A stretch of 40,490 nucleotides of DNA from an uncultured Gammaproteobacteria bacterium (GTDB lineage: Bacteria; Patescibacteriota; Patescibacteriia; Magasanikbacterales; GWA2-37-8). Below, piece by piece: positions 1 to 40,490 of the stretch. Position 1 is the stretch's first letter. Every line of letters starts with the position of its first letter. The stretch covers positions 27,888 through 68,377 of the forward strand of contig CAZHTA010000004.1 of assembly GCA_964535515.1 (NCBI GenBank), in the 5' to 3' direction. The notes under the pieces were generated by a model. That model saw only the letters and a list, made by a program, of their open reading frames with translations. It was not told where the DNA came from and searched no databases. Made by a program: the position numbers and the translations under genes.

Positions 1-366
1 CCTAATCATACGATATACGAAGATGAGAATTATTTAGCTTTTCTTGACATCTTCCCGCATGCCTTAGGGCATACGTTGTTAATTCCAAAAGTACATCATG
101 ATAACTTTATGGAATTAACCGAAGTAGAAGCACAACAGTTGTCGGTAGCACTTAAGAAAACCATGGAACGTATTAAAGTTGTTTTAAATCCGGGTAGTTT
201 TAATGTGGGTTGGAATGATGGTCCGATTGCTGGTCAGACAATACCACATTTACACGTGCTTATTTTCCCGCGTTACGAGGGTGATGGTGGTGGGAGTGTT
301 CATTCAATGATTAAAAATCCTAGTACTGTCCCTGTGTCAGAGGTAGCAGAAAAATTTAGTAAATAA
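1..366 (+). CDS. HIT (histidine triad) family hydrolase, 5'-partial (frame open from base 1)
   Basis: Frame 1 reads PNHTIYEDENYLAFLDIFPHALGHTLLIPK... from base 1. The HIT-type core is GQTIPHLHVLIFPRYEGD. The motif reads HLHVL, so the third His of the usual HxHxH appears to be Leu. Confidence 0.8.
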   Translation, partial: PNHTIYEDENYLAFLDIFPHALGHTLLIPKVHHDNFMELTEVEAQQLSVALKKTMERIKVVLNPGSFNVGWNDGPIAGQTIPHLHVLIFPRYEGDGGGSVHSMIKNPSTVPVSEVAEKFSK

Positions 367-369
367 TCT

Positions 370-1581
370 ATGAAATATATTTTAAAATTTGTTTGGGTAA
401 TTTTGTTGGCGATTTTGTTTGTTCCAATTTTGGCGAAGGCACAAAGCACAACCTCTGTTGGTCCAAGGGTAGATAAAGTTGAGTTTTCTTTGTTTCATTC
501 GGAAACGTGTCCACATTGTAAAGCCGAGATTGCTTTTATTAATTACACTTTAAAACCAAAGTATCAAGATCGAGTAGATTTTAAGATGTATGAAGTTGGT
601 ATAGAGGAAAATGTGAAGATGTTGTTTGATTATGCTAAACGTTACAACGCAAATATTAGCGGTGTACCAGTGACTTTTATTGACGGTCAGGTTATACATG
701 GTTTTAGTAGTAATGAAACTACGGGCGATGATTTAATGGATGCGATTGAAAAGGCAATTAAAGTAAGACAAAAAGAAAAAGTAGCGGCTGATACAGCGAC
801 TAACAATGTTGCTACCCCAGCAGGAGCAAAAATTACTGTTCCGGGTTTGGGAGAAATTGACCCGCACACCTTTTCTTTGCCTATTTTAACAGTGGTGATT
901 GGCTTGCTCGATGGTTTTAACCCTTGTGCGATGTGGGCGTTGTTGTTTTTGATTACTTTGTTATTGGGGATGGAGAATCGTCGGCGCATGTTGCTTTTGG
1001 GTGGTTTGTTTATCCTCGCCTCAGGTGCGGTATATTTTTTCTTCATGGCAGCTTGGCTCAATTTTATCATGTTTATTGGTACAATACTTTTGATTAGAGT
1101 TTTGATTGGAGTGGTAGCAGTAGTCATGGGAGGAAAAAATTTGTATGATTTTTGGAAAAATCGTAAGGCGGAAGGTGTGGTGTGTGAAGTGAGCGGTAAA
1201 GAAGGTACGAAAAAAACTTTTGAAAAGATAAAAGATATTGTTTATCGCCAAAGTTTGTGGTGGTCAATTGCCGGAATTTTGATTTTGGGTTTTTCTGTTA
1301 ATTTAGTTGAGCTCGCTTGTTCAGCGGGTTTTCCAGCAATTTATACACAAATACTTTCGATGTCTGGTATTCCAGTGTGGCAGAAGTATTTTTATATGTT
1401 GGGGTACATTATTTTCTACATGCTTGACGATATGATTGTGTTTGCGATTGCGATGGTAACTTTGAAACAAAAAGTATTTGGTACTAAGTATGCGAAATAT
1501 ACCAATTTAGTAGCAGGAGCTTTAATATTGATTTTAGGCTTACTTTTGATCTTTAAGCCAGAATGGATAATGTTCTCATAA
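370..1581 (+). CDS. Signal peptide + thioredoxin-fold domain (CPHC active site) fused to a DsbD/CcdA-like polytopic membrane domain; thiol-disulfide oxidoreductase
   Basis: N-terminal hydrophobic leader ending AKA. Contains SETCPHCKAE (DsbA-like CPHC) and VPVTFIDG. The membrane part has Cys residues in GFNPCAMW and ELACSAGFP, as in the DsbD_2/CcdA family. Confidence 0.6.
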   Translation: MKYILKFVWVILLAILFVPILAKAQSTTSVGPRVDKVEFSLFHSETCPHCKAEIAFINYTLKPKYQDRVDFKMYEVGIEENVKMLFDYAKRYNANISGVPVTFIDGQVIHGFSSNETTGDDLMDAIEKAIKVRQKEKVAADTATNNVATPAGAKITVPGLGEIDPHTFSLPILTVVIGLLDGFNPCAMWALLFLITLLLGMENRRRMLLLGGLFILASGAVYFFFMAAWLNFIMFIGTILLIRVLIGVVAVVMGGKNLYDFWKNRKAEGVVCEVSGKEGTKKTFEKIKDIVYRQSLWWSIAGILILGFSVNLVELACSAGFPAIYTQILSMSGIPVWQKYFYMLGYIIFYMLDDMIVFAIAMVTLKQKVFGTKYAKYTNLVAGALILILGLLLIFKPEWIMFS

Positions 1582-1584
1582 TTT

Positions 1585-2145
1585 ATGCCAAAACGTTTAA
1601 AAAAACTTTCGGAAGAAACATTGGCGAGCAATCCTTATTGGGATTATAAGCATGATGTGTACGAATTACCTAATGGGGCATCGGGTGATTTCTATTACGG
1701 TGAAAACAACGGTAGCGCAATGATTGTCCCCATTTTGGATGATGGACGATTGGTATTGGTAATGCAACAGCGATATTTACGTGAGAAGCCAAGTGTCGAA
1801 TTTCCGTGCGGTGGATTGGAAAAAGGCGAGTCTCCGCAAGAGGGGGCGGCGCGTGAGTTGTTGGAAGAAACGGGTTTTCAATCGAGTAATTTTGTTAAAT
1901 CTGGAGCTTTTGATGCTTTGAATGGTATATTTAAAGATACAACTCATGCATTCGTGGCGGATGAATTAACTCAGCAGTCAGCCCAAAAGCAGGATGCTAC
2001 GGAAGATCTGGAGGTTATTTATCGTCGGGTGGAAGAATTAGAAGAAATGATTCGTCGGGGTGAAATTTGGGACGGACAAACTTTGGCAGTGTGGGCATTA
2101 AGTCGTGAGCAGGTATTAAAAAAGATTTATGAACGACAAGGTTAG
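1585..2145 (+). CDS. Nudix hydrolase (ADP-ribose pyrophosphatase-like)
   Basis: Complete Nudix box GGLEKGESPQEGAARELLEETGF. Confidence 0.85.
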   Translation: MPKRLKKLSEETLASNPYWDYKHDVYELPNGASGDFYYGENNGSAMIVPILDDGRLVLVMQQRYLREKPSVEFPCGGLEKGESPQEGAARELLEETGFQSSNFVKSGAFDALNGIFKDTTHAFVADELTQQSAQKQDATEDLEVIYRRVEELEEMIRRGEIWDGQTLAVWALSREQVLKKIYERQG

Positions 2146-2947
2146 GATTGCTTGGTGGGGTAAGCATTTTGGTGAAGAGCCGCCCTTGGTTGGAAATGAA
2201 AACCAGGGTGCGGGTGGAATATTTTTTTCTGGGTGTCATTTGCATTGTGTTTTTTGTCAAAACCACCAAATTTCTCAGGAAAATTTTGGTTGTGATTATA
2301 CGATAGGGGAATTGGTTGAAATAATGCTGAAGTTACAAGATCAGGGTGCAGTGAATATTGACCTGGTAACGCCGACAATTTGGTGGCGACAAATCAAACA
2401 GGCAATTGTGTTAGCGAAGGAAAAAGGTTTGGTAATTCCAATTGTTTGGAATTCTAATGGTTATGAGGCAGTAAATATTTTGAAAGAAATTAAGGGGTTG
2501 GTTGATATCTATTTACCAGATTTTAAATATGGTGATAATGAGTTGGCGTGGAAATATTCAGGTGTAAAAAAATATTTAGAAGTAACAGTCAGTGCGATTA
2601 AAGAAATGTATGATCAGGTGGGGTTATTTAAAGAAGTTGATGGTATTGGAAAAAGTGGTTTAATCGTTCGTCACTTGGTACTACCAGGGGCAACAGACAA
2701 CAGCTATGTGGTGTTGGGGGAGTTAAGTAAGGTAGACAAACAAATACATATTGCCTTAATGAATCAATATACCCCGTTATATGGCGGTAAAGATCTTCCT
2801 GGGTTAAATCGGGCAGTGACTAGTGAAGAATTTAATTTAGTTTATGATCGATTGTTGGAATTAGGGTTTTCTAATGGTTGGGCACAGGACGAAGGCAGTC
2901 AGGGTGTGTTGGTACCAGATTTTAATAAAATAAATCCGTTTATTTGA
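2129..2947 (+). CDS. Radical SAM protein, PflX/COG1313-like (pyruvate formate-lyase activase homolog)
   Basis: HFGEEPPLVG...GGIFFSGCHLHCVFCQN contains the CxxxCxxC cluster in the PflX-type context. Overlaps the upstream gene by 17 nt. Confidence 0.75.
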   Translation: MNDKVRIAWWGKHFGEEPPLVGNENQGAGGIFFSGCHLHCVFCQNHQISQENFGCDYTIGELVEIMLKLQDQGAVNIDLVTPTIWWRQIKQAIVLAKEKGLVIPIVWNSNGYEAVNILKEIKGLVDIYLPDFKYGDNELAWKYSGVKKYLEVTVSAIKEMYDQVGLFKEVDGIGKSGLIVRHLVLPGATDNSYVVLGELSKVDKQIHIALMNQYTPLYGGKDLPGLNRAVTSEEFNLVYDRLLELGFSNGWAQDEGSQGVLVPDFNKINPFI

Positions 2948-3798
2948 TTGTTTGTATGTTTAATACGTCAATGGTAATTAGTTTCTTGATTCCGTTGTTG
3001 CTGACATCTTTTATTGTTTACAAAATGATGCGACGGGAAGATCTTAAAAAAAATGATGAGAGCGAGATAGTGATTACGGAATATGATATTCCTAAAAAAT
3101 TAACTCCAGCGGAAGCGGGGGCAATTTTTGATTTTAAAGTTTCTGGCCGTGATATTACTGCTGAACTTATCCATTTAGCAATTAAAGGATATATTTCGAT
3201 TAGCAAAGTTAAGAATAGTGGTACCGAAGACTTTGTGTTAACTCTTTTGAAAGATCCTGAGTCGGGTGTTATTTCTTTTGAACGTGATCTTTTGAAACAT
3301 CTTTTTTTACCTTTAAAACAAGTTAATCTTTCGAGTTTCAAATACAATTTCTTTGCTGAAGCTAATGATATTAATTACAAAGTATGGGATAGTGTGGTTC
3401 AGAAAGGTTATGCCTATGCTCGTCCAATTGACTATTTTATTAAATATGGTGGTGCGGGGGCGCTAATGGGAGCGCTTGGTGTAATATTGTTGTTTAATGA
3501 TTATTTGTTTTTAGCGGGTGTATATATATTTTGTTCTTTAGTTGTTTTATCAGTTGTGGAATTTTTACAACCTTTAACTTCCAAGGGCTTGCAGATGAAG
3601 AAGTATTTAAAAGGTTTAAAGAAGTATTTGGAAGTTGCGGAAAGGCAGCGTCTGTTATTTTTTTCTAGTCCAAATTTAGAAAATTTTGAATTTGATCCTT
3701 TGGTTCCGTATGCGATTGTTTTGGGTGTTGTCCCGGAATGGGCCAGAGCGTTTGGTGAACTTTATCAGGTTGACGAGAAGAGAACAAAGCGACATTAG
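2944..3798 (+). CDS. DUF2207-like membrane protein (start uncertain: TTG 2944 or ATG 2956)
   Basis: LTPAEAGAIFDFKVSGRDITAELIHLAIKGYISI and GLKKYLEVAERQRL resemble the conserved C-terminal half of DUF2207 proteins. Several TM segments. Confidence 0.55.
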   Translation: MIVCMFNTSMVISFLIPLLLTSFIVYKMMRREDLKKNDESEIVITEYDIPKKLTPAEAGAIFDFKVSGRDITAELIHLAIKGYISISKVKNSGTEDFVLTLLKDPESGVISFERDLLKHLFLPLKQVNLSSFKYNFFAEANDINYKVWDSVVQKGYAYARPIDYFIKYGGAGALMGALGVILLFNDYLFLAGVYIFCSLVVLSVVEFLQPLTSKGLQMKKYLKGLKKYLEVAERQRLLFFSSPNLENFEFDPLVPYAIVLGVVPEWARAFGELYQVDEKRTKRH

Positions 3799-3823
3799 TT
3801 GGTAAATACTTTTATATATCTGT

Positions 3824-4384
3824 ATGTTTAATGAAAGTGAGGCTAAATATATTTTAGACTTGGCACGTCGCTCCATTGAGTTTTATTTTAAAAATCAAGA
3901 ATTGTTGGTAGTTAATGAGACGGAAGTACCGGTGGGTAGGTTAAAAGAAAAGTTAGCTTGTTTCGTTACTTTGACAATTGGAGGAGAGTTGCGTGGTTGT
4001 ATTGGTCGCACGGAAGCAACTCAATTTTTATATTTAGATGTTATTGAAAATGCGGCGTTAGCCGCGTTTAATGATCCACGTTTTGCGCCATTGTCTGAGG
4101 AGGAATTAGAAAAGGTTAAGATCGAAGTATCAGTTTTGTCAGTAGCGCAACCGGTAGATTTTACTAACACAGAGGAATTATTAAAAAAGTTACGTCCGGG
4201 CATTGATGGTGTTGTTATTAAACGTGGCAGCCAATGGGCGACATATTTGCCACAAGTTTGGGAGGAGTTACCTGTTAAAGAAAAGTTTTTGAATTCTCTT
4301 TGTGAGAAAGCCGGTCTTCCTTTAGATGATTGGCAAAAAGCGGGTATTGAAGTGTTGGTATATCAAGTTGAGGTGATTGAATAG
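3824..4384 (+). CDS. AMMECR1 domain protein
   Basis: LACFVTLTIGGELRGCIGRTEA and PRFAPLSEEELEKVKIEVSVL are AMMECR1 hallmarks. Confidence 0.85.
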   Translation: MFNESEAKYILDLARRSIEFYFKNQELLVVNETEVPVGRLKEKLACFVTLTIGGELRGCIGRTEATQFLYLDVIENAALAAFNDPRFAPLSEEELEKVKIEVSVLSVAQPVDFTNTEELLKKLRPGIDGVVIKRGSQWATYLPQVWEELPVKEKFLNSLCEKAGLPLDDWQKAGIEVLVYQVEVIE

Positions 4385-4392
4385 TAAAAATA

Positions 4393-4401
4393 TGGTATAA
4401 T
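4393..4401 (+). promoter_or_regulatory. Extended -10 (TGgTATAAT) ending 6 nt before the ATG at 4408; implies a leaderless mRNA
   Basis: tatggtataatgtttttATG. No SD is possible in the 6-nt gap. Confidence 0.45.
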
Positions 4402-4407
4402 GTTTTT

Positions 4408-6441
4408 ATGGAAGAAAATATCTTGGAAAATCAAGCCGCACCAGCGGTGATACCAACCGACGCCGATATAAACTATTTCGGGTTGGTTAACTATCGTAAT
4501 CAAAATCGTAAGTTTGGTATTAAGACTGATGATCGCCGTCGACATATGTATGTTGTCGGTAAAACCGGTATGGGGAAAACGACGATTTTGGAGAATATGG
4601 TGTTAAATGACATCTACGCCGGACACGGGGTTGGTTTGGTTGATCCGCACGGTGATTTTGCTGAAAAGATTATTGACTATATCCCAGCTAATCGTATCAA
4701 CGATGTCGTATATTTCAATCCCGCGGATATTGATTTCCCGATTGGTTTTAATATTTTAGAAACTGTAAAGGCGGAGCACAAACATTTGGTGGCTTCTGGT
4801 TTGATGGGGGTATTTAAAAAGATCTGGCCAGATGTGTGGAGTTCACGTATGGAATATATCTTGAACAACACCCTTTTGGCATTGTTAGATTATCCTGGTA
4901 CAACTTTGCTTGGTATTAATCGTTTATTAGCCGATGCTGACTATCGTAAGCGCGTCGTGCATAATTTGAAAGATCCAGTAGTAAAAGCTTTTTGGCAAAA
5001 TGAGTTTGCGGCTTACAATGATAAATATCGCCAAGAAGCGGTAGCGCCAATTCAAAACAAAATTGGTCAGTTTTTGTCTGCTTCGGTCATCCGTAATATC
5101 GTCGCTCAAGTAAAATCACGAATTAACATTCGTGAGATTATGGATAGTAAAAAGATTTTTATCATGAACTTGTCTAAAGGAAGAATTGGTGAGGATAACT
5201 CGCGTCTTTTGGGTGGTATGCTTATCACCAAGATTCAGTTGGCAGCCATGGAACGCGTAGACACTCCAGAGAAGGATCGTAAGGATTTCTTTTTGTACGT
5301 TGATGAGTTTCAGAACTTTGCTACTGAGAGTTTTGCCAACATTTTGTCAGAAGCACGTAAATATCGCTTGGATTTGACCATGGCTCATCAGTATATGGAG
5401 CAACTAGAAGAGGAAGTCTTGGCGGCTGTTATCGGTAACGTAGGGAGTATTATCACTTTTCGGGTTGGTTCTACTGATGCAGAGATTTTGGCTAAGGAGT
5501 TTATTCCAACTTTTATTGAAGAAGACTTGATTAATTTACCAAAGTTTCATATTTACCTTAAACTAATGATCGACGGCATTGCTTCGCGACCATTTTCAGC
5601 TTTGACTTTGCCACCGATTGCTCAGACTACCCATAGTGAAGAAAAAGTAATTAAGGTTTCGCGTGAACGTTATGCTGTACCACGTGAAAATATTGAAGAC
5701 AAGATCGCGCGTTGGAGTGGCATGGTGATTATTCCAGAAGATGAAGCGAGCGAATTAGAAGTAGACGAAGAAGAGGAAATGTTTGAGAAACAGGTAAAGA
5801 AAGAAGAAAAGAAAGTGGTGGAAAAGCCAAAAGAAGAAGTGAGATCTGAGTCTAAGCCTGAACCAGCTGTTGTGGTGGAGGATACCGTAAAGCCAGAAGT
5901 TGTACAGGATTTACCAAAGACAGAACCAGCGCGGAATGTTTCAGAACCAATCGTGCAACCGCAGCCAGTTGTTAGACCGGTACAGTCTAGTTCGGCACCT
6001 CAAGTGAATCGGACATCCAATAATATTTCAGGGGGCAATCGAAATGGTGGTCAGGGTAGTAGCCAGAATTTTCAGTCTTCTGGTAAAAAGAAAAAAAAGA
6101 AACACCATAGTAGTCCAGGTGGTGGCACCGCGGTTTCTTTGGTGGATACAAGTCAAAAAGGTATTTCTCTAAATAGTTTAAGTCAAGAAAGAAACGGGGG
6201 AGGACAACAACGTGATCAGCAACGTTCGCAACAGCAGAGCGTGCAGTCTCCGGTAAAGGCACAAGAAGAAAGGAGAGAGGTTCCTCAAGTTCCAGTTGTT
6301 CAAAAACCACTTGGACCAGAGACGATCGGCTTGTTGCCAAAGGAGCAACATCAGAATCCGCCGGTTGGAGTTAAATCTCAATCACCCCATCAGCCAGTAA
6401 CGATTTTGCCTGGTCAGGTTAACAAGGTAGAAGAGAATTAA
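4408..6441 (+). CDS. P-loop NTPase of the TraD/TraG/VirD4 (type IV coupling protein-like) family with a roughly 230-aa low-complexity C-terminal tail
   Basis: Walker A is VVGKTGMGKTT and the Walker B-like motif is FFLYVDEFQNF, followed by LTMAHQYMEQL. No N-terminal TM segments. The tail is rich in E/K/P/Q/S/G and includes KKKKKKHH. Confidence 0.6.
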   Translation: MEENILENQAAPAVIPTDADINYFGLVNYRNQNRKFGIKTDDRRRHMYVVGKTGMGKTTILENMVLNDIYAGHGVGLVDPHGDFAEKIIDYIPANRINDVVYFNPADIDFPIGFNILETVKAEHKHLVASGLMGVFKKIWPDVWSSRMEYILNNTLLALLDYPGTTLLGINRLLADADYRKRVVHNLKDPVVKAFWQNEFAAYNDKYRQEAVAPIQNKIGQFLSASVIRNIVAQVKSRINIREIMDSKKIFIMNLSKGRIGEDNSRLLGGMLITKIQLAAMERVDTPEKDRKDFFLYVDEFQNFATESFANILSEARKYRLDLTMAHQYMEQLEEEVLAAVIGNVGSIITFRVGSTDAEILAKEFIPTFIEEDLINLPKFHIYLKLMIDGIASRPFSALTLPPIAQTTHSEEKVIKVSRERYAVPRENIEDKIARWSGMVIIPEDEASELEVDEEEEMFEKQVKKEEKKVVEKPKEEVRSESKPEPAVVVEDTVKPEVVQDLPKTEPARNVSEPIVQPQPVVRPVQSSSAPQVNRTSNNISGGNRNGGQGSSQNFQSSGKKKKKKHHSSPGGGTAVSLVDTSQKGISLNSLSQERNGGGQQRDQQRSQQQSVQSPVKAQEERREVPQVPVVQKPLGPETIGLLPKEQHQNPPVGVKSQSPHQPVTILPGQVNKVEEN

Positions 6442-6451
6442 TATTTAAATT

Positions 6452-6481
6452 ACCCGCCCACAATTTAGGGGGCGGGTTTTT
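6452..6481 (+). terminator. Intrinsic terminator
   Basis: ACCCGCCC-loop-GGGCGGGT followed by TTTT. Confidence 0.8.
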
Positions 6482-6509
6482 GACTTTTTTGGCTAAAATT
6501 TGGTAAGAT
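6480..6509 (+). promoter_or_regulatory. Sigma70-like promoter for the swivel-domain operon (TTGACT, 18 nt, TGgTAAGAT)
   Basis: The -35 TTGACT is at 6480-6485 and the extended -10 TAAGAT at 6504-6509. The ATG at 6519 is only 9 nt downstream. Confidence 0.5.
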
Positions 6510-6518
6510 ATACCCTAT

Positions 6519-7973
6519 ATGAAACAAGACTATATCCTCAAACAGCGCAAAAAGAACATGTATATTTTCCCTAATGTTTTTGTGATTGGGCGGGTTTTTA
6601 CGGGCAGTTTGAACAAAATATTGAATGGTAAGAATTTTGGAGAAACAATGTGTATTTACAAGGACGATATGATGTATTGGTATGCTTCGGATAGTATGGT
6701 AAAAGCGGCGGCGCAAGAATTTTTTAAGAAATTAAAAAAGAATTCAAATTTTGTTTCTTCGTCTATTCGTATTTTTTCTAAACGTAGTAATTTTTTTCTG
6801 TCTTGGGTAAAAAAAGTTAGTAAGAGGGATTTATCAAAAATGACCAACAAGGAGCTGGATGTTTTTTGGGATAAGTATTTAGAGCTCTATGAGTCTAGCT
6901 ATATCTATAGTGAAGCATTGGTAATTTGTTTTGAAGAATACCTTTCTGGTCTTTTGTCTTCGTATTTAAAGAAATTAGTAAAAAGTGATACTGAAGCATC
7001 TCGGGTTCAAAATGTTCTTGCTTCGCCTTTGGAAAAATCATTTGTGAAAAGAGAAGAAGATGATTTGTTGAATTTGGCGTTAAAGATTAAAAACGGCAAG
7101 GTGAAGGATGTAGAATTGGCGTTAGAAAAACACGTGGAGAAGTATCAATGGGTGCCGTTTGATTATGGTATGTATATTTGGGATAAAAAATATTTTAAAA
7201 AGATTTTGCAAGGGATGTTAAAAAATGCAGATTTAGAGAATCGGATTGTGGCTAGTAAGAAATATTTGAAGTATTTGTCTTTGGAACAGTTGCGTTTAGA
7301 AAAGGAATTAAAGATTGACAAGCAATACAAAAAATATTTTATGGCGATGCGCCAGACGGGGTATTTGTTAGATTACAAAAAGGAAATTTTTACCCAGATA
7401 CATTTTTATGCAGAGAAGGTATTGGCGGAGACAGGTAAACGTTTGGGTGTAAAAAGAGATCTGGTGCAATATTATTTGCCAGGAGAAATCAAGACTGCCT
7501 TAAAGGAAGGTAAAGTGGTTGGCAAGAAAATATTAGAAGCGAGACAAAAACATTGTTATGTTCGTTGGTTTGATAATAGTATCGAAGCAGTGATAGACAA
7601 GCCGGATAGTTTGTTGGCTAAATTTTTATTAAAAGAAGATCCGACTTCAGCTAAATTTGAGGGTATTATTGCTTCGGCGGGAAAATGTATTGGAAAGGTA
7701 AAGATTTTACATAGTGCGTTAGAAGTAGACAAGGTGAAATTGGGTGATATTTTAGTTGCACCAATGACTAGTCCAGATTATGTTCCGGCGATGCGTTTGG
7801 CTGGGGCAATTATTACTGATGAGGGCGGGGTGATGTGTCACGCGGCGATTGTGTCGCGTGAATTAGGTATCCCGTGTGTGGTTGGTACGAAAAATGCCAC
7901 AAAGTTTTTACATGACGGTGACGAAGTGGAAGTGGATGCTAATCATAATTCGGTGAGGATAATTCGCAGATAG
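6519..7973 (+). CDS. Swivel-domain paralog 1: uncharacterised N-terminal domain + C-terminal PEP-utilizer (phosphohistidine) mobile domain
   Basis: The C-terminus GDILVAPMTSPDYVPAMRLAGAIITDEGGVMCHAAIVSRELGIPCVVGT aligns with the E. coli PpsA His-domain (GGRTCHAAIIARELGIP). The N-terminal part carries KHVEKYQWVPFDYG. Confidence 0.85.
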   Translation: MKQDYILKQRKKNMYIFPNVFVIGRVFTGSLNKILNGKNFGETMCIYKDDMMYWYASDSMVKAAAQEFFKKLKKNSNFVSSSIRIFSKRSNFFLSWVKKVSKRDLSKMTNKELDVFWDKYLELYESSYIYSEALVICFEEYLSGLLSSYLKKLVKSDTEASRVQNVLASPLEKSFVKREEDDLLNLALKIKNGKVKDVELALEKHVEKYQWVPFDYGMYIWDKKYFKKILQGMLKNADLENRIVASKKYLKYLSLEQLRLEKELKIDKQYKKYFMAMRQTGYLLDYKKEIFTQIHFYAEKVLAETGKRLGVKRDLVQYYLPGEIKTALKEGKVVGKKILEARQKHCYVRWFDNSIEAVIDKPDSLLAKFLLKEDPTSAKFEGIIASAGKCIGKVKILHSALEVDKVKLGDILVAPMTSPDYVPAMRLAGAIITDEGGVMCHAAIVSRELGIPCVVGTKNATKFLHDGDEVEVDANHNSVRIIRR

Positions 7974-7974
7974 C

Positions 7975-9411
7975 ATGTTAAATAGCAGCGATTCAAAACA
8001 TATTCGTGAAACTAATTGGTATCGCCAAGGTGGGGCGATTAATTTGTTTTATTGTTTTAGTCCGTTTCAATCTATTCGCGAAACCATTGGTTATGATGGT
8101 TGTATTATGTATCAAGAGGATGCTGTTAATACTGCTTTTTTTGAACGAGACAGAGAGGATAAGTTAGCACTTAAATTTATCCGAGCAAGCGGGGAAGACA
8201 AATATTTGGTGGACAGATGGATAAGCGTTTGGCGTATACGCATATTAAAGTTAAATAAGTTTTTAGATAAAAGTTTTTCTAAACCATTGGAAACGTGGTC
8301 TGATGCGGAGTTGGTTAATTTTTTCCATCGTTATGATCATTTGGCTTTAAGTCATTGGAAGAAGGGTGTTTTGTGTGAATGGACTGACCCTAATGGCTGG
8401 AATATAGTAAAGACGGAGGCTTTAAAATATTGCCCTAATCTTAGTGATGAAGATATTAATCTGTTAACATCACCAGAAAAGTTAACTGTAGTGCAGAAAG
8501 AATTAGTTGATCGGTTGGTTTTAATGAAAAAACAAAAGCAGGGTTTAAGTATTGAGCGCGAGCTTAAGAAACATGTTAGTAAATATTTTTGGATTCGCAA
8601 TAATTGGGCGTTTGTTTATGATTTAAAAGAAAAAGATTTTCAAAAGGTTATTAACAAAGAAATGTTAAAGTTGGAGAAAGTTGAAAGACAAGTGAAAGAA
8701 ATTAATGAATATATACGTGAGATTAAGAAAAAGAAAAAGATTTTAATCAAGAAAAAATCAGTACCACGTAAAGTACAAAATGTTTTTTACTTTTTTACTC
8801 AATTAACCGATTGGCGCGATGAGAGGAAAAAATTTGCTGCTTGTTTGCCAAATCATTATTTATATAAAATATTGAAAGTATTGGCGAAGAGAAATAATAT
8901 TTCTGAGGAGTTGGTTGGTTTATTAATATGGTTTGAAATTAGTGGTTGGAAATTATCTGTAAAAACAATAGATAATTTAAAAAGACGAGGGCAGGGCTGG
9001 ATCTATTATTGTCGTAAAAATAAACAATGCCAACAAGTTTATGGTAGTGAGGCAAAAAAGATTTTTAATGATTTGGTTAAGGCGTTAGATAAAGGTGAAT
9101 TGCGAGGGTTAATAGCAAACAAGGGTGTTGTGATTGGTAAAGCGAAGATTGTGGAAGTACAAGCTGATTTTAGTAAAGTAAAAAAAGGGGATATTATTGT
9201 TGCTAACATGACGCGCCCAGATTATGTACCGATTATGAAATTGGCAGGTGGAATAATTACCAATGAGGGAGGGATTACTTGTCACGCGGCAATTGTTAGT
9301 CGTGAGTTAAATATTCCTTGTATAATTGGGACACAGGTGGCTACGGATGTTTTAAAAGACGGTGATGTTATAGAAGTTGATGCGGATAATGGTGTAATTA
9401 GAAAAAAATAA
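7975..9411 (+). CDS. Swivel-domain paralog 2
   Basis: GDIIVANMTRPDYVPIMKLAGGIITNEGGITCHAAIVSRELNIPCIIGT. N-terminal motif KHVSKYFWIRNNWA. 1-nt gap to the upstream gene. Confidence 0.85.
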   Translation: MLNSSDSKHIRETNWYRQGGAINLFYCFSPFQSIRETIGYDGCIMYQEDAVNTAFFERDREDKLALKFIRASGEDKYLVDRWISVWRIRILKLNKFLDKSFSKPLETWSDAELVNFFHRYDHLALSHWKKGVLCEWTDPNGWNIVKTEALKYCPNLSDEDINLLTSPEKLTVVQKELVDRLVLMKKQKQGLSIERELKKHVSKYFWIRNNWAFVYDLKEKDFQKVINKEMLKLEKVERQVKEINEYIREIKKKKKILIKKKSVPRKVQNVFYFFTQLTDWRDERKKFAACLPNHYLYKILKVLAKRNNISEELVGLLIWFEISGWKLSVKTIDNLKRRGQGWIYYCRKNKQCQQVYGSEAKKIFNDLVKALDKGELRGLIANKGVVIGKAKIVEVQADFSKVKKGDIIVANMTRPDYVPIMKLAGGIITNEGGITCHAAIVSRELNIPCIIGTQVATDVLKDGDVIEVDADNGVIRKK

Positions 9412-9414
9412 TTT

Positions 9415-10890
9415 ATGCAAGATATTAATAGGTTGACTGAGAAAGATTGGTATTTTCAAGGGTTCAATGGTGTCCCAGCTCTTTTGTATGGTCCCGCTTG
9501 GTCTATGGCGCGTGATATGCCAAAATTTTTAGGTTTTGGCTATTCTGTTTGTGTTGAATATTTCACTAAGGATGTTTGTTATTATCTATATTCTTGGGAT
9601 GATTTATATAAAATTCATGATGAATTATTAAAACGTGTTAAACGCGACAAAAATTATTTGCGTTATTTATCAAAATCAGATGAATGTTTATGTAAAGAAG
9701 TGATTAAAGAATATAAAATTTTAGGTGGGAAAGATTGGTGCAGTGCTTCCATAAAAGAATTATTTTCGGGTTGGCGTAAAGCCAATGATTTATATGCGCA
9801 TCTTTTAGGGGTTTCGCATATTGTAGAAGGGTTTAGTTTAACCACAGAAGATCGAATTAGAGCTTTGATTAATGAAGTTTTTCCTAATGATTCCGGAGCT
9901 TTGTCGTTGCTCACTACTCCCAAGACGCATTCTTTTATGTCTATTGAGCACTATGAGTTATGTTTAATAGCTCATGGTGTTAAACGTATTAAATTGGGTA
10001 AGTGTACTGTTGAAAATATTTTGGTTAATAAGGTGATAAATAAAAAAATATGTCTTCATCAGGAGAAATATTATTGGAAATTAAATGGTTATACGTCGGC
10101 TAAGTTTCTAGACGACAAGTATTTTGCCAAAGAAATATGTGGTTTGTTAAACAAGAAAGTTAATTTTGAAAAATTTATTCATGATTTTGAAAATTTGTCC
10201 AAAAGATTAGATGGAAAAAAGAAACTTCTTAAAAAAGTGAAAAATCAAGAATTACTTGATTTATTAAAAATTTCTGATGCGTTGTTTGTGATCCACGATC
10301 GTCGTAAAGAGCATATGACGCAATCAATTACTTATTTGGAATTAATTTTAAGTGAGATTGCTAAGCGATTTAAAATACCTTTATCTGATTTGCACTATAT
10401 TCGTCCGTCAGAGTTAGAAAAGTTACCTAAGATTTGGTCGGAGTTAAAAAAGAGGAAAGAACATAGCATATACATTTTATATCCAGAAGGAGAGATGCCA
10501 GTATTAACTGGTTTAAAAGCAAAAAAATATTTTGAAAAAATTGAAAAGAATAAAAAATTAGATAAGATTTCGGAGATTAAAGGGAATGGTGCGTCGCCAG
10601 GAAAAGTAAGAGGCGTAGTTAAGGTGTGCCGCGGTGAAAAAGAATTAGGTAAAATGAAAGAAGGAGATATTCTCGTGGCGTGTATGACACAGCCTGAATT
10701 TTTACCGGCTTTGAGAAAAGCTAAGGCCGTCATTACTGATGAGGGTGGTTTGACTTGTCATGCTGCGATAGTGGCAAGGGAGTTAGGAATTCCTTGTGTG
10801 ATTGGAACAAAAGTAGCTACTAAAGTTTTAAAAGATGGTGATATGGTAGAAGTTGATGCGGATAATGGTATAATTAGGAGAATAAAATAG
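9415..10890 (+). CDS. Swivel-domain paralog 3
   Basis: GDILVACMTQPEFLPALRKAKAVITDEGGLTCHAAIVARELGIPCVIGT. N-terminal motif HQEKYYWKLNGYT. Confidence 0.85.
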   Translation: MQDINRLTEKDWYFQGFNGVPALLYGPAWSMARDMPKFLGFGYSVCVEYFTKDVCYYLYSWDDLYKIHDELLKRVKRDKNYLRYLSKSDECLCKEVIKEYKILGGKDWCSASIKELFSGWRKANDLYAHLLGVSHIVEGFSLTTEDRIRALINEVFPNDSGALSLLTTPKTHSFMSIEHYELCLIAHGVKRIKLGKCTVENILVNKVINKKICLHQEKYYWKLNGYTSAKFLDDKYFAKEICGLLNKKVNFEKFIHDFENLSKRLDGKKKLLKKVKNQELLDLLKISDALFVIHDRRKEHMTQSITYLELILSEIAKRFKIPLSDLHYIRPSELEKLPKIWSELKKRKEHSIYILYPEGEMPVLTGLKAKKYFEKIEKNKKLDKISEIKGNGASPGKVRGVVKVCRGEKELGKMKEGDILVACMTQPEFLPALRKAKAVITDEGGLTCHAAIVARELGIPCVIGTKVATKVLKDGDMVEVDADNGIIRRIK

Positions 10891-10892
10891 TT

Positions 10893-10926
10893 CTTTAAAA
10901 CACAAGCACCCGACCGAAGTCGAGTG
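10893..10926 (-). terminator. Intrinsic terminator of the island gene
   Basis: The minus strand reads CACTCGAC-TTCG-GTCGGGTG followed by CTTGTGTTTT. It starts 35 nt after the stop codon. Confidence 0.6.
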
Positions 10927-10960
10927 CGTTGTGCACGTTGTTGGGGCCTGCTCCAATGAG

Positions 10961-11452
10961 CTAGGCCAGTCGCGTCGCGGTACCGTCGCCGAGGTGGAGC
11001 TCGTACACGGCGCTGCTCGCAGCCTCGAGCTTGAGGCTCTCGAGCACCGGACGTCCGGCCACGAGGACGACGTCCGGGCTGCCCTCGGCGAGGATCAGCA
11101 TGCCGTACGTTTCCCGCAGGTGCATGAGCGTGGCTTCGCGGGACGGCATTCGGAACCGGTCCAACGTCGTCTGCGCGTTGCAGGCGAGCGCGATGTTCCA
11201 CCCTCCGTTGCCGTTGGGGACGCCCGAGCTGGGGTCACCCAGCATGGGATCGTACCACTCGATCTCCTGGAAGATGTCCAGCGCCTCGGCCGTGTCGATG
11301 TGACGCCGGGCGGTCCCGCAGAAGACTCGACGCTTGTCGGGGAGGGGCAGGTGCGGTACGAGCCGTTCGATCTCGCTTCTTCCTTTGCTCGTGAGACCGG
11401 GGTCCGCACCGGGACCCTTCGAACCGTGGGTGATCAATAGGACTCGCGCCAT
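10961..11452 (-). CDS. SixA/PGAM-like histidine-phosphatase-fold protein (163 aa) with degenerate catalytic motifs; high GC3
   Basis: MARVLLITHGSKGPGADPGLTSKGRSEIERL...RRVFCGTARRHIDTAEAL follows the RHG...LTxxGRxQ...SPxxRAxxTA pattern. It has THG in place of RHG and VLVAGRPV in place of the distal SH motif. AGGAGAA lies 6 nt upstream of the ATG at 11452. The 198-aa track ORF is an upstream extension. Confidence 0.6.
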   Translation of the reverse strand: MARVLLITHGSKGPGADPGLTSKGRSEIERLVPHLPLPDKRRVFCGTARRHIDTAEALDIFQEIEWYDPMLGDPSSGVPNGNGGWNIALACNAQTTLDRFRMPSREATLMHLRETYGMLILAEGSPDVVLVAGRPVLESLKLEAASSAVYELHLGDGTATRLA

Positions 11453-11473
11453 CTCTCGTTCTCCTATGGTTGT

Positions 11474-11488
11474 GCGACACGCTGTCGC
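11474..11488. promoter_or_regulatory. Inverted repeat GCGACA-CGC-TGTCGC in the 5' region of the island gene (operator or hairpin candidate)
   Basis: Perfect 6-bp arms with a 3-nt spacer, about 20 nt upstream of the SD on the minus strand. Confidence 0.3.
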
Positions 11489-11605
11489 TTGGTCCCAAAT
11501 AAACGTGCAGTTTGTTTCAGATAGTGCTCGGATTTGGTTAAATCCAGGCAAAATCATGGTACCAAACGTTTCAGTATAGTATATTTTCGCTGTTTTGTCA
11601 ATATT

Positions 11606-13087
11606 ATGTACAAATCACCTCAATTTAAATCAAATAAACTAGAACTTACGGTTAGTCGTCCGTATGTTCCTTTGTGTGCTAACTATTTTTTCCAAAGCTA
11701 CAGTAATCCAGAATATTTTAAGAAGTTTTATAAAATTAACTTTTTTACTCGTTTATTAGCAATTAATGCGGATTTTTATTATGGCCTAGAAGCAAAAGAT
11801 TTTGGCTATGTTCTTTTTGGACAAGCGGCAAAGTATGGTAGTCATAGTAAAATTAAAAAGAAAAATCTTAAGGGTATTTTGCACATTTTTGATCGGACCT
11901 ATAAATTTGGTGATTCGTTATTGGAATTTACTTTGCAAGTTAAGAAAACAGATTTTTCTGAATATTCAAAGAAGCAATTATTAGAGGTGTTTGGAAAATT
12001 TTCGAAAGATTATGTTGTTTTTTGTACTGCTTTATTGGGTATGAATATGCAGTATGTTGTCGAAGATGGTTTGCGTGAGTTTCTACGAAGTGATAAAAAC
12101 GCAGAAGAGGAGCTTGCGATTTTGACTTTTCCTGATAAACAAAATGTTCTTGTTCAAGAACTAATGGACTTATTGCGTTTACGAATTAAATTAGAAAAAG
12201 TTGGTGTTAAGAATTTGGAAAAATGTAAGACCAAGGAGCTTGGCTTACTAAAGAAGCATGTTGATAAGTACGGTTGGATCAATGCTCGTGGTGCCATTAA
12301 TGAAGGATGGACGGTAAAAGAGGTTTTTGATCGGGCGATGGCAGAAAAGAATTGTGCTAAACGTTTGGTTGAGATAGTTAAGAATCAAAAAGAGCATCAA
12401 AAACAAGTTCGAGATATATTTAAAACAAAAAAACCTAATGCGGAAATTAGGGATTTAATAAAAATCGCCAAAGAGCTGGTATATTTTCGCACCTACCGTA
12501 CAGATTATCTTAATTGGATGTTTTTTAATATTCGTCCTTTATTAAATGCGTTGGCAGGTAAGATGGGTATTAGTTTTGAGGATATTATATATTATCTACC
12601 AAAAGAAATCATGACTAAGAAAAAAGTGTCTGAAAAAGAGGTTGTTCGTCGCAAGGAAGGTTACGCGATATTGTTAGCTAAACCTTATGAGGTATTATTC
12701 TCCTCTGATCCTAAGAAAATATTGGAATGGAAAAAGAAACATACTGAGGTATTAGGTGGCAATGTTACGGAAGTTAAGGGTATGTCTGCATACAAAGGTA
12801 TTGTTCGTGGTAAGGCTGTGTTGGTATTGAAAAAGGCTGATATGGTAAAGGTTAAGTCGGGGGATGTTTTAATCACTTTTATGACTACGCCAGATATGGT
12901 ATCGGTTATGCAGAAAGCAATAGCGTTTGTTACTGATGAGGGTGGTATTACATGCCATGCGGCGATTGTAGCACGGGAGATGAAGAGACCGTGTGTAACA
13001 GGGACCAAAATTGCTACTAAGGTTTTTAAAGATGGCGATGAAGTAGAAGTGGATGCGAATACTGGTGTAGTGAAAATTATTAAATAA
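11606..13087 (+). CDS. Swivel-domain paralog 4 (ATG 11606 preferred over the TTG 11534 of the track)
   Basis: GDVLITFMTTPDMVSVMQKAIAFVTDEGGITCHAAIVAREMKRPCVTGT. N-terminal motif KHVDKYGWINARGA. The 5' extension of the track ORF runs into island/intergenic sequence. Confidence 0.85.
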   Translation: MYKSPQFKSNKLELTVSRPYVPLCANYFFQSYSNPEYFKKFYKINFFTRLLAINADFYYGLEAKDFGYVLFGQAAKYGSHSKIKKKNLKGILHIFDRTYKFGDSLLEFTLQVKKTDFSEYSKKQLLEVFGKFSKDYVVFCTALLGMNMQYVVEDGLREFLRSDKNAEEELAILTFPDKQNVLVQELMDLLRLRIKLEKVGVKNLEKCKTKELGLLKKHVDKYGWINARGAINEGWTVKEVFDRAMAEKNCAKRLVEIVKNQKEHQKQVRDIFKTKKPNAEIRDLIKIAKELVYFRTYRTDYLNWMFFNIRPLLNALAGKMGISFEDIIYYLPKEIMTKKKVSEKEVVRRKEGYAILLAKPYEVLFSSDPKKILEWKKKHTEVLGGNVTEVKGMSAYKGIVRGKAVLVLKKADMVKVKSGDVLITFMTTPDMVSVMQKAIAFVTDEGGITCHAAIVAREMKRPCVTGTKIATKVFKDGDEVEVDANTGVVKIIK

Positions 13088-13117
13088 TTTGTTTATATAT
13101 TTTTAACTTATAAAAAT

Positions 13118-14200
13118 ATGGAAAGAGGACCAAGTTTAAGGCCAGAGGATATGCTAGTTGGCAATGATGGGGTGGATCAGAAAGCGCGAGGTGTAATTGA
13201 ATCACGTGATAGCGCCGTAGCTCATAATATTGAGCGTGGGGAAGGCTTATCATCTTCGCGTGTTGTTTTGGAGTTTATGCGTCATGGTAAAAAAGAAAAA
13301 GCGCCAGGCAAAGATGATCGTGATATACGCATTGTTCCGGAAGCGCGTGTGGCAGCAACGGAAAAAGGTAAAAAATTAGGAGCGCAAGCTGAGGTGTCGG
13401 TTGTTTATGCTAGTCCGCGTAACCGTACTCAGGAATCTGCTGGCCGAGTTGCTTTGGGTAATCAATCAGAAATTACTGCGGATATGAGCTTAGAGGATAT
13501 TATGGTTAAAACAATGGAGCATAATGCTATTTTAATGCCTGATCAGTTAGAACGTTTGCGCGAGCTGTTGTCTCATCCAATGGAAGAATTAAATGCTGAA
13601 GAAAAGAAGGAGCTAAAACTTTTGTCGAGTAAAGGTAAAAAAATCATGGTTGATGAACGTTTGGATTTTACTGATGAAACAGAGGAGGGTCTAAAAGCTT
13701 TTATGGCTGGTCGTTATTTAGATCATGCTGTAAAGGATAGTGATCAGTTGGCAATTGCAAAGCATGATACTAAATTATCTACCTATACTCGTTCGGCTGG
13801 TAAGATCGCGGAGATTGTTTCTAAATATATTCAGGTGGGTAAAAATTTTAACAAAAGAGTAAGTGTTGATCCAGAGAAATATAAAAAATTCGGTAATCAA
13901 TTAGAAAGATATTTTGGTTCACACCAAGGTGTTGTAGAATGTTTTTTGTTGAAAGCAATCGAGAAAATAAAAGGTGTAAAAGAGCGTGATGAGATTTTGG
14001 CTTTGATGCCAGCAGGTTTTAAAGAGTTACAAGGTGTAAGGATTGGCATTGAGAACAATGGCAAAGGAGAACAGGTGATTGTTTTAGATGCCGAAGTTGA
14101 AGGAAGAAAGATTAATTTAGAATTAACCCCAGAGATTTTAATGGGTATGGTTAGTGATAGAGATGTGCTGGATGAACAATGTAAGAGTAGTGTGGAGTAA
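13118..14200 (+). CDS. Histidine phosphatase superfamily (PGAM-like) protein with a large internal insertion
   Basis: LEFMRHGKK (RHG), VVYASPRNRTQESA and the distal YFGSHQGVVE (SH motif). About 150 extra residues lie between the two half-sites. Native low GC. Confidence 0.7.
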   Translation: MERGPSLRPEDMLVGNDGVDQKARGVIESRDSAVAHNIERGEGLSSSRVVLEFMRHGKKEKAPGKDDRDIRIVPEARVAATEKGKKLGAQAEVSVVYASPRNRTQESAGRVALGNQSEITADMSLEDIMVKTMEHNAILMPDQLERLRELLSHPMEELNAEEKKELKLLSSKGKKIMVDERLDFTDETEEGLKAFMAGRYLDHAVKDSDQLAIAKHDTKLSTYTRSAGKIAEIVSKYIQVGKNFNKRVSVDPEKYKKFGNQLERYFGSHQGVVECFLLKAIEKIKGVKERDEILALMPAGFKELQGVRIGIENNGKGEQVIVLDAEVEGRKINLELTPEILMGMVSDRDVLDEQCKSSVE

Positions 14201-14210
14201 TATTGTTGTT

Positions 14211-15281
14211 ATGTCTATCGTTCCTGATAAATTTTTAAAAGGAGAGTGTTGGCTGAAAGATTGGGCGGGTCAGTGGGATCTTTTTATTTGTTTTTATTCA
14301 GGAGAAGATTATACCACCTTACTTAAAAAGTGGTTGGGTATTAATTTTGATAAATGTCTTTTTATTTATCACGATGGGTTTGTGGAGTGTTATTTAAATA
14401 AAAGATGTTTAGATATTTTGGGTAGAGAGATTAACGCGAGGGTTAAAGAGGATGTTTTGTGGATTGATAGGAATTGTAAAGATCTTAAAAAGAATACACA
14501 AATTTTCCTAAAATATTTTGCTGAGCATAAAAACGATTTGGTTGCGGAAGAGACATTGAAGAAGTTTTTGCAGTTGGTTAGCAATTGTTTTGCTGCGTAT
14601 ATTTCTAATAAATTAGCATTTGATTATTTGTCAGCAGATATATTAAAGAAAAAATGGAATGTGATGGAATCGGCACGTGTATACTCAGAATCGGTTTATA
14701 CGGCGTGTATAGAGTTTGTTCACAATTGGGGTAAACAAATGGCGAAAAAAGTTAAGATACCAAAGGATCTCTTTCTTTGTTGTTCGTTAAATGAAATTGA
14801 AACTTATTATCGATCGGGTAGATTACCAAGTGTTAGCGAGTTAAAGCGACGGTATTCGTTTAATGTGATACTTTCACAGAATGGTCAGAGTTTTTTATTG
14901 ACTGGCTCAGAGGCTAAGGCTGTTGAGAAAAAGATTATTAGTTCATTTGGCGACAGTAAAACCATTAAAGGCACCTGTGCCTATCCGGGGAAAGTAACGG
15001 GGCGGGTTAGAATTGTTTTTGATCCTAAAAAGATAAAAGATTTTAAAGATGGGGATATCTTGGTAACACCGATGACGCGACCGGAGTATCTTTCTCTAGT
15101 TAAAAAATCCGCTGGTTTTATTACTGATGCTGGCGGTATGCTTTCTCACGCCGCTATTACAGCGCGCGAGTTAAAGAAGCCGTGCGTGGTAGGTACCCAA
15201 GTGGCTACGCGTTTGTTAAAAAATGGAGATGAGGTGGAAGTGGATGCCAACAAAGGGATAGTTAATGTGATTAAAAGATAA
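14211..15281 (+). CDS. Swivel-domain paralog 5 (short, 356 aa; ATG 14211 preferred)
   Basis: GDILVTPMTRPEYLSLVKKSAGFITDAGGMLSHAAITARELKKPCVVGT. Confidence 0.85.
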   Translation: MSIVPDKFLKGECWLKDWAGQWDLFICFYSGEDYTTLLKKWLGINFDKCLFIYHDGFVECYLNKRCLDILGREINARVKEDVLWIDRNCKDLKKNTQIFLKYFAEHKNDLVAEETLKKFLQLVSNCFAAYISNKLAFDYLSADILKKKWNVMESARVYSESVYTACIEFVHNWGKQMAKKVKIPKDLFLCCSLNEIETYYRSGRLPSVSELKRRYSFNVILSQNGQSFLLTGSEAKAVEKKIISSFGDSKTIKGTCAYPGKVTGRVRIVFDPKKIKDFKDGDILVTPMTRPEYLSLVKKSAGFITDAGGMLSHAAITARELKKPCVVGTQVATRLLKNGDEVEVDANKGIVNVIKR

Positions 15282-15288
15282 TGATTTT

Positions 15289-16839
15289 ATGAAGGTGCTA
15301 AAAACTTTTCCTTTGGCTTTGACCAAAAAAACTGCTAGTCAGTTTAATAAGGCGTTTCATGCCAAGTTATTTACTTTGTTTGCTTCTTCGATGAGTGAAC
15401 TAATGCAGTTGGCTAAGGATTTTCCTGTGCATTATAAACATTGTTTGTGTTTTATTAAAGATGATTTAGGCCAGTGGTTTTTGGGCGCAGATAGCATCGA
15501 AAGAGTTAGGCGGTATATCATAAAAAAAGCTGATGAGGATTTTTCTCAGATAAATAAATATTATTTACGTTGGCAGAAAGACTGGGGTAAGTTTTTAATA
15601 TTAAACAGAAAATTAATTAGTTCAGATTTTAGTTCTTTGACTGACAAGCGGTTGTATAAAGTTTTTGATGAGTTTTATGATCTATATTTAAAAGTAGGTG
15701 GTGTGGCATATATTAGTGATGCCTTTATGTCCTCTGGGGAAAAAGATTGGCTGCAAGAGGTTATAAACCAAGAATTAAAACGCATTTATAAAGATATTGA
15801 AAAAGTAAAAAGGGTGGCGGCGGATTTGATTTCGCCAGTTCATCTTTCTTTTGTTTTGGAAGAAGAACTTGAATTATTAAAACTAGCTCCGGCGTTTATT
15901 AATCTTACTGGTAAATTGGTGGGTTTTAATAAGTTGTCCGCTAAACAACTAGCGCAGCTGGAACGTCATGCTGACAAATATTATTGGATGAATAATAACT
16001 ACTATAACGTAGAATTTTACGATGCATTTTCAGTATATACACATCTGGTCAATCTTTTAGATGGTTTGCAACAAGAAAAACGTAGCCTTAGTGATTTTTT
16101 GGCGGAGAGACAGCGCGAATTAAAGGAAAATAAAACGAGGCGTGAGGGGTTGATTAGTGATATTAAGCTACCAAAAAAGATTAAGAGCTTAATTCGGGTA
16201 GCTAATTTGTTTAGCAAGTGGAAAGACGTTCGGAAAAGTGGTGTGTATCGTGGCATGGCAATTTTTGATAAATTTTTGGGCGAGATAGCAATGCGTACTG
16301 GTTATACAAAAAAGGAAATTACTTTTTTAGTTTTTCCGGAGTTCAAGGATTTATTGTTAAATAGAAAAGATTTTCGGTTGGTTATAAAAGATCGTCAAAA
16401 GCAAATATTTTTTGTGGTGCGTCCGCACGACTATCTTTTGGTTAGCGGTCAAAAGGCGGATAAATATTTTGCTTGTTTGTCCGAAGGACTCAATGCTGAG
16501 ATGAAAGAATTCAAAGGAGCAGTGGCCTCCAAAGGAATCGCGCGCGGGGTGGTGCGGATGATAAGGAAAACAGAAGAGATGAAAGACTTTAAAAAAGGTG
16601 AAATTTTAGTTACCAACAATACTACACCAGAGTTTGTTCCAATCATGAAAAAGGCCGCAGCGATCATTACTGAACAAGGTGGTATAACCTCACATGCTGC
16701 TGTAGTTTCGCGTGAATTGCGTAAGCCGTGTATTATTGGTGTTAAAGGTATTACAACCATTTTAAAAACAGGGGTAGAGGTTGAAGTAGATGCTAATCAT
16801 GGTATAATTAAGATTATTAATAAAAGTTTAAAGAAATAA
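15289..16839 (+). CDS. Swivel-domain paralog 6
   Basis: GEILVTNNTTPEFVPIMKKAAAIITEQGGITSHAAVVSRELRKPCIIGV. N-terminal motif RHADKYYWMNNNYY. Confidence 0.85.
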   Translation: MKVLKTFPLALTKKTASQFNKAFHAKLFTLFASSMSELMQLAKDFPVHYKHCLCFIKDDLGQWFLGADSIERVRRYIIKKADEDFSQINKYYLRWQKDWGKFLILNRKLISSDFSSLTDKRLYKVFDEFYDLYLKVGGVAYISDAFMSSGEKDWLQEVINQELKRIYKDIEKVKRVAADLISPVHLSFVLEEELELLKLAPAFINLTGKLVGFNKLSAKQLAQLERHADKYYWMNNNYYNVEFYDAFSVYTHLVNLLDGLQQEKRSLSDFLAERQRELKENKTRREGLISDIKLPKKIKSLIRVANLFSKWKDVRKSGVYRGMAIFDKFLGEIAMRTGYTKKEITFLVFPEFKDLLLNRKDFRLVIKDRQKQIFFVVRPHDYLLVSGQKADKYFACLSEGLNAEMKEFKGAVASKGIARGVVRMIRKTEEMKDFKKGEILVTNNTTPEFVPIMKKAAAIITEQGGITSHAAVVSRELRKPCIIGVKGITTILKTGVEVEVDANHGIIKIINKSLKK

Positions 16840-16840
16840 T

Positions 16841-17827
16841 ATGCCAAAAGTTTCTCATATTAAGTTTTTTAAGAATATCTCTAAAAGTGATGTTGATATT
16901 GCTGGTGGTAAGGGTGCGTCTTTAGGTGAGATGACACAAGCCAAGATTCCAGTACCAAATGGTTTTGTGGTTTTAGCCGCAGCCTTTGATCGTTTTTTAG
17001 AAGAGACACAATTAAAAGAGGAAATTGTGGCACGGCTAAAGGAAGTTAACCCAGAAGATACTAATTCGGTTGATCGTATTAGTGCGGTTATTCGTGATGC
17101 GATTCATGATCGGTCAATGCCTAAAGATTTGCAGAAAGAAATTTTAGGAGCATTTACTAAGTTAGATGCTAAATTTGTGGCTGTACGTTCATCGGCTACA
17201 GCAGAGGACTCATCTGTTGCTAGCTGGGCAGGGGAGCTGGAGAGTTATTTAAATACGAGTAAAAAAGATTTGATTGAACGGGTGCGTCGTTGTTGGTCGT
17301 CGTTGTTTACTCCGCGTGCTATTTTTTATCGTCATGAAAAAGGGTTAATTGACCATTATGTCTCAGTAGCGGTAGTAGTACAAAAAATGGTGCAGTCAGA
17401 AATTTCTGGCATTGCTTTTACTGTTCATCCAGTAACGGAAGATTATGACCAGATGATTATTGAAGCGGGGTATGGTTTGGGTGAAGCGATTGTCTCTGGA
17501 CAAATTACACCTGATAGCTATGTGATTAGCAAGGGTAGTATGGAGATTATGGATACTTATGTTAGTTCACAAGCTCGTCAGTTAATTCGTAAGAAATCTG
17601 CTAAGAGCAAAGGGGATGAAGAAAACACTTCAAATGAGTGGGTAAATTTAGGTAAAAAAGGTGAAAAACAAAAGGTCGACAACAAAACGGTCTTGGCCCT
17701 GGCCAAAGTATTTAAACGGATTGAGGACCATTACAAGTTTCCGTGTGATATCGAATGGGCTATGGAAAAGAAAAAAATATATATTACCCAAAGTCGTCCG
17801 ATTACTACTTTAAAGAAGAAAAAGTAG
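16841..17827 (+). CDS. Stand-alone PpsA/PPDK N-terminal ATP-grasp (nucleotide-binding) domain protein
   Basis: Collinear with E. coli PpsA residues about 1-345: GGKGASLGEM, IPVPNGFVV, VAVRSSATAEDS..SWAGE, AVVVQKMV, GIAFTVHP, EAGYGLGEAIVSG and DIEWAMEKKKIYITQSRPIT. It ends there, with no His or TIM-barrel domain. 1-nt gap to paralog 6. Confidence 0.9.
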   Translation: MPKVSHIKFFKNISKSDVDIAGGKGASLGEMTQAKIPVPNGFVVLAAAFDRFLEETQLKEEIVARLKEVNPEDTNSVDRISAVIRDAIHDRSMPKDLQKEILGAFTKLDAKFVAVRSSATAEDSSVASWAGELESYLNTSKKDLIERVRRCWSSLFTPRAIFYRHEKGLIDHYVSVAVVVQKMVQSEISGIAFTVHPVTEDYDQMIIEAGYGLGEAIVSGQITPDSYVISKGSMEIMDTYVSSQARQLIRKKSAKSKGDEENTSNEWVNLGKKGEKQKVDNKTVLALAKVFKRIEDHYKFPCDIEWAMEKKKIYITQSRPITTLKKKK

Positions 17828-17852
17828 TTATGGGTATTTAACTTATTGAACT

Positions 17853-18974
17853 ATGAAAGGAAATAGCAGGTTAGTGATAATTAGTTTAGCGTTATTAGTG
17901 CTTGGTGTTTTAAGTCGTAGTGCTTACTTAATTATCTTTGGTATTATTGGTTTGTATATTACTTACAAAAAGAATCAGGCCAGTTATCCAACAGGAACGA
18001 ATTTCCTGGTGGTCATATTTTCTGACCTATTGGATGAATTAAAAAAGAAATATCCACAATTTAATTTGGATAAGTTTTTACATAATATAAAAGTCAACAA
18101 AGTCGATGATAATCAAAATGTTAATTTTAATCGTATGCCTTTGAATAATGCCGGTAGTGCCAAAAAAGTTTTGGGGATAATTTTTGGTGTTATTATCTTA
18201 GTAATTTTAGTTGCTAAGTTTGTTATTGTTATCCCTGCTGGATATGTTGGTGTTTACAACCTGTTTGGTAAAGTAAGTGATCGACCGTTGTATTCAGGTT
18301 TGAATTTTGTTAACCCACTTGGTTCGGTAGAAAAGATGGATGTCAGAATCCAGGATTACACCATGAGTATCGCTCCTAACGAAGGAGCAAAAACAGGGGA
18401 CGATTCGATTTATGCCCTCAGTAAAGAAGGTTTAAGTGTTTCGTTGGACATTACCGTTCTTTATCGTTTGTCTCAAGAAAAAGCACCAGTATTGTTTAAA
18501 GAGATTGGACAGAACTATAGTGAAATTGTTGTTCGTCCAGAAATTCGTAGTGCGATTCGTGAGATAGTGGCCACTTATGATGTAAAAGATATTTATTCAG
18601 AAAAACGAGCGGAAGCTAATCAAAAACTTGTTGATTTACTAAAGAGTAAAGTTGAGCCACGCGGGATAATTATTGAGGAAGTGTTGTTACGTAATGTTCA
18701 GTTGCCAAAAAATTTAGCGGACAGTATTGAGTTAAAATTACAGTCCGAACAAGAAGCTCAGCGTTATGATTTCTTGCTTGAGCAAGAAACAAAAGAAGCG
18801 GAGAGGAAAAGGATCGAAGCTGCTGGCCAGCGAGATTCACAGAAGATTATTAGCGAAGGTTTAACTCCGGCATACTTGCAGTATCTGTATATTACTAGCT
18901 TGAAAGACCGTCAGGGCACGATATATATCCCAACTAATCCAAGCAATGGTTTGCCATCTTTTAAAGGTCTTTAG
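17853..18974 (+). CDS. SPFH/band-7 (prohibitin/HflC-like) membrane protein
   Basis: TM segments followed by IPAGYVGVYNLFGKV..., LSVSLDITVLYR, VRPEIRSAIREIV and a coiled-coil tail. Confidence 0.8.
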   Translation: MKGNSRLVIISLALLVLGVLSRSAYLIIFGIIGLYITYKKNQASYPTGTNFLVVIFSDLLDELKKKYPQFNLDKFLHNIKVNKVDDNQNVNFNRMPLNNAGSAKKVLGIIFGVIILVILVAKFVIVIPAGYVGVYNLFGKVSDRPLYSGLNFVNPLGSVEKMDVRIQDYTMSIAPNEGAKTGDDSIYALSKEGLSVSLDITVLYRLSQEKAPVLFKEIGQNYSEIVVRPEIRSAIREIVATYDVKDIYSEKRAEANQKLVDLLKSKVEPRGIIIEEVLLRNVQLPKNLADSIELKLQSEQEAQRYDFLLEQETKEAERKRIEAAGQRDSQKIISEGLTPAYLQYLYITSLKDRQGTIYIPTNPSNGLPSFKGL

Positions 18975-18980
18975 AACGCA

Positions 18981-19009
18981 TTGACAGAAACACGTTTTTG
19001 TGCTATAAT
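18981..19009 (+). promoter_or_regulatory. Consensus sigma70 promoter TTGACA-17 nt-TATAAT
   Basis: ttgacagaaacacgtttttgtgctataat. The -35 is at 18981-18986 and the -10 at 19004-19009. Confidence 0.7.
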
Positions 19010-19149
19010 GTCAACAATTAACTTGGGCAATGTAGTAAGGGCCTAAAAGCCAACAGGACGTTCCCAGTATTTCCAGGCTGGATTAAACCAGTCGGAGGTC
19101 GAATTTATCTATCTCAAACAACATTTTGGGAACAAAACAATCAAAATAT

Positions 19150-19479
19150 ATGGCTTTTGGTACTGACAGACAAATGTTTGATGTTGACTTGACCTGTGCT
19201 AAGTGCGGGTCTCACATCGCTCAGTTGCCTTTTCAACCATCTGGTGATCGACCGGTTTACTGTTCTGACTGCAACCGTGCTTTCCGCCAGAGTCGTCCTG
19301 ATGATCGTGGTAGCCGTGGTGGTAGTTTTGGTGGACGCTCAGATGGCCCTCGCCAGATGTACAGCGTTAACCTAAGCTGCGCTTCCTGCGGAACTGCGAT
19401 TACCCAACTACCGTTCCAGCCAACTGGTGATAAGCCAGTTTACTGCCGGGACTGTATGCAGGCTCGTCGTAATGGTTAA
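19150..19479 (+). CDS. Tandem CxxC-x18-CxxC zinc-ribbon protein with an RGG-like linker (ATG 19150 preferred over TTG 19126)
   Basis: Two repeats, CAKCGSHIAQLPFQPSGDRPVYCSDC and CASCGTAITQLPFQPTGDKPVYCRDC, joined by DDRGSRGGSFGGRSDG. G+C is visibly higher than in the neighbours. Confidence 0.75.
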   Translation: MAFGTDRQMFDVDLTCAKCGSHIAQLPFQPSGDRPVYCSDCNRAFRQSRPDDRGSRGGSFGGRSDGPRQMYSVNLSCASCGTAITQLPFQPTGDKPVYCRDCMQARRNG

Positions 19480-19491
19480 AATGGAAATCAA

Positions 19492-19523
19492 ATCCTCTCG
19501 AGTAATATCGGGAGGATTTTTTT
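19492..19523 (+). terminator. Intrinsic terminator
   Basis: ATCCTCTCG-agtaatat-CGGGAGGAT followed by TTTTTT. Confidence 0.85.
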
Positions 19524-19527
19524 AATC

Positions 19528-19555
19528 TTGAAAAAAACATTAAAGCTGGTATAAT
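19528..19555 (+). promoter_or_regulatory. Promoter TTGAAA-16 nt-TGgTATAAT; -10 ends 8 nt before the ATG at 19564 (leaderless or near-leaderless)
   Basis: cttgaaaaaaacattaaagctggtataatacttcaatATG. Confidence 0.55.
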
Positions 19556-19563
19556 ACTTCAAT

Positions 19564-20184
19564 ATGTATACTAAAAAAGAAAAAGAGCTTGTTTCCTATA
19601 CACGCAATAAAGTGCGTGAACTTTTTGCTAACTATCCAGCTCCAGCACATGGTTTTGACCATGTTGTTAGAGTTACAAATTGGGCCAAGTTAATTGCCAC
19701 TAAAGAAAAGGCAAATCCTTTTTTATCGGAAATGAGCGGTTGGTTGCATGATGTGGGTCGTACTTTAGAAACAGGTGCTAATTTGATGAGTGAGCATCAT
19801 GAATTGTCATATGAAATGTGTCAGAAATGGTTTAAAGAGGATGAAGTGTTACGTGGTGGTTTAACCAAACAACAGAAGTTAGTTATTCTTTATTCGGTTC
19901 GTTATCATTGGAACAACGCGGCAGAAAAATATCCAGAGGCTTGGGTTTTACGAGATGCGGATAAGATAGACGCTCTGGGGTTAGTTGGTATTAAGCGTTT
20001 GCAAAAATTTTGTGATGGCGACATGAAGAAAGTCGATTTTGGTCTTCGACTTTTTTACGATAACTTTTATTGGTTAAAAACCAAAGCTGCTAGAGATATT
20101 GTTAAGAAAAGAGGTTTAGAGAAAGAAACTAATCGTTTTTATCTCAATTTTTTGCGTAAGATGGTTAAACCAGTGGAATTGTAA
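19564..20184 (+). CDS. HD-domain phosphohydrolase
   Basis: HGFDHVVRV and WLHDVGR (the H...HD motif), with LRDADKIDALG downstream. Confidence 0.75.
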   Translation: MYTKKEKELVSYTRNKVRELFANYPAPAHGFDHVVRVTNWAKLIATKEKANPFLSEMSGWLHDVGRTLETGANLMSEHHELSYEMCQKWFKEDEVLRGGLTKQQKLVILYSVRYHWNNAAEKYPEAWVLRDADKIDALGLVGIKRLQKFCDGDMKKVDFGLRLFYDNFYWLKTKAARDIVKKRGLEKETNRFYLNFLRKMVKPVEL

Positions 20185-20189
20185 GTGAT

Positions 20190-21257
20190 ATGGTTTTAAA
20201 GAAAAAAGAGAAAATTTTAGTTGCCATGAGTGGCGGAGTTGATTCATCGGTTGTTGCTGCGCTGTTAGTTAAGGTGGGATATGATGTCACCGGCGCATAC
20301 ATGGTTAATTACGACGGTCAATTACCAGGCGGTGAATCTTGTTGGCATGGTGATTATCAGGATGCTTTGCGAGTGGCAGCTCATCTTGGTATTTCTTTAA
20401 TTCGTTTAGATTTTGTACCAGAGTACAAAAAGTCTGTTTTGGATTATCTTTTTAAAGAGTATTCTGCCGGACGTACACCTAATCCAGATGTGATGTGTAA
20501 CAAGTTTGTTAAGTTTGGTTTTTGGTTAAAGGCGATGGAAAAGTTGGGGTTTGATAAATTAGCGACTGGACATTATGCAAATTTGGTTAAGCGTGGTGGC
20601 GGGTTTAAATTGTTAGAAGCAAAAGATAAGAATAAGGATCAAACATATTTTCTTCATCAATTAAACCAAAAACAATTAAGCAAGGTTTTATTTCCAATTG
20701 GTGGGTACACTAAAGATGAGGTGAGAAAGCTGGCGAGGAAATTTAATTTGCCGACAGCCGAAAAGGAAGAGAGTATGGGAATTTGTTTTATTGGTGAAGT
20801 TTCAATGCGGGATTTTCTAAAAGGCAAGGTAAAAGCTAAGCCAGGGAAGATTGTTAATACCAGCGGTGAGATTATTGGCGAACATACTGGTTTGCCGTTC
20901 TATACTATTGGTGAACGGGGTTTAAATTTAGATAAAAGTGGTGGCCAGCCATATTTTGTAGTGGAAAAGAATGTAAAAAAGAATCAGTTGGTTGTTGGAT
21001 TTGAAGATGATCCGGCTTTGTTTAAAAAAGAGGTACTAATTAAAACATTGAATTGGGTTAGTGGACAAACACCTAAATTTCCGTTAAAATGCCAGATAAG
21101 GATGCGACATCGTCAGTCGCTAGTTAATTGTATTTTGAACAACAAGGGACGTGATATTTTAATTAATTTTAATAAACCAGAACGAGCAGTCACCCCCGGT
21201 CAGTTTGCAGTATTTTACAAGAATGGTGAATGTTTGGGTGGGGGAGCTGTTAAGTAG
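20190..21257 (+). CDS. mnmA: tRNA-specific 2-thiouridylase
   Basis: PP-loop VAMSGGVDSSV, TPNPDVMCN, ATGHYA and KDQTYFL. Confidence 0.93.
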   Translation: MVLKKKEKILVAMSGGVDSSVVAALLVKVGYDVTGAYMVNYDGQLPGGESCWHGDYQDALRVAAHLGISLIRLDFVPEYKKSVLDYLFKEYSAGRTPNPDVMCNKFVKFGFWLKAMEKLGFDKLATGHYANLVKRGGGFKLLEAKDKNKDQTYFLHQLNQKQLSKVLFPIGGYTKDEVRKLARKFNLPTAEKEESMGICFIGEVSMRDFLKGKVKAKPGKIVNTSGEIIGEHTGLPFYTIGERGLNLDKSGGQPYFVVEKNVKKNQLVVGFEDDPALFKKEVLIKTLNWVSGQTPKFPLKCQIRMRHRQSLVNCILNNKGRDILINFNKPERAVTPGQFAVFYKNGECLGGGAVK

Positions 21258-21260
21258 ATT

Positions 21261-21953
21261 ATGAAGATTGGTTTTAATACAAGCCAGATAGATGTTGTCT
21301 CTCTTGATCAAAAAATTAAATTATTTTTAGAGTTAGGATGCAATGCTATAGAATTTAGTATGGCCTATCTCGAGAGAGAAAAGCAATTGGCGGAAAACTG
21401 GGACAAAGTACCTTGGGATAAATTTGTTTATAAGTCATTGCACGCGCCAGTTCGAGATACTGCTTATAAAGATGATCAAGGTACTCATGATTTATTGGGC
21501 AGACTAGAAAAATTACAGGAGAAATATGGTTTTGATTTAATGGTTTTTCATCCGGATGTTGTAGAAGATTTTTCAATTTTTAAAAGGTACAACCTCCCGG
21601 TTGCTTTTGAAAATATGGATAATAGGAAAAAGACAGCAAGAGACGTGGAAAGTTTCAAAGGAATTTTTTCTTTAATTGATGCAGCGATGGTGTTAGATTT
21701 GAGTCATTGCTATGTTAATGATAATTCGATGAATTTGGCCAATGAATTTTATTTAAATTTTAAAGACAGGATTAAAGAAATCCACTTAAGTGGCCACAGC
21801 ACATTGCACGATCCGTTATACAAGACGAAACAAATAGAAATAATCAAAGCTATTCCAAATAAAGAGATTCCGATTATTATTGAAAGTCTGCAGGAGACCA
21901 TGGATGATGTTAAAAAGGAGTTTGCGTACGTTACAGATATTTTGAATAAATAA
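21261..21953 (+). CDS. Xylose-isomerase-like TIM-barrel (AP endonuclease 2 / sugar-phosphate isomerase-epimerase) family protein
   Basis: Spaced motifs LHAP, FHPD, FENMD, LDLSHCY and EIHLSGH, typical of this fold. Confidence 0.5.
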   Translation: MKIGFNTSQIDVVSLDQKIKLFLELGCNAIEFSMAYLEREKQLAENWDKVPWDKFVYKSLHAPVRDTAYKDDQGTHDLLGRLEKLQEKYGFDLMVFHPDVVEDFSIFKRYNLPVAFENMDNRKKTARDVESFKGIFSLIDAAMVLDLSHCYVNDNSMNLANEFYLNFKDRIKEIHLSGHSTLHDPLYKTKQIEIIKAIPNKEIPIIIESLQETMDDVKKEFAYVTDILNK

Positions 21954-21954
21954 T

Positions 21955-23808
21955 ATGATTACCTCAGTACAACTTCGTGAAAAATATTTAGAGTTTTTTA
22001 AAAGCAAAGGGCATGGAGTGATCCCCTCGGCTTCTTTGATTCCAGAAAATGATCCAACAGTATTGTTTACTACTGCAGGTATGCATCCATTGGTGCCGTA
22101 TTTACTTGGAGAAAAGCATCCTTCTGGTACACGGTTGGTTAATGTACAAAAATGTATTCGTACTCAAGATATTGATGAAGTAGGAGACAATCGTCATGAT
22201 ACTTTCTTTGAAATGATGGGAAATTGGTCTTTGGGTGATTATTTTAAAAAAGAAGCAATTGAGTGGAGTTTTGAATTTTTAACTAATAAAGAAACTGGTT
22301 TGGGGCTAGATATTAATAAGTTGGCGGTTTCAGTGTTTGCTGGGGATGATAATGCTCCACGTGATGAAGAATCAGCGGGTATTTGGAAATCACTGGGTAT
22401 GCCAGAGGAACGTATCGCCTATTTACCTAAAAGTAATAACTGGTGGGGACCAGCTGGTCAGACTGGTCCTTGTGGACCAGATACAGAAATGTTTTTTTGG
22501 AAAGGTGAAGGTGAATATCCACCGGCTGGTAGTAATCCTGGCACAGATGAAGATAACTGGTTGGAGATCTGGAATGATGTGTTTATGGAATATGAGAAAA
22601 CAAAAGAAGGCACATTTGTTCAACTTAAACAAAAGAACGTTGACACTGGTATGGGTTTAGAGCGTACATTAATGACGTTGAATGGTTTTGCTGATGTTTT
22701 TCAAATTGACACTTTTTGGCCGTTAATTCAAAAAATTCAAGATATTTCGGGGCATGAATATATTGAAAGTGTAGCGGTAACCAAGTCCATGCGTATTATT
22801 GCTGACCATATTCGTACGGCTACAATGATTACGGGGGATGACCATAGTATTGCTCCAAGTAATGTTGATCAGGGATATATTGTTCGCCGTATGATTCGTC
22901 GGGCAGTACGTCATGGGCGTAGTCTTGGTATTACTGAAAATTTTTGTTCTCAAATTGCTGGTGAGGTAATTAAAATATTTACAGAAGTTTATCCAGAAGT
23001 AGCACGTAACAAAGAATTCGTTTTAACGGAAATTGCTAAAGAAGAAAGTAAGTTTAGAAATACTATTGAGCAGGGTTTGAAAGAATTTGAAAAATTGATT
23101 AATGGTTTTAGAATTGCTTTTGAAAAAACTGGTCGTCAGATGGAAGAAATTTCTGGTAAGCAAGCTTTCAAGCTTTTTGATACCTATGGTTTTCCTTTGG
23201 AGATGACACAAGAACTTGCTTTAGAAAACAATTTAAAAGTTAATGTGGCAGAATTTGAAGAAGCATTTAAAGCGCACCAAAGTTTGTCGCGTGCGGGTGC
23301 TGAACAGAAATTTAAGGGTGGTTTGGCTGATACTTCTGAGATGTCCACAAAATATCATACAGCAACACATTTATTGCAAGCGGCATTGCGTACAGTGCTA
23401 GGAAATCATATTGGTCAAAAAGGGAGCAACATCACAGCTGAACGGTTACGTTTTGATTTTTCGCATCCCGAAAAAATGACTGATGAACAGAAAAAGCAGG
23501 TAGAAGATTTGGTAAATTATGCTATTCAACATAATTACGAAGTGACTTTTGAGGAAATGAGTTTGGAGGACGCGGAGAAGCGCAATGCCACCGGTTTGTT
23601 TGTTGATCGCTATGGCGCCAAAGTTAAGGTGTATTCAGTCGGTGATCCTTTAACTCCACCGGCAGCACATGAGAATTCACTTACGTTTAGTAAGGAAGTG
23701 TGCGGTGGTCCACACGTAGAACACACTGGTGTATTAGGAACTTTCAAGATTATTAAAGAAGAAGCGGTTTCATCGGGTGTGCGTCGTATTAAAGCAATTT
23801 TAGAATAA
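21955..23808 (+). CDS. alaS: Alanine--tRNA ligase, short form (617 aa; catalytic + editing domains, no C-Ala domain)
   Basis: FFKSKGHGVIPSASLIPENDPTVLFTTAGMHPLVPYLLG, the editing-domain motif HTATHLL and CGGPHV. Ends soon after the editing domain. Confidence 0.93.
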   Translation: MITSVQLREKYLEFFKSKGHGVIPSASLIPENDPTVLFTTAGMHPLVPYLLGEKHPSGTRLVNVQKCIRTQDIDEVGDNRHDTFFEMMGNWSLGDYFKKEAIEWSFEFLTNKETGLGLDINKLAVSVFAGDDNAPRDEESAGIWKSLGMPEERIAYLPKSNNWWGPAGQTGPCGPDTEMFFWKGEGEYPPAGSNPGTDEDNWLEIWNDVFMEYEKTKEGTFVQLKQKNVDTGMGLERTLMTLNGFADVFQIDTFWPLIQKIQDISGHEYIESVAVTKSMRIIADHIRTATMITGDDHSIAPSNVDQGYIVRRMIRRAVRHGRSLGITENFCSQIAGEVIKIFTEVYPEVARNKEFVLTEIAKEESKFRNTIEQGLKEFEKLINGFRIAFEKTGRQMEEISGKQAFKLFDTYGFPLEMTQELALENNLKVNVAEFEEAFKAHQSLSRAGAEQKFKGGLADTSEMSTKYHTATHLLQAALRTVLGNHIGQKGSNITAERLRFDFSHPEKMTDEQKKQVEDLVNYAIQHNYEVTFEEMSLEDAEKRNATGLFVDRYGAKVKVYSVGDPLTPPAAHENSLTFSKEVCGGPHVEHTGVLGTFKIIKEEAVSSGVRRIKAILE

Positions 23809-23809
23809 A

Positions 23810-24277
23810 ATGGTAAAAAGATTTATTTGTTATCTTTGGAAAAAGAAGTTTCTACAATATTCTATTGTTGGAAGCTCTGCTTTTGTTTTAGATTTTGCTT
23901 CGTTGATTATTTTGAAAGAAGTTTTTAATTTTAATCCGATTGTGGCAGTAGCAGTGGATCAGATTATTACAATTAATTATGTTTTCTTTTTAAATAAGTA
24001 TTGGTCATTTAAATCTAACGGTCAAACAACTAAGCAGTTAGTTAAATTTTTAGTTTTGATGCTTTGGAATTATGTTTTCGCTGTTTTTTGGATGTGGTTG
24101 TTCACAAGTGTAGTTTCTTTTTCTATAGAAGTAAGTTTGTTTGGCAAAACACGTGATCTTTGGTATTTGGTAGTTAGACTAGCGAATATCCTTTTGGCCA
24201 TCAGTTGGAACTTTTTAATTTACAAATATTGGGTGTACAAGGCAGAAGTTTTGGAAAACAAAAATCCGACCGCATAA
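23810..24277 (+). CDS. GtrA-family membrane protein
   Basis: Four TM helices. FLQYSIVGSSAFVLDFASLIIL and FFLNKYWSFKS match the GtrA-like pattern. Confidence 0.6.
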   Translation: MVKRFICYLWKKKFLQYSIVGSSAFVLDFASLIILKEVFNFNPIVAVAVDQIITINYVFFLNKYWSFKSNGQTTKQLVKFLVLMLWNYVFAVFWMWLFTSVVSFSIEVSLFGKTRDLWYLVVRLANILLAISWNFLIYKYWVYKAEVLENKNPTA

Positions 24278-24331
24278 AACCTCCTGCTTTGTCTCCAAAT
24301 ATTTAGAGATAAAACAGTAGGGCGGTCGGAT
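24253..24331 (-). terminator. Possible terminator for the island-2 ORF: 10-bp inverted repeat with a large loop and a U-rich tail on the minus strand
   Basis: ATCCGACCGC (24264-24273, inside the 3' end of the GtrA-like CDS) pairs with GCGGTCGGAT (24322-24331, the island edge). The 48-nt loop holds an inner palindrome, GTCTCCAAATATTTAGAGAT (24291-24310). The minus strand continues TTTTGTTTTCC. Confidence 0.3.
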
Positions 24332-24641
24332 ATGTATCCTTTGTCCCACTGCGCTCTGGATCGAACGATCCTGGGCGGGGGGGCACGGGCCTCTTCAGTC
24401 GTTGCGCTCGATCGGCTCGCCGTCGGACTCGGTGCGTACGCGATGGTGTGCGCCAGCCCAGGTGCGAAGAACGCCGCGACTGCCTTCGGTGCCACGAAGA
24501 TGTCGCACAGACGGCGGGGTCGAGACGTCTTTGGCTTTGGCCGCACGTTCGAGGATCTCTTCCCAGCAGTCCGCGCACGGAGCCGTTTCCGAACAGTCCG
24601 GATTGTTGCAAGGCATTATGATGCCCTTTCAAAAGTTGAAG
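24316..24641. other. High-GC compositional island 2
   Basis: 42/60 G+C counted at 24421-24480. The 8-mer GATAAAAC occurs on both sides (24308-24315 and 24642-24649). Confidence 0.8.
24395..24616 (-). CDS. Small (73 aa) Cys-rich hypothetical protein, C-x4-C-x5-C-x2-C at the N-terminus; high GC
   Basis: MPCNNPDCSETAPCADCWEEILERAAKAKD... This is the frame with G/C-rich third positions and a protein-like composition. AAAGGG lies 8 nt upstream of the ATG. The other overlapping frames look like high-GC shadows. Confidence 0.5.
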   Translation of the reverse strand: MPCNNPDCSETAPCADCWEEILERAAKAKDVSTPPSVRHLRGTEGSRGVLRTWAGAHHRVRTESDGEPIERND

Positions 24642-24727
24642 GATAAAACTATTAAACATTAAAAAAAGTGTTTAGTCAAGAACTGTGGGTTAATTAGAAA
24701 AATACTAAATTTATGCATATTTAAGCC

Positions 24728-24757
24728 AAAAAACGGCAAAAATAGTCGAATTTTGCC
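24728..24757 (-). terminator. Textbook intrinsic terminator oriented on the minus strand with no obvious gene to terminate
   Basis: The minus strand reads GGCAAAA-ttcgactat-TTTTGCC-G-TTTTTT. Confidence 0.45.
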
Positions 24758-24763
24758 TAACTA

Positions 24764-24792
24764 TTGACAAAAAAAGGGTTTTATATTAAAAT
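24764..24792 (+). promoter_or_regulatory. Promoter TTGACA-17 nt-TAAAAT upstream of infA
   Basis: ttgacaaaaaaagggttttatattaaaat. The TTG start of the track ORF is the -35 hexamer itself. Confidence 0.6.
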
Positions 24793-24811
24793 ATTGAATG
24801 TAATTTTTTAC

Positions 24812-25030
24812 ATGGTTGGAAAACAAGATACAATCGAAATCAAGGGTGTAATTGAAGAGCTTTTGCCGGCTGGTACTTTCCGAGTAAAATTGGAAAGCGG
24901 CCAGACTATCATTGCTCATCTCTCTGGTAAAATGCGGATGAACAAAATCCGTTTGAGCCTAGGAGACACGGTCAAAATGGAAATGACCCCATACGATTTA
25001 ACCAAGGGGAGAATCACGTTTCGATTCTAA
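24812..25030 (+). CDS. infA: Translation initiation factor IF-1 (72 aa)
   Basis: [72 protein letters not shown]. Confidence 0.95.
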
Positions 25031-25057
25031 GGACAAATTAAAATTCAACAAACTAAT

Positions 25058-25148
25058 CAACCAGTGCGGTGTAGTTTGGCTCAGTAATCTGATTTCGATC
25101 AGACGAAAAGAGTCGGACGCGGATATCGCGGCAGTGGTTGGTGTTTTT
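25058..25148 (+). promoter_or_regulatory. Candidate structured RNA (three-way junction + U-tract) between infA and rpmJ: attenuator, terminator or ribosomal-protein leader
   Basis: The outer stem is CAACCAGTGC/GCAGTGGTTG. Hairpin 1 is GGCTC...TCTGAT-TTCG-ATCAGA...GAGTC. Hairpin 2 is CGCGG-ATA-TCGCG. The structure is followed by GTGTTTTTGC. Confidence 0.4.
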
Positions 25149-25211
25149 GCATTATACACAATTTATTAAGCTATTTAATTAATATACACTTTAGTATTTA
25201 AGTAATCTACT

Positions 25212-25325
25212 ATGAAAGTGCAAGCGTCCGTAAAGAAAATTTGCATGAAGTGCAAAACCGTTCGTCGCAAAGGTCGGATATTCGTTATTTGTTCCAATCC
25301 TAAACATAAACAACGTCAGGGTTAA
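25212..25325 (+). CDS. rpmJ: 50S ribosomal protein L36 (37 aa; absent from the ORF track)
   Basis: [37 protein letters not shown]. Confidence 0.95.
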
Positions 25326-25339
25326 TTTTACATACATTT

Positions 25340-25723
25340 ATGCGTATCGCTAGTACAAACATTCCTAACGAGAAAAAAATCGGCATTTCCCTACGCTATA
25401 TTTTTGGCATAGGTCCTACTTTAGCTAAAAGTGTTTTAGCTCAAGCTGGTGTAGATCCAGAGAAAAGAACAAAGGATCTTACTGAGGCCGAACAAGACAA
25501 ACTACGAGCAATCGTAGAAAAAGGTCATAAAACCGAAGGTGACTTACGTCGCGAAATCATGTCCAACATTAAACGCTTGAAAGATATCAAGTGTTATCGC
25601 GGCATTCGCCATATGCGTCACTTACCGGTTCGTGGTCAACGCACCAAGACGAACTCTCGTACTGTGCGTGGCAACACCAGAAAGACCGCTGTTTCCGGAA
25701 AGAAACCGGTTTCTAAGACCTAA
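25340..25723 (+). CDS. rpsM: 30S ribosomal protein S13
   Basis: [28 protein letters not shown]...[20 protein letters not shown]. Confidence 0.97.
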
Positions 25724-25737
25724 TTTTTACTAATATT

Positions 25738-26199
25738 ATGACTGAAGAAGTAAAAAATTCTCCCGTCGTGGCTGCTGCTGAACCAGCTAAGGCCGAAGGG
25801 GAGAAAGGAAAAAAGGTAGCAAAGGCAAAAAAGAAGAAGACCGTTGCTCGTCAAGTGCCACGTGCTAATGCTTATATCCAAGCTACTTACAACAATACTA
25901 TCATTACCATGACTGATTTAAACGGCAACGTTTTAGGTTGGTCATCTTCTGGTAAAGTAGGTTTTAAAGGTCCAAAGAAAGCTACTCCTTATGCCGCTTC
26001 CTTGGTTGCCAAAGATTTGGCTGAGAAGATTATCGATTACGGCATCAAAGAAGTGAGTGCTTTTGTTAAAGGTATTGGCGGTGGTCGTGAAGGTGCGATT
26101 CGCGCTTTACACACCAACGGCTTTAATGTGGTATCAATTAACGATGTTACTCCGATCCCACATAATGGTTGCCGTCCTCCTAAACGCCGTCGCGTTTAA
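25738..26199 (+). CDS. rpsK: 30S ribosomal protein S11 (with a Lys/Ala-rich N-terminal extension)
   Basis: [30 protein letters not shown]...[16 protein letters not shown]. Confidence 0.97.
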
Positions 26200-26220
26200 C
26201 AAGTAATTAATTCTTGAAAT

Positions 26221-26847
26221 ATGCCTAATTTAGATCGACAATGTTCTCAATGCCGTCGTGCCAAAGAAAAGCTTTTCTTAAAAGGGGACAAGTGTGCTGG
26301 ACCAAAATGTCCAATGCTAAAACGTCCTTATGCTCCTGGTCAACATGGACCAAACAAAAAAGGTGCTCGTAAGCTTTCTGATTACGGAAAACAGTTGAAA
26401 GAGAAACAAGAAGCAAAACGCAGCTATGGTTTACGCGAACGTCAGTTTGCTAACTATGTTGTTGAAGCTTCTGGTAAGACTGGTGATACCGGTAAATTCC
26501 TTTTACAATATTTAGAATCCCGTTTAGATAATGTGGTATACCGCATGGGCTTAGCCAAATCACGTGCACTTGCACGTCAGTTGACTAACCATGGTCATAT
26601 CACTGTAAACGGTAAAAAAGTTGATATTCCTTCTTATCGCGTCCGCGTTGGTGAGGTTATCGCCTTATCACCAAAGGCCATGAAAAAGAAGTCGTTTGAG
26701 AATATCAGCGAAATTTTGAGTAAAGTTGAAGCGCCAATTTGGTTAGGGCTTGAAGCCAAAACCGCTAGCGCTAAGATTTTAAACACACCTTCAGTTGAGA
26801 GTACACCATTCTCAGCGAAGATGATCATTGAGTTTTATTCTCGTTAA
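26221..26847 (+). CDS. rpsD: 30S ribosomal protein S4 (Cys4 zinc-ribbon type N-terminus)
   Basis: CSQCRRAKEKLFLKGDKCAGPKCP, YGLRERQFANY and LESRLDNVVYRMG. Confidence 0.97.
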   Translation: MPNLDRQCSQCRRAKEKLFLKGDKCAGPKCPMLKRPYAPGQHGPNKKGARKLSDYGKQLKEKQEAKRSYGLRERQFANYVVEASGKTGDTGKFLLQYLESRLDNVVYRMGLAKSRALARQLTNHGHITVNGKKVDIPSYRVRVGEVIALSPKAMKKKSFENISEILSKVEAPIWLGLEAKTASAKILNTPSVESTPFSAKMIIEFYSR

Positions 26848-26863
26848 TTATTAATTCTATTTT

Positions 26864-27682
26864 ATGGAGAATTTCTTATTACCTTCCAAAATAGAATTCC
26901 AGCCGGGCACCAATCCAATGACTGGATCCTTAGTAGTTACACCATGTTATCATGGCTATGGCACTACTTTAGGCAACGCTTTGCGTCGGGTGCTTTTATC
27001 TTCTCTCCCAGGAGGGGCAGTGGAATCTTTTAAGGTCAAAGGGGCGCAACATGAATTCAGCACCGTTGAAGGTGTGCAAGAAGATGTTGTGGAGATAATC
27101 TTGAGTTTGAAGCAATTGGCGGTTAAGGTATTTTCTGAAGAGCCAGTGTTGTTAACATTGTCCAAAAAAGGTCCAGGTCCAGTTACTGCTGCTGACATTG
27201 CCAAAGATGCGCGCGTAGAAATCGCGAACAAAGATTTGGTGATTGCCAACTTAACTAGTAACAAGACTTTGGAAATGGAAATTATGGTAGCTAATGGTCG
27301 TGGCTATCGTCCGGTAGAAGAAAAAGATCGTAAAAACTATGATCTCGGTACAATCGTAGTGGATTCGGTCTACAGTCCAGTTAAAGATGTTGGTTACAAG
27401 GTTGAATATACTCGTGTTGGTGATATCACTGACTATGAAAAATTGATCGTCAACATCGAAACTGATGGTACTGTTTCTCCGGAAGAAGCCGTTAATCAGG
27501 CAACCAGAATTTTGATGGATCATTTTGCGGTAATCGCGGAGAGTGTTGCACACCCCGTTAAATCTGCCCCAGTAGTAGAAGAGGAAATTTCTGTTGAACC
27601 AGAAATACAAGAGGAAGTAAAGGAAGAAGGGGAAGTAGAGGCAGAAAAAACTACTAAGAAAAAAGCAACTAAGAAGAAATAA
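26864..27682 (+). CDS. rpoA: DNA-directed RNA polymerase alpha subunit, N-terminal domain only (acidic/Lys tail instead of the alpha-CTD)
   Basis: GYGTTLGNALRRVLLSSLPGGAV, EGVQEDVVEIILSLK and GPGPVTAADI align with the E. coli alpha NTD. After about residue 232 only VEEEISVEPEIQEEVKEEGEVEAEKTTKKKATKKK remains. Confidence 0.92.
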   Translation: MENFLLPSKIEFQPGTNPMTGSLVVTPCYHGYGTTLGNALRRVLLSSLPGGAVESFKVKGAQHEFSTVEGVQEDVVEIILSLKQLAVKVFSEEPVLLTLSKKGPGPVTAADIAKDARVEIANKDLVIANLTSNKTLEMEIMVANGRGYRPVEEKDRKNYDLGTIVVDSVYSPVKDVGYKVEYTRVGDITDYEKLIVNIETDGTVSPEEAVNQATRILMDHFAVIAESVAHPVKSAPVVEEEISVEPEIQEEVKEEGEVEAEKTTKKKATKKK

Positions 27683-27686
27683 TTTT

Positions 27687-28037
27687 ATGCGTCACCAATC
27701 GAATAAAGTCACATTGGATCGCAAAGCTGCACCACGTCGTGCTCTTTTAGCTAATTTAGTGGAGAGTTTGGTTCTATACGAAAAAATTACCACTACTTTA
27801 GCAAAAGCTAAAGCTTTACGTCCAAGAGCAGAAAAGTTGATTACTATTGCTAAAGGTAATACCTTGGCTTCACGTCGTCAAATTTTGAAAGTTCTGTATA
27901 CCAAAAATGCCGTTAAGAAATTAATGGAAGTTTTGGGCCCACGTTATGCTGAACGAAAAGGTGGTTATACCCGTATCATTAAGCTCGGCGTTCGTAAGGG
28001 CGACGGTGCGGAAGAGGCGGTTATTGAATTAGTATAA
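27687..28037 (+). CDS. rplQ: 50S ribosomal protein L17
   Basis: MRHQSNKVTLDRKAAPRRALLANLVESLVLYEKITTTLAKAK...GGYTRI. Confidence 0.96.
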   Translation: MRHQSNKVTLDRKAAPRRALLANLVESLVLYEKITTTLAKAKALRPRAEKLITIAKGNTLASRRQILKVLYTKNAVKKLMEVLGPRYAERKGGYTRIIKLGVRKGDGAEEAVIELV

Positions 28038-28041
28038 TCCT

Positions 28042-28392
28042 ATGTCAAGACATAAATTTACTTTTGATGCTACTGGTTTAGCACCGGGGAGATTAGCCAC
28101 CAAGATCGCGATGATTTTGATGGGTAAACACAAACCAACCTATGCCCCATATTTAGATGAGGGTGATAAGGTGGAGATTGAGAATGTTTCCTTGTTACGT
28201 TTTACTGGTAAGAAGATTGATCAAAAACTTTATCGACATCACTCAAATCACCCAGGTGGTTTGAAAGAAATTCCAGCGAAGAAGATGTTGAAAGAGAAGC
28301 CACAAGATGTTATCAAATTGGCTGTGATCAAGATGTTGCCAAAGAACAAGTTGCGTACTTTACGCATGAAGAGATTGACTTTTAAAAAGTAA
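28042..28392 (+). CDS. rplM: 50S ribosomal protein L13 (short, 116 aa)
   Basis: DATGLAPGRLATKIAMILMGKHKPTYAPYLDEGD...YRHHSNHPGGLKE...MLPKNKL. Confidence 0.95.
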   Translation: MSRHKFTFDATGLAPGRLATKIAMILMGKHKPTYAPYLDEGDKVEIENVSLLRFTGKKIDQKLYRHHSNHPGGLKEIPAKKMLKEKPQDVIKLAVIKMLPKNKLRTLRMKRLTFKK

Positions 28393-28395
28393 CCT

Positions 28396-28803
28396 ATGAC
28401 TAAAGTTGCGAAAAAAACTGATGAGAATCGCGCTGTCGGTCGTCGCAAGCGCGCTTCCGCTCGGGTACGTATTACAAAAGGAGAAGGCAAGATTGTTGTG
28501 AATGGAAAAGATTTTAAAGTATATTTTCCACACTTTTCACAGCAAGATGCTGTCATGGCACCATTAGTCGCTTTGGCTAAAGAAAAAGATTTGGATGTTT
28601 CGGTCAAAGTAGTTGGTGGCGGCAAGAAGGGTCAGTCTGTGGCTGTAGGCCATGGTATTGCCCGGGCTTTAGTGGTTTGGAACGAAGAGTTCAAGAAAAC
28701 CCTAAAGACACTTGGTCTTCTTACTCGTGATTCACGTATTAAGGAAAGAAAGAAATTTGGTTTGAAGAAAGCTAGACGTGCACCACAGTGGTCAAAGCGT
28801 TAA
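28396..28803 (+). CDS. rpsI: 30S ribosomal protein S9
   Basis: GRRKRASARVRI...VVGGGKKGQSVAVGHGIARAL...KKARRAPQWSKR. Confidence 0.97.
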   Translation: MTKVAKKTDENRAVGRRKRASARVRITKGEGKIVVNGKDFKVYFPHFSQQDAVMAPLVALAKEKDLDVSVKVVGGGKKGQSVAVGHGIARALVVWNEEFKKTLKTLGLLTRDSRIKERKKFGLKKARRAPQWSKR

Positions 28804-28829
28804 GCTGTTATATATTTTCAAAAGAAAAT

Positions 28830-28853
28830 CCTCCGGAAACGGAGGCTTTTTTT
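28830..28853 (+). terminator. Intrinsic terminator of the ribosomal-protein operon
   Basis: CCTCCG-GAAA-CGGAGG-C-TTTTTTT. Confidence 0.9.
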
Positions 28854-28874
28854 ATCTTTGCTTTTTTTATCTTT
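28845..28874. repeat. Perfect tandem duplication of 15 nt (GCTTTTTTTATCTTT x2)
   Basis: 28845-28859 is identical to 28860-28874. The first copy includes the terminator U-tract. Confidence 0.9.
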
Positions 28875-28897
28875 TTGCGCTAAAATACAGGGGAAAT

Positions 28898-29893
28898 ATG
28901 GAAATAAAAATTGCCAACAATAAAGCTGTTTGGGATGATTTTTTGCTTAAAAACAAAGCGGTTTTTACGCAGTCTTGGGATTGGGGTAGTGTTTTGTTGT
29001 CAGAGGGTAAAAAAGTTGAAAGATTGCTGGTTTTGGATGGGTCTGAAATAACGGCTGCTATTTTAATAGTGTATAATTTTTTCCCTTTTGGTATTAAATA
29101 TGTGGCTAGTGCTTGGGGGCCAGTGTTTGCTGAGGGTTTGGAATCTAAGAGCGGGGAGTGTTTAGATTGTTTAGGTAAATATTTTAAAGATAACGGTTGT
29201 GTGTTTGCTCGAATTGAACCAATGGTTTCTCTTGGTGTTAAAAGTGTTTACAAATTGAGGCCAGTTAAGGACGTTAGCCCAAGTCATACATTGATTTTAG
29301 ATCTTACTTCTAGCGAAGATCAAATTATGTTGGGAATTGAGAAAAAAACCCGTTATGAAATTCGTCAGGCACAGAAAAACAATTTAGAAGTTAGAGAACA
29401 AAAGGATGAAAATATTTTTTGGAGTTTGATGAAAAAAACGGCGAGTCATGATGGTTTTCGCACTCACCCAGAAGAACATTACAAAAAAATATTAGCCAGT
29501 GAAAATAGTGTGCAGTTAAATGCGTATTATCATGGCCAACCAATTGCTACAGCGATCTTTTGGGGTTGGGGTAATATGTTTACATATTTATTTGCGGCAA
29601 CGGATCGTAATTTTAGTAGTTTGTCTGCTGCTTATTTAATTCAGTGGGAAGCGATTAAATTAGCGAAGAGTCGTGAATTTGCGTTATATGATTTTTTTGG
29701 TGTAGCACCAAAGACGTCGGCAGTAGATGCGCCTTATGATTATGATCGCAAACATCGTTATGCTGGTTTTACTAAATTCAAAGTAGGCTTTGGTGGTCAG
29801 TACAAGAAATTTCAAGGTACCTATGATTTAGTGTTAGATTCAAGCAAATATTATTTTTATTTACTCTTACGTTTAATTAAGCGGATATTCTAG
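28898..29893 (+). CDS. FemAB-family peptidoglycan bridge-forming aminoacyltransferase, paralog 1 (ATG 28898 preferred)
   Basis: FTQSWDWGSVL, KTRYEIRQAQKN, GFRTHPEEHY and YLIQWEAIKLAKSREFALYDFFGV. AGGGG lies upstream of the ATG. The track's 5' extension crosses the terminator. Confidence 0.75.
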   Translation: MEIKIANNKAVWDDFLLKNKAVFTQSWDWGSVLLSEGKKVERLLVLDGSEITAAILIVYNFFPFGIKYVASAWGPVFAEGLESKSGECLDCLGKYFKDNGCVFARIEPMVSLGVKSVYKLRPVKDVSPSHTLILDLTSSEDQIMLGIEKKTRYEIRQAQKNNLEVREQKDENIFWSLMKKTASHDGFRTHPEEHYKKILASENSVQLNAYYHGQPIATAIFWGWGNMFTYLFAATDRNFSSLSAAYLIQWEAIKLAKSREFALYDFFGVAPKTSAVDAPYDYDRKHRYAGFTKFKVGFGGQYKKFQGTYDLVLDSSKYYFYLLLRLIKRIF

Positions 29894-29898
29894 TTGGT

Positions 29899-30897
29899 AT
29901 GCTAAAAGTGATTGATAACAAAAATGAGTGGGACAGATTGTTGACGTGTTTTGTTGCTTCTTTTTTACATTCGTGGGAATGGGGCTGTGTCTTGGTTGGT
30001 AGCGGACAAAAGATTGAGCGAATATTAATTGAGAATAACGGCGCAAGTTTGTTGGCTTTGTTAGTTTTTAAAAGTTTACCTTTTGATAAGAAATTTGTTT
30101 TTATTCCTACTGGTCCGTTAATGATTGGTGGTGGGGTTGAAAGTGAAAAGAATTGGCAAGAGTTAATTGCGTATGTAAAAGAAAAAGGAAATATATTTTT
30201 AAAGATTGAACCAAACAATACTGAATTGTTACCTAAGTTTGTTAAACGTTTATCTAAAACAGTTAAAGATGTTAATCCAATGGCAACAATGGTATTGGAT
30301 TTATCTAAGTCAATTGAGGAGATTTCCCAAGCGCTTCATCAAAAGACTAGGTACAATATTAACTTGGCGGAAAAGAAGGGTTTAGTTGTGAAGTGGGAAA
30401 AGAATTTTCCGATATTTTGGGAGTTGATGAAAAAAACCGGTAGTCGTGATGGTTTTGCGTTGCATCCAGGAAAAAATTATCAAGCAGCGATTAATAGTCC
30501 AGTTACGCGTCAGGTAACAATTTATTCGGGTAATATTCCAATAGCGACAGGGTGCTTTTGGATCTTTAAAGATACCTGTTATTATCTCTATGGCGCGTCT
30601 GACCATGATCACCGTCAATTAATGGCGCCATATTTAGTACAATGGGAAGCCATTAGAATGGCTAAAGGCTCAGGTTGTAAGTATTATGATTTTTTTGGTG
30701 TAGCACCGAAGATTAGCAGCAAGAGTGATGAGGAGTATGATTATGACCCAAAGCATCGTTATGCGGGTGTAACCCGCTTTAAATTGGGTTTTAATGGTGT
30801 TGTTAAGGAAACACCGGGTACGTTTGATTTGCCATTAAACCGGTTTTGGTATTGTGTATATTATTTATCACGTCGAATCCGCGGATTAAAAGTTTAG
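29899..30897 (+). CDS. FemAB-family aminoacyltransferase, paralog 2
   Basis: FLHSWEWGCVL, KTRYNINLAEKKG and YLVQWEAIRMAKGSGCKYYDFFGV. Collinear with the upstream paralog. Confidence 0.75.
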   Translation: MLKVIDNKNEWDRLLTCFVASFLHSWEWGCVLVGSGQKIERILIENNGASLLALLVFKSLPFDKKFVFIPTGPLMIGGGVESEKNWQELIAYVKEKGNIFLKIEPNNTELLPKFVKRLSKTVKDVNPMATMVLDLSKSIEEISQALHQKTRYNINLAEKKGLVVKWEKNFPIFWELMKKTGSRDGFALHPGKNYQAAINSPVTRQVTIYSGNIPIATGCFWIFKDTCYYLYGASDHDHRQLMAPYLVQWEAIRMAKGSGCKYYDFFGVAPKISSKSDEEYDYDPKHRYAGVTRFKLGFNGVVKETPGTFDLPLNRFWYCVYYLSRRIRGLKV

Positions 30898-30899
30898 TT

Positions 30900-32351
30900 A
30901 TGTCTTACAGTGTTGCACAAAATGCTACTTTTTTAACAGTTGCCTCTATCTTTCAGCGGATCATTTCTTTTGGCTATTTTATTTTTATTGCCCGAACCAT
31001 TGGGGTAGAGAATACGGGGCAGTATTTTTTTGCGATCGCGTTTACTGCAGTGTTTACGGTAGTTGCTGATTTTGGTTTAAATTTGGCGTTGACACGCGAA
31101 GCAGCACGTAATGATAAAGATTTTGAAACTTATGCTAGCACAATTTTTTGGTCTAAAATTGTTTTTGGTATTTTGTCTTACGGGTTGGTTGTTTTATTTG
31201 CTAATTTACTAGGTTATCCAGTTGCTTTAAAACATCTAATATATTTATCGGGTGTAACAATGTTTTTAGATAATATTCATGCCATTTTTTATAGTTTATT
31301 TCGGGCGCGTAAGAATTTATTATTTGAAGGTATTGGTTTTATTGGTTCACAATTTTTAACTTTGGTGGTGGGTAGTGTGGCGCTATTAATGCACCTGCCG
31401 TTGTATTGGTTAATTTTGGCTTATACTATTCCTTCGGCGTGTAATGTTTTGTATGTTTCTATTGCTGCTCGATTAAAATTGGGGATAAGAATTCGTTGGC
31501 AGTGGGACAGTAAAATGGCTTGGTGGTTTTTAGGTATAGCTGTGCCATTCGCAATTGCTGGGATTATCAATCGGTTGTATTCATACAGTGATTCAATTTT
31601 GATGTCTAAATTACTCACTCACACTGAACTTGGTTTGTGGAGCGTTCCGTACAAGATTAATTTTGCTTTTCAGTTTATCCCTGCAGCCTTGACTGCTAGT
31701 ATTTATCCGGCCATGAGCACGTTGTTTATAACCGATCGCGAGCAGATTGGTGTTTTGTTTGTTAAGGCTTGGCGATATTTGCTGTTAGTAGTGTTGCCGA
31801 TTACTTTTGGGTTATGGGCGGTGGCTGAACCAGTAATTGTGAAGTTGTATGGCCAATCATATTTACCGTCAGTTCCAGTATTAAAAATATTATTAATTAG
31901 TCTGGTGTTAAGTTTCTTGAGTTTTGTTACTGGGGCTACCTTAAATGCAGTCAACAAACAAAAGGTGCAGACTATGTTGTTGGCGGCATCATTGTTAGTG
32001 AGTGTAACCATGAATTTAATTCTGTTGCCAATTTTTGGAATTTTGGGAGCGGCAATTACTGCTGGAGTTAGTAATATCATTTTAACTGGTGGGGGAGCGA
32101 TAATGGTAAGACGTAATGTTGTTATTCGTTGGCGAACGATTTTGGATTATTTGTGGCGTATTTTGTTGTCAGCTGGGATAATGGGGATAGTGGCATATTT
32201 ATTAATACAAAAGATTAGTTTTGTTATTGTGATTCCAGTGGCGGGTGTAATATATTTTGCCTTATTATTTTTAACACGAGCAGTAACAAAAGATTTATTG
32301 TTATCAGTAATTAGAAAAACAAAAATTGAAGATACAAATAATGTAGTATGA
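30900..32351 (+). CDS. MOP-superfamily oligosaccharide/lipid-linked glycan flippase (Wzx/MurJ-like; ATG 30900 preferred)
   Basis: Polytopic, with about 12-14 TM segments. The N-terminus NATFLTVASIFQRIISFGYFIFIARTIGVENTGQYFF is typical of polysaccharide-biosynthesis flippases. Confidence 0.65.
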   Translation: MSYSVAQNATFLTVASIFQRIISFGYFIFIARTIGVENTGQYFFAIAFTAVFTVVADFGLNLALTREAARNDKDFETYASTIFWSKIVFGILSYGLVVLFANLLGYPVALKHLIYLSGVTMFLDNIHAIFYSLFRARKNLLFEGIGFIGSQFLTLVVGSVALLMHLPLYWLILAYTIPSACNVLYVSIAARLKLGIRIRWQWDSKMAWWFLGIAVPFAIAGIINRLYSYSDSILMSKLLTHTELGLWSVPYKINFAFQFIPAALTASIYPAMSTLFITDREQIGVLFVKAWRYLLLVVLPITFGLWAVAEPVIVKLYGQSYLPSVPVLKILLISLVLSFLSFVTGATLNAVNKQKVQTMLLAASLLVSVTMNLILLPIFGILGAAITAGVSNIILTGGGAIMVRRNVVIRWRTILDYLWRILLSAGIMGIVAYLLIQKISFVIVIPVAGVIYFALLFLTRAVTKDLLLSVIRKTKIEDTNNVV

Positions 32352-33460
32352 AAACTTTAATTATCACTCTTGAATATCCACCGCAGATTGGTGGAATCGC
32401 CTCGTATGTTTACAATTTTGTTAAGCACTATTCTTTAGGTGAAGTAATGGTGTATGCGCCGACTATGCCAGGTGGAACTGAGTTTGACATTAAGAATTCT
32501 TGGAAAACAATTCGCCTTAAGCCTTTTTGGGGTTTGCGTCCAAGGTGGTTTAAGTTGTTGTTGCAATTACGTAAGATTATTAAGCAAGAACAAATTAGCG
32601 AGTTGTTTGTTCACCATGTTTTACCCGTTGGTTATGTTGCATATTTGTTGAAGAAAAATTTAGGTATTTCTTATACAATATTTTTGCACGGTACTGATTT
32701 GGAAATGGCGACTAACAAACGTAGTAAAACAAAAAAGTTTGCTAAGATTTGTTTGAATGCGAATAGAGTGGTAGTGAATAGCGAATTTTTGAAAAACAAA
32801 TTATCGAATAAAGTGGAGGGTTTAAAAAATGTTGTGGTATTGTATCCGTGTCCAGGTGATCAATTTTTACAGCCTACTAATCAAGAAGAATTAGAAATAT
32901 TACGTTCTAAGTTAGCTTTAAATGGTAAGAAAGTTTTGTTGACCGTGGCACGTATGGCAGAAGGCAAGGGTTTTCCACATTTAATTCGTTTGTTGCCACA
33001 GATTTTGCAAAAGGTGCCAAATTTAGTTTGGTTAGTGATTGGCGATGGCCCGAAACGGCCAATGTTAGTAGATATGGTGCAGCAAAATAGTCTGCAAAAT
33101 GTTACGCGCTTTTTAGGGGTAGTGCCATATGAAGATTTGGCTAAATACTACAAGCTAGCTGATTTGTTTGTTTTGTTAACCCACAAAGATGAAAGTTCGG
33201 AAGAAGGATGGGGGACAGTATTTTTAGAAGCTGCCGCTAGCAGTCTCCCGGTAGTAGCGGGACGTGTGGGTGGAGTGGAAGAGGTAGTTGATAATTTACG
33301 TACGGGAATTTTAGTGGATGTGTATCAGGATATGAGTGTAGTATCGGGAGTGGCGGACTTATTGCGAGAAGAAAAATATGCGAAAGAGTTAGGAATGGCA
33401 GGGCACGAACGGGTGTTAGCTGAATTTACTTGGGAAAAACAGATTGATAAATTGAAGTAG
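32348..33460 (+). CDS. Glycosyltransferase family 4 (GT-B, 'group 1')
   Basis: EGWGTVFLEAAASSLPVVAGRVGGVEEVV (the E-x7-E region), plus the GT4-type N-terminal half. Confidence 0.8.
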   Translation: MKTLIITLEYPPQIGGIASYVYNFVKHYSLGEVMVYAPTMPGGTEFDIKNSWKTIRLKPFWGLRPRWFKLLLQLRKIIKQEQISELFVHHVLPVGYVAYLLKKNLGISYTIFLHGTDLEMATNKRSKTKKFAKICLNANRVVVNSEFLKNKLSNKVEGLKNVVVLYPCPGDQFLQPTNQEELEILRSKLALNGKKVLLTVARMAEGKGFPHLIRLLPQILQKVPNLVWLVIGDGPKRPMLVDMVQQNSLQNVTRFLGVVPYEDLAKYYKLADLFVLLTHKDESSEEGWGTVFLEAAASSLPVVAGRVGGVEEVVDNLRTGILVDVYQDMSVVSGVADLLREEKYAKELGMAGHERVLAEFTWEKQIDKLK

Positions 33461-33468
33461 TTTGTTAT

Positions 33469-34830
33469 ATGGAACAGGTGAATATTAAAAGATACAAAGA
33501 TTCTTTTAAGTGGCAGTTTGGTGCTTATCCTTTTTTTACTTCGGTTTTTACTAAATGCGCTGATTTGAAAATTAAAAAGAAACATCATCTTTGTTTTAAT
33601 GAATATATTAGTAATTTTGAAAATGATTCAGTAACAGCGTTTATTCCATGGGAAGTTTTTGAAACACCTGGTAGGAAGATTATTAAAAAAATACTAGCAG
33701 GGGACAAGTATTATTATAACGAAATAAAAAGAACACATAGTGCAGTTAAAAAAGCTATTGCAGCATGTTTGTTGGCGCGGTCTAAAAATGTTAATGAATT
33801 GGGTAGGTGGTGGAGATTAACTCAGGATGCGCTATCGGATGTTAGTCGTGTATTATATTCATTTGATTTTACTTTTGATTTATTTTTAAATGAATTAAGA
33901 GCGAAGGATCAGGATTTGTTTGTGGTGTTGTTAGAGAATATAAAAACAAAAGAAAAATCTTTTCTTGAGGAAGCCTCGGCTAAGTTGTTAAAATTAAAAT
34001 CAGAAAGCAGTGATTTTAAAAAGGTCTATATTAAATTTGTTAAAGAGTTTGGGTGGTTTCAAAATAGTTATAGAGGAGTTTTTAAATTCGATGAGACTTG
34101 GTTGAAACAGTATTTAAAAAATATTTTGCAGCCAAATAAAAAGGACAAAGCAAAGGCGCCGGGCGTTGTTCCGTCTAAATACAAGTTATTAGTTAAGTTG
34201 GCGAAAGAAACGATAGTGTTTAGAGATGACAAGAAAAAATTATTACTAGTCGCAGCAGATGTGATGGATAGTTGGCTAAGGAGAGTTTGCAAAGAACACG
34301 GTTGGTCTTTTGAAGCAATGCGTTGGTTAACAGTAGATGAGATATTGGATGTAATAGAAAATGGTAATAAAAAGAATTTGGTGTTGGCAGAAAAATATTA
34401 CAAAGCCAAGCGACGCATTGGTGTTATGGTCAGTACAGGTTATTTAGATATTAGTAAAAAAGATTGGGACAAAATATATTTGTTGTACTTTACTTCTAAG
34501 AGTGGTTTGGTAAAAGGATTGGCAGCTAACAAAGGTGTCTATAGAGGAACGGTGCGAGTAATTTTAGATCCAGTGAAGGATGCAAAAAAGTTTTATCCAG
34601 GAGATGTTTTAGTCGCCTCGATGACTCGTCCGGAGTATATTAGTCTAATGAGTAAGGCGGGTGCTTTTGTGACTGATGAAGGTGGAATATCTTGTCATGC
34701 TGCTATTGTGGCTAGAGAAATGGGGAAGCCGTGTATTATTGGCACCAGAAATGCTACTAAGATGTTAAAGGATGGTGATTTTGTGGAGGTGGATGCTAAT
34801 ATTGGAATTATTAAAGTCGTTAAAAATTAA
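33469..34830 (+). CDS. Swivel-domain paralog 7
   Basis: GDVLVASMTRPEYISLMSKAGAFVTDEGGISCHAAIVAREMGKPCIIGT. N-terminal motif FVKEFGWFQNSYRG. Confidence 0.85.
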   Translation: MEQVNIKRYKDSFKWQFGAYPFFTSVFTKCADLKIKKKHHLCFNEYISNFENDSVTAFIPWEVFETPGRKIIKKILAGDKYYYNEIKRTHSAVKKAIAACLLARSKNVNELGRWWRLTQDALSDVSRVLYSFDFTFDLFLNELRAKDQDLFVVLLENIKTKEKSFLEEASAKLLKLKSESSDFKKVYIKFVKEFGWFQNSYRGVFKFDETWLKQYLKNILQPNKKDKAKAPGVVPSKYKLLVKLAKETIVFRDDKKKLLLVAADVMDSWLRRVCKEHGWSFEAMRWLTVDEILDVIENGNKKNLVLAEKYYKAKRRIGVMVSTGYLDISKKDWDKIYLLYFTSKSGLVKGLAANKGVYRGTVRVILDPVKDAKKFYPGDVLVASMTRPEYISLMSKAGAFVTDEGGISCHAAIVAREMGKPCIIGTRNATKMLKDGDFVEVDANIGIIKVVKN

Positions 34831-34843
34831 TTTACGATTGTAA

Positions 34844-35461
34844 ATGATTATGAATAAGTCTTTTATCTTTGATTGGTCTGGGACGCTAAGTGACAATTTC
34901 AACTGCTTTTGTAAAGTGTGTGATTTGATGTTTCCGGAATTAGGGCGAGAAAAAATTACTCCTGAAGAAATTAGGAAGGAGTTTACTTTACCGTATATGT
35001 CTTTTTGGAATAAATATTTTCCGGAATTATCCCAAGAAAAACAATGTGGAATGTATGTAAAATATATTCATCAGGTTGGTAATCCGAATCTTTATCCGGG
35101 TGTAAAAGAAGTAATTACAGCATTGCATGGCGGTGGTCATAAGATATTTATTGCAAGTTCCGATCCAGAATCAAAGATAACAGAAGAAATTGAAGCTTCA
35201 GGTTTAAAGGATTTTTTAAGTGGGTATTATTTTGAATTACAAGATAAGACTGAAAAGATTATGGAGCTGGTTAATAATACGCCTTTAGATATTAACAGTA
35301 CTTACTATATTGGTGATACTTTTGGTGATGTTGAGATGGGTAAAAAAGCGGGTGTTAAAACAGTTGGTATTTCTTGGGGGTTTCAGAGTCGTGAGGGTTT
35401 GGCTCTGAGTAAACCGGATTTTTTAATTGATGATATTTTAGAGATTAAAAATATTATATAA
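34844..35461 (+). CDS. HAD-superfamily hydrolase-fold protein with atypical motif I (DWSGT)
   Basis: Motif I is FIFDWSGTL, with Ser at Asp+2. Also IASSD (motif II-like) and YIGDTFGDVEMGKKAGV (motif IV). Confidence 0.75.
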   Translation: MIMNKSFIFDWSGTLSDNFNCFCKVCDLMFPELGREKITPEEIRKEFTLPYMSFWNKYFPELSQEKQCGMYVKYIHQVGNPNLYPGVKEVITALHGGGHKIFIASSDPESKITEEIEASGLKDFLSGYYFELQDKTEKIMELVNNTPLDINSTYYIGDTFGDVEMGKKAGVKTVGISWGFQSREGLALSKPDFLIDDILEIKNII

Positions 35462-35466
35462 ATTTT

Positions 35467-36561
35467 GTGCGTTCAGTATTGAATACAATTAAAAAATTTG
35501 ATTTAGAAGTGGCCACTAAAAGACCTCTACCTTTGTTTACCTTGAGTTGTATAGGGAAAACCTATGTGGATGTATTAAAAAAGAAATATTTTAAGTGTAA
35601 TTATGAGGCTGTAGCTGGTTGGGGTGATAAAAATGGTTTTGTATCTTTACTTAATGAAGAGGCGGTGGTGGATACAATGGCAAATAAGTTAAAAAAAGAA
35701 AAAGATATAAAAAAGAAGTTTGTGGTACCTCTACAAACCAATTTTGTAAAGTTTAAGAAAGAATTTAATGTATTGTTGTCTAATTTGGGAAGAAAGAATG
35801 CGTTGTTAAGTTTAAAACTTTTGTCTAAGTATTATATTGACTATCTCGTGATCTTAGGTAGCTTGAATTGTCTTTGGCGATATATTGGTGATAACGCCGT
35901 AACAAAGTGTAACAAAAAAGACATTGAATATTTTGCCAAAGCCAGGGGAAATGTTGCAGAAATATATCCGCAGATGGAAGGGGCTCTTTCTTTGTTGTGT
36001 AACAAAATTGGTGAGCAGCAAAAATTTGACGGCGATTTGTTGCGATATTTTACTCGCGCAGAGTTAGATAATTTTTTAGACAAAAAGGAATTGTTAAATT
36101 TGGAAAAGCAACAAAAGTTAAAGAAGAGGAAAGTTGGATATTTTTATATTTACACTAAAAATACTGAAGAAGTTGTAACTGAGGACAACGTTTTAATAAA
36201 AAAGATCAAACAGTTTGCACTTAAAAATAGCCAGCCCAAGTCAGGATTAAAAGGTACAGTTGTTTATCTAGGCAAGGTAGAAGCAAAGGTGTTTAATTTT
36301 GATCAAAATTTTAAGAAAGCACCTGCTGGTAAATTTATTTTGGTAACACACATGACTCATCCTAAAGATTTAACGTTGATTAAAAAATCACTAGGGATAA
36401 TTACTGATGAAGGGGGAGTGTTGTGTCATGCGGCGATTATGGCGCGTGAACTCAAGAAGCCGTGTATAATTGGTACAAAGGTGGCTACGCAATTATTAAA
36501 AACCGGTATGAGTGTTGAATTAGATTGTTACAAAGGAACTATTAAAATAATTAAAAAATAA
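35467..36561 (+). CDS. Swivel-domain paralog 8 (GTG start; short, 364 aa)
   Basis: GKFILVTHMTHPKDLTLIKKSLGIITDEGGVLCHAAIMARELKKPCIIGT. Confidence 0.8.
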   Translation: MRSVLNTIKKFDLEVATKRPLPLFTLSCIGKTYVDVLKKKYFKCNYEAVAGWGDKNGFVSLLNEEAVVDTMANKLKKEKDIKKKFVVPLQTNFVKFKKEFNVLLSNLGRKNALLSLKLLSKYYIDYLVILGSLNCLWRYIGDNAVTKCNKKDIEYFAKARGNVAEIYPQMEGALSLLCNKIGEQQKFDGDLLRYFTRAELDNFLDKKELLNLEKQQKLKKRKVGYFYIYTKNTEEVVTEDNVLIKKIKQFALKNSQPKSGLKGTVVYLGKVEAKVFNFDQNFKKAPAGKFILVTHMTHPKDLTLIKKSLGIITDEGGVLCHAAIMARELKKPCIIGTKVATQLLKTGMSVELDCYKGTIKIIKK

Positions 36562-36564
36562 AAT

Positions 36565-37422
36565 ATGCCAGATAAATATACTGCCGTTTGGGTTTCACAC
36601 TCTTCGATTAGTGATTGGTTGCATTGTCCGCAGGCATATTTTTTGCAAAATGTGTATCGTGATCCTAAGACCAATCATAAGATAAGAATAACACGCCCCA
36701 GTTTGTCTTTGGGTAGTGCGGTGCATGAAGTTTTAGAAGGAATTTCTTTGTTACCAAAAGAAACTCGTTTTAACGAATCACTTGTTTCTAAGCTTGAAGA
36801 TGCTTGGAAAAGAGTCAGTGGTAAAAGAGGTGGGTTTTTAGATTCAGAAAGTGAGTACCGGTATAAAATGCGTGGTCAGGAGATGCTGCGTCGAGTAATG
36901 AACCACAAAGATGTTTTAGCTGGTCCAGCGGTAAAAATCAAAGAAGATTTACCCCATTTTTGGTTGTCAGAAGAAGATAACATAATTTTGTGTGGTAAGA
37001 TTGACTGGTTGGAATATTTACCAGAGATTGACAGTGTGCATATTATCGATTTTAAGACGGGGAAAAGTGAAGAGGATCCAGATTCACTGCAGTTACCAAT
37101 ATATCATTTGTTGGTTCACAATTGTCAAAAACGTAAAGCCGTAAAAGCTAGTTATTGGTATGTAGAATCAAGTGATGGTTTAACAGAAAAAGTTTTGCCT
37201 GACTTAGAATCATCAAGAAAAAAAGTTTTGGCAATCGCTCGTGATATTAAAATGGCGCGACAATTGAAACGTTTTAAATGCCCAGAAGGGGAGAGTTGTA
37301 AATTTTGTCAGCCACTTTTGAATGTAACCAAAGGTTTGGGTGAATTAGTTGGGACGGACGATTACAAAAGTGACATATATATCTTGCCGGTGGCTGAGGA
37401 AAAGGAAAGTGTTATACTTTAA
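36565..37422 (+). CDS. PD-(D/E)XK nuclease with a Cas4/AddB-type four-Cys cluster
   Basis: SHSSISDWLHCPQAYFL (N-terminal Cys), GKIDW...HIIDFKTGK (D...DxK), QLPIYHLL and the C-terminal CPEGESCKFCQP. Confidence 0.7.
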   Translation: MPDKYTAVWVSHSSISDWLHCPQAYFLQNVYRDPKTNHKIRITRPSLSLGSAVHEVLEGISLLPKETRFNESLVSKLEDAWKRVSGKRGGFLDSESEYRYKMRGQEMLRRVMNHKDVLAGPAVKIKEDLPHFWLSEEDNIILCGKIDWLEYLPEIDSVHIIDFKTGKSEEDPDSLQLPIYHLLVHNCQKRKAVKASYWYVESSDGLTEKVLPDLESSRKKVLAIARDIKMARQLKRFKCPEGESCKFCQPLLNVTKGLGELVGTDDYKSDIYILPVAEEKESVIL

Positions 37423-37429
37423 TCTTTTT

Positions 37430-38137
37430 ATGGATTTAATTTCTGTTATTATCCCAGTTTACAACCAAGCGCAAGTGTTGCGCCGATCTTTGGTTTCGCT
37501 TTTGCATCAAACATATCGACCGCTAGAAGTTATTGTAGTAAATGATGGTAGTACGGATAATTTTTCTACGGTGATGAATGAAATCTTAGCAGAAGAACAA
37601 TTTAAAGATTTAAAGATCAAAGTTATTAATCAGCCAAACCAGGGCGCTCCATCGGCACGCAATCACGGGTTTAGTGAATCACTTGGTCATTATATTATAT
37701 TTTGGGATGCTGATACTATCGCTAAGTCAGAAATGTTAACAATCATGCATCAAGTATTAACTGGTAATCCAACAGCCAGCTGGGTGTATTCGCAATTTTG
37801 TTTTGGTTGGAAGAAGATGCGTGGAGCAGCTTTTGATGTTGAGTTATTAAAAAAGAATAATTATATTGATGTTACGAGTTTAATTCGTCGTGATGCTTTT
37901 GTTCCGTTTGATGAAAAGCTAAAACGTTTTCAAGATTGGGATTTGTGGTTGTCTTTAACTGAGAAAGGTAAGAGCGGTGTTTTTATTCCTAAAGTGTTGT
38001 ACAAAAAAATAACTAACCCGGTTGGGATTAGCGCGTGGCTTCCAAGTTTCTTTTTTAAGTTACCTTGGAAAGTTGGCAAGGTAGAAAAATATGAGGCAGC
38101 TGCTCAGATTGTTAAGAAGAAACATGGTTTGGCTTAG
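37430..38137 (+). CDS. Glycosyltransferase family 2 (ATG 37430 preferred)
   Basis: ISVIIPVYNQAQVLRRSL, VIVVNDGSTD, APSARNHG and FWDADT. Confidence 0.85.
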   Translation: MDLISVIIPVYNQAQVLRRSLVSLLHQTYRPLEVIVVNDGSTDNFSTVMNEILAEEQFKDLKIKVINQPNQGAPSARNHGFSESLGHYIIFWDADTIAKSEMLTIMHQVLTGNPTASWVYSQFCFGWKKMRGAAFDVELLKKNNYIDVTSLIRRDAFVPFDEKLKRFQDWDLWLSLTEKGKSGVFIPKVLYKKITNPVGISAWLPSFFFKLPWKVGKVEKYEAAAQIVKKKHGLA

Positions 38138-39500
38138 TTGCTGTGGCAGCAATAAGGGTAAGTAAAATTATTCCAAAGACATGGAAAAGTGCCGGCGAAG
38201 TAAGGGTGCTAATCATTAAGACGGAGATGGTTGTAAAAGCAAGAGTTTGATACTCTGCTTTTTTTATTATCTCCAAAATTAATGTGAACCACAATATTAA
38301 ACCAACCAAACCTAATTCTGCCCAGATTTCTAAATATCCCCAATCAAAATGTGGTGTGGTGATAGTTTGTTTAAATATGGGGCTGTAAGCAGAAACAGTA
38401 TCTCCCAAACCTTGGCCAATAACCGGGGTGGCCATAATCTTCTTTTTTATTTCCGGCAACAGCAACATGCGACTAAGAGAACTTTCTTCAATCGATGGAC
38501 TGGTAATACTTTGTAAGCGTAATCCAAATATTTCCCAACCTAGACTTTGTCCACGGCTAGCGATGAAATGAACAGCGGTGAATCCGATTATTAAGATCAA
38601 GACAAAAGTAGCACTACATTTTAACCAGGTCAGCCAGTATTCTTTTTTGAAGAGTAGTAATATACCAACAAAAAATGCTAAATAATATATTCGTGTTAAG
38701 TTTACAGCCAAAACTAAGATGGTTATGGCTGCTAAAGTCCAATTAAGTTTGGTGTTTTTCTTTTTTAATATCTCAAGCATCAGCCAGAGTAGTATTGGAA
38801 CAATTAGCAGGTGCTCATTTAAAACCAAACGAACAAAGTGAAAAGGTAAGGCAGTGATTTTTCCTCCCGCAACATCACGATACCAATGGTAGTAATTATC
38901 TTGTAAGGCAAAGAGGTTAAGAGAAAATCCACAGAAAGTAAAAAAGATAATAATAAAATTACCAACTAGAGCAGCAATTAAAATATTTTTTGTTGTATTT
39001 AAAAATTTTGAATCACGAGTAATAATTTCTTTGAGCGGAAAATAGTAACAAAAAAAGAAATAGGGGACAGTGTCGGCAATGATACTACTTAAAGCGTGCC
39101 CATTTTTAATACCAATGAGTGCTGAAATAACTGCCCAACCAATTAGTGTGAGAATGATAAAAAAAAGTTTGTCGCTAGTGATATCTTTAATTTTTTTATC
39201 TTGTATTTTTTTAACCAAAAAGATAATGAGGGAAAAAACTAGAAGAAGTGTGCGAAGTGATATGCTACCGACTCCTAGGTAACTACCAGATCCACCCAGT
39301 ATGATTTCAGCGGCAATAATATACCAACCACGTGAATCGTCGTTAATTAAAAGATAACTAACAGTTATTGCGATAATTCCTGATACAAAGATATTAATGA
39401 TGCTGGCACCTAAAAGTGGAGTATCAGGTGTAAAAACAAAAGAAAAGATTCTTAAGACAAAGAAGGCAATGAGAGATAGGCTAAAAATCTTTTTATCCAT
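38112..39500 (-). CDS. Polytopic membrane protein, O-antigen ligase/polymerase (Wzy_C)-like
   Basis: About 11-12 TM segments with a larger loop near the C-terminal third. Sits next to glycosyltransferases. This is a weak family call. Confidence 0.4.
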   Translation of the reverse strand: MDKKIFSLSLIAFFVLRIFSFVFTPDTPLLGASIINIFVSGIIAITVSYLLINDDSRGWYIIAAEIILGGSGSYLGVGSISLRTLLLVFSLIIFLVKKIQDKKIKDITSDKLFFIILTLIGWAVISALIGIKNGHALSSIIADTVPYFFFCYYFPLKEIITRDSKFLNTTKNILIAALVGNFIIIFFTFCGFSLNLFALQDNYYHWYRDVAGGKITALPFHFVRLVLNEHLLIVPILLWLMLEILKKKNTKLNWTLAAITILVLAVNLTRIYYLAFFVGILLLFKKEYWLTWLKCSATFVLILIIGFTAVHFIASRGQSLGWEIFGLRLQSITSPSIEESSLSRMLLLPEIKKKIMATPVIGQGLGDTVSAYSPIFKQTITTPHFDWGYLEIWAELGLVGLILWFTLILEIIKKAEYQTLAFTTISVLMISTLTSPALFHVFGIILLTLIAATATKPNHVSS

Positions 39501-39502
39501 AG

Positions 39503-40255
39503 TTAAACCATTTTAACGTCAGCTAAGTTATGAATACCGTTTATCCAAGACAAGGCCGGCATAGTATTTTTACCTTCGGGTTGTAAGGTGATAATTTCTA
39601 ATGATCCAACTTTACACCCGATTAGTACTTTACTTTTTTCTAATACTATTTTCCCAGTTGGCATTTCAGTGTCAGTTGGTAGTACTTCTAAGAGTTTGAT
39701 TCGCTTGTCTTGAAAAGTGGTCCATAGCCCTGGCCAGACTTCTAAACCACGACCAAGATTGTAAATTTCAGTAGCAGTTTTGTTCCAATCGATGTGTCCG
39801 CTTTCTTTGGTAAACATGGTACAAAAAGTTGCTTGGGACTCATCCTGGATTTGGGGTTTAATTGTACCTGCCAAATAGTTTGGGATAGTCTCTGTAAGCC
39901 CTAAAATTGCCGTTTTAAGCAGTTTTCCAGCCAAAGTAGTGTAAGTGTCAGTTGGATCGATTTTTACTATGCCAGAATGTAAAATTGGTCCATGATCCAT
40001 CTTTTCGTCCATAAGCATAATCGAGACGCCGGTTTCAGTTTCGCCATTAATTAAAACTGACTGAATAGGGGAGGCACCACGATATTTTGGTAAAAGTGAG
40101 GGGTGGACATTGATTGACCCAAATTTAGGTGCTTCAACAATCCGTTTCGGGATAATGAGTCCATATTCGCAGACAATATTTAACTCAATATTTTCCGGGA
40201 AGATGTATTCTTTTAATTTTAGAAATGGATATGGGTTTTTAAACAATTGCGACAT
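39503..40255 (-). CDS. fmt: Methionyl-tRNA formyltransferase, N-terminally short (250 aa)
   Basis: YGLIIPKRIV..GSINVHPSLLPKYRGASPIQSVLINGETETGVSIMLMDEKMDHGPIL, plus the C-terminal tRNA-binding domain. The first roughly 40-60 residues of canonical Fmt (the GTPxFA region) are absent, and an in-frame stop lies 2 codons upstream of the ATG. Confidence 0.85.
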   Translation of the reverse strand: MSQLFKNPYPFLKLKEYIFPENIELNIVCEYGLIIPKRIVEAPKFGSINVHPSLLPKYRGASPIQSVLINGETETGVSIMLMDEKMDHGPILHSGIVKIDPTDTYTTLAGKLLKTAILGLTETIPNYLAGTIKPQIQDESQATFCTMFTKESGHIDWNKTATEIYNLGRGLEVWPGLWTTFQDKRIKLLEVLPTDTEMPTGKIVLEKSKVLIGCKVGSLEIITLQPEGKNTMPALSWINGIHNLADVKMV

Positions 40256-40284
40256 ATATTAATGATATAAATTTTTGGGATAAG

Positions 40285-40315
40285 TTTAAGTATTTGATAA
40301 GAAAAAATACTTAAA
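40285..40315. repeat. Perfect 11-bp AT-rich inverted repeat (TTTAAGTATTT-9 nt-AAATACTTAAA) in the divergent intergenic region
   Basis: Read directly: arms at 40285-40295 and 40305-40315. Confidence 0.6.
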
Positions 40316-40345
40316 CAAGATAAACAAATGTCATATAACTTATAA

Positions 40346-40490
40346 ATGTCAATCAACATAGAATCATCGCTTGCGGCAAAATTAACAAATACGAGTTCAA
40401 TTAACGACGTATTTAGTGTGGACCATCGTGTTTATGAGCAACGTGTACGCACAACATACGGCCTTAAACTGAGACTGAAGTCAGATGACA
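40346..40490 (+). CDS. Possible 5' end of an unidentified CDS running off the window
   Basis: ATG at 40346, open to the window end (MSINIESSLAAKLTNTSSINDVFSVDHRVYEQRVRTTYGLKLRLKSDD...). I see no recognisable homology. Confidence 0.25.
   Translation, partial: MSINIESSLAAKLTNTSSINDVFSVDHRVYEQRVRTTYGLKLRLKSDD

Follow-up and report, generated by a model that had tools for sequence, protein, structure and literature searches.

The window analysed here, the whole stretch of 40,490 nt, contains a trio of genes on the plus strand, in which two genes for proteins with a swivel domain flank a gene for a protein of the HAD fold. The open reading frame check and the Pfam search placed the first swivel gene, p7, at 33469..34830 (453 aa, a candidate H-type dikinase module), the HAD gene at 34844..35461 (205 aa; HAD_2, PF13419, E 5.7e-21) and the second swivel gene, p8, at 35467..36561 (364 aa, a candidate short H-type module), which agrees with the original prediction. 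Upstream, at 28778..33460 on the same strand, are envelope genes: two FemAB genes (28778-29893 and 29899-30897), a Polysacc_synt flippase gene (30846-32351) and a GT4 gene (32348-33460). A Cas4-like PD-(D/E)XK nuclease gene (36565-37422) follows p8 and forms a plus-strand block with a GT2 gene (36565..38137), and a convergent gene on the minus strand (38112..39500) encodes a Wzy_C, O-antigen ligase-like membrane protein (PF04932, E 8e-11). The envelope context predicted earlier was thus recovered with small corrections. The GT2 reading frame, listed from 37349, likely starts at the ATG at 37430. The only PPDK_N ATP-grasp gene of the window stands alone at 16841..17827 on the plus strand (PF01326, E 1.1e-95). 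The envelope genes and the trio are co-directional and tightly packed, and the gaps from GT4 through p7, HAD and p8 to the nuclease gene are 8, 13, 5 and 3 nt.

We then compared this arrangement with those in other genomes. The upstream envelope genes have the same order in the nearest relative, L087, and its nuclease is 81% identical to the one here. The trio, however, reads GT4-HAD-p8-p7-nuclease in L087, i.e. HAD-p8-p7 instead of p7-HAD-p8, so the bracketing of the HAD gene, which the original prediction pointed out, is not kept even there. Elsewhere, the orthologs of p7 and p8 are found in canonical arrays, in fusions or beside a tRNA synthetase gene, and envelope genes do not accompany them. 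The p7-HAD-p8 arrangement is lineage-specific, and so is the proposed link of p7 and p8 to envelope or glycan synthesis. The three genes are nevertheless closely packed (5-13 nt) and stay together in L087, the single close relative at hand, with the HAD gene directly upstream of p8, which is compatible with a real coupling.

The swivel domain (PF00391, PEP-utilizers mobile domain) covers residues 377-445 of p7 (E 4.8e-25) and residues 290-357 of p8 (E 9.6e-23). Its histidine lies in the motif TDEGGISCH in p7 (His410, codon 34696-34698) and TDEGGVLCH in p8 (His321, codon 36427-36429), and the underlying pattern T-x-x-G-G-x-x-x-H is retained in all eight paralogs of the window. In p7 the swivel domain is preceded by a helical substrate-binding domain (about residues 1-340), and the predicted model matches rifampin phosphotransferase (RPH) across both domains. 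The RIF-binding domain of RPH thus has a homolog in p7, in the same chain as the swivel domain, and this is the make-up of an H component. In p8 the N-terminal domain is about 250 aa long. The NCBIfam RPH-like model PRK06241.2-3 aligns residues 153-363 of p8 to profile positions 610-820 of 827, so that on sequence profiles the likeness to RPH-like families reaches upstream of the swivel domain; moreover, an ortholog family of about 365 aa exists. The earlier view of p7 and p8 as simple phospho-His carriers does not survive these RPH-like features.

The paralogs differ mainly in their N-terminal parts: their swivel domains are 45-56% identical, but the N-terminal domains can barely be aligned. 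A search of 1.84 billion proteins with the N-terminal domain of p7 alone gave matches in only 46 representative clusters, a small number which indicates that each orthogroup has an N-terminal domain of its own. The NCBIfam model PRK08296, which we take to represent the PpsA-type or PpsA-HpeH family, scored 85 bits against p7 and 58 bits against p8 (cutoff 578), and in the swivel domain only. Scores so far below the cutoff mark p7 and p8 as a distinct branch and not as orthologs of PpsA or HpeH.

The best known parallels are HpeHI, CreHI and PpsAB, in which the H protein (or PpsA) combines a substrate-binding domain with the histidine swivel domain and the I protein (or PpsB) is a separate ATP-grasp protein (PMC12167813). 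The same split is seen between p7 or p8 and the ATP-grasp protein encoded at 16841, and in both p7 and p8 the residue before the catalytic His is a Cys, just as HpeH has C580-H581 (PMC12167813). There are also differences. First, the known systems are single adjacent pairs, whereas here eight H-type genes go with one ATP-grasp gene, and two of the eight lie 16.6 kb from it. Second, the H proteins here have 364-517 aa, compared with about 600-640 aa in the HpeH, CreH and PpsA systems. Third, the hosts are Patescibacteria and DPANN archaea, not degraders of aromatic compounds, and no aromatic catabolic genes are found nearby. RPH itself (PDB 5hv1, 5fbu), unlike p7 and p8, includes an ATP-grasp domain in its one polypeptide chain of about 865 aa (the entries have 867-883 residues); identity to it is only 12-17%, and rifamycin as the substrate has no support.

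The ATP-grasp protein at 16841 matches the N-terminal profiles of RPH and PEP synthase and is 56% identical to the product of the gene that closes a single array in another Patescibacterium, L173. The array begins with a p8-like gene and continues, in this order, with p5-like and p4-like genes, an ortholog of p7 (44% identical), a p3-like gene and the ATP-grasp gene. L011 encodes a polyprotein in which an ATP-grasp domain precedes the p7 ortholog (42% identity over 448 aa). Such fusions are single uninterrupted reading frames in which one N-terminal ATP-grasp domain is followed by 4-8 H modules, and they occur in L063 (3363 aa), L032 (at least 3550 aa), L011 and L023. There is never more than one ATP-grasp gene per locus, and exactly one in 39 loci, while swivel reading frames number from 1 to 13, with up to 13 in one locus of about 20 kb. 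Since the L173 array and the fusions join modules of this kind to an ATP-grasp gene or domain, p7 and p8 probably use the ATP-grasp protein at 16841 in trans, as had been proposed. The distance of 16.6 kb, together with a comparison that covered the window, means that another partner could exist elsewhere in the genome.

We consider it fairly likely that p7 and p8 are substrate-specific H modules of a split RPH-like ATP dikinase, and that the HAD protein between them belongs to an independent family. On the model of RPH and HpeHI, ATP would be bound by the one ATP-grasp "I" protein (16841-17827), and the beta-phosphate would move to the swivel histidine, His410 in p7 or His321 in p8, with release of AMP and Pi. 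The swivel domain would then swing back to the N-terminal domain of its own chain and phosphorylate a hydroxyl-bearing acceptor held there, and the acceptors would differ between p7 and p8. In the source lineage, p7 and p8 appear to have split off from the main array (6519-17827) and now lie within a string of envelope genes. The HAD protein would be a Mg-dependent phosphoryl-transfer enzyme that is normally independent of swivel modules.

In the HAD protein, motif I reads FDWSGT (34868-34885). As noted earlier, the nucleophile Asp10 is kept and Ser12 takes the place of the Asp+2 general acid/base. The other hallmarks of the subfamily are present: motif II (ASSD, with its Ser), motif III (DKTEK, with the lysine K135), the acidic pair of motif IV (GDTFGD) and the C1 cap. 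In the AF2 model (pLDDT 95), helices 19-32, 40-46, 51-58 and 64-75 lie between strand 1 and the core, which makes the protein, as modelled, a member of subfamily IA with a C1 four-helix cap. The best Foldseek match was 2ah5 (TM 0.85), and 2hsz, 4ex7 and 2nyv, also with C1 caps, were matched as well. In an alignment of 38 sequences W11, S12, G13, T14, S105, K135, D158 and D162 are invariant; at least 90% of the members keep Asp10, and one has Asn in its place. The family is conserved in Patescibacteria and DPANN archaea, with Ser at Asp+2 throughout. The earlier analysis had also raised the view of an ordinary sugar phosphatase in which DWSGT is common. The motif is indeed common within the subfamily (109 of 120 homologs) and hence not peculiar to the gene at 34844, but the subfamily is uncharacterised and is not one of ordinary sugar phosphatases.

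We compared the protein with three groups of characterised HAD enzymes. First, phosphonatase, PhnX (PDB 1fez, 2iof), is likewise a subfamily IA enzyme with a C1 cap; its motif FDWAGT, which contains the DWAGT correctly given in the original prediction, resembles FDWSGT, and the N-terminal 45 residues are colinear. The Schiff-base Lys53 of PhnX, however, falls on Tyr51 of the HAD protein by ungapped extension of an alignment that ends at L51 of PhnX and L49 of the HAD protein. Tyr51 is near-invariant (at least 90% of the members have it). With Lys53 absent and a TIGR01422 score of 26.5 bits against a cutoff of 220, an assignment as phosphonoacetaldehyde hydrolase was rejected. Second, the subfamily of LHPP and HDHD2 has a C2-type cap. 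LHPP (PDB 2x4d) shares with our protein the HAD superfamily and a Ser at Asp+2, and so provides a precedent in an enzyme acting on P-N bonds and pyrophosphate; it differs in subfamily and cap type and has no specific sequence relationship. An LHPP-type phosphatase was rejected, as the model has a C1 cap and LHPP is absent among the PDB matches. Third, phosphatases of the COG0546 type, which in their characterised members carry the canonical DxD motif, gave the best sequence and fold matches (Gph, PpaX, MupP, AlnB and SP0104/2ah5) and have the C1 cap in common, but every NCBIfam equivalog score was far below its cutoff (e.g., 61 against 218 bits for PpaX).

HAD orthologs outside the source lineage were then surveyed for neighbouring swivel genes, and none was found in seven annotated contexts and 34 metagenomic loci (243 kb of flank). 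The trio is thus no example of a conserved module that pairs carriers with a HAD protein, and the position of the HAD gene here is best taken as a lineage-specific juxtaposition. The contexts of the orthologs vary. Among remote DWSGT HADs, 27 of 49 have at least 330 aa, and all three of those scanned against NCBIfam are HAD-Nudix fusions; the Nudix hydrolase domain, in a sister clade, is the only fusion partner seen elsewhere. A HAD family with a fixed Ser at Asp+2 and a Nudix-fused sister clade represents an uncharacterised type of enzyme.

The swivel family as a whole, on the other hand, is associated with phosphatases. Of 88 genes embedded in arrays at 78 loci, Pfam assigns 26 to a phosphohydrolase fold (13 His_Phos_1, eight HD, three HAD and two LMWPc), against about 1% of distant genes, and in a set of 139 control genes none of these families ranks in the top 25 (array-embedded versus control, conservative Fisher test, p <= 1.8e-6). 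The enrichment that the original prediction had asked to be sought by neighbourhood analysis is therefore present, and of its recurrent module of carrier and phosphatase the association with phosphatases stands, while the DWSGT HAD is not part of it in the 41 loci outside the lineage. Seven array-associated HADs, of another family than the DWSGT one, also do without Asp+2. Together with the enrichment, this makes it possible that the DWSGT HAD was recruited as the phosphatase for the product of p7 or p8.

A broader and rather unlikely reading can be drawn from the same data. In it, Patescibacteria and DPANN archaea would possess a modular phosphorylation system with one ATP-grasp "charger", up to a dozen acceptor-specific modules in arrays or giant polyproteins, and dedicated "eraser" phosphatases; HADs without Asp+2, including the DWSGT protein in the lineage studied here, would have been recruited to act on phospho-His or on products, and two modules would be wired into envelope glycan synthesis. 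In the two-component RPH-like dikinases known from the catabolism of aromatic compounds, each H protein is paired with one I protein, whereas here one ATP-grasp gene goes with many H modules, and some organisms have a protein longer than 3300 aa in which 7-8 modules are joined to one ATP-grasp domain. Genomes in these lineages are typically about 1 Mb in size, and for such genomes the arrays are a large investment in uncharacterised phosphorylation chemistry. No paper on these arrays was found in the literature searched, a search that was not exhaustive and is not proof of novelty.

It is unlikely that the trio is a kinase-phosphatase cassette of envelope synthesis, in which the neighbouring genes would supply an intermediate (a sugar, or a lipid-linked or peptidoglycan-related compound), p7 and/or p8 would add a phosphate to it and the HAD protein would take this phosphate off again. 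The genes all run in one direction, only 3-13 nt separate them, and a convincing terminator was not found between GT4 and GT2; promoter and terminator scans, however, were at chance level, and short gaps count for little in the compact genomes of Patescibacteria. L087 retains these genes as a set, in L089 the p7 ortholog has a Wzy_C gene two genes away, and one HAD ortholog lies in the order BacA-YceG-HAD-PMT_2-GT2. Array phosphatases of at least four folds would also fit product-specific rather than generic phosphatases. Against this stand the envelope-free settings of the p7 and p8 orthologs in other lineages and the varied contexts of the HAD orthologs.

It is quite unlikely that phospho-His of the swivel domain donates to Asp10 of the HAD protein, a phosphotransfer considered in the original prediction, or that the HAD protein resets p7 and p8 as a phospho-His phosphatase, with Ser12 tuning the chemistry. 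Human LHPP has the motif I DISGV (sequence of PDB 2x4d), but its cap type differs and the parallel is an analogy only. The histidine-phosphatase (RHG) superfamily includes SixA, a known phospho-His phosphatase, and small RHG-motif genes are found in many arrays, where the seven HADs lacking Asp+2 point the same way. However, the DWSGT family keeps its Ser in all 41 swivel-free ortholog loci and in Nudix fusions, so that Ser did not evolve for a partnership with p7 and p8. Moreover, a common reset enzyme would not predict phosphatases of at least four folds beside highly similar swivel domains.

That p7 and p8 inactivate foreign small molecules (such as antibiotics or host metabolites) in the manner of RPH, with the arrays as a resistance repertoire and the HAD protein unrelated, appears improbable. 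RPH is the closest solved structure, the N-terminal domains are strongly diversified and copy number ranges widely between loci, but p7 keeps 40-50% identity from Patescibacteria to DPANN archaea, which suggests a common conserved substrate and not an arms-race target. Among p7, p8 and the HAD protein none has a meaningful match to a defence model, with only p8 marginal (E 0.002, 15 bits). This proposal concerns the substrate and is compatible with the split-dikinase mechanism.

Finally, the idea that PEP synthase or PPDK survives in p7 and p8 as fragments or in degenerate form is extremely improbable and effectively refuted: relatives bear these names in databases and the best PDB sequence matches are swivel domains of PEP synthases, but the reading frames are full-length and intact, the families have invariant residues in the N-terminal domain, PF00391 is the only Pfam domain in either chain, with neither a PEP/pyruvate-binding TIM barrel nor an ATP-grasp domain, and the NCBIfam models for PEP synthase give 119 and 76 bits, where the cutoff is 598. 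Genes of this kind are routinely named "PEP-utilizing enzyme" or "PEP synthase" ("phosphoenolpyruvate synthase"); as the PEP/pyruvate-binding domain is missing, to deduce gluconeogenesis from them when the metabolism of ultra-small symbionts is reconstructed is wrong.

The second locus comprises three genes on the forward strand: swivel-domain paralog 7 (p7; 33469–34830, 453 aa), a HAD gene (34844–35461, 205 aa; HAD_2, E 5.7e-21) and paralog 8 (p8; 35467–36561, 364 aa). Both paralogs end in a C-terminal PEP-utilizers mobile (swivel) domain (Pfam E 4.8e-25 for p7 and 9.6e-23 for p8) and retain the T-x-x-G-G-x-x-x-H motif, whose histidine is His410 in p7 and His321 in p8. Motif I of the HAD protein is FDWSGT, in which Asp10 is retained and Ser12 occupies the Asp+2 position, and motifs II (S105), III (K135) and IV (D158, D162) are intact. 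Two FemAB genes, a Polysacc_synt flippase gene and a GT4 gene lie 5' of the trio, while a Cas4-like PD-(D/E)XK nuclease gene, a GT2 gene and a convergent Wzy_C gene lie 3' of it; the intergenic gaps at the trio are 8, 13, 5 and 3 nt. The three ORFs, the Ser at Asp+2 and this gene context had been described from the DNA alone, and ORF and Pfam checks bore them out. Relatives of p7, p8 and the HAD protein come from Patescibacteria and DPANN archaea. Promoter-like sites (46, with 48.7 expected) and terminator-like sites (9, with 11.9 expected) occur at chance frequency and so give no information on operon boundaries. The window contains no Rfam matches and no tRNAs.

The original prediction regarded p7 and p8 as phospho-His carriers, but they are not bare carriers. 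The AlphaFold model of p7, built on an ortholog alignment (pLDDT 92), has rifampin phosphotransferase RPH-Lm (5hv1, 5fbu) as its top Foldseek match, with E ~1e-12 and the whole query covered. For p8, RPH-like “PEP synthase” families in NCBIfam give profile alignments that begin at residue 153, far ahead of the swivel domain. Two-component dikinases of this kind are already known, namely HpeHI, CreHI and the phenylphosphate synthase PpsAB, in which the H component carries RIF-binding-like and swivel domains and the I component an ATP-grasp domain; mutation of the catalytic His in HpeH abolished activity (PMC12167813). This is exactly the split seen between p7 or p8 and the separate ATP-grasp protein, and the Cys preceding the catalytic His of HpeH is also present in p7 and p8. 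Most likely, p7 and p8 are H-type dikinase components. They do not belong to the orthologous family of PpsA and HpeH, as the PRK08296 models, which we take to represent PpsA-type proteins, match the swivel domain only and far below cutoff. Nor are they PEP synthases, because the TIM-barrel and ATP-grasp domains are both absent.

The two paralogs align with the others of the window mainly in the swivel domain, which is 45–56% identical among them. In contrast to this shared domain, the N-terminal domains are, judged by sequence, orthogroup-specific, which fits different acceptors for different modules. A search of 1.84 billion proteins with the N-terminal domain of p7 alone yielded only 46 representative clusters. 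The p7 orthologs of Patescibacteria and DPANN (about 450 aa, 40–50% identical) have invariant residues across the N-terminal 340 aa, in keeping with more than a bare carrier. Some database proteins of about 700 aa (P0198, P0203) have a swivel domain fused to a UDP-GlcNAc 2-epimerase domain (PF02350), which hints at a role in sugar-nucleotide metabolism for at least some of the modules.

Against eight swivel paralogs, the window holds only one ATP-grasp (PPDK_N) gene, at 16841–17827 on the forward strand. We scanned one genome per species and annotated 78 swivel loci with purpose-built HMMs. Arrays of 2–13 swivel ORFs are common among these loci in Patescibacteria and DPANN. An ATP-grasp gene never occurs more than once per locus, and 39 loci contain exactly one. 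Moreover, in several organisms an uninterrupted ORF encodes one N-terminal ATP-grasp domain followed by 4–8 tandem H modules, each consisting of a substrate-binding domain and a His swivel domain with the T-x-x-G-G-x-x-x-H motif. Such giant ORFs were found in Parcubacteria and DPANN genome assemblies at L063 (1004–11095; 3363 aa, 7 His motifs), L032 (2–10654; at least 3550 aa, 8 His motifs), L011 (7007–14173; 2388 aa) and L023 (5228–11881; 2217 aa), and the DNA of all four is free of internal stop codons and of N. In the L011 polyprotein, module 3 is orthologous to p7 (42% identity over 448 aa). The array at L173 runs p8-like, p5-like, p4-like, p7 ortholog, p3-like and ATP-grasp, with identities to the window of 33% for the p8-like protein (full length), 44% for the p7 ortholog and 56% for the ATP-grasp protein. 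Together with the fusions, this array makes the second locus of the window look as if it had broken away from a canonical array. The L173 array, the single ATP-grasp gene per locus and the L011-type fusions also back the predicted dependence of p7 and p8 on the ATP-grasp gene at 16841, which on these comparisons is likely. In the literature searched we found no account of such arrays, of one ATP-grasp serving many modules, of the giant polyproteins, of the phosphatase enrichment reported below or of the spread over Patescibacteria and DPANN; the trio locus points to an unexplored system.

The phosphoryl steps, unlike the domains, folds, motifs, gene orders and enrichment figures observed here, are proposed by homology with RPH and HpeHI. 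The ATP-grasp protein would transfer the beta-phosphate of ATP to His410 or His321, releasing AMP and Pi, and the swivel domain would then hand the phosphate to an acceptor bound by its own N-terminal domain.

A pairing of carrier and phosphatase had been predicted as a recurrent module, and for the paralog family in general it is recurrent. A Pfam census of 88 array-embedded genes gave 13 His_Phos_1, 8 HD, 3 HAD and 2 LMWPc matches (26/88), while none of these four families reaches the top 25 among 139 control genes from the same loci, lying four or more genes away. With the controls given the maximum compatible with that top-25 list, the Fisher test gave p <= 1.8e-6, for loci that are phylogenetically non-independent. 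Purpose-built phosphatase HMMs gave 34/88 embedded genes against 4/330 (p ~1e-21), a biased figure since the HMMs were built from array-embedded clusters; the Pfam census is therefore the unbiased estimate. A phosphatase-type neighbour is present in 33 of 60 multi-paralog loci. A conserved HD-domain protein, of about 200 aa with the motif MHDIGH, lies on the same strand inside the arrays of 13 loci (L019, L022, L026, L027, L040, L052, L057, L059, L064, L068, L071, L072 and L081). Further recurrent array-internal genes are OTCase/ATCase-like (5 loci), PTA_PTB (4 loci) and TrmB-type regulators (archaeal loci). In the main operon of the window, a 198-aa ORF on the reverse strand between paralogs 3 and 4 (10961–11557) carries the RHG histidine-phosphatase motif in a THG version (LITHGSKGPGADPGLTSKG) and has similar ORFs in three further arrays (L036, L045, L057); its Pfam His_Phos_1 match reaches only E 0.005, and it would be the second phosphatase-like gene of that operon.

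The HAD protein of the trio was not found to share this association. No PF00391 gene is present in seven independent annotated contexts of DWSGT HADs, and no swivel gene in 34 ortholog loci (243 kb of flank); a swivel ORF turned up at just one remote-relative locus, where 5 kb separate it from the HAD gene. Conversely, an HMM of the DWSGT family run over the 78 swivel loci gave a single match, at L073, which comes from a distinct family. This family comprises the seven array-associated HADs (L049, L055, L064, L072, L073, L075, L086), which are about 200 aa long and lack Asp at Asp+2, with motif I of the form D-x-Y/A/S/G (DISD, DVAG, DLYG, DFYG, DTGG). The trio occurs elsewhere only in the close relative L087 (identities: HAD 68%, p8 53%, p7 77%, nuclease 81%), where the order is GT4-HAD-p8-p7-nuclease, so the adjacency of HAD and then p8 is conserved but the bracketing by p7 and p8 is not. 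A recurrent module of this HAD and the paralogs is accordingly unsupported.

The original prediction also raised how common DWSGT is and which subfamily and cap type the HAD has. DWSGT is found in 109 of 120 homologs and is, by sequence, the signature of the family rather than a quirk of the window protein. The other 11 comprise one DWAGT, one DWSGV and nine unmatched by the search pattern (seven N-terminally truncated, one DWSGT with a preceding Cys and one NWSGT). In a 38-sequence alignment, I8, F9, W11, S12, G13, T14, L15 and the cap signature PYMxFWN are invariant. The AlphaFold model (pLDDT 95) has a Rossmannoid core and a four-helix C1 cap, with COG0546-type enzymes as best matches (2ah5 at TM 0.85, 2hsz, AlnB and Gph); the protein is thus a subfamily IA HAD of ordinary fold and known kind. 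The named COG0546 enzymes Gph, PpaX and MupP all scored far below cutoff, and no NCBIfam equivalog came near it. The original prediction gave the phosphonatase motif as DWAGT, correctly: the N-terminus of PhnX (FDWAGT) is colinear with that of the HAD in the alignment. Phosphonatase identity is rejected, as near-invariant Tyr51 stands at the position of the Schiff-base Lys53 and TIGR01422 is far below cutoff.

A metagenome scan for DWSGT HADs (80 loci), with the contexts L090–L092, gave 34 orthologs and 49 remote relatives. The latter are 25–31% identical and have the same IFDWSGT motif, and 27 of the 49 are at least 330 aa long; three long ones scanned against NCBIfam all have an N-terminal HAD and a C-terminal Nudix domain. 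Proteins of about 350–400 aa with a DWSGT-type HAD domain and a C-terminal Nudix domain were seen on soil and marine metagenome contigs (L141, L147, L150, e.g. 7995–9062, L154, L160, L165, L170), and NCBIfam has no named family for these fusions. Nudix genes near the orthologs of Patescibacteria and DPANN give a weak signal (4/38 loci versus 2/78 control loci, p = 0.02).

On the simplest reading, the HAD is an enzyme in its own right. It belongs to a conserved family for which Nudix is the one fusion partner observed elsewhere. Given how frequently phosphatases are recruited in other arrays, it may have been recruited as a product phosphatase. The HAD might also be a phospho-His phosphatase, by analogy only with LHPP, which likewise has Ser at Asp+2; however, the array phosphatases represent at least four folds, against near-uniform swivel domains, a contrast that would favour phosphatases directed at the products rather than a generic reset of phospho-His. 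An anti-phage defence role is rejected, since with PADLOC models only the PD-(D/E)XK protein matches, to Cas4-like models, while p7, the HAD, the ATP-grasp protein and the His-phosphatases have none and p8 is marginal (E 0.002, 15 bits).

An envelope role had also been predicted. The envelope context is common to the window and L087, and it is partially echoed at L089, where the p7 ortholog has a Wzy_C gene two genes away, and by one HAD ortholog between YceG and PMT_2. In L088, however, the p7 ortholog adjoins a tRNA synthetase gene, and L009, L010 and L014 are arranged similarly; further p7 orthologs are members of arrays (L012, L173) or parts of fusions. An envelope substrate for p7 and p8 is possible, with weak support.

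Further points concern the window itself. As listed, the GT2 ORF starts from a TTG, so that 74 nt overlap the nuclease gene (37349–37430); the conserved GT2 sequence starts at ATG 37430 (MDLISVIIPVYNQ), which is more likely the true start. The methionyl-tRNA formyltransferase ORF (39503–40255, reverse strand, 250 aa) aligns only to residues 66–303 of the 303-aa Fmt of L087, and nothing matching the first 65 residues is encoded in the 235 nt upstream; a truncation, a rearrangement or an assembly problem is possible. Paralog 5 (14154–15281, forward strand, 375 aa) has, beside its C-terminal swivel-domain match, an extra partial one at residues 42–96, which may be the remnant of an upstream module.
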